Source: a virus | Length of the DNA: 64,000 nucleotides | IMG/VR virus record: IMGVR_UViG_3300016649_000355 | Reading direction: 5' to 3' (one strand) | In this document: positions 1 through 64,000 of the stretch, in pieces | Layout of the letters: each line of letters begins with the position of its first letter | Numbering within the stretch: the stretch's first letter is position 1 | Position numbers and translations under genes: made by a program | The notes under the pieces: generated by a model | Told to the model about the DNA's origin: nothing | Databases searched by the model: none | Seen by the model: the letters and a program-made list of their open reading frames with translations, nothing else

Positions 1-3
1 TTA

Positions 4-258
4 TTGACTGCTACACAACTGTTCAAATCGGGTAAAATTATTGAGGGAAGACAGCAGTTGATGCAATATATCGCACTTTATCCTACTAGGGTAGAAGATA
101 CTTACAAATGGATGTATGATAACATTGATCTATGGGGCGAGTCACAAGAAAAGCGTGATGCAAGTATCATAACTATCAGAAATGGTCTGGCAAATCTACC
201 TTTAGTTGGTATACCCGAGATCAGTCTTGCGGCGACACTTGTGGAATTGACAACATGA
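4..258 (+). CDS. C-terminal part of a probable clamp-loader (RFC/gp44-like) subunit; runs in from the window edge
   Basis: Helical tail ending GIPEISLAATLVEL resembles the C-terminus of clamp-loader small subunits; replication genes lie nearby. Confidence 0.5.
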   Translation: MTATQLFKSGKIIEGRQQLMQYIALYPTRVEDTYKWMYDNIDLWGESQEKRDASIITIRNGLANLPLVGIPEISLAATLVELTT

Positions 259-518
259 GATATCTTTTGATAACTTTTTTTCGTAGACCCGGGGGTCAAA
301 TCGATGAACAAGTAACCGTGTCTAAAAAAATCAAGCCAAGTGATTTACAAACCTGTAATGTGATTTTAGACTATAGCAGTAAAAAGGTAGAAAAGTGTGT
401 GATTGAGGGGAAGACAACAGACACCGACTGGGAAAAGATGAATGAATACTACAAGAAAATCTATCCAGTACTTATCGAACAACTAGAAAAAAATAATCAA
501 GTAGCAAGCAAAAAATGA
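255..518 (+). CDS. Hypothetical phage protein
   Basis: 87-aa ORF with ATGA overlap to the previous gene. Confidence 0.7.
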   Translation: MRYLLITFFRRPGGQIDEQVTVSKKIKPSDLQTCNVILDYSSKKVEKCVIEGKTTDTDWEKMNEYYKKIYPVLIEQLEKNNQVASKK

Positions 519-541
519 TATAGGGGCAATGCCCCTATATC
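517..541. terminator. Hairpin between convergent genes, probable bidirectional terminator
   Basis: GATATAGGGGC-AAT-GCCCCTATATC perfect 11-bp stem. Confidence 0.7.
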
Positions 542-1317
542 TATGCGTAAAGTTTTAGTACATGTTCAATTATCTTATGTCGTTGAACATCCCTAACATC
601 AAAATTACATAATCTAATGCCTTGTGTAGCATTTTTGATTAATCGATTTTGTAAATCCATTAATCCGTTTTGTGCAGTTTTACGATCTGTCTGCTCGATG
701 TCACCAGTGATCACAATTTTGCTTCCTGAACCTATACGGGTCATGATCATTTTCAATTGGCTAGGTGTAGCGTTCTGTGCTTCGTCTAAAATTATCCAAC
801 TGTTTTTGAAATTTCTTCCCCTACAAAAAGCTAGTGGTGCGATCTCGATTACTTGTTCTGCTAGCATGTATTCGATTTCTTTTACTGTATAGAATTCTTT
901 GAGTACATCCAGCAAGGGCCTTGTCCATGGTTCCATTTTAGCATTCAAATCACCTGGCAAAAATCCATGTTTTTCATCATCGACTCCGACCGCAGGTCTT
1001 GTCAATATGATTTTTTCACATTTATTTTCTCTCAATGCTTTGATTGCCGCAAGCATAGCCAGATAAGTTTTTCCAGTTCCAGCAGGCCCGTGAACTACCA
1101 CTATATCCGTCTCGATATCAAATAATGCTAAGATATAGTTTTCTTGATTAATAGTTTTGGGAATTAATTCGATCGGTTTTCTTTGTCTTGTTTTACCTTG
1201 AAAGAAATCGATTGTATTTGATTGTGCTGAATAGAAAGTATTTGAACTATTTAATTGAACTTGCTTGAAACGAACATCATCCTTATTACGCAATGCGCTA
1301 GTTTTTCTTTTGCTCAA
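541..1317 (-). CDS. phoH: PhoH-like ATPase
   Basis: GPAGTGKT, LTRPAV, GFLPGD, RGRNF, ILDEAQN and GDIEQTD motifs. Confidence 0.95.
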   Translation of the reverse strand: MSKRKTSALRNKDDVRFKQVQLNSSNTFYSAQSNTIDFFQGKTRQRKPIELIPKTINQENYILALFDIETDIVVVHGPAGTGKTYLAMLAAIKALRENKCEKIILTRPAVGVDDEKHGFLPGDLNAKMEPWTRPLLDVLKEFYTVKEIEYMLAEQVIEIAPLAFCRGRNFKNSWIILDEAQNATPSQLKMIMTRIGSGSKIVITGDIEQTDRKTAQNGLMDLQNRLIKNATQGIRLCNFDVRDVQRHKIIEHVLKLYA

Positions 1318-1480
1318 GTTTATCTCCTTTCAAGAGCTATACTTCTCAACTACATTTTTATTTAAGGTCGTATATACTAAACTTAAATGTATATGTTTTA
1401 GTTTTTACGGCAAGATAAATAAAAGGCTATAAGCACAAAACATTCAATTCTTAAATAAAAATTACATAGATAAATACATC

Positions 1481-2053
1481 ATGAACCATAAATCCTCAGA
1501 TAAATTTTTCAATGATGTAGATTTCGTAAGTATTGTAAGCACGGTCAAGGGCATATTTACCAGCGACGGTGCTATGTCTTTATTATTAGACTTTGAGCGT
1601 GTTTTAGATGAAGCTGATATATATGCCTTTAAAAACTGGCAATTAGGTGAATTAGTTTCAGGTCCAAATAATGGGCGCTATACAGTGAGTTGTATTTTTA
1701 TGTGGCCTTATAAATTAATGCCAGATCCAGCTGGCATCAAACGCTTATTAGTAATAGGTTGTGATGTAGAAATGGACAAGGGTGAGATTGAAGTACCAGT
1801 AGAAGTACTAGATTATGAAGATTTTGTTCCAGGTACTAGATATCCTAAAATGCATGAGAGAAAAGTATGGTTCGTTAAGATCACAGTCCCGAAAGACCTG
1901 ATGAATGATTTGAAAGAGGGTTCAATTGACCTTGCTGATCAAACAATCGATCTACAGGAATTGGAAGAAGCTTATGAAGATGATCTTGATGCAGAGGGAA
2001 TAACGCCTGAAGATGCTGCTTCTGATACTCAAGAATTGCCGGCAGGACAATAA
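1481..2053 (+). CDS. Hypothetical phage protein with acidic tail, late promoter upstream
   Basis: 190-aa ORF preceded by GATAAATA. Confidence 0.75.
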   Translation: MNHKSSDKFFNDVDFVSIVSTVKGIFTSDGAMSLLLDFERVLDEADIYAFKNWQLGELVSGPNNGRYTVSCIFMWPYKLMPDPAGIKRLLVIGCDVEMDKGEIEVPVEVLDYEDFVPGTRYPKMHERKVWFVKITVPKDLMNDLKEGSIDLADQTIDLQELEEAYEDDLDAEGITPEDAASDTQELPAGQ

Positions 2054-2055
2054 AA

Positions 2056-2598
2056 ATGAAAATATTATTTGAAGGTTTAGATTATCTTGACATGGTAAAC
2101 CAAATTGAACCATTGTTATCTGTCGATGAATATGTTGCCAAAATGGGCAAAGATAGCGATATTGTTACATTGGCATTTACTGTAAAATCGGAATTAGCAG
2201 GAAGAGATTTAGTAGACTGGTTTGAGAGGGGCTATGATTTCGTTTTAGATGCAAGCCTTAGTGATGGAGAAGTTAAACCGGGAAAATATTTAGTTTTTGT
2301 TGAAATGAATCGTAGATCATCGGTGCCTGAAAGAATAGAGGAATTACTTACTGATTTGAAAACTCTTACTGATATAAAACCCACTGAGTGGACTATAAGA
2401 GTAGGTGATGAAGAATATGATTTAGATATAGAAGTTTTGAAAAAAGTTATCACAGTATCTCCACATGAGTATAGAATCGAAAAAGAAGGTCAAGAAGAAT
2501 TAAATGAATATCGAGAAATTGCCGGACTTAAAACCAGTAATATATACCACAGCGATGATAAAGAAATACAAAATTTTAAAAACTTAGCGGGGTTATAA
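2056..2598 (+). CDS. Hypothetical phage protein
   Basis: 180-aa ORF coupled to neighbours; MKILFE leader. Confidence 0.75.
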   Translation: MKILFEGLDYLDMVNQIEPLLSVDEYVAKMGKDSDIVTLAFTVKSELAGRDLVDWFERGYDFVLDASLSDGEVKPGKYLVFVEMNRRSSVPERIEELLTDLKTLTDIKPTEWTIRVGDEEYDLDIEVLKKVITVSPHEYRIEKEGQEELNEYREIAGLKTSNIYHSDDKEIQNFKNLAGL

Positions 2599-3110
2599 TG
2601 ACAAAAACACTACTTCCAAAAAAATCATATTCTGAAAATCCCTTCGCAATCAATGATGATGCACATGATCAACTAACCAATGATTCAAGCGTCCCACAAT
2701 TTCCACAAGGTGGAGCGACATTCACTACTAGTGTTTCTGCACCCTCTGCTCCTGCTGGGGGTTACAGTCAACCAGCTCCCTCAGCACCTGCTCCAGTATT
2801 GACTCAGGCAGGTGAGAATGCTGCGCAGGATGCGGATGTATTAGTCAAGCATAATAAAGAAAGTGAAGACTGGATCAATAAGAAATGGCGTCCTGCAATG
2901 GGTTGGGTATACATGTTGACCTGCACAGCAGATTTTGTTTTATTTCCTGTATTATGGAGCATGTTACAAGCATTGAGTTCGGGACAAGTAACTAGCCAAT
3001 GGCAGCCATTGACATTGCAAGGAGCAGGATTGTATCACATCGCAATGGGTGCAGTTCTAGGTATAGCAGTATATGGCAGGACTAAGGAAAAACTAGAACA
3101 AAAGCAGTAA
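2598..3110 (+). CDS. Holin-like membrane protein (3TM/GTA-holin type)
   Basis: KKWRPAMGWVY followed by hydrophobic segments and GAVLGIAVYGRTKEK. Confidence 0.65.
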   Translation: MTKTLLPKKSYSENPFAINDDAHDQLTNDSSVPQFPQGGATFTTSVSAPSAPAGGYSQPAPSAPAPVLTQAGENAAQDADVLVKHNKESEDWINKKWRPAMGWVYMLTCTADFVLFPVLWSMLQALSSGQVTSQWQPLTLQGAGLYHIAMGAVLGIAVYGRTKEKLEQKQ

Positions 3111-3146
3111 TAATTTGGCACATATCATTATGTGTTTAAATACTTC

Positions 3147-3926
3147 ATGGACTACTACAAAACATTGGGTGTTGAAAAGAACTCAACACCTGATGATATA
3201 AAGAAAGCGTATAGAAAATTAGCGAGTCAGCATCACCCTGATAAAGGAGGTGATACTATTCGTTTCCAAGAAATACAAGCAGCATATGAAACGCTTTCTG
3301 ATCCAATAAAGAGGCAAGAATATGATAATCCTATGCCACAGGGAATGCCGGGGGGATTTCATTTTAATGCTAATGGGTTCGATCTTAACGATATATTTGC
3401 CCAAGTATTCAATCAACATAGACAGCATTCAAATTTTAATAAACAAACTTATAGAACTAGAGTCAATATATCTTTAAAAGATGCTTATTTGGGTACGAAG
3501 TCCACATTAAAGCTACAGGGATTAGCCAATATGAAAATATGCACCATTGATGTTCCTAAAGGAATCACTGACGGTTCGCAAATTAGATACGACAACATAA
3601 TCGATAATGGAAGCCTGATAGTTGAATTTATTATAAATCCTGATCTTAAATTTGACAGAAAGGGAAATGATCTGTATAGTAATGTGTCAATATCAGTTTT
3701 GGATCTAATAGTAGGAACGGAAATTGAATTTACTACATTGTCAGGAAAAAATCTATTAGTTAATATCAATTCAAAAACACAACCATATATGCAATTAAAA
3801 ATACCGGGGGAGGGTATGCCTATATATGGAACAAAAATGTACGGCGACCAAATAATCTTGCTTAAACCATTCATGCCTGATAAAATTGATCAAGCTATAA
3901 CCGACAGTATTTTGCGTTCTAAGTAA
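3147..3926 (+). CDS. dnaJ: DnaJ/CbpA-type co-chaperone without zinc finger
   Basis: DYYKTLGV...HPDKGG J-domain plus DnaJ C-terminal domain; ATG at 3147 preferred. Confidence 0.92.
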   Translation: MDYYKTLGVEKNSTPDDIKKAYRKLASQHHPDKGGDTIRFQEIQAAYETLSDPIKRQEYDNPMPQGMPGGFHFNANGFDLNDIFAQVFNQHRQHSNFNKQTYRTRVNISLKDAYLGTKSTLKLQGLANMKICTIDVPKGITDGSQIRYDNIIDNGSLIVEFIINPDLKFDRKGNDLYSNVSISVLDLIVGTEIEFTTLSGKNLLVNINSKTQPYMQLKIPGEGMPIYGTKMYGDQIILLKPFMPDKIDQAITDSILRSK

Positions 3927-3951
3927 ATTTAAATATATAAAAAGGAAAAAT

Positions 3952-6219
3952 ATGACCAACTCACCCGAAATTGAAAGCATCATTGAACAGGCTATCATTT
4001 TTGCTAAAGATAAAAAACATGAATATTGCACAGTAGAGCATTTATTGCTAGCCCTGGTGAGCCATCCCCCATTCAAAAAATGCCTTGTGAGTTTTGGTGC
4101 TGATATCGAATTGATGATGCAAGATATTAATTCTTACCTTGATAGTCTGCATGCTATTGTGTCTAACAAAGAAGAGGTTACTCCTAGAAAAACTAATTCT
4201 CTAGAGAGGGTAATGAACAGAACGGTTACTCAGGTATTATTTACCGGGCGTAGACAGGTCACTACAATCGATCTCTATCTCAGTATTGCGGCTGAGGGTA
4301 ACAGTCATGCACATTATTTCTTATTAAAATATGGAATCCACAAAGCAGAATTCTTGACTCATTGGCAGAAAACATATAAAGGTAGTGAATACACAAATCA
4401 TCTCACGGAGACACAAGCAGATGAGATCCTTGACGAGAACACGATAAATCTTACAACACTTGCCAAACAAGGTAAATTAGAACCGGTCATTGGTCGTTCT
4501 TCTGAACTGCAAGATATCGTTAATGTTCTGGCAAAAAGATTTAAATCAAATGTATTGATGGTGGGTGATCCGGGGGTGGGTAAGACTGCCATCGTAGAGG
4601 GTTTGGCACAACAGATAGTAGAAGACAATGTTCCGGACTTTCTCAAAGATCATGAACTATACTCCCTAGAGATCGGCGGGTTGCTAGCTGGATCAAAATA
4701 TCGAGGAGACTTCGAAGAAAAAGTTAAAAATGTAATCGATGCCTTGAACACAAAGAAAAAAGCCATTTTGTTTATTGATGAAGCTCACACAATGCAGGGA
4801 GCAGGCAGTGCTACGAATGGTGCTGTCGATTTTGCTAATATGATTAAACCTGCAATCACAAAGGGAACATTAAAGGTTCTTGCAAGTACTACTTGGGAAG
4901 AATTTTATGAAAGTTTTGAAAAAGATCGTGCATTGATGCGAAGATTTTACAAGATTTCTATCGATGAACCATCTAAAGATTCTACAATCAGAATCTTAAA
5001 GGGATTGAGTGTAAGATTGAGCGAGTTCCATGAAGTAGAAATTAATGAGGATGCAATTCTTACCGCTGTTGAAAAAGCAGACCGTTATATTCAAGATAGA
5101 AAGAATCCAGATAAATCTATCGACTTATTGGATGCAGCATGTGCTAAACAAAGGGCGGCTAATAATAAGGGAGCAGTGATAACAAAGCAGTTGATCAATG
5201 AGCAGGTTGAGAAATACACAGGTGTTCCTGCTGATAAATTGAATGGAGATAATCTTGACCGTATCCATAATCTTGAAATAAATATCAAGGAAAAACTTTA
5301 TGGCCAGGATGAAACTGTTGAACAGGTGCTTGAGAGGGTTTATGTGAGTTTTGCAGGTATCGGAACCGAAACGAAACCAATGTCAAGCTTTTTATTTTTA
5401 GGCCCAACAGGTACAGGTAAAACAGAACTTGCAAAGCTATTGAGCAAAAATCTTGACATGCCTTTACTCAAATATGATATGAGTGAATATAGTGAAAAAC
5501 ATTCTGTGTCAAGCTTGATAGGTCCGCCCCCCGGTTATGTAGGTTTTAATGATAGTCAAGTTCAAGGTGGAAGATTGATCAGTGATTTGAGCAAAAGTCC
5601 ACACTCAATCATGTTGTTTGATGAAGTTGAAAAGGCACATCCTGACATATTTAATATCTTTTTGCAGATGTTAGATGAAGGGAGAGTAACTGGCAGTAAT
5701 GGTAAAGAAGTAAGCTGTAAAAACACGATTATTATTTTGACTTCAAATCTAGGTAGCCAAGATAGCGAAAAATTAAATATCGGTTTTAGTGATCAGGAGA
5801 AAACAGGAGAAGATGATAAAGCATTAAAAGAATTTTTCAAACCTGAATTTCGCAACAGGCTTGATCTTGTGTGTAAGTTTAAGAAACTAGACATGCTAGC
5901 CATCAAAAAGATCGTAATCAAATTTACTGAGGAACTCAAAAAGAGTCTGCTTGAAAAACATAACATCACTCTAAATTTAACTGAAAATGTGGTAGAATAT
6001 CTAGCAGAAAAGGGATATGATAAAAAGATGGGTGCGAGACCACTCGCAAGAAAGATCGACGAATTAATACGAGTGCCTTTGAGTAAAAAAATCTTATTTG
6101 AAAAAATTAAAAACGCCAATGTTACCGCAAACTTACTTGATGGGAAAATCGATTTTGGAATTCAAACAAAATCCACAGGCAAGGTAGGAGAAGATGGAAT
6201 CATTACAGTTGAAGGTTGA
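3952..6219 (+). CDS. clpA: ClpA-type Hsp100 AAA+ chaperone
   Basis: Clp N domain (EHLLLAL), two Walker A motifs (GDPGVGKT, GPTGTGKT), IGF ClpP-docking loop, GARPL; no ClpB middle domain. Confidence 0.93.
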   Translation: MTNSPEIESIIEQAIIFAKDKKHEYCTVEHLLLALVSHPPFKKCLVSFGADIELMMQDINSYLDSLHAIVSNKEEVTPRKTNSLERVMNRTVTQVLFTGRRQVTTIDLYLSIAAEGNSHAHYFLLKYGIHKAEFLTHWQKTYKGSEYTNHLTETQADEILDENTINLTTLAKQGKLEPVIGRSSELQDIVNVLAKRFKSNVLMVGDPGVGKTAIVEGLAQQIVEDNVPDFLKDHELYSLEIGGLLAGSKYRGDFEEKVKNVIDALNTKKKAILFIDEAHTMQGAGSATNGAVDFANMIKPAITKGTLKVLASTTWEEFYESFEKDRALMRRFYKISIDEPSKDSTIRILKGLSVRLSEFHEVEINEDAILTAVEKADRYIQDRKNPDKSIDLLDAACAKQRAANNKGAVITKQLINEQVEKYTGVPADKLNGDNLDRIHNLEINIKEKLYGQDETVEQVLERVYVSFAGIGTETKPMSSFLFLGPTGTGKTELAKLLSKNLDMPLLKYDMSEYSEKHSVSSLIGPPPGYVGFNDSQVQGGRLISDLSKSPHSIMLFDEVEKAHPDIFNIFLQMLDEGRVTGSNGKEVSCKNTIIILTSNLGSQDSEKLNIGFSDQEKTGEDDKALKEFFKPEFRNRLDLVCKFKKLDMLAIKKIVIKFTEELKKSLLEKHNITLNLTENVVEYLAEKGYDKKMGARPLARKIDELIRVPLSKKILFEKIKNANVTANLLDGKIDFGIQTKSTGKVGEDGIITVEG

Positions 6220-6841
6220 CAACAGACCCAACCTATACTGGAATAAGTTCCAGTATAGGGCCCGTGTAAGAATCGATGGGTTGAGGATGACCTATGGGGC
6301 TAGATCGGTAGATGATGTTAGCAAAAATGTAGAATATGCCAAGACCTATGGGCGACGATTGCCCGTGATCGATTACATATCGATAGGCAAATGGTTAGAC
6401 TTCAAAATAGCAAATAAAGACAAAGTATTGATACGGATAGAGGGTGATACCGCGGGAGTTTTTTCTAATGATCTAGCTTGTTTACAGAGCCTCGAATCGA
6501 AAGGTATCATTCCTTTGGACTATACCCAAGCATGCTCTATTGAACCTAACGGTATCATGTATTTTAAGAATGATCCTAAATATAAGTATCGCAGCTATAT
6601 GAGGGCTAAAAGAATAGAAGATGGAACTAAACAAGATATCAGAGATTTCATAAAAAGATATGACCTCAAACCCTGCAAAGCATTAGATGAATGGTTAAGT
6701 GGCACGAAATACAAATTCGTTTCAAGTTATGTGCCAAATACTTATTTCATCGCCTACGACGATGATAAGATGCCCATGTTGATGTCTATAGTATTGCCTG
6801 GACTATTTAACAAACATTATAAAGTTGAAAAACGCCCATAA
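6194..6841 (+). CDS. Hypothetical phage protein
   Basis: 215-aa ORF with GGAG RBS. Confidence 0.7.
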   Translation: MESLQLKVDNRPNLYWNKFQYRARVRIDGLRMTYGARSVDDVSKNVEYAKTYGRRLPVIDYISIGKWLDFKIANKDKVLIRIEGDTAGVFSNDLACLQSLESKGIIPLDYTQACSIEPNGIMYFKNDPKYKYRSYMRAKRIEDGTKQDIRDFIKRYDLKPCKALDEWLSGTKYKFVSSYVPNTYFIAYDDDKMPMLMSIVLPGLFNKHYKVEKRP

Positions 6842-6874
6842 GAATGATAAATACTCTATAAATGGAGTGTTTTC

Positions 6875-7039
6875 ATGGCAAAAATTGTTGAAGATGTAGT
6901 AGTAATAAAATTCAGTAAACTAGTCAAAGATGATCAGGATGTATCTAGTATTGTTACTACAGATACACAGCAGGCCCTTGAGCAAGTAGCACAAGAGTTA
7001 GCAGGTGAGTCGGTGATCGTAGAGGTAGTCAAGGCATGA
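6875..7039 (+). CDS. Small hypothetical protein (54 aa; not in ORF track)
   Basis: GATAAATA promoter, GGAG RBS, MAKIVEDVVVIKFSKLVK..., ATGA overlap with the next gene. Confidence 0.7.
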   Translation: MAKIVEDVVVIKFSKLVKDDQDVSSIVTTDTQQALEQVAQELAGESVIVEVVKA

Positions 7040-7425
7040 GCCAGACTACTACACTAATTTTGTTATCAGAGACTAATTGGAATAGTAATATTGCCAACGG
7101 CAATTCATATACAGTAACCGGTAACAGTCAGCCTGCTGCTGCATATTATCTAGGCAATCAGGATCTACAAACAGTGGCATTAAAAGTTACTAATTGTGTG
7201 GGCAACATCGTGATCGAAGCAAGTTTAGCAACAAGTCCCACTGAAACAGATTGGTTCGATGTTTATAAATTAGTTGCTAATGCAAATGCAACACCCAATA
7301 CTGCCCCTCAAATTGCAAGTAATGCAAGTGTATATACAAACATAGAAGGTAATTTTGTTTACATGAGAGCCAAAGTAGAAGATTTTGCACAGGGTGGGGT
7401 GCAGTATATAAAATTGAGTTATTGA
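7036..7425 (+). CDS. Probable virion structural protein (beta-rich, Asn/Thr-rich)
   Basis: Composition and late-gene context. Confidence 0.5.
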   Translation: MSQTTTLILLSETNWNSNIANGNSYTVTGNSQPAAAYYLGNQDLQTVALKVTNCVGNIVIEASLATSPTETDWFDVYKLVANANATPNTAPQIASNASVYTNIEGNFVYMRAKVEDFAQGGVQYIKLSY

Positions 7426-7426
7426 T

Positions 7427-8260
7427 ATGGAAACCATTGCAATATATCCGGGAAGATTTCATCCCTTCCATAAGGGCCATGCTGAAAGCTTTAAACAAAT
7501 GGCACAAGAATTTGGGCCTAATAATACATATCTTGCGATAAGCGCAAAACAAGAACAGCCCAAAAGTCCTTTCAGTGCAGGTGATCGCGCAAAGATGGCA
7601 ATGGCATTAGGTATACCAAAAGAAAATATCATCAGCGTCAACAACACATACGGCGGTGATGAGTATATTCAAAGATTCAAAAAAGCAGGAATCGATCCTG
7701 ATAACACTATATTAGTTTTAGGTGTTAGCAAGAAAGATATGGGATCCGATCCAAGATTTACCTTTGAACCAAAGAAAGATGGATCGATGTCGTATCTACA
7801 ACCCTATCGCAAAGGTCCGCAAGAACCCATGACCAAGCATGCCTACATAGTTTCTACTGATGTTGCTGAATTTCCAATCGCAGGCGAGGTCGTGCGCGAT
7901 GCATCGAAGATACGGGATATGTATAAGCAGGGTGATGATCAACTTAAATCAAAAATATTGACAGATTTATATGGATCAAAAGCTGCCAAATTAATCAAAC
8001 CAATTTTCGATCAAAATCTAACTGTCAATGAAGCGATCACTATTCCAAAATTAAATAAGATAGATTTATACTATAAACCCATTGGCAGGGAAGAGATCAA
8101 AACAGTTTTCAAAAATTTGGATTACAATATGCTTGATAAAATGCTAAAAGCCATCAAGCAAAAACACGGCATAGACGCATCAAAATTTTTCTGGGTACCT
8201 GCAGGACAGAAACCCACTACAACACTAGAAGAATCTATTGATTATCTAGAAGAAAAATAA
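7427..8260 (+). CDS. HxGH cytidylyltransferase/nucleotidyltransferase-family protein
   Basis: YPGRFHPFHKGH and ASKIR motifs. Confidence 0.8.
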   Translation: METIAIYPGRFHPFHKGHAESFKQMAQEFGPNNTYLAISAKQEQPKSPFSAGDRAKMAMALGIPKENIISVNNTYGGDEYIQRFKKAGIDPDNTILVLGVSKKDMGSDPRFTFEPKKDGSMSYLQPYRKGPQEPMTKHAYIVSTDVAEFPIAGEVVRDASKIRDMYKQGDDQLKSKILTDLYGSKAAKLIKPIFDQNLTVNEAITIPKLNKIDLYYKPIGREEIKTVFKNLDYNMLDKMLKAIKQKHGIDASKFFWVPAGQKPTTTLEESIDYLEEK

Positions 8261-8311
8261 TTCGACACACTCCTCATTCAGTAAATATATTTACATTTTA
8301 GTGAGGAACAC

Positions 8312-9235
8312 ATGCCGCGTAAACCAAAAGAAGACAAAAAAGTACCTGTAGAACAGGTAAAAGAAGTTTTACAAGAGATCAAAGAGACTCCTGCAACTAA
8401 CAGCGAACAACAGGTTGTAGCTCAAACCCAAGAAAATCAACAACCACAGCAAGGACAGGTTCAGGTCAATGTAGACTTCTTGCGCACAACAAGAGTTCAC
8501 ATCGCTATGCCTTGTTATGGTGGAATGTTGACTGAATCAACTTTCATGAGTTTCATCAAGTGGGCAAATACTGCCCGTCAATTAGGTATTGATTGGACAT
8601 TGGAAACAATGGTTAACGAATCATTGATTAGCCGCGCAAGAAACACGCTAACTGCTAAATTCCTTGATATGCCCGATGCTACACACTTGTTCTTTGTTGA
8701 TGCTGATATTGGTTGGGAGCCATGGCACTTATTGGTTCTATTGAACCGCGACAAAGATGTTATCGCAGGTTTATATCCCATGAAGACCATGCCAATCAAG
8801 TGGGTTGTCAATGGTTTCGACGGTGCAGAAGAAGGTCCTGATGGCTTACAAGAGGTAAGCAAAGCAGGTACAGGTTTCTTATTGATGAAGAAACATGTGT
8901 TTGAAAAGATGAATAGTCACCCTGCTGTGAAGCAGTACAAGAACGATATCGGACTTGATCCTAAGTATGATCAGTATCTAAAGACTTATTTTGATACAGC
9001 AGTCCGTCAAAATCGTTACTATAGTGAAGACTGGACATTTTGCGAGAACTGGCGTGATCTAGGTGGTCGTATCTGGGTCGATAAGCGTGTATTACTACGC
9101 CATAGTGGTAGCTATGTTTTCTGTATGGAAAATCAACAGCACTTAATGAACACGATCGGACCTATGTACATCAATGAACAAAAGCAAAAAGGCTTTAAGT
9201 TAGTTGATCAAAATGGGAATGAAATAGCTGTTTAA
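8312..9235 (+). CDS. GT-A-fold glycosyltransferase-like protein with Gln-rich N-terminus
   Basis: IAMPCYGG, ESLISRARN, DAD (DxD), GTGFLL and SEDWTFC motifs. Confidence 0.7.
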   Translation: MPRKPKEDKKVPVEQVKEVLQEIKETPATNSEQQVVAQTQENQQPQQGQVQVNVDFLRTTRVHIAMPCYGGMLTESTFMSFIKWANTARQLGIDWTLETMVNESLISRARNTLTAKFLDMPDATHLFFVDADIGWEPWHLLVLLNRDKDVIAGLYPMKTMPIKWVVNGFDGAEEGPDGLQEVSKAGTGFLLMKKHVFEKMNSHPAVKQYKNDIGLDPKYDQYLKTYFDTAVRQNRYYSEDWTFCENWRDLGGRIWVDKRVLLRHSGSYVFCMENQQHLMNTIGPMYINEQKQKGFKLVDQNGNEIAV

Positions 9236-9238
9236 AAC

Positions 9239-9261
9239 AAAGCCCCGAAAGGGGCTTTTTT
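9239..9261 (+). terminator. Rho-independent terminator
   Basis: AAAGCCCC-GAAA-GGGGCTTT followed by T run. Confidence 0.9.
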
Positions 9262-9290
9262 GTTTATGTAGTATTACAAATAAATACTAT

Positions 9291-11144
9291 ATGGACATAA
9301 AAGAATTAGAATCTTTCAAGCTTTCAGATGCGATAAAATTTCACGACCGTTTAAATCCTAGATTATGGCGTGGTAATAAACTACTGCCTGAAGTCAAAAA
9401 ACAATTAGAGTTGATCGCTGACGATTTCATCACAGAATTAGGTATCTCAGGACTTAATGTAGAAGACATAACATTGTCCGGATCTAACGCAGCATATACC
9501 TATACACCAAATAGCGATCTCGATCTACACATACTTGTAGACATGAATAAATTGAAGAACGATGAAGTTTATCGTGAATTATTCCAAGCTAAGAAAACAT
9601 TGTACAATGACTCACATGATATAAAGATTCATGGAGTTCCCGTAGAATTATATGTGCAGGATACTAATGAACCTGTAAAAAGTTTAGGCGAGTATAGTTT
9701 ATTGCGTGATGAGTGGATTAAGATTCCTAAAAAAAGAAAAGCAGAGTTCGATCAACAAGCCGCAAGATTGAAATATGAGAAATTAGAATCATTGATACAC
9801 AATACCATGAAATCTAAAAAGGCAGAAAAGATCGATGAATTATTAAAGACTATCAAACGATATAGACAAGCAGGATTAGACAAGGCGGGTGAGTTCAGTC
9901 CAGAAAACTTAGCATACAAAGCGTTGAGGAACAAGGGTTATATACAAAAGTTATATGATCTAAGAAATATATTACATACCAAAGAACTGAGTATAGAAAA
10001 TATATATGTAAAAGAAGATTATCATCCTAATGCTAAACCACGCGGATCCGAGTATGAAAAAGATAATGTTATAACAGAAGAGGCTTGGCTCGATCAACTT
10101 GTTAAAGATTTAAAAAATAAAGATAAAGATAAAACATATGAATTAACTGATGCTATCGAAGACTGGCATACTATGAACGAAACTGTGAATAGCGTAGATG
10201 TCATACTAGCCAGTAATGAAGCAAAACCATTTAAAACACCTCCCAATAATATCAAAATACTTTATAGGGCAATCGTACCTAAAAACCGTGATATCAATTC
10301 AATCAAATCAAATGGAAAGATCGTTGCCTTCGCTACTGATATCAACGGCGCACATGAATTTATGCGATCAATAGATGTTATGCAAAGATATGTGATCATC
10401 AAGAAAGAATTCAGAAGACAAGATTTTGTATTAGATTATACTAGTTTCTATGAAACATATGATACAGATAGACCAGGATCACGATATATCAGCGAACATG
10501 AAGTGTGGATGAAGAATACTCCATATTATAGATCAGCCAAGAAAGATGAGATAGTCTATGACAGTGATAAAGATGAGAATTTAAATGAAGTTTCAGGATC
10601 TTTACAGAATATAAATCAAGATAATGAGAATGGAAGTTTAGAAGGATATGTGGTAGATACTGATCAACCGCAGTTATTTAATTACTTACAAAGTCAAGGT
10701 GCTGACCCTATAATAGCAAAAAAGATAGCAAAAAAGTTTAAAAGAATCGGTATCATTCGCAATATGTATGTTGATGAAGAATTCAGAAATCAAGGCTTAG
10801 GGAGTGATTTAATTAGCGATGCGATCAATGATGCATTTCTTGAAGGTGCTCAGGCTATCTTATTAGTCAGTGATCAAGGTGAGAGTAACGAATTTGATTT
10901 GACTAAATGGTATCAAAATTTTGGTTTTAAGAAAATTGGTATGGCAGGCACTGATCCTGTGATGCTAATGACTAAACAAATTAATGAAGTCTCGGGATAT
11001 ATTCCAAGCGAAAAACAAAAGAATGATCCACGATTCAGCAATGCCCTGACTATAGATGTCAAACCCAACAGCATTAAAAAGAATGCTAAGGCATTTGGGT
11101 TCGACATCAGTAGAGCAGGTATACCACCATTATTGAGGAAATAA
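9291..11144 (+). CDS. Modular protein: Pol-beta-type nucleotidyltransferase, ADP-ribosyltransferase-like module, GNAT acetyltransferase
   Basis: GSNAAYTYTPNSDLDLHI; LYRA...FAT...EHEV; YVDEEFRNQGLGSDL...WYQNFGF. Confidence 0.7.
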   Translation: MDIKELESFKLSDAIKFHDRLNPRLWRGNKLLPEVKKQLELIADDFITELGISGLNVEDITLSGSNAAYTYTPNSDLDLHILVDMNKLKNDEVYRELFQAKKTLYNDSHDIKIHGVPVELYVQDTNEPVKSLGEYSLLRDEWIKIPKKRKAEFDQQAARLKYEKLESLIHNTMKSKKAEKIDELLKTIKRYRQAGLDKAGEFSPENLAYKALRNKGYIQKLYDLRNILHTKELSIENIYVKEDYHPNAKPRGSEYEKDNVITEEAWLDQLVKDLKNKDKDKTYELTDAIEDWHTMNETVNSVDVILASNEAKPFKTPPNNIKILYRAIVPKNRDINSIKSNGKIVAFATDINGAHEFMRSIDVMQRYVIIKKEFRRQDFVLDYTSFYETYDTDRPGSRYISEHEVWMKNTPYYRSAKKDEIVYDSDKDENLNEVSGSLQNINQDNENGSLEGYVVDTDQPQLFNYLQSQGADPIIAKKIAKKFKRIGIIRNMYVDEEFRNQGLGSDLISDAINDAFLEGAQAILLVSDQGESNEFDLTKWYQNFGFKKIGMAGTDPVMLMTKQINEVSGYIPSEKQKNDPRFSNALTIDVKPNSIKKNAKAFGFDISRAGIPPLLRK

Positions 11145-11145
11145 A

Positions 11146-11889
11146 ATGGAATTACGAGGAGTAAACATAACCAATTTAAATATAGTAACCAGTCCCGGGG
11201 TAACACCTCCGCCCTCACCAGTGACCACTGGTTTAGTTTTATATTACGATCCAAGCAATAGTTCAAGTTATTCTGGTAGTGGCACAACAGTCAATAGTCT
11301 TGTAAGTCCTAATCTGACAGGTACTATGACTAATATAACTTATACCAGTCCTTACTTTAGTTATAATGGTACAAGTTCTACAGTTTCAATAGCAGATAGT
11401 GCATCATTAGAACCAGGCTCAGGTGACTTTACTATTGAGGCATGGGTCTATTATACCACTATCACAGGTAGTAGTCGTGTGATCATGGGCAAAACTAACG
11501 GCGGTCTTGCAGCAGATTGGGGATATGGATTGAGAACAGGCAGCAACGGAGCAACTTTCTTTGAAGTAGGCAACGGAACAACATCAATTCCATCATCTAA
11601 TTTCACTGCTAGTACTGGACAATGGTATCAGGTAGTGGGTGTATGGACTAATGTAGCATCAAACTCTATTGCTCTATATCGGAATGGCACACTCATTGGC
11701 AGCAATAGTCATTCATTTGCCAGCGTGAAAGATACCACTAGTCCACTATATCTTGGATCATTCAATGGTGGTCAATTTTCACAATGGTTGAACGGTCGCA
11801 CAGGCATCATAAGATACTATAATACTGCACTATCTGGCGCAGATGTATTGCAGAATTTCAACGCAAATAAAGCATTATACGGTTTGTAA
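11146..11889 (+). CDS. LamG/concanavalin A-like domain protein, probably virion-associated
   Basis: GLVLYYD, FTIEAWV, WYQVVGV, LYRNG and YNTALS motifs. Confidence 0.85.
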   Translation: MELRGVNITNLNIVTSPGVTPPPSPVTTGLVLYYDPSNSSSYSGSGTTVNSLVSPNLTGTMTNITYTSPYFSYNGTSSTVSIADSASLEPGSGDFTIEAWVYYTTITGSSRVIMGKTNGGLAADWGYGLRTGSNGATFFEVGNGTTSIPSSNFTASTGQWYQVVGVWTNVASNSIALYRNGTLIGSNSHSFASVKDTTSPLYLGSFNGGQFSQWLNGRTGIIRYYNTALSGADVLQNFNANKALYGL

Positions 11890-11927
11890 TAAATCTGATA
11901 AATAGTATATAACCACGGAATCGTATC

Positions 11928-12941
11928 ATGAAAATCAATCAAATCACTGAATCAACAACCGCAGGATCTATAGCTACAGTTGAAGGGGGTCAGGGCCAAA
12001 CTCAATATAGAAATCCTAGCATCTATGGATTAACATCCGGTGAGTCTATGCTTAAAGGCAAAAAGACTAAAAAGAAATTCGCAAATAGCCTCAATGAGGG
12101 CAAAGTCAAAGAACTCATGATGGATTTAGCTAATCCCCCCCGTGGATTGAGTGATGAAGAATTCAAAAAAGTTTACAAGATGACAAAACAAGAAGCAAGA
12201 CAACTGATGAAAGTTAACGAACAAGAAGTCAATGAAGCAGATTTGATATTAGTTCCTGGCCAGGGTCATAGAATGAAGCCTGGCTTCATCGCTAGAGACA
12301 TGGATAGAACTGATCGTGAGATAGAGATGGCAAGCGGTGATTTATATCAGGCGGCAAAAAATGCTAAAATGATCTATGACATGATCAAAGACATTCCCGA
12401 AGAGCGTGGATTAGAAGGATGGGTTCAGGAAAAGATCACTAAAGCAGCAGACTATCTAAACACTGTCCGTGAATACATAGAACAGAAAAGAATGGCAAAT
12501 GAGAACGGCGGGGTCATCGCAGGATTTGGAATCGCAGAAACGGCTGAGAAAGTATTAAATGACGGCATGAAGAATCTCAAGGCAATACACGCTGCAATTG
12601 AAAAGGGCGGTGATGCATTGTTTACATTTAATGGTAAATTCAAGGATGTACCTAGCGAGTATTTAAGGGCATTGCGCGGTACTTATACTGCATCATTGAA
12701 AAATGATAGACAACAAGATATGTTAAATATTCTAGGTGATGAAAACAAATTCAACAGATTAATGCAACGATTAGACGATGAATTATTTGCTAAGTATCGT
12801 GATGTAAGCGAGAGAAAAAAGAATCTTTATCCGATAGGCATGGCACAGGCGATGAAGTCTACAGGTGACAAGCCTCCCCTAGAGAAATCAACCATTGTTA
12901 AAGCACATGATATCGCTAGATCAATACAGCGCAAGGGTTAA
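11928..12941 (+). CDS. Probable internal head protein, modular
   Basis: MKINQITE leader; LNE and VNE junctions; LEGWVQEKITKAADYL module. Confidence 0.6.
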   Translation: MKINQITESTTAGSIATVEGGQGQTQYRNPSIYGLTSGESMLKGKKTKKKFANSLNEGKVKELMMDLANPPRGLSDEEFKKVYKMTKQEARQLMKVNEQEVNEADLILVPGQGHRMKPGFIARDMDRTDREIEMASGDLYQAAKNAKMIYDMIKDIPEERGLEGWVQEKITKAADYLNTVREYIEQKRMANENGGVIAGFGIAETAEKVLNDGMKNLKAIHAAIEKGGDALFTFNGKFKDVPSEYLRALRGTYTASLKNDRQQDMLNILGDENKFNRLMQRLDDELFAKYRDVSERKKNLYPIGMAQAMKSTGDKPPLEKSTIVKAHDIARSIQRKG

Positions 12942-12943
12942 TC

Positions 12944-15721
12944 ATGAGCAAGATCATAGAAGGCATACAGTTATCAGAGAAGAAAAAGAAGCCAAAGCCA
13001 ACCAGCCCCGAAAAATGGTCTAGAGCTAAAGCAAAAGCCCGAAGCAAGTTCGATGTATATCCTTCAGCATATGCTAATGCTTATGCTGCTAAAGAATACA
13101 AAAAAATGGGCGGTGGCTGGAGAATGGGCGAAAGCACTGAAGAAGTTGATGAAAGTGCATTACAGGCATATCTAGGTAATAAAAAATATGGTAAAGACGG
13201 CATGAATGCTCTGAGAAGGGCAGGCCGTGAAGGTGCTAGCAGAGAACAAATGGCAAAAATTCGGGACAGATATAATAAGTTGGACGAGGAAATAATCACA
13301 CAAAAAACGATACACGATTTAGCAGATAGCAGAGGAATCAAATGGGACAATGAACCCAGTTTTTTGAGATTGACCAAAAGGCTGACAGGCAAAGAACATC
13401 TAGATCAACTTAATCAAGAAGAGTTGATAAAAATCAAAAAATATCTTGAAAATCAAGGTGTGGCGGAAGGCTTAACGGAAGCTAGAGACAGTTTGTTTGC
13501 CTTTGTGAAGCGACATTTTCCAACTTGGCCTGACTATGTGTTGAAAGACTTCTTGTATTCACAAGCCAAGGGCATTCGTGATCAGGCAGAGTTAGATGAT
13601 TTTCTTAAAAGAAACAAACAAGACTTTGGCGATTGTAAATGGACACTAACTAAATTGCCCATAACCTTTGATATCTTTACACCCAAGACTCAGCGTATGC
13701 TTGCCAGTAGAGAAGGCGGTAGTTCTAATCCTTTTCAAGTACCGCGTGATGCTGAAAGACACGCATTGCAATCACAAATGATACAGCAAAAGGGTGTGAG
13801 TGCAGAACCAATTATTGTTGCCAAATTGTCCAACGGCTATGATTTGATCGAAGGTTGGCATAGAACTATTCAGCATTTGAAGGCATTCCCTCAAGGATAC
13901 ACTGGTCCTGCTTGGGTATGCACCGGAGCCACATACAAAAGTGAAAGTGTCAGGCAAGGTGTGGCGGAAGACTTGTTAGCAGAGATGGATAAAAGTGCTC
14001 CGCAACCTGGTCGTGATGGTCGAGTAAGTCACAGCACCTATGGATCCAGAGATAAAGGTGGTAGTAAAGGACCTGAAAAAGAAGCCAAACCAATCACAGC
14101 AAAAAAAGCTAAACAAGCCGCACTTGATATACTGAAGAAACAAGGTGTGGCGGAAGGCTCATTAGATGAAATCAACCGTAGAGGATTCTTGAAAGGCTTA
14201 GGTGCGGCGGCTGTGGCAGGTGCGGCTGGTGGTGCTAAGGCTGATAGATTTTGGCAACAAGATGAACTAACAAAACAATTTAAAGGCCAAATGACTTCTG
14301 AAACATTTAATGGAGCAGTTATACATTGGGATGAAGAACGAAAGATTGCTAGTCTAGCATTAACTCAACCTACTAATTTTAGTATTAATAATGTTAAACA
14401 GAATAGATTATATTTTCCAAAGTTTACATCAACTAACTTTATTATAAAAATAGGCGAAAATTCTCCATTAAATGGTACCGGAACTCCTTATCAATTTCCT
14501 TTAAGGCAGTTAGGTGATTATGAAGGTAACGGATTAATAATTTTACGCGGCAATCAATTTACTAAGGTTAGAGAAGATTTTATCAATGCAGATAAAGTTC
14601 TCATCAGAGTAGAGGTCGATGGCCTTCCAACTACAATGACATTTCATGACAATCTAGGATACATTCAGCAAAGACAGACACAACGAAAACAACCAATTTT
14701 AGATAAAATTTATCAAGAAGAAAAAAAAGGTAGCACTGTGTCTGGGTTTCATGGAATATATTCTGCTATTCAATTAAGATCAATACTAGAACCCTTTAAA
14801 GATCAAATTCCTGGACAGTTTGAACTGTTGGATCAGGAAATTAATACTTTACTTTCTAACACACAAGGACACCAGATTGCTAAAGACATTGAAGAACAAA
14901 TAAAAAAAGATAAATCTCTTAAAGACCTTATTAAAAGTGACGAAAAATATAAACATCTGTTAGTCAGCGATGCTGAGACTGCTAATCGTTGGCTCGCATC
15001 AGTTTACGGAAAGGTAATGATAAGATTAAAAGAATATAACACCATGCTGAGTCAGATTAAAGAAAGCGTTGAGCAAGGTGTCTCGGAAGGCTCATTAGAT
15101 GAAAATTGGAAAAATAAACTAGCTGCTGGGGCATTATCCGCTGCAATGGGATTAGGCGCGATGGGAGCAGCCAATGCTCAGAATGTAAAACAAACTGATC
15201 TAGGAAATGACTTTGTATCTACCTCGATAGAAGTTGCCGGTCACAATTTAAATGCTGTATATGATGATGTGACTAAAACATATTTCACGCTCAACAAGAA
15301 TCCAAATACTGGTTATTCAATATACAAGACTCCGGCCCGTTATATAGCAATTAAAAATGGAAAAGTAGAACCAATGTCAAAACTTGGTCCAAAAACACTT
15401 GACGCAATGAGTAAAGCAGGATTAGAAAATGATGTAAAAGAAGATACCACCATGCGATTCGCAGCAGAAAAATTACCGGCACAAAATCCCTACGGTGGAG
15501 TAAAGGATAGACAATTTCGTGGCGCGATAGCAGAGACAGAAGCAGTGAATCGCAATGACGGTGATGGCTGGCGCTGGTATGAACCCCGCGAACAAGAACA
15601 ATTAGATGAATTGAAATGCTGGCCCGGTTACACTAGGGTCAAGGGAGTGCCTGCAGGCGCAGTTGGTAGCTGCAAAAAGAAGACCAAAGAAAGCTCTATC
15701 ATGAAGGGCTTGCAGAAATGA
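12944..15721 (+). CDS. Modular polyprotein with QGVAEG junction repeats, a ParB/Srx-like module and internal signal peptides
   Basis: 925 aa; four QGV(A/S)E repeats; PIIV...YDLIEGWHR; internal RRGFLK Tat-like signal. Confidence 0.75.
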   Translation: MSKIIEGIQLSEKKKKPKPTSPEKWSRAKAKARSKFDVYPSAYANAYAAKEYKKMGGGWRMGESTEEVDESALQAYLGNKKYGKDGMNALRRAGREGASREQMAKIRDRYNKLDEEIITQKTIHDLADSRGIKWDNEPSFLRLTKRLTGKEHLDQLNQEELIKIKKYLENQGVAEGLTEARDSLFAFVKRHFPTWPDYVLKDFLYSQAKGIRDQAELDDFLKRNKQDFGDCKWTLTKLPITFDIFTPKTQRMLASREGGSSNPFQVPRDAERHALQSQMIQQKGVSAEPIIVAKLSNGYDLIEGWHRTIQHLKAFPQGYTGPAWVCTGATYKSESVRQGVAEDLLAEMDKSAPQPGRDGRVSHSTYGSRDKGGSKGPEKEAKPITAKKAKQAALDILKKQGVAEGSLDEINRRGFLKGLGAAAVAGAAGGAKADRFWQQDELTKQFKGQMTSETFNGAVIHWDEERKIASLALTQPTNFSINNVKQNRLYFPKFTSTNFIIKIGENSPLNGTGTPYQFPLRQLGDYEGNGLIILRGNQFTKVREDFINADKVLIRVEVDGLPTTMTFHDNLGYIQQRQTQRKQPILDKIYQEEKKGSTVSGFHGIYSAIQLRSILEPFKDQIPGQFELLDQEINTLLSNTQGHQIAKDIEEQIKKDKSLKDLIKSDEKYKHLLVSDAETANRWLASVYGKVMIRLKEYNTMLSQIKESVEQGVSEGSLDENWKNKLAAGALSAAMGLGAMGAANAQNVKQTDLGNDFVSTSIEVAGHNLNAVYDDVTKTYFTLNKNPNTGYSIYKTPARYIAIKNGKVEPMSKLGPKTLDAMSKAGLENDVKEDTTMRFAAEKLPAQNPYGGVKDRQFRGAIAETEAVNRNDGDGWRWYEPREQEQLDELKCWPGYTRVKGVPAGAVGSCKKKTKESSIMKGLQK
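13454..13471 (+). repeat. In-frame junction repeat, copy 1 (CAAGGTGTGGCGGAAGGC)
   Basis: Read directly from the sequence. Confidence 0.95.
13955..13972 (+). repeat. In-frame junction repeat, copy 2 (CAAGGTGTGGCGGAAGAC)
   Basis: Read directly from the sequence. Confidence 0.95.
14141..14171 (+). repeat. In-frame junction repeat, copy 3 (CAAGGTGTGGCGGAAGGCTCATTAGATGAAA)
   Basis: Read directly from the sequence. Confidence 0.95.
15074..15104 (+). repeat. In-frame junction repeat, copy 4 (CAAGGTGTCTCGGAAGGCTCATTAGATGAAA)
   Basis: 29 of 31 nt identical to copy 3. Confidence 0.93.
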
Positions 15722-16122
15722 GAGACTTGCTTGACATATTAGAAGCAGTTGAGAAAGGTTGCCCTCCCGCCACACAGAATATCGATCTCAACTTGCGCAA
15801 TAGGCAAAAAGCCATCGATGAATATCATTATGGTCCACTAAATCCCAATGAACCCAACGATGAGTATTGGCAAGAACTAGCAGATAAATGGAATACCGAT
15901 GACATCGAAAGCGTGAAAAAGAATCGTTGCGGAAATTGTGCTGCATTTGACATAAGCGAGGATATGTTAGATTGTATAGCCAAAGGTATAGGCAGCGAGC
16001 CGGGAAGTGACCCACATGATACTATAGACGCCGGACATCTTGGATATTGTAAATTCTTGAAATTCAAATGCGCAGCCAAAAGAACATGTGATGCCTGGGT
16101 AGAAGGTGGACCAATAACATGA
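15718..16122 (+). CDS. Cys-rich, probably metal-binding hypothetical protein
   Basis: CGNC...YC...C...CDAW; MRDLLDILE leader. Confidence 0.65.
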   Translation: MRDLLDILEAVEKGCPPATQNIDLNLRNRQKAIDEYHYGPLNPNEPNDEYWQELADKWNTDDIESVKKNRCGNCAAFDISEDMLDCIAKGIGSEPGSDPHDTIDAGHLGYCKFLKFKCAAKRTCDAWVEGGPIT

Positions 16123-17447
16123 GAGCAGATGAATTTATAAGTGAAGGCTCTTATCAAGGTGGGCTACGCAAGTGGTTTAAAGAAAAGTGGGTAAATCTAG
16201 CTAAGAAGAAAAAGGGCGGTGGGTATGAACAATGTGGTTCTAGCGGTGACACCAAGGGATATGCGAAGTGTGTACCAGCAGCCAAAGCTGCAAGAATGTC
16301 AGACAAAGAAGAAAAGTCAGCTATCAATAGGAAGCGTTCAGCACAGCGCAAAGCAGGTAGACCCGGCAAACGATCCGGGGGTAAAGGCAAAACTCCAATC
16401 TTTGTCAAGACAAAGGTAAAAGAGGGCACCGATCAAGAGTTTTATACAGGTGGGGCATTAGGCTTGCCCTATCCTGGTACATATGAGCAAGAGAATGAAC
16501 CGTTTAAAACTAAAGGTCAAAGAAGGATGGGTACATTGACCACAGAAGAAAGATATAAAGGCAATCTAGGATTAATGGAGTTGATAGCTTTCTTCAAGCA
16601 ACATCCCGAACTATTGAAACAATTCAATGAGATTAAAAAAGAATATGGTGCTGAAAAATCATTGGAATTCGCGTTACAACATATCAATAAAACATTAGAA
16701 CCAGTATTGCAGGAAGGCATCAATGATCCATCAATTTTCAAGGTAGTGTTCGTTGTGGGAGGCCCGGGCAGCGGAAAAAGTTATGTATCTAGGCAGCTTG
16801 GATTAAATGCTATGGGATTAGTAACAATCAACAGCGACCATGCTTTTGAATATTTGATGCAAAAACAGGGCCTCGACTTGAAAATGCCACCAGAGGAAGA
16901 AATAGAACGAGACATAGTTCGAAATAGGGCGAAAGAAATAGTCAATAAAAAATCTGATTTAGCGATAGATGGAAGACTAGGATTACATATAGATGGTACT
17001 GGTTCTGATTTCACAAAGGTACAAAATCTAAAAAATAATTTTGACATGTTGGGCTACGATAGTTATCTGATTATTGTCAATACAAAGCTCGATGTGGCAA
17101 GATCGAGAAATCAATCAAGAAAAAGAAGTGTGCCAAATGATCTTTTGACTAAACGCTGGCGTGATGTGCAGAATAATATTGGTCGTTTCGCAGAGATATT
17201 TCCAAGATTCAGCATCATCGACAACAGTGGCGATATAAATAATACCGATTCACAGATCAACAAAGTATATACAAGATTAGTTAAATTTTTAAACGAACCC
17301 CCCACAAAACCTATTGCTAGAAAATGGATAGAAGATCATAAATCTCAGGTGAACGAAAAGTGGTCAGAAAAATATAAGCGCAGCATAGATTGTAGTAATC
17401 CAAAAGGATTTAGCCAGAGGGCACATTGTCAAGGACGGAAAAAGTAA
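16119..17447 (+). CDS. Modular protein with zeta-toxin/AAA_33-like P-loop kinase domain
   Basis: VVGGPGSGKS, INSD, IDGTG, RNQSRKRSVP; MRADEFISE leader. Confidence 0.75.
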   Translation: MRADEFISEGSYQGGLRKWFKEKWVNLAKKKKGGGYEQCGSSGDTKGYAKCVPAAKAARMSDKEEKSAINRKRSAQRKAGRPGKRSGGKGKTPIFVKTKVKEGTDQEFYTGGALGLPYPGTYEQENEPFKTKGQRRMGTLTTEERYKGNLGLMELIAFFKQHPELLKQFNEIKKEYGAEKSLEFALQHINKTLEPVLQEGINDPSIFKVVFVVGGPGSGKSYVSRQLGLNAMGLVTINSDHAFEYLMQKQGLDLKMPPEEEIERDIVRNRAKEIVNKKSDLAIDGRLGLHIDGTGSDFTKVQNLKNNFDMLGYDSYLIIVNTKLDVARSRNQSRKRSVPNDLLTKRWRDVQNNIGRFAEIFPRFSIIDNSGDINNTDSQINKVYTRLVKFLNEPPTKPIARKWIEDHKSQVNEKWSEKYKRSIDCSNPKGFSQRAHCQGRKK

Positions 17448-17890
17448 TGTTATCAGATACACTTAAAACACTATTAGCAACAAGTTATGGATTTGCTATC
17501 AAGGCACAGAACTTTCACTGGAATGTTGAAGGTCCAGACTTTCCACAGTATCATGAATTCTTTGGAGAAATATATCAAGAAGTTTTCGATAATGCCATCG
17601 ATCAAACTGCTGAGTATATAAGAACGCTTGGAAGCTATACTCCGGGTAGTTTCACGAGGTTGCACGAATTATGCCAGATAGAAGATCAACTCAAGATTCC
17701 TAGGGCAGAACTGATGTTCGCTGAATTAGAGCAAGACAATCAAAAGTTATTAGACATGTTGAAGCAAGCCTTTCACATAGCTGAAGAAAGTGATGAGCAA
17801 GGCATAGCAAATTTCATCGCCGAGAGAATCGATGCGCATGCCAAACATGGCTGGATGTTGAGAGCAACATTAAATAAAGCTAGGGCATAA
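17447..17890 (+). CDS. dps: Dps/ferritin-like DNA protection protein
   Basis: HWNVEGPDFPQYHEFF, DQTAEYIRTLG and KHGWML motifs. Confidence 0.92.
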   Translation: MLSDTLKTLLATSYGFAIKAQNFHWNVEGPDFPQYHEFFGEIYQEVFDNAIDQTAEYIRTLGSYTPGSFTRLHELCQIEDQLKIPRAELMFAELEQDNQKLLDMLKQAFHIAEESDEQGIANFIAERIDAHAKHGWMLRATLNKARA

Positions 17891-17904
17891 GATAAATATT
17901 CTCT

Positions 17905-18591
17905 ATGCGTATTATAGAGATATGTGAGTCTATAGAAGAGGCTGAGAAAGACACGGATGAGTCTAACGAGATCGTAAAAGTTTTTAAACAAAACGGATAC
18001 AATCAGGTAGGTTCAGGTGCTGACGCTACTGTATGGGCTAAAGATGCGGGCAGCGTGATAAAGATATTGATGCCTGACAGCGAGGATATAACAAAAGCAG
18101 CATTTACTTTCAAGAAGTTCTATACATTTTGTAAGAACAATGAGAGTGTTGCCTGCTTGCCTAAATTTATTCCTATACAAGGAAAAGACTATCAATCTTT
18201 TCAGCTTGGTACTAAAAAGTATTTGCAAATATCAATGGAAGAGTTGAGACCTATTCCAACACTTTCGTTTGATGAAGGTATAGTGTGGTTTTTTAGTGAT
18301 TTTGTGATACATGATACCCGTTGGGATGATGTCAATAAAAAATTATTGAATGCAAGGATCTGGGCAGATCACAACTGGAAGCAATCTGAACAGTATGCTG
18401 AACAATGGAAAAATCTTACTATAGAAAAAAGAATGGAATATCGGATATTATACATGACTATGAATCTGTTATACAAGACAGGTAAGATCAATAAATTAGG
18501 TTGGGATCTGCATACTGAAAATGCCATGATGCGCGGTGATACAATCGTTATCACTGACCCATGGTTTGAAAGATATTCAGGATCATTATGA
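17905..18591 (+). CDS. Protein-kinase-like fold protein
   Basis: GSGADATVW, VIKI, DLHTENAM and ITDP motifs. Confidence 0.75.
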   Translation: MRIIEICESIEEAEKDTDESNEIVKVFKQNGYNQVGSGADATVWAKDAGSVIKILMPDSEDITKAAFTFKKFYTFCKNNESVACLPKFIPIQGKDYQSFQLGTKKYLQISMEELRPIPTLSFDEGIVWFFSDFVIHDTRWDDVNKKLLNARIWADHNWKQSEQYAEQWKNLTIEKRMEYRILYMTMNLLYKTGKINKLGWDLHTENAMMRGDTIVITDPWFERYSGSL

Positions 18592-19121
18592 GAGTCAACG
18601 AAGCTAGCCCCGATACATTTGAAGGTAGTTTGAGTGATGATCAATTGATCAGCCGTTTATGGATGGCTAAACGATTGAATGACACCGGCATTCCCGTGAA
18701 AAAATGTGTAGTTCTAGGAAGCTGGTACGGCCTAGTTCCCTATATATTAAGAAAGATCAATCGCATCCCAACAATAGTGGCTATTGATGGAAATCAAAAA
18801 TATATAGATGCTAGCAAGAAACTCAATCCACACATCAAGCATTTATGTAAAGATGTGAACGACATGCATTATCATGGTGCTGATTGTGTGGTAAACCCCA
18901 GCATCAATAATATAGCGGGCACTAAATGGTATGAGAACATACCTATGGGCAAGTTATGTTTATTTCAGACTGAAGACATAGAAGTAGAAAAAAACTGTCC
19001 TTCTAATTTAGAAGAATTAAAAACTAAGTTCCCATTAAGTAAATACTTGTATGAAGGAACATTGAGTTGCAAAGATAAGGATGGGCCTTATACAAGAAGT
19101 ATGATCATAGGAATAAAATGA
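18588..19121 (+). CDS. Class I SAM-dependent methyltransferase-like protein
   Basis: VVLGSWYG, AID and KDVN motifs. Confidence 0.6.
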   Translation: MRVNEASPDTFEGSLSDDQLISRLWMAKRLNDTGIPVKKCVVLGSWYGLVPYILRKINRIPTIVAIDGNQKYIDASKKLNPHIKHLCKDVNDMHYHGADCVVNPSINNIAGTKWYENIPMGKLCLFQTEDIEVEKNCPSNLEELKTKFPLSKYLYEGTLSCKDKDGPYTRSMIIGIK

Positions 19122-19828
19122 AATTATTTACTAATGGATGTAGTTGGACTTACGGAGGAGGCCTTGATTTGGATCAGCCTTACCAAGAGGCTGAAAGATT
19201 AAAGGTTGTGTGGCCTCACCATTTGGGAAAGTTATTAAATACTGATCAGGTAGTAAATCTAGCAATGGGGTGCGGAAGTAATCAAAGAATGATAAGAACG
19301 ACATTTGATTGGTTACTTACTCAAACAAAACAAGAACTCGCAGATACAATAGCAGTGATTCAATTTACAGAACCTAGTAGATTTGAAATAAATTACGAAA
19401 ATGACTGGTATAATTGCAAGATAGGATGTGTTACATTTGGAGACAATCGTGTAGCTAATACACATGAAGAAAATTTTAAAGTTCAGGAAATGTATAGTCT
19501 AGTAGAATCTAGATTTGTAACATACTCGGATGTAGAAGGTGACTACTCATTATTGTCTTCAGCTACATCTATAGATAACTTATTTAAACAATTTCATTTA
19601 AAAGATTGGTATTTTTGGTCTTTTAGTAATGATTTCATGCGCAGTAAATATAAAGAGTATTATTGCAATAATTTTAAAATAGTTGATAAACAATATATGA
19701 CAGATTTATGGAAGTATTCAAGGGTAGGAATAAAATTTTTTAATCAAGAATTTGATCCACATCCTAGTATCGAGGGACATCGGCAAGTTGCAAACGCATT
19801 ATTTCATGAAATGGGAACATACAAATGA
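19118..19828 (+). CDS. SGNH/GDSL-hydrolase-like protein
   Basis: TNGCSWT, NLAMGCGSN and DPHPSIEGH motifs. Confidence 0.7.
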   Translation: MKLFTNGCSWTYGGGLDLDQPYQEAERLKVVWPHHLGKLLNTDQVVNLAMGCGSNQRMIRTTFDWLLTQTKQELADTIAVIQFTEPSRFEINYENDWYNCKIGCVTFGDNRVANTHEENFKVQEMYSLVESRFVTYSDVEGDYSLLSSATSIDNLFKQFHLKDWYFWSFSNDFMRSKYKEYYCNNFKIVDKQYMTDLWKYSRVGIKFFNQEFDPHPSIEGHRQVANALFHEMGTYK

Positions 19829-20256
19829 AAAAAATATTAGCAATAGTTTTACTATCACTAACCAGTATCGCACACGCACAGAAACAGGGGGTAACATATG
19901 ATGCACAAATTCTTAGGGTTAACGATGGAGATACGGTCGTTATTTCTGCTCCATTTTTACCTGCTCCGCTAAAACCAGAACTTGCCGTGAGAATATATGG
20001 GGTAGACACACCTGAAAAGGGTTTCCGCGCACAGTGTCCCCAAGAAGATGCTAGGGGAAAGGCTGCTAGTGAATTCACTAAGAAAGCGGTAGCCGGGGCG
20101 CAGAAAAGACAAGTTGTTTTAATGGACTGGGATAAGTTCGGCGGTCGCGTGTTAGGCGACATTATCTTAGATGGTGTGAGCCTTAGAGAAATGCTAATCA
20201 AAAATAACATGGCCCGAGCATACTTCGGCGAAGCGAAACAAAGCTGGTGCAATTGA
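19825..20256 (+). CDS. Thermonuclease (SNase) family protein with signal peptide
   Basis: DGDT, RIYGVDTPE, DKFGGRVLG; AHA cleavage site. Confidence 0.9.
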   Translation: MKKILAIVLLSLTSIAHAQKQGVTYDAQILRVNDGDTVVISAPFLPAPLKPELAVRIYGVDTPEKGFRAQCPQEDARGKAASEFTKKAVAGAQKRQVVLMDWDKFGGRVLGDIILDGVSLREMLIKNNMARAYFGEAKQSWCN

Positions 20257-20269
20257 TAAATATTTAATC

Positions 20270-20965
20270 ATGCGAGCCACTGAGTTTTTAATAGAAAAAA
20301 ATAGAAAAAGAAAGCGCACAAAATTGCGCAAATACTTTTTTCCTGGTTTTGCCTATTACGGAGGTTACGGTGGTGAAGATTCAGGTGGTGATGGCGGAGG
20401 CGGAGAAAGCATGTATGAAAGTGCTGTCGATGAGCTAAAGCAGCAGCTACCATCACTTAAAAAACATGACTATGATACAATCGATAGACTCATGAGAGGT
20501 ATAGCGAAAAAACACAAGATCACAGGAAAAGCACTACATGATCTATTTGTTAACAAATATAAAAAGACCCCGGATGACTGGATAAAAAATAAATTAGACG
20601 AACAGCTAGACCTTGATATGGTCGGGGAAGTGGAGAAATTCAGCGACTGGGCCTGTAAAAAATTGAATGTACAGAACCAACCCAGGATCAATTTAAGTTA
20701 CGATACAGAAGAGGCGCAGACAAATCATCACACCGGGGGGCATGTAATGGGTGACGATGAGATTTGGGTATACGCTAAAAATCGCAATTTAGTCGATATA
20801 TTGAGGACTGTGTTCCATGAATTGGTTCATGTGAGGCAGGAAGAATTGAACATGATCAAGCATGGTTCAAGTTATCCCGGAAGCCCCATCGAAGCGATGG
20901 CAGACATGCTTGCGGGCAAATACATCAAGATTTACGGCAAAGATAATCCAAAAATATTCCAATAA
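20270..20965 (+). CDS. Modular protein with HExxH zinc-metallopeptidase-like domain
   Basis: RTVFHELVH...EAMAD; MRATEFLIE leader. Confidence 0.7.
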   Translation: MRATEFLIEKNRKRKRTKLRKYFFPGFAYYGGYGGEDSGGDGGGGESMYESAVDELKQQLPSLKKHDYDTIDRLMRGIAKKHKITGKALHDLFVNKYKKTPDDWIKNKLDEQLDLDMVGEVEKFSDWACKKLNVQNQPRINLSYDTEEAQTNHHTGGHVMGDDEIWVYAKNRNLVDILRTVFHELVHVRQEELNMIKHGSSYPGSPIEAMADMLAGKYIKIYGKDNPKIFQ

Positions 20966-21019
20966 TATCTTGCGCCTTTAAAATATTTGTTATATACTAT
21001 ATACTTTCTAGGAGCAATT

Positions 21020-21280
21020 ATGTCTGAACGAACCTTTTCTGCCGAAGGCAAACTTAAACTTACCCAATTAGTCAACGAAGGCATGTCAGTCATGCATGAG
21101 ATCGAAACATTGCAGGGTGGATTGAATGATACGATCAAGGCAGTAGCAGAAGAAATGGAAATCAAACCGAGTATTTTAAAGAAAGCCATCAAAATCGCAT
21201 ACAAATCTGGTCTAGGTCAGACCAACAAAGAACACGAAGAACTAAACACGATTCTGGAGACTGTTGGTAAGACCCTATGA
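21020..21280 (+). CDS. dsDNA-binding protein, T4 DsbA/GapR-like
   Basis: Small helical protein (IKAVAEEMEIKPSILKKAIKIAYK) directly upstream of the polymerase; GGAG RBS. Confidence 0.6.
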   Translation: MSERTFSAEGKLKLTQLVNEGMSVMHEIETLQGGLNDTIKAVAEEMEIKPSILKKAIKIAYKSGLGQTNKEHEELNTILETVGKTL

Positions 21281-23988
21281 GTTATGTAGACGCTATTCAC
21301 GACCGTGATAGTGACAGGATCTTTGTAGTTGAAAGAACTACAGAAGGCAAACGAACATATAAAGAATATCCTGCAAACTATGTCTTCTATTACAGCGATC
21401 CTAAAGGTAAATTTCGCAGTATCTATGGCGATAATGTTAGTCGTTTTTCAACAAGGAAGCGCGCCGAATTTGAGAAAGAGCGGCGGATACACTCCGGTAA
21501 GAAGTTATACGAGAGCGACATCAATGTTGTCTTCCGTTGCCTCAGCGAAAATTATCTAAATATCGATCCTCCCCAATTACATACTTGCTTCTTTGACATT
21601 GAGGTAGATTTTGACCCCGAGAAAGGTTTCAGCCCAACAAATGATCCTTTCAATCCAGTCACTGCTATTTCACTATATCTTGACTGGCAAGATCAACTGA
21701 TCACATTGTGTTTGAAGCCAAAACACATGAGTGTTGAGACTGGTCGTGAAATTGCAGAAGAATTTGAGAACTGCATACTATGTGATGATGAAGAATCAAT
21801 GTTCAAGATATTCTTCCAACTCATCGAAGATAGTGATGTATTGACTGGCTGGAACTCAGAGGGGTACGACATACCCTACATGGTCAATCGTGTGACACGG
21901 GTATTGAGCAAGGATGATACACGCAAGTTCTGTCTACTCGGTCAATTGCCCAGAGCCCGTGAATACGAAAGATTTGGTAAAACTGAGACAACATATGACT
22001 TAGTTGGTCGCATTCACATGGACTATCTACAGTTGTACAAGAAGTATAACTATGAGAGTCGCCACAGTTATAAGCTAGACTTCATCGGTGAGATGGAAGT
22101 AGGTGAGAACAAAACGCAATATGAAGGCACATTGGATCAATTGTATAACAAGGACTTCAAAAAGTTCTTAGAATATAATCGACAGGATACGATGTTGCTT
22201 GTCAAGATACACAACAAACTCAAATTCCTCGATCTTGCTAACGCACTGGCACATGAAAATACTGTATTGCTTCCAACAGTCATGGGTTCTGTAGCAATGA
22301 TCGAAATGGCGATCATGAATGAAGCGCATGAGCGCGGTATGGTGGTTCCCGATAAAAAACGAAAGGAAGCAAACGGTGATGAACAACAAGCGGCAGGTGC
22401 CTATGTTGCTACGCCCAAAAGGGGCATACATGAGTGGGTCGGAGCAGTGGATATCAACTCGCTCTATCCCTCGACTATTAGAGCCCTCAACATGGCTCCC
22501 GAGACAATCGTTGGACAAGTCAGACAAACACTCACCGAACAGTACATGCACGACAAAGGGAGACGGCTGGCTAGCGAAAAAAAGCGGAGCAAAGACGGGG
22601 ACGAAGAAGTAACTGGATCAATATTATGGGAAGGATTGTTTGGTAGCTTAGAATACACTGCCATCATGAATCAAGAGCGCGGGACTACATTGATCCTAGA
22701 CTACGAGGATGGACGCAGTGTTGAGATGAGTGCTGCCGAACTATGGAAATTGATCTTTGATAGTCACAAGCCCTATATGTTGTCAGCGAACGGGACGATA
22801 TTCACTTACGAGACTGAGGGCGTGATTCCTGGATTGTTGTCTAAGTGGTATAGTGATCGTAAAGTCATGCAACAAAAATTAAAAGAATCAACAACGCCGG
22901 AAGATAGGGAATACTGGGATAAGCGTCAGTTGGTTCGTAAGATTTTGCTCAACTCAGCATATGGTGCGTTGTTGAATGAGCATTGTCGTTTCTATGACAA
23001 ACGGATCGGCCAAAGCGTTACATTGACTGGCAGGCAGATCGTGAAACACATGATGAGTACTATCAATGAAACTGTAGCGGGTGTCTATACGCATGACGGT
23101 GATGCCATCGTCTACGGTGATACTGATAGTTGTTATTTCAGCGCGTATCCGATATTGAAGTCTCAGATAAACAATGGCGAATTAGAATGGAATAAAGAAG
23201 TCTGTATCGGATTGTATGACAGTATCGCTGAACAGGCTAATCAAAGTTTCCCAGCTTTCCTCGAAAAAGCCTTTCATGCTCCTAGAAAGAATGGGGAGAT
23301 CATCAAAGCAGGTCGTGAATTGATCGGTGATAGAAGTTTGTTCATCACGAAAAAACGATATGCGATCAATATCTTTGACAAAGAAGGCAAACGAAAAGAC
23401 ACGAAGGGCAAGATGGGAGATATCAAGGCAATGGGCCTCGATCTCAAGAGGGCGGATACTCCCAAATATGTTCAAGAATTCTTGATGTCTGTATTAGAAA
23501 TGGTTCTGTCTGGTAAAGGCCGTGACGATGTGATTGAAAAGATCAAGGACTTCAAGATCGAATTGGGCAAACAAGATAGCTGGACTAAAGGTAGTCCTAA
23601 ATCTGTCAATAAGTTGACATACTATGGTGATCTAGAAGCCGGTAGCAAGACGGGTAGAGCAAACATGCCGGGTCATGTGAGGGCAGCATTGAACTATAAT
23701 TATCTGCGCCGTGTGAATAGCGACAACTATTCTATGAAAATTGTTGACGGCATGAAGGTCATCGTATGTAAATTGAAACAAAATCCATTAGGATTTACTA
23801 GTGTTGCTTATCCAACAGACGAACTTAGATTGCCCCAATGGTTCTGTGATCTGCCATTCGATGATCAAGAAATGGAAAGAACATTGGTTGACGAGAAGAT
23901 CGAAAACTTATTGGGTGTGCTTGGTTGGGACCTGCGCAGTAATACCGATACCAATTCAACATTTGATGATCTGTTTAGTTTCGGTTAA
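21277..23988 (+). CDS. Family B DNA polymerase with 3'-5' exonuclease
   Basis: FDIE, YNRQD, DINSLYPS, KILLNSAYG, YGDTDS and KKRY motifs. Confidence 0.97.
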   Translation: MSYVDAIHDRDSDRIFVVERTTEGKRTYKEYPANYVFYYSDPKGKFRSIYGDNVSRFSTRKRAEFEKERRIHSGKKLYESDINVVFRCLSENYLNIDPPQLHTCFFDIEVDFDPEKGFSPTNDPFNPVTAISLYLDWQDQLITLCLKPKHMSVETGREIAEEFENCILCDDEESMFKIFFQLIEDSDVLTGWNSEGYDIPYMVNRVTRVLSKDDTRKFCLLGQLPRAREYERFGKTETTYDLVGRIHMDYLQLYKKYNYESRHSYKLDFIGEMEVGENKTQYEGTLDQLYNKDFKKFLEYNRQDTMLLVKIHNKLKFLDLANALAHENTVLLPTVMGSVAMIEMAIMNEAHERGMVVPDKKRKEANGDEQQAAGAYVATPKRGIHEWVGAVDINSLYPSTIRALNMAPETIVGQVRQTLTEQYMHDKGRRLASEKKRSKDGDEEVTGSILWEGLFGSLEYTAIMNQERGTTLILDYEDGRSVEMSAAELWKLIFDSHKPYMLSANGTIFTYETEGVIPGLLSKWYSDRKVMQQKLKESTTPEDREYWDKRQLVRKILLNSAYGALLNEHCRFYDKRIGQSVTLTGRQIVKHMMSTINETVAGVYTHDGDAIVYGDTDSCYFSAYPILKSQINNGELEWNKEVCIGLYDSIAEQANQSFPAFLEKAFHAPRKNGEIIKAGRELIGDRSLFITKKRYAINIFDKEGKRKDTKGKMGDIKAMGLDLKRADTPKYVQEFLMSVLEMVLSGKGRDDVIEKIKDFKIELGKQDSWTKGSPKSVNKLTYYGDLEAGSKTGRANMPGHVRAALNYNYLRRVNSDNYSMKIVDGMKVIVCKLKQNPLGFTSVAYPTDELRLPQWFCDLPFDDQEMERTLVDEKIENLLGVLGWDLRSNTDTNSTFDDLFSFG

Positions 23989-23995
23989 ATCAGTG

Positions 23996-24024
23996 TTGAC
24001 ACACACAAAAAAATCCACTATATT
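23996..24024 (+). promoter_or_regulatory. Sigma70-type promoter
   Basis: TTGACA-17-TATATT. Confidence 0.7.
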
Positions 24025-24065
24025 ACATCATAATAGTGCCTAAATATCTTAACACAAAGGAAAAT

Positions 24066-24797
24066 ATGAAAGATAATCTACAAGACTTAATCCAACACAC
24101 ACATGGTCTAGGTGTCATCGATCTCATCAAGGTCGTTGGAACTGATACTGAGACACAGATCGCGGCAATCGCAGAAGATAAATCAGTGATCGTGAACGGA
24201 AAGTTCATCAATCCCGTCGCAGACTTCATCGGCACTTTTGGTATGCCTAATCTTGGTAAGCTAAAAACTATTTTAAGCTTTGATGATTACGACAACAACG
24301 CTACTATCAAAGTCACGAAACAAAACAAAGATGGCGTAGAGATTCCCGCTACTATTCACTTTTCTACTAAGACAAATGATTTCGTCAATGACTATCGATT
24401 GATGAGCAAGGTCATCATCGAAGAGAAAGTAAAGAATGTTACATTCAAGGGTGCTACATGGAATGTAGAATTCGAACCAACAGTGGCAGGAATTCTCAGG
24501 CTCAAGAAGCAGGCGCAGGCAAATAACGAAGAGCCAAACTTCACTACTAAAACAGACAACAATGATCTAAAAATTTATTTTGGTGATCCTTCAACTCACA
24601 GTGGCAACTTTGTATTTCAGCCCGGTGTCAATGGCACATTAAGCCGGCCGTGGATGTGGCCAGTCAAAGTGTTCATGAGCATCATGGATTTACCCGGAGA
24701 CAAGATCGTTAAGATCAGCGATCAGGGTGCTTGCGAGATCACAGTCAATAGTGGGCTTGCTGTCTATCAATATCTATTACCCGCACAAGCAAAATAA
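24066..24797 (+). CDS. Probable sliding clamp (gp45-like)
   Basis: About 243 aa alpha/beta protein directly after the polymerase; ends YQYLLPAQ. Confidence 0.55.
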   Translation: MKDNLQDLIQHTHGLGVIDLIKVVGTDTETQIAAIAEDKSVIVNGKFINPVADFIGTFGMPNLGKLKTILSFDDYDNNATIKVTKQNKDGVEIPATIHFSTKTNDFVNDYRLMSKVIIEEKVKNVTFKGATWNVEFEPTVAGILRLKKQAQANNEEPNFTTKTDNNDLKIYFGDPSTHSGNFVFQPGVNGTLSRPWMWPVKVFMSIMDLPGDKIVKISDQGACEITVNSGLAVYQYLLPAQAK

Positions 24798-24804
24798 CAA
24801 TTAT

Positions 24805-26358
24805 ATGTCAAGTGAGCAGATAAATCTAACACAACAACATAACAAAGACTGGGCATTGTTTCTCCCCGCAGTGTCTAGCTTTTTTATCACAGGATTAGGC
24901 AAGCAAAGAGAGGGACAGCAATATTTCGACGCCGCTAGAATTCCCCAGGGGTTCAACGGTGATGTTGAGTGCTTGAATTTTCTCAATAGCAAGCAAGGCT
25001 TATATACTTATAAATGGGGTTTGTATAGTGCTGGTCATGCCAATCTTGATACCATAGTAGATGATCCCGCTGAGAGCATTATTCGCAAGCGTGAACAAGG
25101 TACATTCATGCTAGGTGATAGTGGTGGATTTCAGATCATGAAGGGTCAATGGCCCGCAGACTGGAAAGATATGAACTGTCCCAAAGCAATAGCACAGCGA
25201 CAAAAAGTATTGAAGTGGATGGATACATACATGGACTATGGTATGTGTCTAGATGTTCCTTCGCAAACCGTTAGGAATCAACATCTATTAGACAAGCATG
25301 GTATCACAAGCATACAAGACGCGATCACTGCCACACATATCAATAACGAATACTTCATCAAACACAGGAACGGCAATTGCAAGTTCTTGAATGTATTACA
25401 GGGTCTCAATCATACGCAGAGTGATGCTTGGTATCAAGAGATGAAGAAATATTGTGATCCAAAAGTCTATCCAGACAATCATTTCAATGGTTGGGCTTTC
25501 GGGGGTCAGACAAAGATCGACATCCATTTGACACTAAAACGGATCGTGCATATCATCCACGATGGATTATTAGAACCGGGTAAACACGATCTAATTCACT
25601 GTCTAGGTACAAGTATCTTAGAGTATGCTGTGTTGTTCAGTGATATACAGAGGGCTGTTAGGAAGTATCACAACCCAAATCTACAGATCACTTTCGATTG
25701 TGCTAGCCCATTCTTCAGCGCGGCAAAAGGTCTTGCATATTTCAATACTAGTATTGAGCATGACAAAAAATGGGCATACTCAATGGAAAAAACTGCCGAG
25801 AAAAAGAGTTATGCCAATGATAAAAGGAAATTTAGTGACGCGGTATTGCAGGACAAAGTCCATAAACTCTTTACTGACAGTCCTGTAACTGATAGAATGT
25901 TGATCAGTGACTTATGTTACAGGGGTCAAGGTTTCATTAATCAGCAAGGCAAAGAAACAAAAACAAGTTGGGACACATTGAGTTATACATTATTACAGGC
26001 ACACAATGTTTATCAGCATATTCATGCAGTACAAGAAGCAAATAGAAAATATGATCAAGGTATCATCCCTAAAATGGTAATGAATGAGACCTTTGAACGG
26101 ATCAGATTCAGCGAGATCGTTGATGAAATTTTTTCGTTAAAAGATCGGCAAAAAAGTTTAGATTTGATTGATAAGTACGATAGATTCTGGATGCAGATGA
26201 AGTCGGGTAGTCAAGGTTTCAGTGGTAAAAAAGCAGTAAATGCATTAACAATGTTTGACCAATTATTTGAAGTAACGGATAATGATCCTGAAGTAGAGGA
26301 TCCGATTATAGACAGCGATGACGCCATACTAGAGGTAATTGACGATGATAAATCGTAG
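24805..26358 (+). CDS. dpdA: TGT-fold 7-deazaguanine transglycosylase (DpdA-like)
   Basis: DSGGFQ, LDVP, VLQG, WAFGG, HCLG, FDCAS and HN motifs; clustered with folE, queD, queE. Confidence 0.82.
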   Translation: MSSEQINLTQQHNKDWALFLPAVSSFFITGLGKQREGQQYFDAARIPQGFNGDVECLNFLNSKQGLYTYKWGLYSAGHANLDTIVDDPAESIIRKREQGTFMLGDSGGFQIMKGQWPADWKDMNCPKAIAQRQKVLKWMDTYMDYGMCLDVPSQTVRNQHLLDKHGITSIQDAITATHINNEYFIKHRNGNCKFLNVLQGLNHTQSDAWYQEMKKYCDPKVYPDNHFNGWAFGGQTKIDIHLTLKRIVHIIHDGLLEPGKHDLIHCLGTSILEYAVLFSDIQRAVRKYHNPNLQITFDCASPFFSAAKGLAYFNTSIEHDKKWAYSMEKTAEKKSYANDKRKFSDAVLQDKVHKLFTDSPVTDRMLISDLCYRGQGFINQQGKETKTSWDTLSYTLLQAHNVYQHIHAVQEANRKYDQGIIPKMVMNETFERIRFSEIVDEIFSLKDRQKSLDLIDKYDRFWMQMKSGSQGFSGKKAVNALTMFDQLFEVTDNDPEVEDPIIDSDDAILEVIDDDKS

Positions 26359-26893
26359 TAAACCAAATATCAATTGGGATTTTGATAAAAAAATAATTAC
26401 AAAATTAAATGTCATAGACCCAAAATTATGTGATGAAATCATCGAATATGGAAATGATAATGTAAATCCGGGAATCGATAAATACCCGGAAATATTTAGA
26501 ACAAGTTTTCATTCATGCTTATTACCTTTGAATCACCCTATACATGAAATTTTAACAAATGTTTGGAAAGAAATTATTCTTCATTTTCAATTTGATATAG
26601 ATTTTGTCGAACCATATGAATTAAAAAGATATACTAATGAAGATTTTTTCGGATCACATATTGACAATTATTATTCTTTAACTGATAATTTAGATAGAAA
26701 AATCACCATGGTATTACAGTTATCTGATCAGTCATTATATAAAGGGGGCGATCTTAAAATACTCAATAAGTTTGCTTCTAGAGAAAAGGGTAGTATAACA
26801 GCATTCCCTAGCTTTTTCCCTCATGAAGTTGAAAAAACGGAAGGATGCCGTTGGTCTTTAATTGGTTGGGCATGGGGCCCTTACTGGAAATAG
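26339..26893 (+). CDS. 2OG-Fe(II) oxygenase
   Basis: HxD (HID), RKITMVLQLS, GGDL, FPSFFPHEV and RWS motifs. Confidence 0.9.
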   Translation: MTMINRSKPNINWDFDKKIITKLNVIDPKLCDEIIEYGNDNVNPGIDKYPEIFRTSFHSCLLPLNHPIHEILTNVWKEIILHFQFDIDFVEPYELKRYTNEDFFGSHIDNYYSLTDNLDRKITMVLQLSDQSLYKGGDLKILNKFASREKGSITAFPSFFPHEVEKTEGCRWSLIGWAWGPYWK

Positions 26894-26902
26894 GAGATTA
26901 AA

Positions 26903-27112
26903 ATGTCATATCATAGAAAAATTGAATCATTAACCGAAACTCACCGTTTACTTGACAAGCAGATTGCAGACCTTGAAAAAGTACACGGAGACGCCCAAAA
27001 GATTAGCGAACTCAAGAAACAAAAGCTACAATACAAAGACGAGATCACTAGACTCACTAAACTACAGTGGGAAGAAGATCATGAGCGTGTATATTTTGAG
27101 GATGATCGATAA
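26903..27112 (+). CDS. YdcH/DUF465-like coiled-coil protein
   Basis: HRLLDKQI...LKKQKLQYKDEI. Confidence 0.7.
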   Translation: MSYHRKIESLTETHRLLDKQIADLEKVHGDAQKISELKKQKLQYKDEITRLTKLQWEEDHERVYFEDDR

Positions 27113-27570
27113 TGGATCAAGTAGAAGTTTCTAGGACAGAAAAAAGACAAAGGATCAAAACAGCAGCGAAACGGATGATTTATGTAACTTTTCAGAAAGA
27201 AGGTATTCATAGATATCCCGCTGCCGAGACTGATCCTAAATTAAAAACAGGTGATGAATATGATGTATCGTTCCTTGCTTATGCCCATAGGCATATTTTT
27301 CATTTTAATGTTGCTATCGAGGTATTCCACAATGACCGAGATGTGGAATTCATCCAATTTAAAAGATGGCTTGAAAGATTGTATAGTAGCGACCAAAGTG
27401 TATTGTCGCTCGACTTCAAAAGCTGCGAAATGATCAGCGATGATCTTTACGATCAAATCGCTAGTCGTTATCCAGACCGTGACATCCATATAACTGTCAG
27501 TGAAGACAACGAAAATGGGGCCACAATTTTTTATAACCGTAATCAACCTTACCAACAACTAGTAATCTAA
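27112..27570 (+). CDS. dpdL: QueD-paralog T-fold protein, DpdL-like (putative CDG decarboxylase)
   Basis: LAYAHRHIF (LxxxHRHxF), RDVEFIQFKR, SCEM and VSEDNENGA motifs. Confidence 0.7.
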   Translation: MDQVEVSRTEKRQRIKTAAKRMIYVTFQKEGIHRYPAAETDPKLKTGDEYDVSFLAYAHRHIFHFNVAIEVFHNDRDVEFIQFKRWLERLYSSDQSVLSLDFKSCEMISDDLYDQIASRYPDRDIHITVSEDNENGATIFYNRNQPYQQLVI

Positions 27571-27581
27571 GGAGAGTAGTA

Positions 27582-27791
27582 ATGGCAAAAGTAGCAATCA
27601 AATCAAATCCCCGTGTCCATCAAATTTTTGATGATCTTGAAAGTTTCCTTAACTTTTGTAAAAACTTCGGGTATCGCTACAATCCCGAGGATTTGTACAG
27701 CAATAAAAGTCATGTCTATCGCCAATATACAAAATATTTGACAGGAAAGCCGGTCAAAAATATGTGGGATCTTGATGGTAAAAATTCATAA
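27582..27791 (+). CDS. Hypothetical phage protein
   Basis: 69-aa ORF with AGGAG RBS. Confidence 0.7.
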   Translation: MAKVAIKSNPRVHQIFDDLESFLNFCKNFGYRYNPEDLYSNKSHVYRQYTKYLTGKPVKNMWDLDGKNS

Positions 27792-28530
27792 AATCGTCTT
27801 AGTGACCGGGGGGTTTGATCCCATACATAGCGGTCACATACAATATATAAAAGAAGCCAAAACGCTAGGACAGATTTTAATCGTAGGTCTTAATAGTGAT
27901 GAATGGTTGACTCGCAAAAAAGGTCAACCTTTCATGTGTTTTGATGAAAGAAAATCTATTCTAGAAGAATTCGCAAGTGTGGATGAGGTCATTGGTTATG
28001 ATGACAGTGACAATAGTAGTAAGAATGCTATCATTAAAGTCAGGCAAAAATATCCTGATGCTACTATCATCTTTGCTAATGGTGGAGATCGCACAAAAGA
28101 AAATATTCCAGAAATGGATATCAATGATTCTAACATAAAATTTGCATTCGGCATAGGTGGAGACTACAAGAAAAACTCTAGTAGTTGGATACTCCGTGAA
28201 TGGAAGGAACCCAAGACAATAAGATCATGGGGACATTATAGAGTATTATACGACATCAACGGATGTAAAGTTAAAGAATTAGTAGTTGACCCTGATAAAT
28301 CACTAAGCATGCAAAAACATAATGAAAGATCAGAGTTATGGTTTGTAAGCGAAGGAAAATGCAAGGTGGATTTTGATACAGGAATTCCCATGTATCTTAC
28401 CGAGCATACCGACACTAAAATTTTCAGAACTCAATGGCATAGACTATATAATCCATATGACAAACCTTGCAAGATAGTTGAAATACAATATGGAACAAAT
28501 TGCAGTGAAACAGATATTGAGAGGAAATAA
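27772..28530 (+). CDS. Cytidylyltransferase fused to mannose-6-phosphate-isomerase-type cupin
   Basis: GGFDPIHSGH, ANGGDR, NSSS; RSWG...SLSMQKH...RSELW...WHRL...EIQYG. Confidence 0.88.
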   Translation: MMVKIHKIVLVTGGFDPIHSGHIQYIKEAKTLGQILIVGLNSDEWLTRKKGQPFMCFDERKSILEEFASVDEVIGYDDSDNSSKNAIIKVRQKYPDATIIFANGGDRTKENIPEMDINDSNIKFAFGIGGDYKKNSSSWILREWKEPKTIRSWGHYRVLYDINGCKVKELVVDPDKSLSMQKHNERSELWFVSEGKCKVDFDTGIPMYLTEHTDTKIFRTQWHRLYNPYDKPCKIVEIQYGTNCSETDIERK

Positions 28531-29705
28531 TGCGTAAATTATATTATATGGGTCTTGAACCATATAAAAGTAGATATACACTACAGTTACAAAATTGGAA
28601 TATTGAAAAATTCATCAATAGGAAAGTAAATTTTTCTATAGTTCCCGGAGATACATTATCAAGCGATGAATCTATCGTGGTAGGACAAGTATTAGATGCG
28701 CATGGCCGCAGCTATTTTTCCATGAGCCAGATGATGAATTTAATAAAAATGATGAAACAGGGAGAAATTAATAATGAAGATGTGATTTATTTTGAAGATA
28801 TGTTTCAACCTGGTATCGAGTCATTACCTTATATTCTCGATCAAATCGATCCTAGTTATCGTCCTCGCATTTTTGTCCGTTGTCTTGCTCAATCCATTGA
28901 TCCTGATGATTTCGTACATGTATGGGGTATGGAAAAATGGATGGGTTACTATGAAAAGATGGTTAATGAATTTGTAGATGGTATATTGGCTACTAATGAG
29001 GAAATGGTAGCACATATGAAGATTGCAGGTTGGACTGCTCCCATCTATAATATTAGTGGGCTTGCGTTCGGTAAAAATGAAGTGAGGTCCAGGGTAGACT
29101 TCAAGATAAAAGAATTCAATGAACGATGCATGCGAATAGCATATGCTGCCAGATGGGATCAAGAAAAACAACCTGATTTCTTCATGGATTTAGTTGAAGA
29201 ATGGCATAAACGATTTGGTGATAATGTAGAGTTCGCTGTTTTTTCGGGCGGCGAATTAAGATCAAACAATACTAGCTACATGGAAAGAACTTTGGATCTG
29301 GTAGAAAAGGGACAACTAAAAATATATGAAAACTTAGATAAGACTATTTACTATACTATGCTCAATGATAGCAGGGTTCTTTTCAATTGTGCATTACAAG
29401 ATTGGGTATCAAATACGGTTAGCGAAGCAGATGCCTTAGGATGTAATGTATTATATCCAGCTTATCGCAGTTTTCCAGAAACATTCGCAAATGATCATAC
29501 AAGAATGTATGTGCCATGGAGTTTAGAAGATGCTATAGGAAAGATGCATGAACTATTGATCAAGCCTCATTATAATATGGGAAAAATCAGCGATTATAAT
29601 GATAAAACTATCGATAGAATCATAGACATCATCGAAGGCAAGGGCATACAATATTTGAGAAATTCAGTGGATTACAGAAAACATGCAAGACAATCAAAAT
29701 ATTAA
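28530..29705 (+). CDS. GT-B-fold glycosyltransferase-like protein
   Basis: ARWDQEKQP and SNTVSEADALGC motifs. Confidence 0.7.
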   Translation: MRKLYYMGLEPYKSRYTLQLQNWNIEKFINRKVNFSIVPGDTLSSDESIVVGQVLDAHGRSYFSMSQMMNLIKMMKQGEINNEDVIYFEDMFQPGIESLPYILDQIDPSYRPRIFVRCLAQSIDPDDFVHVWGMEKWMGYYEKMVNEFVDGILATNEEMVAHMKIAGWTAPIYNISGLAFGKNEVRSRVDFKIKEFNERCMRIAYAARWDQEKQPDFFMDLVEEWHKRFGDNVEFAVFSGGELRSNNTSYMERTLDLVEKGQLKIYENLDKTIYYTMLNDSRVLFNCALQDWVSNTVSEADALGCNVLYPAYRSFPETFANDHTRMYVPWSLEDAIGKMHELLIKPHYNMGKISDYNDKTIDRIIDIIEGKGIQYLRNSVDYRKHARQSKY

Positions 29706-30519
29706 AATTGTATTGACGGGTGGATGTAGTTTTAGTCAGGTTCCAAACAAAGATGTAACATGGCCCGTACATTTATGCGAAGCTCTAGGATTAAAAGGAA
29801 TATATGGCGGGAGGGGCGCGGCTGGTAACGGGATCATAAGTAGAATGGCTACTTATAACTTAGTAGAATTATTAAAGACATATAAACCAGAAGAAATATT
29901 AGTTGGAATAATGTGGTCAAGTGCGGATCGCTTTGACATGTACAATGATGATGAAAATTTCCCACATACGCCAATCTTTTATGGTGATGATCACGAAGTT
30001 TATAGAAATCCCATCAAAATAGCAGGAAAACATAAACATTATATTTTTAACCATCATTGGAATGATGAATCATCATTAATACTTTATAAAAAGTTATATG
30101 ATCCATGGCATGGATATATCATAGCTATGGAACATATTTTAAGAATGCAATACATGCTTAAAAGTATGGGTATAAAATATTTTTTTTGTTTTTATGACAA
30201 AGATGCTTTTCCATCTGAGGAAAACTTAGAAAATCCTGATTTAAAATACATTTATGATCTTATAGATTTTAACAATTTTCTTAGGATTGAATCATGTTTT
30301 ATGTTCGCAAAAGATATTTCAAAATATGATTTTGCAAGATTAAAAGATTTCAATGATAAGCATCCTAGTTCAGAACAACATAGAGACTTTACTAACCAAT
30401 TTATTTTACCCTATCTAGTTGAAAAAGAGTACATAAAATCTTATACTCCATTAGAGATCGATAAATATTCTATGTCACGCAACGGTGGCAAAATCTTATT
30501 AAAAACTGTATCCGTGTAA
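29683..30519 (+). CDS. SGNH/GDSL-hydrolase-like protein
   Basis: GGCSFS, AAGN and DKHPSSEQH motifs. Confidence 0.65.
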   Translation: MQDNQNIKIVLTGGCSFSQVPNKDVTWPVHLCEALGLKGIYGGRGAAGNGIISRMATYNLVELLKTYKPEEILVGIMWSSADRFDMYNDDENFPHTPIFYGDDHEVYRNPIKIAGKHKHYIFNHHWNDESSLILYKKLYDPWHGYIIAMEHILRMQYMLKSMGIKYFFCFYDKDAFPSEENLENPDLKYIYDLIDFNNFLRIESCFMFAKDISKYDFARLKDFNDKHPSSEQHRDFTNQFILPYLVEKEYIKSYTPLEIDKYSMSRNGGKILLKTVSV

Positions 30520-30606
30520 GGAAGGACTAAATACTATTGCTATACAAAGATAGCAAAATTACCGAAAGGTCGTTGAGCATTTACGATAGATGCTTTGGAG
30601 CGAGAT

Positions 30607-31278
30607 ATGTATAAATTATATAAAATAACCAATACAGTAAACGGAAAACTGTATATCGGTATTACAAAATTACCCATACAACAGCGGTGGGCTAAACATC
30701 TAAAAGATTCACTTTTTCCCAAATATCCACTACATCATGCGATAAACAAATACGGGAAAGAAAACTTCATTGTAGAATTGTTAGAAGAATCAATCGACCG
30801 AGCATATATAAGCAATCTAGAAGAACCGTCAATACTAAAATATAATAGTAGAAATAACGGATATAATGTTGCTAAGGGCGGATATGGCGGTGATTTAGGT
30901 ACTGAAGCAAGAGCAAAAAGTTTAGAAACAATAAAAAATTGGTCCGATGAGAAGAAAGCGGAACATAAGCAAAAACTACATGAAAGAAATTTAGGCAAAA
31001 CAAAGTACAACGATTTAGGCAGATTGCATCAGTCAGAAAAAATAAAAGGTAATACTTTTAGAAAAGGAATACCGCATGATACTGAGGTTAAACAAAAGAT
31101 ATCGTCAAAAAATAAAGGAAAAATTCGTTCCGAACAATCTAGACTAAAGTATAGAAATAGTGCTAAACTAAGAGGAACAGGCCCGCAGTTACAAGGTAAA
31201 AAAGTTGGTTGTATCTGCTGCCAAAAAGAATGGGATTTAGGTAATTTTTCACAACATATAAAAAGGAAGTCATTATGA
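30607..31278 (+). mobile_element. Free-standing GIY-YIG homing endonuclease with NUMOD3-like repeats
   Basis: LYKITNTVNGKLYIGIT, RWAKH, GYNVAKGG and HDTEVKQKIS motifs. Confidence 0.88.
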
Positions 31279-31952
31279 GTTTCAACAAAACTAAGGCAGA
31301 CCCTGAATTAGGTAAAAAAGTTCACGAATATTTAGTAAAAGTCGGTGTCGAAACTCCCACTATCTTTAACGGTTTGAGTCGCACCGATAAAATTGAGATT
31401 ATTGAAAAAAAGTTCATAGATATTATGAACACGCTAGGACTTGATTTATCAGACGATAGTTTAGCAGAAACACCTAAGCGTGTAGCAAAAATGTATGTTG
31501 GAGAAATTTTTTGGGGCCTTGACTATGAAGCATTTCCAAAATGCACAACAGTCGATAACAAAATGAAGTATAACGAAATGGTGGTAGAGAGAAATGTATC
31601 TGTACAAAGTAATTGTGAGCATCACTTTGTTGTTATTGACGGTCTGGCAACTGTGGCATATGTACCAAAAAACAAAGTGCTTGGACTGTCTAAAATCAAC
31701 CGCATCGTTGAGTATTTCAGCAAAAGACCACAAATCCAAGAACGGTTGACTGAACAGATTTTTCACACATTGCAATACATCCTGGAGACTGAAGATGTTG
31801 CAGTCATGATTGACGCACAACATTACTGTGTAAAATCTAGGGGAGTAGAAGATACGGGTAGTTCTACCGTGACTGTTAGATTAGGCGGTGGATTCAAGAG
31901 CGACCCAGCAGCTAGGAATGAATTCTTGAGCATTGCGAGGATGAAAAAATGA
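31275..31952 (+). CDS. folE: GTP cyclohydrolase I
   Basis: ETPKRVAK, CEHHF, GLSKINR, QIQERL and HYCVKSRG motifs. Confidence 0.97.
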   Translation: MSFNKTKADPELGKKVHEYLVKVGVETPTIFNGLSRTDKIEIIEKKFIDIMNTLGLDLSDDSLAETPKRVAKMYVGEIFWGLDYEAFPKCTTVDNKMKYNEMVVERNVSVQSNCEHHFVVIDGLATVAYVPKNKVLGLSKINRIVEYFSKRPQIQERLTEQIFHTLQYILETEDVAVMIDAQHYCVKSRGVEDTGSSTVTVRLGGGFKSDPAARNEFLSIARMKK

Positions 31953-32083
31953 TCACTAGTATACTTGCGTTGTTCGTGATGCTAGCCATGGTTGTATATT
32001 TGTTAATTCCTGAAAACAAAAATTGCAATCAGGACTGCAATCAAGGACGAGATTGTGATTGTGGAGACAAGAATGGGATTTAG
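31949..32083 (+). CDS. Small membrane protein with CNQDCNQGRDCDC motif (not in ORF track)
   Basis: 44 aa, ATGA overlap, N-terminal transmembrane segment. Confidence 0.55.
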   Translation: MITSILALFVMLAMVVYLLIPENKNCNQDCNQGRDCDCGDKNGI

Positions 32084-32309
32084 AAAACCTTTAGATCGTG
32101 ACTCAATATACCATCAGATTCATATGGCGGGTGTTGAAATAAATAGTCCATATAATGATGGATATACTGCATTCGAAGTCAAAAAAGATTTATACAAGAT
32201 CAAATGGCTCATTGAAGAAATCTTGAATGATAGCGCATATCTCAGCGGAGAAGATGAGTGGGTCGAAGAACAATCAAAACAACAAATGTGGAGAAAACTT
32301 AAAAAATGA
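32073..32309 (+). CDS. Hypothetical phage protein
   Basis: ORF coupled to the next gene. Confidence 0.65.
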   Translation: MGFRKPLDRDSIYHQIHMAGVEINSPYNDGYTAFEVKKDLYKIKWLIEEILNDSAYLSGEDEWVEEQSKQQMWRKLKK

Positions 32310-32779
32310 TTTTTAATTATGTGAAAGAAATTAAGCGGCAGGGATTAAAGATTGGCATTACATTCAGCACATTTGATCTATTACATGCTGGGCATATCGC
32401 TATGTTAAGTGAAGCAAAAAATCACTGCGATTATCTTATTGCCGGATTACAAACTGACCCCACAATTGATCGTCCGGATACTAAAAATCCCCCGGTTCAA
32501 TCAATCGTCGAGAGACAAATTCAATTGGCAGCTACTAGATATGTAGATGAGATCGTAGTTTATGAGACTGAAAAGGATCTACTTGATCTACTATTGATCT
32601 TGCCCGTCGATGTTAGAATCCTGGGAGTAGAATACTATGATAAACCCTTTACCGGGAGAGATGAGTGTATTCAGCGTGGCATTGAGTTGGTGTTCAACGG
32701 GCGCGATCATAGTTTTAGCTCAAGCAGTCTGAGGAAAAGAGTGGCTGAAGCGGAAAATAATAAAAACAGTTGTTGTTAA
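32306..32779 (+). CDS. TagD-like cytidylyltransferase
   Basis: STFDLLHAGH, YVDE and RDHSFSSS motifs. Confidence 0.88.
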   Translation: MIFNYVKEIKRQGLKIGITFSTFDLLHAGHIAMLSEAKNHCDYLIAGLQTDPTIDRPDTKNPPVQSIVERQIQLAATRYVDEIVVYETEKDLLDLLLILPVDVRILGVEYYDKPFTGRDECIQRGIELVFNGRDHSFSSSSLRKRVAEAENNKNSCC

Positions 32780-32783
32780 AAAT

Positions 32784-32822
32784 AGCGGTCTTGGCATTCA
32801 TCCCGCTTTATAAATTCTGCAT
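32784..32822 (+). ncRNA. Candidate preQ1-I-like riboswitch/pseudoknot in the queD leader
   Basis: AGCGG/CCGCT stem, loop ending CATC, A/U-rich tail whose TGC can pair with loop GCA; upstream of queD. Confidence 0.45.
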
Positions 32823-32860
32823 ACCATCAAACTTGCTCATTTTTTTACAGGAGACTAGAG

Positions 32861-33340
32861 ATGGCAAAATATATTTCAACTAAAACATATAATCAGATTG
32901 GACCGGTCGCATACCGTCAATGGCGTGCGGATAGTCATTGTAATCTTATTCATGGTTACGCATTGAGTTTTCATTTTGAATTTGAATGTGATGACCTTGA
33001 TGCCCGTAACTGGTGCATGGATTTCGGTGGCTTGCGTCCACTCAAAGATAAATTGGAAGATTGGTTCGATCATACTTTATTAGTTGCACAAGATGACCCA
33101 CATCATGACATATTACTCAATCTAGGTAAACTAGGTATCGCAAAGATTACTGAAGTGGAAAAGACTGGATGCGAGGGCATCGCAGACTTTTTGTATGAAT
33201 ATATCAATACAATCTTTTTACCTGAATATGGTCGAGTAGAAGCGGATAGAATTTGGTGTTGTAAGGTAGAAGTACGGGAAACAGATAGTAACATGGCAAT
33301 GAGAATCGGACATAGAGAGGATAACGAATATAATGATTGA
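32861..33340 (+). CDS. queD: 6-carboxy-tetrahydropterin synthase
   Basis: CNLIHGY, MDFG, FDH, GCE and VRET motifs. Confidence 0.88.
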   Translation: MAKYISTKTYNQIGPVAYRQWRADSHCNLIHGYALSFHFEFECDDLDARNWCMDFGGLRPLKDKLEDWFDHTLLVAQDDPHHDILLNLGKLGIAKITEVEKTGCEGIADFLYEYINTIFLPEYGRVEADRIWCCKVEVRETDSNMAMRIGHREDNEYND

Positions 33341-33938
33341 AACAATTTGTGAAATTTTTAAAGAAGGATATAAAAGGGGTTGGATAACCGCCCGTGATGG
33401 TAACGCATCAGTTAGATATAAAGAACAAAATTATTTCTTTGTGACTCCTTCTGGGGTGAGGAAACAATTTTTGCAGCCCGAGATGTTTCTAAAAGTTTCA
33501 GTCGATGATAGAAATAATCATCAAAGCCTAAGCCAACTGGGAGAAAGTTTAAAGCCTTCAGGTGAATTGCCATTGCATCATGGATTGCAGAAACAAATCG
33601 ATACCGATATTAGGGTAGTATTACACATGCATCCCACATATACAGTATCAGCACTATATAAAGGAATAAATCTACAGCAACTATTAGAAGATTTTCCTGA
33701 ATTAAGTAGGTATACAAGTGTTGCCCCTTCTATCCCACTCATTCCTCCTGTATCCGAAGAACTTGCTAAAGCCTGCATAGAAAATCTACAAGTAGAGAAT
33801 GGTAAGATCAAATACAACATCATTGGTATGGACAGACACGGCGTAGTGGCTGTGGATACTAGCCCCTGGCGTGCTTTCGAGCATATCGAAAGGTTAGAGC
33901 ATATATCCAAGATCGTTTTAGAATCAGGTAGGATATGA
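33333..33938 (+). CDS. Class II aldolase/adducin family protein
   Basis: DGNAS, TPSG, PSGELPLH, HMHP and HGVV motifs. Confidence 0.9.
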   Translation: MIETICEIFKEGYKRGWITARDGNASVRYKEQNYFFVTPSGVRKQFLQPEMFLKVSVDDRNNHQSLSQLGESLKPSGELPLHHGLQKQIDTDIRVVLHMHPTYTVSALYKGINLQQLLEDFPELSRYTSVAPSIPLIPPVSEELAKACIENLQVENGKIKYNIIGMDRHGVVAVDTSPWRAFEHIERLEHISKIVLESGRI

Positions 33939-34420
33939 AAAAAAGATATGTAAGTTGGGAACAGCATACTAAACTTGTCAACGAGATTTTGCGGCAGATG
34001 GCAAAAGATCGTTGGACACCTGATATTGTCGTGGGTATCTCAAGGGGAGGATTATTGCCTGCAAAGATGATCAGCCAATATCTTGAAAAGCCATTAGAGA
34101 TTGTAAAGATTTCATTACGCAATGAGGGAATATGCGAGTCCAATCTTGCTTTGGTAGAAGATGCCTTGAAGATGAAGCGCATATTGATTGTAGACGATAT
34201 AAATGACACCGGTGCTACACTGAACTGGTTAAAGGATGATTGGGAAAATCCAAAAAGTTCTAAATGGTTAAGCATGTGGGGATTCTCAGTAAGGGTAGCA
34301 GTGGTATTTGATAATCTAGCAAGCGATTCACAATTGCGTGTCAGCTATCATGGCGAAGAGATCAATAAACTTGACAATCCAGAATGGATCGTGTTTCCCT
34401 GGGAAGACTGGTGGCGATGA
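33935..34420 (+). CDS. Type I phosphoribosyltransferase (Gpt-like)
   Basis: GISRGGL, LIVDDINDTGATL and WIVFPWE motifs. Confidence 0.9.
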   Translation: MKKRYVSWEQHTKLVNEILRQMAKDRWTPDIVVGISRGGLLPAKMISQYLEKPLEIVKISLRNEGICESNLALVEDALKMKRILIVDDINDTGATLNWLKDDWENPKSSKWLSMWGFSVRVAVVFDNLASDSQLRVSYHGEEINKLDNPEWIVFPWEDWWR

Positions 34421-34608
34421 ATAGTATAGAAAAAATATGGGCTAGAGCAACGGGACATCTAATGGGTCAAACTGATGAGGACAGACCCGATGTGCCTATA
34501 CTCACAGTCAAAGAAGCAAGATTCGCGTTGTTCCTAAAAACTTTCTGGGTATTGATACATGTTATAACATGTTTCTTTATCATTGCAAATGTTATAAGGC
34601 ATTGGTAA
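34417..34608 (+). CDS. Small membrane protein
   Basis: C-terminal transmembrane segment, ATGA overlap. Confidence 0.65.
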   Translation: MNSIEKIWARATGHLMGQTDEDRPDVPILTVKEARFALFLKTFWVLIHVITCFFIIANVIRHW

Positions 34609-34741
34609 TGCGTAAAAATTTATATCTATTTCTATTTTTTTTACTTTTTTTGCTTTTATATTTCACAGGCGAATATCTCGGATGTGTCAAAATGATCGCA
34701 ATTAAAAATACACTTTGTGGCCCGGGGAGTTTAAATCTATT

Positions 34742-35134
34742 ATGATGCGCGATGACTTAATGGTTCAAGAGCAAATTAATAATGAATGGGAACACATGGT
34801 GGGAGTTATCATGTTGAACCAGACACACAGGAAACAAGTAAAAGCAGTATTGCCAGAATTCTTAAAAAGATTTCCCCATCCAGAATCTGTTGTTAGAAGC
34901 AGGATAATTGATATCGAAGAGATCATTAAACCTTTGGGCATGTATAAAGTGAGGGCAAAAAGAATCTATCGTATGACTATAGATTACTTGACTTGGGATA
35001 AACAAAATGCTAAGATGTTGTATGGAATTGGTAAATACGGTAGTGACAGCTATGAGATATTTTTCAAGAACAATTATAATGTAGAACCAACTGACAAAGA
35101 ATTAAAAAGGTATTTAAATGAACATCAAAGTTAG
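34742..35134 (+). CDS. HhH-GPD DNA glycosylase, MBD4-like catalytic domain
   Basis: MLNQT, IKPLGM, LYGIGKYGSDSY and PTDKEL motifs. Confidence 0.85.
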   Translation: MMRDDLMVQEQINNEWEHMVGVIMLNQTHRKQVKAVLPEFLKRFPHPESVVRSRIIDIEEIIKPLGMYKVRAKRIYRMTIDYLTWDKQNAKMLYGIGKYGSDSYEIFFKNNYNVEPTDKELKRYLNEHQS

Positions 35135-35966
35135 TGAATTGTTTTACAGCATTCAGGGAGAAGGAAGGTACATGGGAGTACCTTCCGTGTTCTTGAGGAC
35201 ATTTGGTTGCAACTTTACATGTGATGGGTTTGGTATGGCTAAAGGCATGAAATCAAATGAGAGAGATTTCTTTGCAGCCAATATCATGCGTTATCAAAGC
35301 TACAAGAACCTTCCACTAGCTGGTACAGGCTGTGATAGTTATGCTAGCTGGGATCCAAGATTCAAGGATCTAAGTCCCATGGTAGAGATCGATGGATTGG
35401 TAAATAATATCATGGATATGTTGCCTTATAACGAATGGCGTGATGAACATCTTGTGATCACGGGAGGTGAACCTTTATTAGGTTGGCAACGAGCATATCC
35501 TGAACTACTGGGACATGAAAAGATGCGATCATTGAAACATCTTACATTTGAGACAAATGGGACACAGATGTTGACTACTGAGTTCGCAACTTGGCTTCAC
35601 CGTGAATTCCATCATGATCGTGGAATATATAGCGTGACATTCAGCATCAGTCCTAAATTAAGTGTGAGCGGTGAGAAGCGTGAAGATGCTATCAAGCCCG
35701 AAGTAGTGGCACAACTTGATGAGTATGGATATGCGTATCTTAAATTTGTTGTTGCTAGCGAAGAAGATGTAACCGAAGCATTAGAGATGACAGAGCTTTA
35801 TCGTGATGCAGGGTTCGGTGGTCCAGTATATTTGATGCCTCTGGGAGGCATCGAATCAACATATCATATGAACAAGACACAAGTAGCAAATTTAGCATTG
35901 AAGCATGGATTGAGGTACAGCGATAGACTGCATGTGCCATTATTTAAAAACGCCTGGGGAACATAA
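35118..35966 (+). CDS. queE: 7-carboxy-7-deazaguanine synthase (radical SAM)
   Basis: FYSIQGEG, FLRTFGC, TGGEP, ETNGT, SPKL and RLH motifs. Confidence 0.92.
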   Translation: MNIKVSELFYSIQGEGRYMGVPSVFLRTFGCNFTCDGFGMAKGMKSNERDFFAANIMRYQSYKNLPLAGTGCDSYASWDPRFKDLSPMVEIDGLVNNIMDMLPYNEWRDEHLVITGGEPLLGWQRAYPELLGHEKMRSLKHLTFETNGTQMLTTEFATWLHREFHHDRGIYSVTFSISPKLSVSGEKREDAIKPEVVAQLDEYGYAYLKFVVASEEDVTEALEMTELYRDAGFGGPVYLMPLGGIESTYHMNKTQVANLALKHGLRYSDRLHVPLFKNAWGT

Positions 35967-36154
35967 TGAAAAAGGTTACGATTACTAAAATGCAGTATGA
36001 AAAGATCAAAGAAGTATTTGAGATGTATGACACATTAGAGTATATTTCAGTAATAGAGACAAATGAGAGTGGCATTGGTCCAACGACAAAAATTGAATTT
36101 ATTCCGCCATCAAACAATGTGGTGGTTGATATCACGGATCTGAGTAGTTGGTAA
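35966..36154 (+). CDS. Hypothetical phage protein
   Basis: 62-aa coupled ORF. Confidence 0.65.
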   Translation: MKKVTITKMQYEKIKEVFEMYDTLEYISVIETNESGIGPTTKIEFIPPSNNVVVDITDLSSW

Positions 36155-36375
36155 TGTTTTATAAGGATCCTGATATTTTTTGGTATCGTGCAACATGGCG
36201 AAGGAAACTTTCTATATTCCCGAGGCGTTGCGCTACATCAAAAGAATTGTTATGGTTCAAGAAAGCATATCTAGGACAGACAACATATTTCGGGCCCGGT
36301 GATCCTGTAGTAGAAGAACGATGGCTATCAGATAAAGAATATATTTTCAAGAAATTAAAGGGTGAGATACTTTGA
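36148..36375 (+). CDS. Hypothetical phage protein
   Basis: 75-aa coupled ORF. Confidence 0.6.
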   Translation: MVMFYKDPDIFWYRATWRRKLSIFPRRCATSKELLWFKKAYLGQTTYFGPGDPVVEERWLSDKEYIFKKLKGEIL

Positions 36376-37724
36376 AAACATATGACAAGCGTATAGCGTT
36401 CATGATAAGCGATCAGCATTTTATCCCGCACGGTGGGATAGGGAGTTTCTGCAAAGGATTCATTGAGATGTGCGGTAGACTAAACTGGAAAGTAGACATA
36501 CTACTAGACAAGTCTCCGCGCAATAAAACATTCTGCGAACTCATAGAATCATTGGGTGCCAATGTATTATGGCCATTAGAACCATTAAGTTATACAGACC
36601 ATACTGCCACATTTGCATTTAGCGATACTATCAACTTTGAAAAGATCATCAACTTCCGTAAAGTCATATTGGAAGCATTTGAAGAAAATATCTACGATAT
36701 GATCGTATGTAACACACAGGAAGCGATGACTGCGGCATATGCTATGACAGTCAACAAGTATATTCCTGTGGTGTTCTATACACACTTGCATAGCATGATC
36801 TTCCGTGACAGCCAAGGTAGTGATGTATTCTTAGACAGTTACCATAACTTCTATAACAAGCATATGGAGCTTACTGATATCATCATCGGTACACAGAGTC
36901 AAAAGAATATTGACGAACTCACAAAGTATGGCGCTACTAACTGTAGACTATTGCGCATGCCTATGAGTGAGCGTGGATTGCTTGAAAGATATAAAGGTAA
37001 GCGTGAGGGTGTACTATTCATCGGTCGCTGGGAAGAAGGCAAGAATCCAGAAGCATATATCCGTGTTATGAAAGAATGCAAACTTCCCTGTCGTGTGATG
37101 ACTAACGAGAGCGGTAGAAAGAAGTTTGAGAAAGCATTTGATCAAGCGGGCATTATCGATTATACTATCAAAGCAGGTATTACTGGTCAAGAGAAAGTAA
37201 ATTTCATCAGGCAGTCAGATACATTCTTCATGCCAAGTCTGCGTGAGAACTATCCATTTGCATTTTTAGAATGTTTAGGTCATATGCCATGTGTTGTGCT
37301 TGACACGCAGGACTGGAGTGACAATTTTAATGGGCAGTACTTCCACAAGGTAAATATCAAAGATGCAAGTAATCTTATCAAGACTATCTATGGCGGTAAT
37401 CAATTAGCGACCGCATTAGATTATGTCAAGAAATTAGATGATGAAGTGGCTGAGGGTTGGATCAGATTTGTAGACGATTTTGTTGCCAAGCGTAGCAACA
37501 CAAACAGCGCCAAGATCAATAGTTATGATACTGTAAAGTATAGTGACTACATCAAGGATTTGGACAGGAAACATCTAGCCCGAGAAGATTTTGAAAGTGT
37601 GTTGTCAAACAAGAAAAAATTTATTAAAATTGTCTACACGGACAATGACACATACCTATCCAAGGACCCGTCTTTCATGCCCAAAGAAGAACAATCAGGA
37701 TTAAATTTATTTGAAGGAATATAA
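36372..37724 (+). CDS. GT-B (GT4-like) glycosyltransferase
   Basis: PHGGIG, FIGRWEEGKNP and PSLRENYPFAFLE motifs. Confidence 0.85.
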   Translation: MKTYDKRIAFMISDQHFIPHGGIGSFCKGFIEMCGRLNWKVDILLDKSPRNKTFCELIESLGANVLWPLEPLSYTDHTATFAFSDTINFEKIINFRKVILEAFEENIYDMIVCNTQEAMTAAYAMTVNKYIPVVFYTHLHSMIFRDSQGSDVFLDSYHNFYNKHMELTDIIIGTQSQKNIDELTKYGATNCRLLRMPMSERGLLERYKGKREGVLFIGRWEEGKNPEAYIRVMKECKLPCRVMTNESGRKKFEKAFDQAGIIDYTIKAGITGQEKVNFIRQSDTFFMPSLRENYPFAFLECLGHMPCVVLDTQDWSDNFNGQYFHKVNIKDASNLIKTIYGGNQLATALDYVKKLDDEVAEGWIRFVDDFVAKRSNTNSAKINSYDTVKYSDYIKDLDRKHLAREDFESVLSNKKKFIKIVYTDNDTYLSKDPSFMPKEEQSGLNLFEGI

Positions 37725-38557
37725 TGAAAAAAGTATTGATCACAGGTAGTTCAGGTTACATCGGTTCACATCTTTGTGAATTATTGAAAAAAGATTATGA
37801 AGTGCATGGATTAGATATCAGACCTCCGCAGGTTGAAGTATCTAAATTTTATCAAGTAGACATAAATCGACTGTTCACTATCCCCGATCAACTAGAACCA
37901 TATGATGCGGTGATACATCTTGCGGCACTAGTCAATGTAGGTGAGAGCGAAAAGATGCCCATCATGTATTATGTCACAAATCTAAATGGCACTATGAATG
38001 TTTTAAATAAGATTCCAACTAGAAATTTTATTTTTGCTAGCACCGGTGCGGCGCAAGATTGTGAGAGTGCATATGGTGTGAGCAAAAGGGCTGCCGAAGA
38101 TGTTGTCCGTGAATACTGCAATAGGCATAGTCCAAAAGACTTTACAATTTTTAGATTTTACAATGTGATCGGTAGCTCAGTGGTAAAACCAACTAATCCA
38201 GATGGATTGTTCTACAAATTGATAGAAGCTAAGACCACTGGTGAATTTACTATCTATGGAACTGATTATCCTAACACCAGTGATGGCACATGTGTCCGTG
38301 ATTATGTTCATGTTGATGAGATATGTCATGCATTGCGTGATGCTATTGAAAAATCTGCTAATAAAACAGAATGTCTAGGACACGGGGTAGGTTATACTGT
38401 AAAAGAAATGGCTGAAATATTTCAAAAAGTAAATGACTGTGATTTTGAAATCAAAAAAGGACCCAGGCGCAAAGGTGATATAGAGTACTATGTGTTAGAA
38501 GATGTGTCTAGTTTTATGAAGAATCTGTATGCTATTGAGGATCTTTTAAAGATTTGA
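37724..38557 (+). CDS. NAD-dependent epimerase (GalE-like)
   Basis: GSSGYIG, HLAA, YGVSK and CVRDYVHV motifs. Confidence 0.92.
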   Translation: MKKVLITGSSGYIGSHLCELLKKDYEVHGLDIRPPQVEVSKFYQVDINRLFTIPDQLEPYDAVIHLAALVNVGESEKMPIMYYVTNLNGTMNVLNKIPTRNFIFASTGAAQDCESAYGVSKRAAEDVVREYCNRHSPKDFTIFRFYNVIGSSVVKPTNPDGLFYKLIEAKTTGEFTIYGTDYPNTSDGTCVRDYVHVDEICHALRDAIEKSANKTECLGHGVGYTVKEMAEIFQKVNDCDFEIKKGPRRKGDIEYYVLEDVSSFMKNLYAIEDLLKI

Positions 38558-39221
38558 TTTCACTATAGATCAGTTCTGCAATCTGTTGATGCCCTAGTAT
38601 ACTAGGGTGTAGATCGTGCGGACCAACTCTATCATACAACCACCGAGTGTCATAATCCATGAATTTAAAAGTTTTAAGAATGTAATCATCGATTGGATTA
38701 GGTTTATCAGTAATCCTGAATGGAGTCCAATAATAAAATTCAATATTGTGTTTATTAAAAATATGAGCCAAGGCTGAACAGTCTCTAGCCATTGAATACA
38801 ATCCTTCAATAGCAGTGTAAAAATAGAATCTACTTTCTAGCCATTGAATGATATGATCAGATTCATCATGTAAACCCAAAAAGCACCCTTCTTTTATTTT
38901 TGCCCAATTTTCTTGTAGATTAGATAAATCCTTGTCCGGATGTTTTGTGTTATAAATTTCATATCTGCTAGTTTGTGACCATTGAATTACAGCAACAATT
39001 TTGTCGGCATCGTGATTTTTAGATACCCAATCAAAAGTAGTACGAAAAATTCTTTGATTGCTTCCGCAACCTGCCGATAAATTTACTGTCTGTTCAGCAT
39101 TCATTAATCTACCTAGATGTTCTGGCCAACATAATTTCAATCGTTCTTCATCCTGATCAGCACGATCTAAGTTTAATCCACCTCCTGCAGTCCAGCTACA
39201 TCCATTGGTAAGTAAAATCAT
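38532..39221 (-). CDS. SGNH/GDSL-hydrolase-like protein
   Basis: TNGCSWT, NLSAGCGSN, DLHPSILGH; close paralog of 19118..19828. Confidence 0.7.
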   Translation of the reverse strand: MILLTNGCSWTAGGGLNLDRADQDEERLKLCWPEHLGRLMNAEQTVNLSAGCGSNQRIFRTTFDWVSKNHDADKIVAVIQWSQTSRYEIYNTKHPDKDLSNLQENWAKIKEGCFLGLHDESDHIIQWLESRFYFYTAIEGLYSMARDCSALAHIFNKHNIEFYYWTPFRITDKPNPIDDYILKTFKFMDYDTRWLYDRVGPHDLHPSILGHQQIAELIYSEIKSLKDPQ

Positions 39222-39222
39222 A

Positions 39223-39534
39223 CTACTTATATACCTTTGATGAATTATAGTTAGGTTGTGTATCTACAAATTCTGATCCTCCACCTGCACCAATAATACA
39301 GGCATAGTCATTGTCATACTCTACCATAGACCAAGTGTTTTTGTTTTGATTGACAAATAAAATAAACTTACTACGGCTACTAACTCCCAACCAACTGGGA
39401 ACTTCTTTATATTTTTGATTTGTCAGTAATGAAAAAACTCTTTCAGCTTTATCGCACACTACTTCTTTGTTCTCGATAGTAGGTTGTGCTAATGCGATGC
39501 CAGGAAATAATAGTATTAAGAGTTTTTTCATCAA
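39223..39534 (-). CDS. Secreted hypothetical protein
   Basis: Signal peptide MKKLLILLFPGIALA; two Cys. Confidence 0.65.
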   Translation of the reverse strand: MMKKLLILLFPGIALAQPTIENKEVVCDKAERVFSLLTNQKYKEVPSWLGVSSRSKFILFVNQNKNTWSMVEYDNDYACIIGAGGGSEFVDTQPNYNSSKVYK

Positions 39535-40682
39535 TGTATCAACAATAGGCTGCTTAATACATCATTGCGGTTAGCAGCATCATCACCGTCACCTGGCTTC
39601 ACGATAACATTCCACTTGCCTTTTGCTTCTGGATCTTTATCGACGGGTTTACGCATCATCTCATCATAAGTGATCACTGATTCAGGGTTCAAACTATACT
39701 TGATAGCGATACGATCTTTAACAGCCTGTTGCGCTTGACTATTCTTGTATTGCCACTTACCACTCTCATCTTTCTCTAATGCATCACTGAATAATTCTTT
39801 AGGAACTACACGACTGTTCTTAGTTTTGACGAAATCGATTTTCTTTTCTTGGCTAGTATGTGCGCCCTGGCTGAAGTTCATCTTGAAGTTATCTGGGCGC
39901 TCTGCTTGCGCTACTGAAGCCATTTTAGTGTAAGCATAAAAATCAACTTCAGGATGCTTTCTAGCGACATCATAAGCCATGTCTAGGTATTGTGGGCTAA
40001 AGAAGTCACCTGCATCATGCCAGCGCACGACTACCTTAGTTCCCTTCTTCCCATATTTCTTTTCTGCTTGACCAATCTCTTCACTTAGTTTAGACATGAA
40101 GCCTTCTGGGTCATTGTATAAGAAGTTTAATAATTTAGTAGAACTCAATGAGCTTGCCTTCCACTGAACATATCCACCTTTCATGGCGTAGCAGAATGTT
40201 TTGCATGCGCCAGCACCCGGGCAAGTATCGATAACAATGAATTCTCCAGTATCTTCATCCACTGCTAGACCTTTCAATGCGGGTAGACCCACATTGAAGA
40301 ATATGCTGCTTGTGCCATCGCTGTGTTGCATCTTTTCGTTTTGCTTGAGTATCTTTACAGGACGCTCAGTAAAAGTCTGGCGTAACTTATCTAAGTCATA
40401 CTTTTTACCTTCGTCATTGACGATTGGAATATTACCACCATGGATATATGGTCTTTGGAATTTGTCCTGTTTCTCTTTACTTTTACCCACAATTCTGTCA
40501 AGATAGCTTGTTAATTCATCTTGATCGAACTTACGGCTTGTGACACCACCCAATTTTGCTTCATCTACTTCTTCGCCCTTGTTTTCGCTATCCACGAATT
40601 GATCAAGGGTCATCACTTTGAAATTCTTGCTAAATGGGCTAACACCTTCGGTTACTAATTTTATGAGTTTTCTGATGTCCAT
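39531..40682 (-). CDS. Gp88-like (radical-SAM-related) phage protein
   Basis: TCPGAGACKTFCYA, RWHDAGDF and FYAYTK motifs. Confidence 0.75.
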   Translation of the reverse strand: MDIRKLIKLVTEGVSPFSKNFKVMTLDQFVDSENKGEEVDEAKLGGVTSRKFDQDELTSYLDRIVGKSKEKQDKFQRPYIHGGNIPIVNDEGKKYDLDKLRQTFTERPVKILKQNEKMQHSDGTSSIFFNVGLPALKGLAVDEDTGEFIVIDTCPGAGACKTFCYAMKGGYVQWKASSLSSTKLLNFLYNDPEGFMSKLSEEIGQAEKKYGKKGTKVVVRWHDAGDFFSPQYLDMAYDVARKHPEVDFYAYTKMASVAQAERPDNFKMNFSQGAHTSQEKKIDFVKTKNSRVVPKELFSDALEKDESGKWQYKNSQAQQAVKDRIAIKYSLNPESVITYDEMMRKPVDKDPEAKGKWNVIVKPGDGDDAANRNDVLSSLLLIH

Positions 40683-40707
40683 GATAGGTTCTCTGTTTAT
40701 ATACTAT

Positions 40708-41424
40708 TTATTGTAAATGTTGTTTTATCAGTTCCACAATTTCTAATTGCTGTTTTATGGTAGTATGATAACTTCCTGCATTAGGTTCAACTATGTAGGT
40801 ATGAATTGAATATTTTTTACCAGTTATACAATCAAAAAACGGGATGTCCGGGGATTCTAAAAGGTCGATAACTTTAAGTGCTTTGATGCCGCTCAGTAAT
40901 AATTTATGTTGCACAGCGTACATACAATATTCATCAATTTGCCGTTTCCATCGGGGGATATATAAATGTTTTAACCATGCTTCTAGTGCGCTGTGTTTGA
41001 TTTCATAGTTTGGTATAAGTCTATCTCTCCAGTGCTTTTTGTCAGGAATCAATGACATTAAGTTGTCTGATAAAAGTATAGCGTTTTGTTTTTCTCCGAT
41101 TTTAGGTCTATAAATATCATACAACTCTTCAATTTTTATTTTTTCTGTTACATTCCTCTCCCCTATTTCTAAAACTTCAGGAGAAACAGAAATTTCAACA
41201 CGATCAAACACAGTGGTGCCGAATAATATAATATCAGGTTTGATCTTGATAGCTTCTTCTATCTGTATGCATATACCACCGTTACTAGATCCCGGTCTAG
41301 CAAGTTGTATCAGTTCATATCCCGTTTCTTTTGCAAACACTTCACTGAAATGCGTTCCCTGAAATTCAGGATTATACATGTCCGGACTCATAAAACTGCA
41401 TCCGCATGTCACTAATTTTTTCAT
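40708..41424 (-). CDS. SGNH/GDSL-hydrolase-like protein
   Basis: TCGCSF, LARPGSSN and YH motifs. Confidence 0.6.
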   Translation of the reverse strand: MKKLVTCGCSFMSPDMYNPEFQGTHFSEVFAKETGYELIQLARPGSSNGGICIQIEEAIKIKPDIILFGTTVFDRVEISVSPEVLEIGERNVTEKIKIEELYDIYRPKIGEKQNAILLSDNLMSLIPDKKHWRDRLIPNYEIKHSALEAWLKHLYIPRWKRQIDEYCMYAVQHKLLLSGIKALKVIDLLESPDIPFFDCITGKKYSIHTYIVEPNAGSYHTTIKQQLEIVELIKQHLQ

Positions 41425-41440
41425 TATGGTTACCTATTGA

Positions 41441-41469
41441 TTGACTTTTAATTAAAATTTATGTAATAT
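41441..41469 (+). promoter_or_regulatory. Sigma70-type promoter
   Basis: TTGACT-17-TAATAT before uvsE. Confidence 0.55.
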
Positions 41470-41497
41470 ATGCTCATATTTATCTGGAGACAACCAT

Positions 41498-42535
41498 ATG
41501 TCTAGTAATATTAAACGCATTGGCTTTGCATGCAAATGGGCAGAGATCAACAAAAAAGGTGAGATAGCCAGTGCCGAGGGTTTGAATACCGGCGGCACCA
41601 CACTTGCATGGGCTAGGCGTAACCCTAGACATAAAGTGGAAGAAAAGATCATTGATGTTGCTAGACAGAATATCGCAAATACACATAATCTAGTCAAAAA
41701 AGTTTCAACATTGCGCCCGGAACTAAGAATGGTACGGTTAACCAGCGACATGTTTAGTTTCTATACACATGAAGACTATCGTGAATTTTGGAAGAGCCGT
41801 GAAGTCCAAGATCAGCTTGAGCAATGGATGAAACCTATCGGTGAGACCGCGAGAAAAAATGATGTGAGGCTTAGTTTTCATCCCGATCAATTCGTAGTTC
41901 TTGCGAGTGATCGTCCTGAGGTAGTAAATAAGAGTATCGAGGAGTTTGAATACCATGTGGATATGGCCCGCTGGATGGGATACGGCAAACAATTTCAGGA
42001 CATCAAGATCAATGTACACATCTCAGGTCGCCAAGGTCCGTCCGGTATCAAAAATGTCCTTGGGCGTCTCTCACCGGAAGCAAGAAACAGTATTACTATC
42101 GAAAACGATGAAATGTCCTGGGGAATCGACGCTAGCCTCGAACTGGCAAACGATCTCGCTCTGGTGCTAGACATACATCACCATTGGGTAAAAACTGGAG
42201 AATACATTGAAGCAAATGATGACCGTATTAAAAAAATTATTGATAGCTGGCGCGGTAGCCGTCGTCCTGTTATACATTATTCCGTTTCACGGGAAGACTA
42301 TCTTGTTAGCCATTCCCGACACGAACGCCCCGATCTTTGGTCGTTATTAGAGACTGGACACAAGAAACAACACTTGAGGGCGCATAGTGACTATTTCTGG
42401 AATCATGCAGTCAATGAATGGGCCTTGACACATTATGAATGGGCAGATATCATGTGCGAGAGCAAGGCTAAAAATCTCGCAAGTTTTACATTAATGGAGA
42501 ATGTTGATGCTAGACAAACTAAAGAACTTATTTAA
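41498..42535 (+). CDS. uvsE: UV damage endonuclease
   Basis: RIGFACK, RLSFHPDQF, IENDE, LDIHHH, AHSD and ESKAK motifs. Confidence 0.93.
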   Translation: MSSNIKRIGFACKWAEINKKGEIASAEGLNTGGTTLAWARRNPRHKVEEKIIDVARQNIANTHNLVKKVSTLRPELRMVRLTSDMFSFYTHEDYREFWKSREVQDQLEQWMKPIGETARKNDVRLSFHPDQFVVLASDRPEVVNKSIEEFEYHVDMARWMGYGKQFQDIKINVHISGRQGPSGIKNVLGRLSPEARNSITIENDEMSWGIDASLELANDLALVLDIHHHWVKTGEYIEANDDRIKKIIDSWRGSRRPVIHYSVSREDYLVSHSRHERPDLWSLLETGHKKQHLRAHSDYFWNHAVNEWALTHYEWADIMCESKAKNLASFTLMENVDARQTKELI

Positions 42536-42929
42536 GAAACCTGAACCAATAAAGCCAGAACCCAAGATTGAAAAACCAAAGGTTGAGAAAACTAAGGAAC
42601 CACCTAAACTCACGCCCAAAGAAGAAGCGACTAAAAATGGGGAACCCTATATCAATATACTCAAGGTTGAGTTAGATCCAAATAATATCAATAACGGTGC
42701 CTTTGAACTAGACTGGAATGATAAATTTATATTGAATTTAATTCGTGCTGGGTATAAACTTAAAGAAGATGATAAAGATAGCGACATCGTTGATCGTTGG
42801 TTTCAGACGGTGTGCAGGAATATCGCTTTAGAAATCTATGAGCAAGAACAAGCAGATCCTACGAAACGGGATGATGTTAGGGTGATAAGAACTAGAGATT
42901 TGGGAAACGGCAGAACAGAGGTATTTTAA
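42501..42929 (+). CDS. Hypothetical phage protein
   Basis: GAFELDWND-containing 142-aa ORF. Confidence 0.7.
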   Translation: MLMLDKLKNLFKKPEPIKPEPKIEKPKVEKTKEPPKLTPKEEATKNGEPYINILKVELDPNNINNGAFELDWNDKFILNLIRAGYKLKEDDKDSDIVDRWFQTVCRNIALEIYEQEQADPTKRDDVRVIRTRDLGNGRTEVF

Positions 42930-43523
42930 ATGGCCAAATATCTAGAACACTCGTCTTTGCAAGATTTGCAGGAAGTTCAAAAAACAATATTTGGTTATAG
43001 AAATCAAGTTTATGAAAAGTATCAGATCGATATACTGGACACTGACGCATTAAGTTCACTGTCCATATATCACATAGTTAATCAATACGATCCTGACTAC
43101 AATATCAACTTTGCTAGGAACGGAGAAGACGGTAAATCGAAAGATGTGCTTATTGAAACCAAAGCAAGCAGGGTAGCCGACCCCTATACCAAGAGGGGAA
43201 AATTAAGAAAGGCTGCGGGAACTGATGCAGTGTTTCAATTTCATGCCATGGGAGATTTAGAGCATCCCAGATATCTTTTTGTAGCAAGGAATAAAAATTC
43301 CCTAAAACTCATGCGCATCTATGATATCGCAAAAAAAGAAAATACCAGTAAGATCCTAAATTTTCTTTTAGGTGAGAGAGGAGCATGGCTTGCCCGATCG
43401 CAAGGAAACGAAAAATTAATGAAACGAGATGTTATCTCATTACCCGAAAAGTTTTTAATTGAAAATATCAAGTTTAATTCACCATTATCAATCGAAGATT
43501 GCGTAGTTCACAAAGATTGGTAA
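42930..43523 (+). CDS. Hypothetical protein, possible PD-(D/E)xK nuclease
   Basis: EDG...LIETK pattern. Confidence 0.45.
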   Translation: MAKYLEHSSLQDLQEVQKTIFGYRNQVYEKYQIDILDTDALSSLSIYHIVNQYDPDYNINFARNGEDGKSKDVLIETKASRVADPYTKRGKLRKAAGTDAVFQFHAMGDLEHPRYLFVARNKNSLKLMRIYDIAKKENTSKILNFLLGERGAWLARSQGNEKLMKRDVISLPEKFLIENIKFNSPLSIEDCVVHKDW

Positions 43524-43535
43524 TATCCAAAAAGT

Positions 43536-43564
43536 TTGACTTCAATGCAAAAAAGTCGTATACT
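43536..43564 (+). promoter_or_regulatory. Sigma70-type promoter
   Basis: TTGACT-17-TATACT. Confidence 0.75.
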
Positions 43565-43599
43565 TAGCGAAACTTGTCTAACTATATACTATCCCACAC

Positions 43600-44601
43600 A
43601 TGAAATACGCACTCATCGACACAGCAAACACATTCTTCAGGGCGAGGCACATCGCAAGTCGAAATACTGATACTTGGGAAAAGGTGGGAATGGCATTGCA
43701 TCTTACACTCTCATCAGTCAATCAAGTAGTTCGAAAATTTGGTATCGACCATGTTGTATTCTGTCTTGAGGGCAGATCATGGCGTAAGGAATTCTACAAG
43801 CCATACAAAGCCCATCGCAAACTAGATGAGTCTGTGATGACCGAGGCCGAGATCGAAGAGAACAAGATGTTCTGGGAGACATATGAGGTCTTCACTACAT
43901 ATCTCCGTGAAAAGACTAATTGCAGTGTGTTGCGGCATGAGAATGCCGAAGCAGATGATTTGATCGCTAGATTCGTTCATCTGCATCCCGATGACAATCA
44001 TTACATCATTAGTTCTGACACTGACTATATTCAATTGATCAATAAGAATGTGTGCCAGTATAACGGTATCTCAAATGAACTGATCACATTAGAAGGATAT
44101 TTCAAGGATAACGGCAAGCCCGTCATCGACAAAAAAACAAAAACAAACAAACTTCTTGAAGATCCGCAATATGTTTTATTCAAAAAATGCATGCGGGGTG
44201 ACGCTACCGACAATGTGTTCAGCGCATATCCCGGTGTCAGGGAAAAAGGTAGCAAGAACAAAGTTGGACTGATCGAGGCTTACAATGATAGATTCAATCA
44301 GGGATTCGATTGGAATAATCTCATGCTACAACGCTGGATAGATCATGATGGTGTAGAACAACGGGTCCGTGACTGCTATCAACGCAATAAGACATTGATC
44401 GACTTGACTGCACAGCCCGATGACATCAAAGAAAAGGTTGATCAACGAATCCGTGACGAGGTCCGTATCACGGTGACTCCCCAGGTTGGTGTACATTTCA
44501 TGCGACTATGCGGCAAGTATGAGCTTACGCGCATCAGTGAGCAAGCCGATTCATATGCTAAATGGTTGAACAATCCATACACGGGAGTTCTTAATGATTG
44601 A
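43600..44601 (+). CDS. RNase H / 5'-3' exonuclease (T4 rnh-like)
   Basis: LIDTAN, WRK...YK, EADDLI, SSDTDYIQL and GDATDNV motifs. Confidence 0.92.
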   Translation: MKYALIDTANTFFRARHIASRNTDTWEKVGMALHLTLSSVNQVVRKFGIDHVVFCLEGRSWRKEFYKPYKAHRKLDESVMTEAEIEENKMFWETYEVFTTYLREKTNCSVLRHENAEADDLIARFVHLHPDDNHYIISSDTDYIQLINKNVCQYNGISNELITLEGYFKDNGKPVIDKKTKTNKLLEDPQYVLFKKCMRGDATDNVFSAYPGVREKGSKNKVGLIEAYNDRFNQGFDWNNLMLQRWIDHDGVEQRVRDCYQRNKTLIDLTAQPDDIKEKVDQRIRDEVRITVTPQVGVHFMRLCGKYELTRISEQADSYAKWLNNPYTGVLND

Positions 44602-44818
44602 GATACATGGTATCACAAAAAAAGAAATTGAAATGCTTGATACTATATGGGCATTTCAGACAGAAGAAGAATTCTTAGAATGGCATGACAGTTTAAGTTA
44701 TCAAGATAAACTATTGGTATCCAAATTACTTGAAACATTGCGCATTGAAATGATAGATTCAGAAACCAATGAAAATTTTAACGAGGCAAATGAAGTTTTG
44801 TCCAGATATAAAAAATGA
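44594..44818 (+). CDS. Hypothetical phage protein
   Basis: 74-aa coupled ORF. Confidence 0.65.
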   Translation: MIEIHGITKKEIEMLDTIWAFQTEEEFLEWHDSLSYQDKLLVSKLLETLRIEMIDSETNENFNEANEVLSRYKK

Positions 44819-45276
44819 AACAGACATTTTACAAAAAAGTAGGGCACAGATATGTTCCCGTATCAGAATATGATAATGCATTAATGGATGCATTACCCAA
44901 AGGCGCACATTTATTCATCGTCGATCCCGGCGGTAAAAGCGTTCGGTATAACATAGATCCTGCACTTGCCCCCATGATCGCGGCAGGTCGTTATGCTGAG
45001 GACAAGATGCTGGATGCTATGCACAAGATCAGTGAGGCTCGTCCTAGCGTAACACATTTGACTGAAAAACAACGAGAAGCCTGGGGAGCTATGCAAAAGG
45101 CTTTAGGTGAAGATAAATTTTATTTGACATATCCTAGTCATTTTGAAATAGTACAAGAAGGTATCAAAGCAATGCAGAATGAAGCAGAAAAAATGTTAAC
45201 TAATCCTTCAGTAAAAAAAGCCTACGAACATTTCTTGTTAGTAGCAGAATTAACAAAAGAGGAACATAATGACTAA
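44815..45276 (+). CDS. Hypothetical phage protein
   Basis: 153-aa coupled ORF. Confidence 0.7.
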   Translation: MKQTFYKKVGHRYVPVSEYDNALMDALPKGAHLFIVDPGGKSVRYNIDPALAPMIAAGRYAEDKMLDAMHKISEARPSVTHLTEKQREAWGAMQKALGEDKFYLTYPSHFEIVQEGIKAMQNEAEKMLTNPSVKKAYEHFLLVAELTKEEHND

Positions 45277-45727
45277 TTTGATCGCAAAGCCCATCATTAA
45301 AAATCAATATTGGGTAATTACAGATGGTGAAAAAAAGGTGGGTAATGTGATAGCGAATGGATCAGGGTTTGATTTGATCATCCAAGGCAAAAATACTCAC
45401 TTCAAAACGACCAATGAGATAAAGAAAAAGGTCAAGATTGAATTTCAAACATTAAAAACAAATAAGACGAAAGTTCAATTACCTTTCGCAACTTATCCCA
45501 CACCAGATAAAATTTACAATAGTTTTTTTGATGTTAAAAGAAAACTACATGTATTTACAAAATCACTTAAAAGTAAATGTTATTACACGGCAGGTTATTT
45601 TATCATCAATCATACCGGTGAAGATGAAGTTATTTTTTGTCCGAAATATATTTTTATACAAAGATATAAATATCAAGGTCCTTTCAAGACAAAAGAAGAA
45701 GCTATTGAACGCATAAATAAAACATGA
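45269..45727 (+). CDS. Hypothetical phage protein
   Basis: 152-aa ORF with GAGG RBS. Confidence 0.7.
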   Translation: MTNLIAKPIIKNQYWVITDGEKKVGNVIANGSGFDLIIQGKNTHFKTTNEIKKKVKIEFQTLKTNKTKVQLPFATYPTPDKIYNSFFDVKRKLHVFTKSLKSKCYYTAGYFIINHTGEDEVIFCPKYIFIQRYKYQGPFKTKEEAIERINKT

Positions 45728-45921
45728 TACATATAAAGAGATTCATAGATAAGGTCTCTGTGCTAGAAAGCAGGCAAAACAAAGACCTTATATTATCCAA
45801 TAGCGATGCTAGGGCATTAAGAGATGAGATAGCAAAATTATTAGCAGACAAATTGTTTGATGAAAAAAGTAAACCAACAGACGAAATAATTAAAGTAGAA
45901 ATTAATGGTGGCAGATGGTAG
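45724..45921 (+). CDS. Hypothetical phage protein
   Basis: 65-aa ORF after CATAAATA. Confidence 0.65.
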   Translation: MIHIKRFIDKVSVLESRQNKDLILSNSDARALRDEIAKLLADKLFDEKSKPTDEIIKVEINGGRW

Positions 45922-46221
45922 ATGAGTAGAACACAACCCAAAGTACTTTTAGAATTAGTTGATAAAAAAACTTATAAGTGTGACCAGATCGTAGAAGCAT
46001 CGGGAATCTGGGCAGTGTTCTATGACGGACAACCTATCAATCTCAAGAGCCAGCATTATCTCGACAACGAAGCGACCCCCAAATATAAAAAAACAAGTTT
46101 TAGCAATCCGGGTCATGCGAGAAATCTATGCCGCAAGTTGAATACACAATTCAAAACAGATAAGTTCACAGTGGTATTCATGAACGCTGGAAGGTGTGTT
46201 TATCCCGATGACTCAATTTAA
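45922..46221 (+). CDS. Hypothetical phage protein
   Basis: 99-aa ORF containing KYKKTSFSNPGHA. Confidence 0.7.
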   Translation: MSRTQPKVLLELVDKKTYKCDQIVEASGIWAVFYDGQPINLKSQHYLDNEATPKYKKTSFSNPGHARNLCRKLNTQFKTDKFTVVFMNAGRCVYPDDSI

Positions 46222-46624
46222 GAATAAAAAACAGCAAATAACAGAAATAATTTTGAAAAATCTGCCCCTTGATCATGCTTGTAAAAAGTTCACAGTTGAT
46301 GAGGTAATCTTTAAATGGTGGATGACAGGCAGATCAGAAAAAAGTCTTAGATTGACTGATGACGGTGATCAAGCATTCAGGGACGCTGATTTCGCATTCT
46401 ACGACTTTCCATTCAAAATTAAAGAAATACAAGTTTTAACTCCCCATGCATTTATATTAGAGCTTAATAAAAAATTAAGTTGTCCCTATTTCATGGGAGT
46501 AAATATGGTTGAAAAGAAAACTAGACAACCATTGATCAGAATTTATGACAGTAAAATCGCAGTTTTGATTTCATTATATGGTAATATAATTGAATACTTA
46601 GAAAGCGTGAGGATAAGAAAATGA
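46196..46624 (+). CDS. Hypothetical phage protein
   Basis: 142-aa coupled ORF. Confidence 0.65.
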   Translation: MFIPMTQFKNKKQQITEIILKNLPLDHACKKFTVDEVIFKWWMTGRSEKSLRLTDDGDQAFRDADFAFYDFPFKIKEIQVLTPHAFILELNKKLSCPYFMGVNMVEKKTRQPLIRIYDSKIAVLISLYGNIIEYLESVRIRK

Positions 46625-46776
46625 ATGACAATCCTAAGAATAAAACACTCAAACAAGCATTAGAATTGAAAAAGAATAAAGCATTACATAACGGATTCGC
46701 TAATCAAAAAGCCCCAAAACCGAACAAGGGGTTCGGTGGTGCAACGGTTATGCGTAGAAGCGGGAGAGGAAGATGA
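46621..46776 (+). CDS. Small basic protein (51 aa; not in ORF track)
   Basis: ATGA overlaps at both ends; ends MRRSGRGR. Confidence 0.6.
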   Translation: MNDNPKNKTLKQALELKKNKALHNGFANQKAPKPNKGFGGATVMRRSGRGR

Positions 46777-47003
46777 AAACAGTAGCAATTTTAGCATCAG
46801 CATTATTTGCAGTAGCAGCAGTAGCAGCAGAACCAGCAAAAAAAGAAGCAGCAAAGCCAGTAGAAAAAGACGGCATGCTTTTACCTGCTAAGAAAGAGGA
46901 CAAAGCACCTGCTAAGAAGGAAGAAGTAAAGAAGGAAGAAAAGAAAGAAGCTAAGAAGGAAGAGAAAAAGGCTGAAGCCCCAAAAGCTGACGCAAAGAAG
47001 TAA
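46773..47003 (+). CDS. Small secreted Lys/Glu/Ala-rich low-complexity protein
   Basis: Signal peptide followed by PAKKE repeats. Confidence 0.75.
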   Translation: MKTVAILASALFAVAAVAAEPAKKEAAKPVEKDGMLLPAKKEDKAPAKKEEVKKEEKKEAKKEEKKAEAPKADAKK

Positions 47004-47087
47004 TATATATTCTTCTTTTTCAGGCATAAATACAGTTTGTAGAGTCTGTACAAAACTCTACAACACACACTTACACAGGAGAAAAAA

Positions 47088-47339
47088 ATGTACACACCAA
47101 AACAAACTATCAATACGGCTATCGACGCCATTCAAAACGCAAAGAAGTCAACAGTAAATTTCTTTGTTCCGCATGAAGGTTTAAAAGAGATATTAAACAG
47201 TCATGTAGACATGCAAGCAAAATACACTAAAGAATTCGCTGAACACTTTATCGATACATCAACTGCGGTTATGTTCAAGTTGATGGACAAAGAAGTTCAT
47301 CAAGCCTTCTACAATAAATTCACATCAACAACAAAATGA
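47088..47339 (+). CDS. Hypothetical helical protein
   Basis: CATAAATA promoter and AGGAG RBS. Confidence 0.65.
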   Translation: MYTPKQTINTAIDAIQNAKKSTVNFFVPHEGLKEILNSHVDMQAKYTKEFAEHFIDTSTAVMFKLMDKEVHQAFYNKFTSTTK

Positions 47340-47506
47340 TTGCCGATTTATTGATGAAGCAACTAAAGGATAGGTTTGGACTGGAGAATCAGTATCAGTC
47401 CAATCTTGATTCTTTCATAACATCTAAGTACCCAAAAAATCTCGGAGACATAGAACGCCTGATCAGGGAATATGAAAGAAAAATCGCAAAAGGATTTATA
47501 CTATGA
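47336..47506 (+). CDS. Small hypothetical protein (56 aa; not in ORF track)
   Basis: ATGA overlaps at both ends. Confidence 0.55.
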   Translation: MIADLLMKQLKDRFGLENQYQSNLDSFITSKYPKNLGDIERLIREYERKIAKGFIL

Positions 47507-47661
47507 AACAATTTGGAAAATTAATATTTAATTTTTTCAAGCCTGTATTAGACGCCATAGATATGTATGGCAGAGCTAAAGCAGCATCAGAACTTGCGAG
47601 GTTAGGAAAATATGATGAGGCATTGAGACTAATGGAGAAAGATACGGAAGTACATCCTTGA
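47503..47661 (+). CDS. Small hypothetical protein (52 aa; not in ORF track)
   Basis: ATGA overlap, AAGGA RBS. Confidence 0.55.
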   Translation: MKQFGKLIFNFFKPVLDAIDMYGRAKAASELARLGKYDEALRLMEKDTEVHP

Positions 47662-47791
47662 GGAAAATAAAATGATACAGATCACACAATGGTGGCCGGT
47701 AACGGACGAAGAATGGGAACAATTAAATTACCCAAAAAAATTTTGCTGATTGTAACAATACAGTAATATATACACACATAGGAGACACATC

Positions 47792-48064
47792 ATGGAAAAC
47801 AAACTACCAGCAGTACCTGAAGTAAAATTCAACAAGAACGGTTATGAGATCAGAACCGAAGTTTTGCAAATGGCTAAAGAATTAGTAGGTCAGGAATTTC
47901 AATACAAATACATGGGCTGGGAAGCCAGTGTACAAAAAGATAAAGATGGAAATCTTGTTACCAAAGTAGGTATGCCCGAATTTCCTGGATTGGACAAAGT
48001 CCTTGAAACTGCACAAAAGATGTATGATTTTGTAAATCAAGCAAATCCAAACCATAAAAAATAA
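47792..48064 (+). CDS. Hypothetical phage protein
   Basis: KNGYEIRTEVL; AGGAG RBS. Confidence 0.75.
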   Translation: MENKLPAVPEVKFNKNGYEIRTEVLQMAKELVGQEFQYKYMGWEASVQKDKDGNLVTKVGMPEFPGLDKVLETAQKMYDFVNQANPNHKK

Positions 48065-48125
48065 CTTGACATAAATTCCCTGCATATGTTATAGTGTAAT
48101 TATCTATAACTTTGCAGGGAATACC

Positions 48126-49637
48126 ATGCGCAAAAAATTACTTGCAGTATCAATCAGTTTTATTCTAGCCGGTTGCGGTGGAGGGAGTTCAGATTCTCCC
48201 AATATATCAATATCACAGGCTTTTATTCCCTTACCCGTAACTGCACAAAATCAACCAGAAGTTGATTTGTTTTCAAATGGGGTAACTAAATTTCCTGATT
48301 TAAAACCATATATGGCTTCGATGTGTGGAACTCAAACAAACATACAAAGCTTTTTCTTGGCTGATGTTAATAAAGATGGCAGAAAAGATGTTGTCATGAG
48401 TTTCTGGTGCCGGAGTGAAACTGGAGTCTTAACTTATGGACCCACTAAAAATAAAGTTCTAATATTTACACAACAAACTGACGGCACATTTGTCGAAAGC
48501 ACTAAAGCAATTTTAGGAAGAGATGCAGTGGATCTAAATGGGGTAGGACATAACCATGTTGTATATGATTTTAATAAAGATGGTTATGATGATTTTGTCT
48601 TTGTAGTAAGTAGGGAAGATGCAAGACTGCCCAGTCCTGACGGAGCCACAAATCATCATGCCTATAACATGTTTTTTACTAGCAAAGGTGACGGGACATA
48701 CGACATCTCTCCGATGGGAATATATGCATGGAATTATGGGATTAAACTGATCGATAATTCTAGTGGGGGGAAAGATATTATCACAATGCCTATTGGTTAT
48801 ACTAAGTTAGTAGAACACTTTTCTTTTGTAAATGGCAAGTGGGTTATTAGCGACCAATATAGCTGGATTAATGGAACAGATCCCATTGTTTTTTCAGGCA
48901 AAGAAGCAAAACATGCCGTAACCTCGATGGCGTATCCTGATCTAGGTGTATCTTTATACAATAAGACTTCTAGTGGTTCTTGGGTTCTAGCCAGTAGCGA
49001 AAAATTTGGGGAATATAAAATGGTTCCTTTCGTTACATGGCAACTTATGCAAAAGCTCACACAGTTGTACACCATCGACGGAAAACAATATATTAACATG
49101 GCGACTGCGAACATATGCGAATTGAAATCGCCTACACAATCTAGCGCCATAGTAGCAGTTAGCGGTAATGAATTCACAAAGCCCTATGTTGAGGGAACGA
49201 CTGTAGAAGAAGGTGCATCTTATCTTAAAACTGTTTCAAAGTTATTGTCCTATAAAAATAGCGGAAAATTAGAAAAAAGTAACAATTTTTATATTAAAGG
49301 CGAAAATATTGATGCAAGTATTCACAAAATGAATTGTATCGATGTCAATAATGACGGATATGATGATGTTACTGTACATGACTGGCGCGCCAAAACTGAA
49401 CCCATTATTTATGTAAACAACAAAAATGGCACTATGTCTAGAGTAGACCCTTCAAAAATTCCAGGAAAAAACTTGTTTGCTTCAAGTCAGACTTACATCT
49501 ATGAGGATGTAAATAATGATGGCATACGGGATCTGATTTATTGGCCCATTGCAGGATTTGGAAGTCAAGACAATCTTGCATTGAAAGTTTATTATGGCAA
49601 TAGACAAATTAAAGATTCGGATTTAATTCAAAATTGA
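48126..49637 (+). CDS. Lipoprotein with FG-GAP/VCBS (DxNxDG) repeats
   Basis: Lipobox LAGC; DVNKDGRKD, DFNKDGYDD, DVNNDGYDD, DVNNDGIRD. Confidence 0.85.
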   Translation: MRKKLLAVSISFILAGCGGGSSDSPNISISQAFIPLPVTAQNQPEVDLFSNGVTKFPDLKPYMASMCGTQTNIQSFFLADVNKDGRKDVVMSFWCRSETGVLTYGPTKNKVLIFTQQTDGTFVESTKAILGRDAVDLNGVGHNHVVYDFNKDGYDDFVFVVSREDARLPSPDGATNHHAYNMFFTSKGDGTYDISPMGIYAWNYGIKLIDNSSGGKDIITMPIGYTKLVEHFSFVNGKWVISDQYSWINGTDPIVFSGKEAKHAVTSMAYPDLGVSLYNKTSSGSWVLASSEKFGEYKMVPFVTWQLMQKLTQLYTIDGKQYINMATANICELKSPTQSSAIVAVSGNEFTKPYVEGTTVEEGASYLKTVSKLLSYKNSGKLEKSNNFYIKGENIDASIHKMNCIDVNNDGYDDVTVHDWRAKTEPIIYVNNKNGTMSRVDPSKIPGKNLFASSQTYIYEDVNNDGIRDLIYWPIAGFGSQDNLALKVYYGNRQIKDSDLIQN

Positions 49638-49662
49638 CAAAAAATACAAATTATGCTAAGAT
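49634..49662 (+). promoter_or_regulatory. Sigma70-type promoter
   Basis: TTGACA-17-TAAGAT. Confidence 0.7.
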
Positions 49663-49687
49663 ATAAAAAATATTGAAAGGATCAATT

Positions 49688-49921
49688 ATGAACAATAAAA
49701 CTAGGGAAGAATCCAATCTGCAATTCTTGAGAGAATCGATTGCTAATGCTCCTTTAAGTGAGTTCAAAAAATGGTTCTCAGAGCAGGAAGATTATGTCAA
49801 GGAAGATGTAGTCTCACTAATCGATATCCATATTATGGAACTTCAGGATCTGAAACAAGACCTGTCAGGCGATGTTGCAACCGCACAAAATTTATTAAAA
49901 AAGATCGCATCCAAAATTTGA
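49688..49921 (+). CDS. Hypothetical phage protein
   Basis: AAGGA RBS before ATG at 49688. Confidence 0.65.
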   Translation: MNNKTREESNLQFLRESIANAPLSEFKKWFSEQEDYVKEDVVSLIDIHIMELQDLKQDLSGDVATAQNLLKKIASKI

Positions 49922-49946
49922 CAATAAATGGATTTGGGTATATAAT
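49918..49946 (+). promoter_or_regulatory. Consensus sigma70 early promoter
   Basis: TTGACA-17-TATAAT. Confidence 0.9.
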
Positions 49947-49978
49947 AGTCTTCATACAGTCAAACAACGGAGATAGAG

Positions 49979-50263
49979 ATGAACACAGCCCAAACGATTC
50001 TTTCGCAAATCAAAGCCCTCGACCCCATGGCATTGTTTGCTTGGGGTGCTAAGGATCTCATGAATATGGGCAACGGTCTCAAGTTCAAGACTTCAGGCAT
50101 GACTCCCTGGAAGGGCTATGTGTACATCAAGTACAACGAGGGAAGGGACCTCTATGAAATCGACTTTTTCCGCTTTCGCAAGATGGAAGCGATATATGAC
50201 AAAAAGGTCGAGGATGTCTATGCCGAGGACCTCGTTCGAATCATCGACGGTTTTGTAGGTTAA
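49979..50263 (+). CDS. Hypothetical early phage protein
   Basis: GGAG RBS after consensus promoter. Confidence 0.75.
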   Translation: MNTAQTILSQIKALDPMALFAWGAKDLMNMGNGLKFKTSGMTPWKGYVYIKYNEGRDLYEIDFFRFRKMEAIYDKKVEDVYAEDLVRIIDGFVG

Positions 50264-50265
50264 TT

Positions 50266-51060
50266 ATGGTAATGCCAATTTACTTTGATGAGTTTAAAAC
50301 CTTTTGTGAAGATCAGGGATATAAACCGGTTGATCAGCGTTTAGACAAAAAACCAGCAAATATATTTTCTACCCATACTCGTAATAGTGTTAAGGTAGAA
50401 ATTAAAGTCACGCATAAAACTCCCATCTATGTAGCAGGGCATGGATTAAACAATTACAAGTTAGCATTCTTGCAAAAGGAACTTGAGCAAAAGGGTATGA
50501 TAATTATTGATAGGATGGCAAAGTTCCTCAAGATTAAAATAGCAGAGGATGCGCTGGATGGATTTCAAACATTAATATCATTGATTGAAAATATTGATGA
50601 ATTAATCGAGCGCCAACGAGCCAACAGGTTCTATCAGGCTGAGTACAATGACAATGTATTCATGTATGTCGCAAATGATATTGCTAATATGCTAAAGTAT
50701 CATCCTCCGGGTAGTCCTTGGTCACGCGGTAAGGTATTTGACGATATTGATAACATCGTTACGATTGGTTACAGTAAAGAAGGCAGAAAGCAATTGCTGG
50801 GAGGCAAGAACGCATACCGAGAACACATTGTTCCCATTGATTGGTGTATTAATAAATCCTTCGAAATGCTTAAGAATAACGCCAGTGTCGAAGATGTAGC
50901 ACAGATGTTCAAGCGTAACATCAAGGTCCTGTTGATTTCAGATTACGAACAGGACTTACTTGACAATAAATTGGGACTAAAAACTACCATGCCCGAAGGG
51001 TTCAAAGACGGTGATGATCCACTAGCCCGCATTAAATTTGCAGGAATTGAACTAGAATAA
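50266..51060 (+). CDS. Hypothetical protein with EHIVP (His-Me/HNH-like) motif
   Basis: REHIVP motif in the C-terminal half. Confidence 0.5.
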   Translation: MVMPIYFDEFKTFCEDQGYKPVDQRLDKKPANIFSTHTRNSVKVEIKVTHKTPIYVAGHGLNNYKLAFLQKELEQKGMIIIDRMAKFLKIKIAEDALDGFQTLISLIENIDELIERQRANRFYQAEYNDNVFMYVANDIANMLKYHPPGSPWSRGKVFDDIDNIVTIGYSKEGRKQLLGGKNAYREHIVPIDWCINKSFEMLKNNASVEDVAQMFKRNIKVLLISDYEQDLLDNKLGLKTTMPEGFKDGDDPLARIKFAGIELE

Positions 51061-51063
51061 GGC

Positions 51064-51092
51064 TTGACAATAAATGGCTTTATGTCTATAAT
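51064..51092 (+). promoter_or_regulatory. Consensus sigma70 early promoter
   Basis: TTGACA-17-TATAAT. Confidence 0.9.
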
Positions 51093-51121
51093 AGATTTTA
51101 TTGAATAACTCAGGAGCAATC

Positions 51122-51769
51122 ATGGTTCGCAAAACTAAACCCCAGATCAATGTCGATGCCGATATCGTGTGGGCGGCGGCATGCAAGGCAAATGAGATCA
51201 ATAATGGCTATATCAAGTATGTAACGCCCGAAGAGATCAAAGAGGGCAAGTCATCTAACCGCATGATAGTAGATAGATTAATTCAGGAGCCAAATCAAAT
51301 TGAAGAAAGATTTTACGAAGATGCTGGCAAAGTCCGGAACTATTACAAAGCATTTACCTTCAAAATCCTACAAGGGATCAAACTCAATGATTTTAACAAT
51401 AACGCTATGGTTATTGCTAACCGTGATACTATCGATAGCACCTTTGATATTGCAGTGATCACTGCATTGCCCCTATCCTATCAGAATCAAAAGGTGCGTG
51501 ACGATGCAGACAACCGTGTTAGATTCGCAACAGGCGGGTATGTAGCATCAGTGGGCAACAAAGTCTCAATCGATATCGAGGTGTTGAAGTCGGTGTACAG
51601 TCATAATTATGGCGTGTATTTCGTTACCGGTGTCACGGAAAACGATCAACCCGTATTTTTTAGTTACAAGTCGGGCATCAATACAGGTAAAAAGATCAAG
51701 GTGTCTGGTACTGTAAAGGCTCATCGTGACAATAGCACCCAACTCAATCGTGTAAAGGTATTATCATGA
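51122..51769 (+). CDS. Hypothetical protein with C-terminal OB-fold-like domain
   Basis: GKKIKVSGTVKAH...TQLNRVK. Confidence 0.6.
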   Translation: MVRKTKPQINVDADIVWAAACKANEINNGYIKYVTPEEIKEGKSSNRMIVDRLIQEPNQIEERFYEDAGKVRNYYKAFTFKILQGIKLNDFNNNAMVIANRDTIDSTFDIAVITALPLSYQNQKVRDDADNRVRFATGGYVASVGNKVSIDIEVLKSVYSHNYGVYFVTGVTENDQPVFFSYKSGINTGKKIKVSGTVKAHRDNSTQLNRVKVLS

Positions 51770-51972
51770 CTATCATTTGCTCATGCGGACATGAGGTCGA
51801 TGACATGAACCATACATACAGTATCTTTATCAAGTCCACTGATAGGTGCGGGGACAAAGCATTGGCATACATCACGGTATGCGGGCCCTGCGAAGATCAA
51901 TACAGGCAGCGTGGTAACATATTTGACAATGAACAAGATGGATTTGAGTGGCTTAGAAAGGAACAGTGGTGA
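51766..51972 (+). CDS. Small zinc-finger-like protein
   Basis: CSCGH...CGPC. Confidence 0.6.
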   Translation: MTIICSCGHEVDDMNHTYSIFIKSTDRCGDKALAYITVCGPCEDQYRQRGNIFDNEQDGFEWLRKEQW

Positions 51973-52106
51973 TTAAATTTATCGCAGGATTTTTGTGTGG
52001 GGTTGTTGTCGCAACTATTGGCTTTAGCGGTGTCGCTAAACTATTAGACAACGGTGTCAATAAGGTCAAAGATACAGTACAGGAGCAAGTAAAAGATGGG
52101 TCTTGA
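51969..52106 (+). CDS. Small membrane protein (45 aa; not in ORF track)
   Basis: GTGA overlap; N-terminal hydrophobic helix. Confidence 0.55.
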   Translation: MIKFIAGFLCGVVVATIGFSGVAKLLDNGVNKVKDTVQEQVKDGS

Positions 52107-52488
52107 TCAATACGCATACATTGCCGCAAAAGCAGGAGATGATTATACAAATCATCAGGAGATCAGTTATTGGCGTAAGCATCCAAATCTTCAAGGTTGG
52201 ATGGAAAATCTTTGGATAGAAAAGAATCGCCCAGGTGCATATGGTACAGGACAAGACAATGAGTTTGTGGTAGACTTCAATGGAGTAGAAGTAGAATTGA
52301 CATGGGAAGATGTTGATCGGCTTGAGAAAGATATCAAAGCAGGTGTAGTAAGTGAACTAAACACCACCGGATTCTTTTTCGGCGATCCCAGCGATGAATA
52401 TTATCGTGATCATGACCTAGAATTCTGTGTCAATGCTAAGGCAGAATTATTCTTGGGTCGTAAAGTATTTTACAATTCAAGTTGGTAA
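52096..52488 (+). CDS. Hypothetical phage protein (MGLDQY...YWRKH type)
   Basis: MGLDQY, YWRKHP, TGFFFG and YNSSW motifs. Confidence 0.75.
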   Translation: MGLDQYAYIAAKAGDDYTNHQEISYWRKHPNLQGWMENLWIEKNRPGAYGTGQDNEFVVDFNGVEVELTWEDVDRLEKDIKAGVVSELNTTGFFFGDPSDEYYRDHDLEFCVNAKAELFLGRKVFYNSSW

Positions 52489-52498
52489 GGAGCTATAT

Positions 52499-52849
52499 AT
52501 GTCAGGCTATAACACAATCTTGTTTATCCGTAAACTAGAAGAGCGTGTAGACAAACTAGGGTTTCGTCTAGCACATAGCAAGTATGGATACGATAAACAG
52601 TTTGGTGATACCGTGGCATTGATTCCCAAGGATGACTGCCTTCCGATCTATAGCCGTGACGCAGAATTGTTTGTCGGTACATTGGAACATCTTGAGCAAT
52701 GGCTCAACGGTTGGGAGAAAATGCAACAATACCATCGCATGTTAATGGGCAACAAGTTTGAAAGCAAGATAGAGAGATTAGAGCAGGATTACAGGAACGA
52801 AGTGTTAGTCAAGCTACTGTGTAAATCAGAAAAAGAGGGATCAAAGTGA
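52499..52849 (+). CDS. Hypothetical phage protein
   Basis: AAGGAG RBS before ATG at 52499. Confidence 0.7.
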   Translation: MSGYNTILFIRKLEERVDKLGFRLAHSKYGYDKQFGDTVALIPKDDCLPIYSRDAELFVGTLEHLEQWLNGWEKMQQYHRMLMGNKFESKIERLEQDYRNEVLVKLLCKSEKEGSK

Positions 52850-54183
52850 GTGCAAGTTGGATTCATAAATTAAACGAGAGTGATGGCCGCCTACACAAGG
52901 AAGATGTACTCAAACAGGCATATGAGATGGCTATCCTGGGCAACATTAGTGGCCAAAGATTCCTCACATTAGTCAATCTAGCATATAATCCATATGCTAA
53001 CTTCCATCTGCGTCAAGTGCCCACGATTGACGAGGCATCAGGTCGTGAGAACCCTTGGATGGATTTTGAGAAACTATTGTTCCGTCTCATGAATCGTGAA
53101 GTCACAGGTAACAAAGCCCGTGATGAAGTCGATGCAATGAGCCAGCGTTTCGATAGCGATGAATGGAATAACTTTTGTCGCAATGTCATTCGCAAGGACT
53201 TGCGTTGCGGTATCAGTGATAAGACATTCAATAAGGTCGTGAAGAAATCACAATACGAGATTCCTATCTTTGGTTGTCAGTTGGCTACTAATAGCGAAGG
53301 TCGCCCTGAGATGAAAGGCATCAAGCGCCTCGAACCTAAACTAGATGGTGTTCGTGTGTTGATGCGTGTATCAACGAATGATTTCGGTGAGTGCATCACT
53401 ACATGTTATAGCCGCAATGGTAAAATCTTTGAGAACTTTAGTCTCATCGAACAACAGGTTCAGGATAACTATGCTAAGTTGATCCGTGCTGCTAAGGATC
53501 GTAGCCTCACTAATGGCTTCTGGCTTGACGGCGAGGTGATCGGTAATAGTTTCCAAGAATTGATGCGCCAAGCACGGCGCAAGGAAGATGTCAACGCCAG
53601 CGATAGCGTGTTCAACATCTTTGATATTATTCCTGCTGATGATTGGGAGCGCGGTTATTGGAATGCACAGTTACACAAGCGTGTGGCGTTGCTTGAGAAG
53701 TTGCGCCCTGTGATCGACAAGATGAGCCAAGTAGAACTATTGCCGCATATCATGGTCGATCTTGACACAGGTGAAGGTCGTGATCAGTTGATGCGTTATG
53801 CTAAAGATAATGTGAACGCAGGCTTTGAAGGAATCATGATCAAGGATATCAATAGTCCCTATGAGTGTAAGCGCAATACATTCTGGATGAAATGGAAACC
53901 AACTATCACAGTTGATTTGGAGGTCATCGATGTTGAAGAAGGTACTGGAAGGAATGTTGGACGATTGGGTGCCCTGGTTTGCTCCGGATACGACGACGGG
54001 AAAAACATTACCGTCAATGTTGGTAGTGGTTTTAGTGACATTGATAGAGATAATCTTTGGAGTGATCGTGATATGGTTATCGGTCGAACTGTTGAGATAC
54101 TTTGCGATGTGATCACTCAGAACCAAGATGGCACATATAGCTTGCGTTTTCCCAGATTTGTTCGTTTCCGTGATGACAAGTAG
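52846..54183 (+). CDS. ATP-dependent DNA ligase
   Basis: EPKLDGVR, LDGE, EGIMIK, WMKWK, VGSG and SLRFPRF motifs. Confidence 0.96.
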   Translation: MSASWIHKLNESDGRLHKEDVLKQAYEMAILGNISGQRFLTLVNLAYNPYANFHLRQVPTIDEASGRENPWMDFEKLLFRLMNREVTGNKARDEVDAMSQRFDSDEWNNFCRNVIRKDLRCGISDKTFNKVVKKSQYEIPIFGCQLATNSEGRPEMKGIKRLEPKLDGVRVLMRVSTNDFGECITTCYSRNGKIFENFSLIEQQVQDNYAKLIRAAKDRSLTNGFWLDGEVIGNSFQELMRQARRKEDVNASDSVFNIFDIIPADDWERGYWNAQLHKRVALLEKLRPVIDKMSQVELLPHIMVDLDTGEGRDQLMRYAKDNVNAGFEGIMIKDINSPYECKRNTFWMKWKPTITVDLEVIDVEEGTGRNVGRLGALVCSGYDDGKNITVNVGSGFSDIDRDNLWSDRDMVIGRTVEILCDVITQNQDGTYSLRFPRFVRFRDDK

Positions 54184-54213
54184 TAAAATACATAAATCTT
54201 AGAGGAAAAGCCC

Positions 54214-55161
54214 ATGAAATTTAAAAAAATTGAATACCATCAAGTGCATAGTCATTTTACATACGATTTCTCCGATGAGGAAATCATTGAGACTTTTGGT
54301 TCATTGGAACGATTCAAGGAGATCGCTAGCCACATGAACGATAATGATTGGAGTGAGCCAGAGGGTAAAGCTCCAACAGATGAAGAACATGATAACTTCC
54401 ATGAATTATTCGCTAGCTATGATTATGACCGTGATGACGATTGGTTCACTGATCGCAAAGGCGGATATACAGTAGGTTATGAAGTGGTGGACGAATCGGA
54501 CGAACAAGATAATTCATGCTGGACCGATATCCCCACCACAGCGGATATCGTGACCCCATACACCAATGGTCAAAAAGAATATAAGATTCAAATCTTTAGT
54601 CGTGGCTTAGAAGCTGGTATCGGAGAGATTACCAAGGCTCAATATGAGTATTGGAGTGAGCGTGATGAGGGTCTAGACGATGCACTGAATCAAGATTTTG
54701 ATTATGATGAGGCCGAGACCCCTGAAGAGGCACGATTTGAATATTATTACAACGATTATAGCGAACAGGGATTTGTTGCAGGCCCCACACTAGATAGTAG
54801 TCATATCACTATCACTTGTGACGGTGAAGTTCTATATGACATGGAGTTCAATGAATTCCTTCAAGAAGTTCACGGGGAAGATGACTGGCTAGATATCGTT
54901 GAAGAAACCGAAGAGATTTACATCAACTCATTAAAACCCGGCTATTATGTATATTGGGCACACGGCGGTAAGGGTGAGTATTTTGTCGGAACATTGACAC
55001 TAGAAAATTTTGATCCTAAATTGTTGCGTTTCGAAAAAACAGATATGGAAGGAATGGATGTTATCACTACCGTGATCTATGATACTAATACCTATGTAGA
55101 TGACGAAGGTGGTAGTTGGTCAGGAAAGTGGAGTGACTATTCATTACATGAGGTAAAATAA
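54214..55161 (+). CDS. Highly acidic hypothetical protein
   Basis: 315 aa, very Asp/Glu-rich. Confidence 0.7.
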   Translation: MKFKKIEYHQVHSHFTYDFSDEEIIETFGSLERFKEIASHMNDNDWSEPEGKAPTDEEHDNFHELFASYDYDRDDDWFTDRKGGYTVGYEVVDESDEQDNSCWTDIPTTADIVTPYTNGQKEYKIQIFSRGLEAGIGEITKAQYEYWSERDEGLDDALNQDFDYDEAETPEEARFEYYYNDYSEQGFVAGPTLDSSHITITCDGEVLYDMEFNEFLQEVHGEDDWLDIVEETEEIYINSLKPGYYVYWAHGGKGEYFVGTLTLENFDPKLLRFEKTDMEGMDVITTVIYDTNTYVDDEGGSWSGKWSDYSLHEVK

Positions 55162-55165
55162 TCAC

Positions 55166-55351
55166 ATGCATGAACTAGTAGGTAAATCCTATGTCTTTGA
55201 AGATGGTGATAAGATTCAAGTAATACAAATTAAATTAAGAGATGATGGCGAATGGGTAACATACCATGTTACCCAGGGCCGTGGTGTTCCTAGAAAATTA
55301 GTCATGCCGTTGTCAGAGTTTATGAACACATTTGGTCATCTATTCGTATAA
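55166..55351 (+). CDS. Hypothetical phage protein
   Basis: 61-aa ORF. Confidence 0.65.
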   Translation: MHELVGKSYVFEDGDKIQVIQIKLRDDGEWVTYHVTQGRGVPRKLVMPLSEFMNTFGHLFV

Positions 55352-55425
55352 ATTGTGCTAAATATACTGTTATTTAACAATTATAACAGTAGTTATACGA
55401 TATGTCATAGTCCACTAAATATATA

Positions 55426-57120
55426 ATGCCTCTATCGAAAATATTTAATTTACCTAATATAACCCTAGCAACAGCATTAACCCTTAGTGCTATAGCGGCA
55501 TGGTATAGCATAATAGGGTTAACTGCCATTTTTGCCGCGGCAGTAATACCTATCATTATAATGGGCGGTGCATTAGAATTCGCCAAGGTAATCACGACGG
55601 TATGGCTTCATAGATATTGGCATCATGTAAAATTAACCCTAAAGATTTACTTGGGTGTTGCCGTCGTTGCCTTAGCCCTACTGACCAGTATGGGAATATT
55701 TGGTTTCTTGAGCAAAGCACACACTGACCAAAGTTTAGTTTCTGGAGATGTGCAAGCACAGATTGCTATCTATGATGAAAAAATAAAGGTAGCTAGAGAA
55801 AATATAGAAGCCAATCGAAAAGCATTGGCGCAGATGGACGCGGCTGTAGATCAAGTAATGGGCCGAACTACATCTGAACAGGGTGCTGAGAGGTCAGTAC
55901 AGATAAGAAGACAGCAGGGTCCCGAGCGTCAAAGATTACTCCGTGAAATTGAAATCGAACAGAAAAAAATTGCAGAATTAAATGAACAAAGGGCACCCAT
56001 AGCAGCAGAAGTTAGGAAGGTAGAGGCTGAGGTTGGTCCCATAAAATATATCGCCGCACTGATATACGGAGACAACCCAGATGTAAATCTATTAGAAAAG
56101 GCAGTACGATGGGTAATCATATTAATCGTACTAGTATTTGATCCATTAGCGTTGACTTTGGTTATAGCCGCCACATCTAGCAGGAAATGGAATAAAGAAA
56201 GTCCACCTGAGGAGAAAAATGATGCCATTACCCATGATAATGATAATACTACACTCAGTAGCGATCCAGCAGATGTCCATGGGGTTAATGGACATGAACC
56301 AATATTACAACCTAATATTCAAGTCGATGACACAGTTTCAGAACCTGTGCAAACCAACATAGAATTGTGTGAAAAATGCAATACTGAAATGGTAGAAGTA
56401 CCTAATATTGGGTTAATATGCCCTTTACCTGAATGTGGCAAAACAGAAGAAATTAAAATAACTGATGATTTTGACACAAAAAACCATCCATATCTTTTTG
56501 AAAAATTTGTTCATTTTGGGAATCTCGCGCCTGTCGTCTATAGACCAGAAACAAAATTAGATTTCGTATATTCAATAGATAAAGAAATTAATATTGAAAA
56601 AATAAACAAGGAATTACAGGAGCTACAATCAGAAAGTGATATTGATCAGTTTTTTCCTGATCAACAGCCAAACTTAGTTGAAAATGATAACAAAGAAGGT
56701 ATTATTGAAACAGAAGGTGTCACGCAGGAAATTAAACCAAAAGTACAAATAGATGGCGACTATGCGACATTTGAAGGAAAACATTTTCATATAAACGCGC
56801 TAAAAAGCATACACCCAGAACTATTTCTCACAGCGGATTCGACAACTCCTGCTAGATCAGACTTTGGCACAACTTTTCCAAAATCTGCGATGAGAGGAGA
56901 TATATTTGTAAGGGTAGACATGTTGCCAAATCGAGTTTATAAGTTCGACGGCAAAAAATGGATAGAAATTAGCAAAGAACAAACAGACACTTACCTGTAT
57001 GATAAAAAGTATATTAAGTTTCTTATAGAAAAGATAGAAAAAGGTGAATATGATATTGATCTTTTGTCCGATTTTGAAAAGAACCAAATCGAAGAGTATT
57101 TAAAGAACCAAAATGTTTGA
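55426..57120 (+). CDS. Multi-TM coiled-coil membrane protein
   Basis: Three N-terminal TMs, coiled coil, FDPLA TM segment and Cys motif. Confidence 0.75.
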   Translation: MPLSKIFNLPNITLATALTLSAIAAWYSIIGLTAIFAAAVIPIIIMGGALEFAKVITTVWLHRYWHHVKLTLKIYLGVAVVALALLTSMGIFGFLSKAHTDQSLVSGDVQAQIAIYDEKIKVARENIEANRKALAQMDAAVDQVMGRTTSEQGAERSVQIRRQQGPERQRLLREIEIEQKKIAELNEQRAPIAAEVRKVEAEVGPIKYIAALIYGDNPDVNLLEKAVRWVIILIVLVFDPLALTLVIAATSSRKWNKESPPEEKNDAITHDNDNTTLSSDPADVHGVNGHEPILQPNIQVDDTVSEPVQTNIELCEKCNTEMVEVPNIGLICPLPECGKTEEIKITDDFDTKNHPYLFEKFVHFGNLAPVVYRPETKLDFVYSIDKEINIEKINKELQELQSESDIDQFFPDQQPNLVENDNKEGIIETEGVTQEIKPKVQIDGDYATFEGKHFHINALKSIHPELFLTADSTTPARSDFGTTFPKSAMRGDIFVRVDMLPNRVYKFDGKKWIEISKEQTDTYLYDKKYIKFLIEKIEKGEYDIDLLSDFEKNQIEEYLKNQNV

Positions 57121-57177
57121 CTTTTAATCTCCAGTTAGTATATAATTATATCATTATCAACTATTTGGAGATATTCC

Positions 57178-57849
57178 ATGAATTACAAATTAGCAGTTAT
57201 TTCATTGCTCATCGCCACTGCTTATGGATGTGCCTCTAAACCACCAGCACCGGCCGGCGTTGAAGCCCCCAAAGTTACTGCCCTGATGAATCAAACTTTA
57301 AGCACAGATATTGCTTATAATAATACAGGTGTCAAGATTGAATGGAATTGCACCTGGCCAACTGGAATAAGTGATATGACTTGCATCAAAACTACTATCA
57401 AGGCCATCGAAGTCACAAAAGTGACCGCAGTGGGTGGCAACTCTAGCTTTGAAATTAATAAAGCACAGATCATCGGTGAAATACAGGCAAAGGCCTCATT
57501 GGTTGAGTTCATGAAACAAGATATCACTAGCAAGCGTGTACTGAATACCATGGGCAAAAATCTTGAAAAAGCTAATGATCGCGTCAAACAAAGAATCTCG
57601 GACACTGAAGTAGTTGCTATGAGCGATAGCGAAGCAGATAAAGACACAAACTTTGCTATTCGTGAAAACACAAACGAGACAGTACGCAATCTCACCGAGA
57701 GTGTTACGACATACGCTCAGGGAAAAATTTCAGGGGTAATGGTTAAAGAAGTTAAAAGAGTTGGACCAAGGGAACTTGCAGTAACGATTCGCTGGAGCAA
57801 AGAAAATGCAGAACTGGTGAACGAACTGCGAAAAGCATTTGGTAATTGA
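57178..57849 (+). CDS. Lipoprotein of unknown function
   Basis: Signal peptide with AYGC lipobox; TTGACT...TATAAT promoter upstream. Confidence 0.7.
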   Translation: MNYKLAVISLLIATAYGCASKPPAPAGVEAPKVTALMNQTLSTDIAYNNTGVKIEWNCTWPTGISDMTCIKTTIKAIEVTKVTAVGGNSSFEINKAQIIGEIQAKASLVEFMKQDITSKRVLNTMGKNLEKANDRVKQRISDTEVVAMSDSEADKDTNFAIRENTNETVRNLTESVTTYAQGKISGVMVKEVKRVGPRELAVTIRWSKENAELVNELRKAFGN

Positions 57850-58841
57850 CAATGAAATTAAAAGGACTAGTAGCCACATTATTAGTCCTTTTTTCATCTG
57901 GTTCCTACGGTCACTCTATTGTAGTTACCGGTTTAGGTCATGATGGGGAAGGGGCAAGACATGATGCCTATAGGAAAGCCATTGAATTTAAGATCGGCAC
58001 TGTTATAGTTTCGGAAAAAGAGTCTCAAAATTATCAATTACTAAAAAATAAAATATTAGCCCACAGTGCAGGATACATCACAAAGATGAGGATCTTGAAT
58101 GAATCTGTGGTAGATGGGATCTATCGGATAGAAATGGAAGTAGAGGTGTCCTCATCTAAACTAGCCGATATGATATTATCAGATGGAAAAACAACACAGA
58201 TGAATGCAGAATTAGATTACGCCCGTGTATCTAGCTTCATGCATCAAAAGGATACGGGAGATACTCTTTTGCGGAATATATTAAAAGAATATCCTTATCG
58301 GGCATACAAGATCACGCATGACAACTATGAAATCAAATATGATACTAATCGTAATATTATATTTTCCATACCATATGATCTGACATGGAATTACAAATTT
58401 TTATCTGCGCTGAGTGAAACCTTAAATCAAACGCAGGATGGATCTTCGGGTCTATTTCACAGATCACCTTCACAAATAACCATGATACATAAGAATCCTG
58501 AAGATTTTTTGATAGGAAAAACTGAAAGGTTTTCATTTAATGACGATTTTACTGTCAATGCTCTCTATAACAGAATAGTTAGCGATGAGCCTAGGATTCG
58601 ATTGAGGATATTGAACAAAGAAGGTAAATCAATAGTTGATGAATGTGTTATTCCCGAATTTTTACAAGGACATTCATCTGCATTCTATAGTTCAGGGGAT
58701 CCTTATAATTTTAAAATCTATGGCAATAATGTAAACAAAAGTGTGTTGAGATTGGCGATTCATAATCACCATAGGTCTTTACTGAATGACTTTTATAAAG
58801 TAAAATTACAGATGACATCAAAAATCAACTGTAAACTCTAA
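57846..58841 (+). CDS. Secreted hypothetical protein
   Basis: Signal peptide; G.G...A..DA.RKAIE motif. Confidence 0.6.
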   Translation: MTMKLKGLVATLLVLFSSGSYGHSIVVTGLGHDGEGARHDAYRKAIEFKIGTVIVSEKESQNYQLLKNKILAHSAGYITKMRILNESVVDGIYRIEMEVEVSSSKLADMILSDGKTTQMNAELDYARVSSFMHQKDTGDTLLRNILKEYPYRAYKITHDNYEIKYDTNRNIIFSIPYDLTWNYKFLSALSETLNQTQDGSSGLFHRSPSQITMIHKNPEDFLIGKTERFSFNDDFTVNALYNRIVSDEPRIRLRILNKEGKSIVDECVIPEFLQGHSSAFYSSGDPYNFKIYGNNVNKSVLRLAIHNHHRSLLNDFYKVKLQMTSKINCKL

Positions 58842-58858
58842 ATTTGATAAGTAAATCT

Positions 58859-60058
58859 ATGACCACCGATTTTAAAATTAACCATTGCTCATTTTGCAAT
58901 ACTCACAAAGATTCTGTTAAAAAACTCATTGTAGGAGACAGCGTAGCTATCTGTAGTGATTGTCTTGATCTATGCCATAATCTTTTAGAGGAAGAATTAA
59001 CGCTTGACGAACCAAAAATAGAAAAATCCTTTGATCCCATTGAAATAAAAAAATATCTTGATCAACATGTCGTAGGACAAGATCAGGCGAAAATGGTTTT
59101 GAGCGTGGCCATCGCTAATCACTATAAAAGAATTACAAATCCTCCGAAGGATTTAGAGATACAAAAAGGCAATGTGTTATTGATTGGGCCCACTGGATCA
59201 GGAAAAACTTTACTTGCTAAAACGGTAGCAAAATATATAGATGTTCCCTTTGTAGTGGCTGATGCAACATCGTTAACAGAAGCAGGTTATGTGGGTGATG
59301 ATGTTGAAAGTATGATCAGCATGTTAATTAATGCCGCCGGCGGAAATGCTGCTTTAGCTGAGAGGGGCATAGTTTTTATTGACGAGATTGACAAGATTGC
59401 AAGAAAAAGTGAAAGTACTAGTATTACCCGTGATGTATCCGGTGAGGGTGTGCAACAGGCATTATTAAAGTTGGTGGAGGGAACCACATGTAGGATTCCG
59501 GCGGGAGGTGGCAGAAAACATCCCGGTGGAGATATGATCGAAGTGAACACAAAAAATATTCTGTTCATAGCCGGGGGTGCTTTTGTAGGATTAAAAGATA
59601 TTGTGAAGAGTAGAAAGACCGGAACATCCATTGGATTTGGTGCAGAAATTAAAGGAAAAAAAGACAAAGAGTTTGATTTAGAAGAAACTACACCTGACGA
59701 TTTAACTAAATTTGGAATGATCCCTGAATTTATCGGTCGGTTCACCACATCAATCAATGTGACTGATCTTTCCAAAGAAGAATTACTCAAAGTATTGACA
59801 TCCGTAAAAAACAATTACATTGACCAGTACAAGTATATCTTTAGCATAGATGAGATCGACCTTGAATTTTCAGAGGAAGCATTGTCACAAATTGCTGATA
59901 ATTGTTTAAAATTAAAGACCGGGGCAAGGGGACTACATACCGAGATCGAGAAGATACTAATGCCCCACATGTTCTACATTAATAAGTATAAACAAAATAA
60001 TCTAAAAAAGATAAATATTACTCGGGAGCTGGTGGATAATCCAAAATCATTAATATGA
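58859..60058 (+). CDS. clpX: ClpX ATPase
   Basis: C4 zinc finger (CSFC...CSDC), GPTGSGKT, EAGYVG, RDVSGEGVQQALLK, RKHP and IGF motifs. Confidence 0.97.
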   Translation: MTTDFKINHCSFCNTHKDSVKKLIVGDSVAICSDCLDLCHNLLEEELTLDEPKIEKSFDPIEIKKYLDQHVVGQDQAKMVLSVAIANHYKRITNPPKDLEIQKGNVLLIGPTGSGKTLLAKTVAKYIDVPFVVADATSLTEAGYVGDDVESMISMLINAAGGNAALAERGIVFIDEIDKIARKSESTSITRDVSGEGVQQALLKLVEGTTCRIPAGGGRKHPGGDMIEVNTKNILFIAGGAFVGLKDIVKSRKTGTSIGFGAEIKGKKDKEFDLEETTPDDLTKFGMIPEFIGRFTTSINVTDLSKEELLKVLTSVKNNYIDQYKYIFSIDEIDLEFSEEALSQIADNCLKLKTGARGLHTEIEKILMPHMFYINKYKQNNLKKINITRELVDNPKSLI

Positions 60059-60276
60059 GTTTAAAAGGTAGAAAAGTTCTAGTACAAGACAACAATGTTG
60101 AAAAGGCACTGCGAAAATTCAAGAAAAAAATCGCGGATAGTGGACTATTACTTGAACTTCAATTACGATCAACTTATATGAAACCCACTACTAAAAAGAA
60201 ATTAGCCAAATCACAGGCTAAGCGTAGGTGGAATAAGTATCTGAGGTCTCAAGAACTTCCACCAAAAAAATATTAA
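60055..60276 (+). CDS. rpsU: Ribosomal protein bS21
   Basis: VEKALRKFKKK...G...E...YMKPT...AKRR. Confidence 0.88.
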   Translation: MSLKGRKVLVQDNNVEKALRKFKKKIADSGLLLELQLRSTYMKPTTKKKLAKSQAKRRWNKYLRSQELPPKKY

Positions 60277-60324
60277 CCCGTAAATATATTATTTTTTTAC
60301 GAAATACAGTATACTAAATACTGT

Positions 60325-60390
60325 TGTAGATGCCGATGGTCGGGTCTACATTCAACTGTCATTCTTGCTTAAGAAAGGAGAAATGAAATG
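60325..60390 (+). promoter_or_regulatory. ROSE-like RNA thermometer candidate
   Basis: 5' hairpin TGTAGA...TCTACA, then TCTTGCT able to pair with the AGGAG SD of hsp20. Confidence 0.55.
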
Positions 60391-60834
60391 ACAAATCAAC
60401 TTACCCTTCGTTCCTTAGATATCCCATCAATTCACAAATTTGGTATCGGTTTCGATTCCGTCTTTGATGAATTACTTAGAAATACAACTCAACAAGCCAC
60501 AACGAATTATCCACCATACAATGTTGTGAAACATAGTGAAGATAAATTTTCTATCGAATTGGCAGTTGCTGGTTTCAAAGAGGGAGATATCGATGTGCAA
60601 TTAGAGCGTAACCAACTTACTATCAAAGGTGAGCAGGCTACTGATCTAAATACAGAGGTAGAATATCTACATAGGGGCATCAGTGCAAGGAATTTCTTGC
60701 GCACCTTCACACTTGCTGACCATGTTGAGGTCACGGGTGCTGTAGTTTCTGATGGTATCTTAACGGTCAAGCTTGAGCGTATAATTCCTGAAGAGCAAAA
60801 ACCCAAGAAGATTGCAATTACCTATACTAAATAA
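60388..60834 (+). CDS. Small heat-shock protein (IbpA/Hsp20)
   Basis: NYPPYN, IELAVAGF, YLHRGIS.R.F.R.F.L and DGIL motifs. Confidence 0.95.
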   Translation: MTNQLTLRSLDIPSIHKFGIGFDSVFDELLRNTTQQATTNYPPYNVVKHSEDKFSIELAVAGFKEGDIDVQLERNQLTIKGEQATDLNTEVEYLHRGISARNFLRTFTLADHVEVTGAVVSDGILTVKLERIIPEEQKPKKIAITYTK

Positions 60835-60888
60835 TATAGTATCAAGTGTGCGGTAATCATGCCGCACACTCATCAAAGGAAAGAAATC

Positions 60889-61194
60889 ATGGCAGATACA
60901 AACACCAAATCAAAAATTAAACCAAATCTTACTTTGCAGGAGCCGCCCCTATATAAAATCATTTATATGAATGATGATGTAACTAGTATAGAGTTTGTTA
61001 TCAATTCTTTAATTGAATATTTTAACTATAACCATGATACAGCATCAAGCATCACTCATGACATCCATCAAAACGGGAGCGCAGTCGTAGCAGTGCTTCC
61101 GTATGAGATCGCTGAACAAAAGGGCATAGAAGTCACACTAGGTGCCAGGGCTCAGGGATATCCCTTGCTGATAAAAGTTGAGGCTGAAAGCTAA
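60889..61194 (+). CDS. clpS: ClpS adaptor
   Basis: PPLYKIIYMNDDVTSIEFV, IHQNG, YEIAEQK and YPL motifs. Confidence 0.92.
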   Translation: MADTNTKSKIKPNLTLQEPPLYKIIYMNDDVTSIEFVINSLIEYFNYNHDTASSITHDIHQNGSAVVAVLPYEIAEQKGIEVTLGARAQGYPLLIKVEAES

Positions 61195-61892
61195 ATTTCT
61201 AAATTTATTCGTTTAGCCCAATAGTTTGTTGAGCCAAAACAAGGATTACAAAAATAGTTGATATCATTGATTGTGATATCAACTATTTTTTTATATGTAC
61301 CATATGCCCAATACGATACTTTTTTCATAGTATCCGATTCTAAAACTATGTCTATAGGTACCTGATTTTTAACCTTTGCGGGTGTCTCTCCGAAGTATAA
61401 AAAATCATTGGGTACAGAGTTTGAAACAATAATTATTTTTTTAACATCTAAATGTTTTTGTAGGCGTTCTATTGTGTTTTTAAGATAAAGCAAATCTTCA
61501 TAGTATGCCATATTTATAAGTTCATCGATGGCAACCTCTCCTGACGATAATGTATTTTTATACCATCCATTGCTTCCAACTATCGCTATTCCGTCAATTA
61601 CAACAACATTATGATGTAAAAATGCTATATTTTGAAATTGTTCACAAATTCTTGATAAGTGATCTGTTCTAGCATTAATATCGGTTACCCCTTCATATTC
61701 AAGCGAACCCGCAATATAAAAAATGCCCTGATAATGTTTCGATAATTTAGATAAAGCATGATAAACGACATTTGTATTGTTACCTAAATTGCCTGCAATA
61801 ATACAATACAGGCTAGTCGCCTTTTCACTCCAATCAAAATTTACAGAATCAGATAGATTTAAATCACTTATTAAGTCAAATCCTGTCGCCAT
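61191..61892 (-). CDS. Degenerate calcineurin-like metallophosphoesterase-fold protein
   Basis: ISDLNL, IAGNL and IAGSLE in the expected order but with the catalytic His residues missing. Confidence 0.6.
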   Translation of the reverse strand: MATGFDLISDLNLSDSVNFDWSEKATSLYCIIAGNLGNNTNVVYHALSKLSKHYQGIFYIAGSLEYEGVTDINARTDHLSRICEQFQNIAFLHHNVVVIDGIAIVGSNGWYKNTLSSGEVAIDELINMAYYEDLLYLKNTIERLQKHLDVKKIIIVSNSVPNDFLYFGETPAKVKNQVPIDIVLESDTMKKVSYWAYGTYKKIVDITINDINYFCNPCFGSTNYWAKRINLEI

Positions 61893-62209
61893 TACTCTGC
61901 TACAGTAATTTTTGGTTTTCTAGTTTTTTTTGTTGGCGTCACCGGAGCTTCTTCTTTACTTTCCAATACGCCTGAAGTTGTCTTTTCAGCTACTTCAGAA
62001 ACTACATCTGCGGATTCAATAGTAGTCTTTTCATTATCCTGTTTAGGAACATTATTAACTTCAGCAGCGGGTAATCCAGAAGGTTTTGCATATTCAGGAA
62101 TTCCAGAGTTATCAATGATAACTGGAGCTTTTTCTTTTTTACGAAAAACTGTCCAATATAAACCCAATCCACCGATGACTGTGATAGCTAAGATATCAAT
62201 TAATTCCAT
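61892..62209 (-). CDS. Membrane-anchored hypothetical protein
   Basis: N-terminal TM segment; AGGAG RBS. Confidence 0.65.
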   Translation of the reverse strand: MELIDILAITVIGGLGLYWTVFRKKEKAPVIIDNSGIPEYAKPSGLPAAEVNNVPKQDNEKTTIESADVVSEVAEKTTSGVLESKEEAPVTPTKKTRKPKITVAE

Positions 62210-62310
62210 ATTTTTTCTCCTAAAATAATATTTATTTGGTTATTTGTATTTCTTTTATTTTTCCGTCTATTATTAGATTTTTTCAAAAATTTGATAAAAT
62301 AAATATCATC

Positions 62311-62796
62311 ATGAAATCGAAATTAAAACTACTGATGACCGAATCATTGCCCGGAATCACAAAACAAAAAAAACGGAAATTCAAAACGACCCAAAAAGAG
62401 GTCATAGAACTTTATCATATACTCAATAAACAAATATTTGATAACAAATTGATTTTACCTGAAATAATTGTAAAATCTAGATGCAGACAATATTGGGGAA
62501 TGTGTCATAGTATAACTTGGAAACCAATTGCAGGAAAAGTTAATGTAAAAATAATTCTTTCAGACAAATGGTATTGTAAACAATGGCTTATAATGACATT
62601 GGCGCATGAAATGTGTCATCAATATCAGTGGGATATTATAGGTCCAGAAAGAGTAAAAGCAGGAAAATCTCCCATCATGAGTCACGGTCCTAGTTTTTTC
62701 ATACACCGTGATCGTCTTGAAAAATTTGATATACCTTTAAAACGGGCTCACGGAACTAAAAGATGGTTTCAACATCAAAATCTCTTTAAGTGTTAA
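62311..62796 (+). CDS. SprT-like zinc metalloprotease
   Basis: TLAHEMCH and SHGPSF motifs. Confidence 0.85.
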   Translation: MKSKLKLLMTESLPGITKQKKRKFKTTQKEVIELYHILNKQIFDNKLILPEIIVKSRCRQYWGMCHSITWKPIAGKVNVKIILSDKWYCKQWLIMTLAHEMCHQYQWDIIGPERVKAGKSPIMSHGPSFFIHRDRLEKFDIPLKRAHGTKRWFQHQNLFKC

Positions 62797-62826
62797 TCTG
62801 ATAAATACATATTATTGGATAATATC

Positions 62827-64000
62827 ATGAGAGCAAGAGATTTTTTAACAGAAGCCCCACTAGAACCAAGAGAACTTTTTAAGTTAAATTATTTGGATTG
62901 GAGACCCGTAAACTTCTTGAAAAAACTTCAGGAGCTGACACCCTTCGTTGACAAAGATGGCAATGAATATCTGCCTGACGAATCAGAATATGAAAGAATT
63001 GCTCCTATCGTTATGCAGACTATTGATAATCTCAAAAAAGATCCCAATAGTAAGTTGCCTGAGATCAGTGTAAAGATGCAAGATGGATCTACCATTTCAT
63101 TGCGTAAATTAGAGAAAGCTGATTTACAAAGCTCTGCCGGACAAAAAACATCAAAAGTAAATGTTCAACCTATAGGTATAGGAATCGCCACTGCTAAGTC
63201 TGAAAAGGTAAAGGGTAAGCGACAAGAATTAACAACCGACGAAGAAATTCAAAGGGCATTTGATAGCAAAAAAGATATTTCTGCGGGTGATCTTTACAAT
63301 GTGATCATGAGCAACCAAGTATTAGACAATGCAGGTGATCTAGGTAAGGCTGTGAAAGAAACGGCTACCCAGATAGCCAATGGCAAGATTCCAGAAATAC
63401 GACAGTATGACGAAAAGATACAGAATAAACTAGCAATCGACGCCGGGGAATATCTTGGCATATTGCAGATAGTGTTTAATACTGCTATCTTTGACAAAAG
63501 AGAAGCATTCTTGAATTTCTTGAATGCCACTGATTTTAATAATCTATCTATCATATTCCCAGGCGATCAAAATTCCCCATTGAGCGACAGTTACGGTGTT
63601 CAAAATAAAGATACGGGGCATACTATATTGATCAGTAGCAAAGGCGGCAAGGGAAGTACTGCCGCAGGTGCTGCACCAAGCATCAAGGGCCTATCAAAGT
63701 CTATTGAGAAAAGAAAAGGTAAGATCAGGAAGGGAAATGCTCTAGATTTCTTGAACACACTGATCAATGTGTCTCCTACTACTGCGCAAGGATTCGCAGG
63801 AATGAATTGGTTAAATACTTATTACCCCGACGCTGTGCCTGCAAAATATAAAGAACTACTTCCTTTCTACAGTGAAGATGTCAGGTTGATACTCAACAAT
63901 ATCAAGACTAGGGGAACAAGCCCCTTACCTGCAGGATATGAAAAGTTGATAGATACCCCTGGATTAGAAAAAAGTAAAGCCACGCCCGGTGGCAAGATCG
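62827..64000 (+). CDS. Partial ORF running off the window; MRARDFLTE leader, possible PD-(D/E)xK-like nuclease
   Basis: GATAAATA promoter; open frame; DAGEYLG...PLSDSY...ISSKG. Confidence 0.6.
   Translation, partial: MRARDFLTEAPLEPRELFKLNYLDWRPVNFLKKLQELTPFVDKDGNEYLPDESEYERIAPIVMQTIDNLKKDPNSKLPEISVKMQDGSTISLRKLEKADLQSSAGQKTSKVNVQPIGIGIATAKSEKVKGKRQELTTDEEIQRAFDSKKDISAGDLYNVIMSNQVLDNAGDLGKAVKETATQIANGKIPEIRQYDEKIQNKLAIDAGEYLGILQIVFNTAIFDKREAFLNFLNATDFNNLSIIFPGDQNSPLSDSYGVQNKDTGHTILISSKGGKGSTAAGAAPSIKGLSKSIEKRKGKIRKGNALDFLNTLINVSPTTAQGFAGMNWLNTYYPDAVPAKYKELLPFYSEDVRLILNNIKTRGTSPLPAGYEKLIDTPGLEKSKATPGGKI

Follow-up and report, generated by a model that had tools for sequence, protein, structure and literature searches.

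A DNA-constrained in-frame joint at which modules of a phage polyprotein are exchanged

In a large T4-like freshwater phage the unrelated modules of a 925-residue polyprotein are connected in frame by a short repeat, referred to here as the joint. The DNA of the joint is constrained beyond the peptide it encodes, and modules change their neighbours at it, full and empty sites differing by a cassette together with one copy of the joint. The joint is probably dual-coded, i.e. a short-homology handle for the recombination of the phage and at the same time a gp21-type cut site, by which the cargo of the capsid would be diversified.

The proteins encoded in the window, the whole stretch of 64,000 nt analysed here, match those of the 343-kb record G003 in largely the same order, mostly with 30–80% identity. 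In related records a head block of the T4 type is encoded, including a gp21-family protease, and the sequencing runs best matching the stretch are freshwater metagenomes, no RNA data set being listed among the runs that contain it. The open reading frame (ORF) of the polyprotein has no match in 50,697 GenBank phage records and hence none in a cultured relative there.

Joint copies and modules of the polyprotein

The ORF at 12944-15721 harbors four in-frame copies of the joint, the 16-mer CAAGGTGTGGCGGAAG (QGVAE), between unrelated modules (Table 1), starting at residues 171, 338, 400 and 711. As originally predicted, the copies at 13454, 13955 and 14141 are exact and the one at 15074 has 2 mismatches, consecutive copies lie 501, 186 and 933 nt apart, and 29 of 31 nt are identical between copies 3 and 4. 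A chance repeat was rejected, with 0.34 matches expected and four copies reached in none of 100 shuffles. The peptide QGVAEG proposed for the repeat is encoded by copies 1 and 3, whereas copies 2 and 4 deviate in one residue each; all four copies are followed by an L-x-E motif. The GC-rich GTG-GCG codons stand out in AT-rich DNA as had been remarked, the window having a G+C content of 37.8% and using GTG for 19% of its Val and GCG for 11% of its Ala codons. From this codon usage, 0.43% of copies would be expected to carry the five-codon spelling.

Table 1. Features of the polyprotein ORF (positions in the window).
Feature	Position	Strand	Remarks
Modular polyprotein, 925 aa, predicted head cargo	12944..15721	+	Relatives share single modules only
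N-terminal leader, 12 residues, ending L-S-E; candidate capsid-targeting leader	12944..12979	+	From sequence; function by analogy with the T4 CTS (PMC9026906, available text)
Basic conserved N-terminal module common to orthologous host ORFs	12980..13132	+	PHROG 27331
Two small modules with VDE/LDE linkers; missing from close relative; second also in P0038 and P0115	13133..13453	+	
Joint copy 1 (QGVAEG), then L-T-E	13454..13471	+	
Module A: ParB/Srx-like fold, mobile cassette; also stand-alone gene with own leader in relatives	13472..13954	+	
Joint copy 2 (QGVAED), then L-A-E	13955..13972	+	
Module B: basic 56-aa cassette; two copies in one other polyprotein (P0093)	13973..14140	+	
Joint copy 3 (QGVAEG), then L-D-E	14141..14158	+	
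Tat-like signal segment directly after predicted cut; second codon-biased swap point	14171..14242	+	Pfam TAT_signal 25.1 bits, cut-off 22.7
Payload of module C, with two sub-domains and no named family; relatives have its second half exchanged near aa 580	14243..15073	+	
Joint copy 4 (QGVSEG, 2 mismatches), then L-D-E; right breakpoint of close relative	15074..15091	+	
Module D: hydrophobic signal-like segment (15104-15178, by eye) and small payload, ending V-K-E	15104..15442	+	
Two conserved C-terminal micro-modules common to orthologous host ORFs	15443..15721	+	

Of the modules, a ParB/Srx-like domain, a short basic peptide, a 300-aa domain and one further domain had been anticipated. They are indeed unrelated to each other, but the list falls short: more modules are present, other xxE linkers occur (VDE at residue 68, LDE at 113, VKE at 831 and LDE at 887), and module C opens with a Tat-like signal. 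The ParB/Srx-like assignment of module A is moderately supported. Its sequence reaches Pfam ParB_N with an E-value of 0.24 and has no sequence match in the PDB, while all Foldseek matches listed for the predicted structure (pLDDT 83.8) belong to the ParB/Srx family, the best being a ParB protein (probability 0.96, E-value 8e-3, TMq 0.30). The motif GWHR is invariant among module A copies. For modules C and D, a pattern search of viral contigs returned no relatives and an Atlas search no named family; for module D the Atlas search gave no relatives either.

Spelling of the joint and exchange of modules

The exact joint was found in 132 stretches of the viral collection, corresponding to an estimated total of about 1,400. 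Additionally, the collection was scanned for QGVAEGS with every third position left free, which gave 124 stretches with 117 unique contexts. A single 18-base spelling is present in 81 of these 117 contexts, compared with 0.24% expected from the codon use of the flanks; many of the other 36 resemble chance matches in unrelated sequence, and none was excluded from the count. The Ser codon following the joint is free (36/35/31/15 in the 117 contexts). At four-fold degenerate sites the linker is identical to a fraction of 0.90, 0.89 and 0.85, against 0.71, 0.67 and 0.52 for module A in the same pairs, which were taken among 18 module A copies and are not independent of each other. The joint is G-rich and always lies on the coding strand, and at 166 of the 171 unique exact sites no other frame stays open longer than that of QGVAE. 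Variants within the joint, at +1 to +13, rarely travel together with either flank. The constraint on the DNA, which had been inferred from fixed synonymous positions, is thus observed in the fixed spelling as well as at the four-fold sites.

In prokaryotic genomes the 18-mer is found in 56 stretches within 596 billion bases, as single copies except for one MAG contig, and on this count a host chromosomal repeat or dif-like site was rejected.

Module A is flanked by a joint on the left side in 26 of 33 loci and on the right side in 30 of 36, copies with up to 3 mismatches being counted and loci not dereplicated; where the joint is lacking, the module is mostly a gene by itself or the N-terminal part of one, behind a separate leader. 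By protein, 67 of 121 are other polyproteins containing module A, with a linker according to a loose peptide pattern on the left in 62 and on the right in 62. Its neighbours there comprise 35 distinct left and 35 distinct right ones, never including those of the window, and the expectation that one module would turn up in different host ORFs with breaks at the repeat is borne out. GNAT, LysM, GH19, deaminase and nucleotidyltransferase domains are among the partners in these polyproteins. For module B, present twice in P0093, the association is looser, which counts against exchange at the joint: of 31 loci, only 14 have a joint to the left and 14 one directly to the right (24 within 85 nt).

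Among 578 joint sites, 570 combinations of upstream and downstream flank are distinct. Of the clusters with two sites or more, 80 of 83 on the upstream and 81 of 86 on the downstream side combine with at least two partners, shares that are inflated by the prior collapsing of identical contexts. In this partial sample the flanks fall into 436 upstream and 434 downstream clusters. Where two joints lie less than 1,500 nt apart, the interval is in frame and stop-free in 254 of 271 cases (median 230 nt).

That orthologous loci differ by whole modules, as predicted, is seen in seven pairs of full and empty sites on the DNA level among 881 sites, the difference being one or two cassettes plus their repeat copies. 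One of these pairs (L186/L492) is ambiguous and another (L256/L258) lies directly upstream of module A. Between two QGVAE copies, some 60 residues distinguish the orthologous host ORFs P0087 and P0092, which were identified by protein search. Moreover, in a 12-kb contig 96–97% identical to the window, both ends of the ORF are kept, while 13133-15074 is replaced by 157 other bases and the sequence resumes at joint copy 4 (15075). This join is seen in two runs, both from one study. The comparison is one of assembled contigs, and among the joins listed there is no back-joint as would be expected from an excised circle. Two further joins from repeat copy to repeat copy (13470-14141 and 13471-14138) were rejected as repeat-only matches with 21 letters on the short side. 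The 134-aa gene that follows downstream was recovered at 80 loci, none of which has both the N- and the C-terminal modules of the ORF.

The original prediction placed the breaks at the repeat. This is supported, but some breaks occur at other shared segments. The left end of the replacement in the 12-kb relative, 13132, has no joint copy, and in a contig of a different study modules A and B are retained and the payload is swapped between 14235 and 15059, after the Tat-like segment. A search for this segment that left third positions free gave 45 stretches and, with the window counted in, 37 usable unique contexts. The payloads in the 37 contexts are mostly different, the codons are strongly biased (CGT 31, AGA 32, GGA 33, GCG 22 and 20 of 37), and a hydrophobic-x-Glu motif lies just 5′ of the segment in 33 and the joint upstream in 16. 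The Tat-like segment is therefore a second codon-biased swap point.

Predicted processing and routes of recombination

T4 gp21 cuts after L/I-X-E and frees internal proteins of targeting leaders 10 residues long, and cut sites in phiKZ are redundant, as stated in the available text of PMC9026906. Since the joint ends V-A-E, its last residues deviate from the T4 motif described there, a point against cleavage at the joint itself. A second [LIV]-x-E is found 3–8 residues downstream at 79 of 408 sites, compared with 15–21 in control windows. Such motifs also occur inside the modules (residues 301, 503, 542, 614 and 649), which argues against processing specific to the joint. The gp21-family prohead protease (PF03420) is present in 7 of 17 related records, among them G010, and in three of the four rated at least 90% complete; in the 64,000-nt window itself gp21 was not found. 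By pattern match the leader of the ORF ends with L-S-E at residue 12, and several neighbouring genes likewise start with short leaders ending hydrophobic-x-Glu. Where modules A and C occur as single genes, a short xxE leader takes the place of the joint, so that joint and leader end appear interchangeable. Signal-like segments directly follow the predicted cuts in modules C and D, where, judged by sequence, they would work only once released; segments like the start of module D precede LysM domains in other polyproteins. Taken together, the joint is likely a gp21-type cut site, and the protease-cleavable linker postulated earlier is compatible with the gp21 rule as given in the available text of PMC9026906, the cut being a pattern-based prediction.

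We infer general phage recombination acting on a self-reinforcing shared spelling as the favoured route of exchange. Across the clade the spelling is fixed, and neighbours change at the joint with gain or loss of a cassette and one copy. Crossovers within the 16–18 shared bases would then move the cassettes, possibly via small circles as with PeSLs, and could be brought about by T4-type recombination (RecA/UvsX) or, in co-infected cells, by annealing or template switching. Only cassettes with the common spelling would keep moving, by which the spelling would become fixed, and in-frame products carrying V-A-E would remain processable. The leader might load the polyprotein into the prohead, where gp21 would cut after V-A-E and the adjacent L-x-E, each module being freed as a separate capsid cargo protein. 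By the cuts, Tat- or Sec-like signals could finally be exposed at the N-termini of modules C and D, directing these payloads to the host envelope.

RecA/UvsX is encoded in 9 of the 17 related records, including G010. The codon bias of the Tat-like segment favours homology-driven crossover over a dedicated recombinase, as codon locking at more than one shared junction is expected if homology itself is the currency. On the other hand, 16–18 bases is short for UvsX-type recombination, which counts against crossover by homology.

The main rival is a sequence-specific enzyme dedicated to the joint, either a recombinase or a nicking enzyme from a family not recognised so far, which would be encoded by phage or host and act in an integron-like manner within reading frames. 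We regard it as unlikely. It would account for the near-invariant spelling with rare GTG and GCG codons in phages whose core proteins have diverged (mostly 30–80% identity between window and G003), and for the precision of the full and empty pairs. Joint variants are linked to the upstream module as far as +4 and to the downstream module from +8 onward, a map from few events that is compatible with one crossover point and fits a fixed cut and spread crossovers alike. A protein-recognised site would be equally compatible with the constraint ending sharply on the 3′ side and with the rare linkage of the +1 to +13 variants to a flank. However, profile searches of the 17 related IMG/VR records, most of them incomplete, gave no tyrosine recombinase (PF00589, 0 of 17, including G010), no resolvase-type enzyme (PF00239, 0 of 10), no reverse transcriptase (0 of 10) and no IS110, Y1 transposase or type II topoisomerase (0 of 8 each). 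These negatives depend mainly on G010, the only record with terminal repeats and hence terminally complete; absences in G003 weigh little, since that record is rated 99% complete and nevertheless lacks the head gene block. An inverted repeat is absent from the joint, and an attC-like hairpin was rejected, the top-strand folds of four 57-nt segments (z-scores −2.16 to +0.23) having no structure in common. Together with the scarcity of the 18-mer in prokaryotes and the breaks at other shared segments, this speaks against the integron-like integrase envisaged in the original prediction.

It is improbable that selection acts on the protease site only, the spelling being inherited from one recent ancestral linker with no continuing role of the DNA. 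Modules often more than 90% identical between phages, worn copies of the joint, the frequency of alternative xxE linkers and the enrichment of the second [LIV]-x-E on the peptide level would be in line with such an inheritance. It is already weakened by the four-fold sites, of which 85% are identical in the linker where those of the module fell to 52%, by the hundreds of unrelated flanks that one spelling joins, and by indels that take out exactly one copy. Equally improbable is an RNA or DNA signal unrelated to crossover (a Shine-Dalgarno pause, a Chi-like word or a protein-binding site) at domain borders that tolerate breaks, for although the joint is G-rich, always on the coding strand and capable of weak anti-Shine-Dalgarno pairing (−6.9 kcal/mol), the pause was rejected because the better-pairing synonymous GAG (−10.0) is avoided, the Glu codon being GAA in 115 of 117 contexts, and the Chi-like word because 6- and 8-mers lack clear genome-wide enrichment in the window or in G003.

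With short-homology recombination at a dual-coded joint, one short sequence would settle a DNA problem, the frame-safe crossover, and likely a protein problem, the cutting of cargo. This would provide a concrete and testable route for the assembly and reshuffling of polyvalent phage effector proteins, and the joint may be used as a search tag for hundreds of small phage effectors, given the number of flank clusters in a partial sample. If true, virion cargo would be routed to the host envelope in an unusual way, by export signals placed after predicted cuts of the head protease. A far-reaching version, which we consider doubtful, would be a clade of jumbo lake phages with a two-tier plug-in standard within genes, in which the joint is read by an own recombination enzyme and cut by the head protease and swappable export signals become active after the cut. 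The result would be a community-wide library of injected effectors, integron-like but building proteins instead of operons.

Comparison with known systems

The single literature match to QGVAEG is a fungal proteomics paper, and the available part of PMC12373910 contains nothing bearing on the joint. The view that the joint is not a described system agrees with the literature search, in which, with most subscription papers and all supplements outside its scope, the joint was nowhere described.

Integrons combine an IntI-type tyrosine recombinase with an attC hairpin, cassettes being gained or lost with one site and shuffled in order. The gain and loss of a cassette with one site copy and the shuffled order are found here as well. 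In contrast to integrons, neither an IntI-type tyrosine recombinase (PF00589 in 0 of 17 related records) nor an attC hairpin is found, and the cassettes are domains fused in frame.

PeSL cassettes are known from the T4-like phages RB49/phi1, PST and nt-1, and mini-circles have been demonstrated (PMC2839356, PMC4122927). According to the available parts of these papers, short conserved repeats surround variable genes, and exchange, insertion and deletion take place at the repeats, with no integrase identified beyond T4-type recombination, and a PeSL is an intergenic promoter plus stem-loop moving whole genes. Indels and replacements breaking at a repeat in T4-like phages are likewise observed here, whereas this joint is coding, with 166 of 171 sites in the QGVAE frame, 16–18 nt long and hairpin-free, and it fuses modules into one protein.

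With the internal proteins IPI-III and Alt of T4 the polyprotein shares short xxE leaders, a gp21-family protease in the clade and small, basic, divergent cargo; the T4 proteins, as described in the accessible text, are single proteins with one leader each (PMC9026906, PMC3012670). By contrast, the polyprotein strings many cargos together after a single leader and has predicted cuts in its interior, a DNA-fixed joint and a predicted packaging. Polymorphism of ip1 among T-even phages was reportedly described by Repoila in 1994.

In polyvalent proteins, too, a single phage polypeptide brings together effector domains that are unrelated to each other (ParB-like, GNAT, Pol-beta nucleotidyltransferase, lysozyme-type), and injection and processing are predicted for them (Iyer et al. 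2017, PMC5512222). Several biochemically unrelated domains also share one polypeptide in the polyproteins studied here. In the available text of that work, from which the word "linker" is absent, processing is assigned to a zincin-like metallopeptidase and cassette recombination is raised only as a possibility (PMC5512222); within the 925-aa ORF no Pfam match to such a metallopeptidase (MPTase) was found. The joint is thus neither a PeSL nor an integron site and acts like PeSL cassettes and T4 internal proteins combined: by analogy, it corresponds to PeSL-like shuffling within reading frames, with a predicted cargo resembling T4 internal and polyvalent proteins.

Candidate cargo genes and their fusion in other phages

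A candidate cargo gene cluster, whose members carry leaders or internal linkers of the xxE type (short segments ending in Glu, predicted to be cut by a gp21-type head protease), occupies positions 7427-20965 of the window. A Dps-like ferritin gene sits amid these candidates.

Candidate cargo genes of the cluster at window 7427-20965
Gene	Position in window	Remark
Cytidylyltransferase-like	within 7427-20965	
Pol-beta nucleotidyltransferase plus GNAT	9291-11144	
P-loop kinase	16119-17447	Zeta_toxin Pfam match
Protein kinase-like	17905-18591	

The 134-aa gene downstream of the polyprotein ORF (window 15718-16122) is found as an in-frame polyprotein fusion in other phages (L042; L411:2359-3918), and in L042 the joint, the in-frame repeat encoding QGVAE, directly follows the fused counterpart. 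The stand-alone gene with an xxE leader at window 39531-40682 (minus strand) corresponds, as judged by eye, to the final module of a polyprotein found elsewhere (P0086).

Signal-like segments and repeated modules

The Tat-like signal (window 14171-14242; L480-L524) is a junction in its own right, codon-biased and widely shared within the phage clade; it follows xxE sites and leads into a large variety of payloads, to which it is fused. The payload start of module D (window 15179-15260), which lies behind the fourth joint copy, resembles by eye the payloads following the Tat-like signal in other phages (L480, L487, L507), and one payload may therefore carry a Tat- or a Sec-like signal interchangeably.

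In a single ORF at L026:1613-3982, three short, near-identical modules starting with GSKYPWLD are each preceded by a worn joint. At L186:99-500 and in L492, two consecutive joints have the same upstream sequence in common, which may reflect a cassette that was duplicated in tandem or integrated anew.

Reliability of related records

The 343-kb phage record G003 (L403-L420) is without the portal-protease-scaffold-capsid block despite a completeness rating of 99%, thus completeness ratings of related phage records are unreliable. Contig L469, labelled as a Bacteroidetes MAG, harbors three exact joint copies and is probably a phage contig binned together with a bacterium.

Further features of the window

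Genes that look host-like, to judge by their translations (window 541-1317, 3132-6219 and 58844-61194), comprise PhoH, DnaJ, ClpA, ClpX, a small heat-shock protein and ClpS. Translations from window 27112-35966 include what we take to be 7-deazaguanine/queuosine pathway genes (FolE, QueD, QueE-like) and, presumably, glycosyltransferases; these genes could possibly serve DNA modification. A sigma70-like promoter repeat is present in two copies 1,146 nt apart (window 49918-49955 and 51064-51101), reminiscent of the early promoters of PeSL type, the intergenic promoter plus stem-loop cassettes of T4-like phages.
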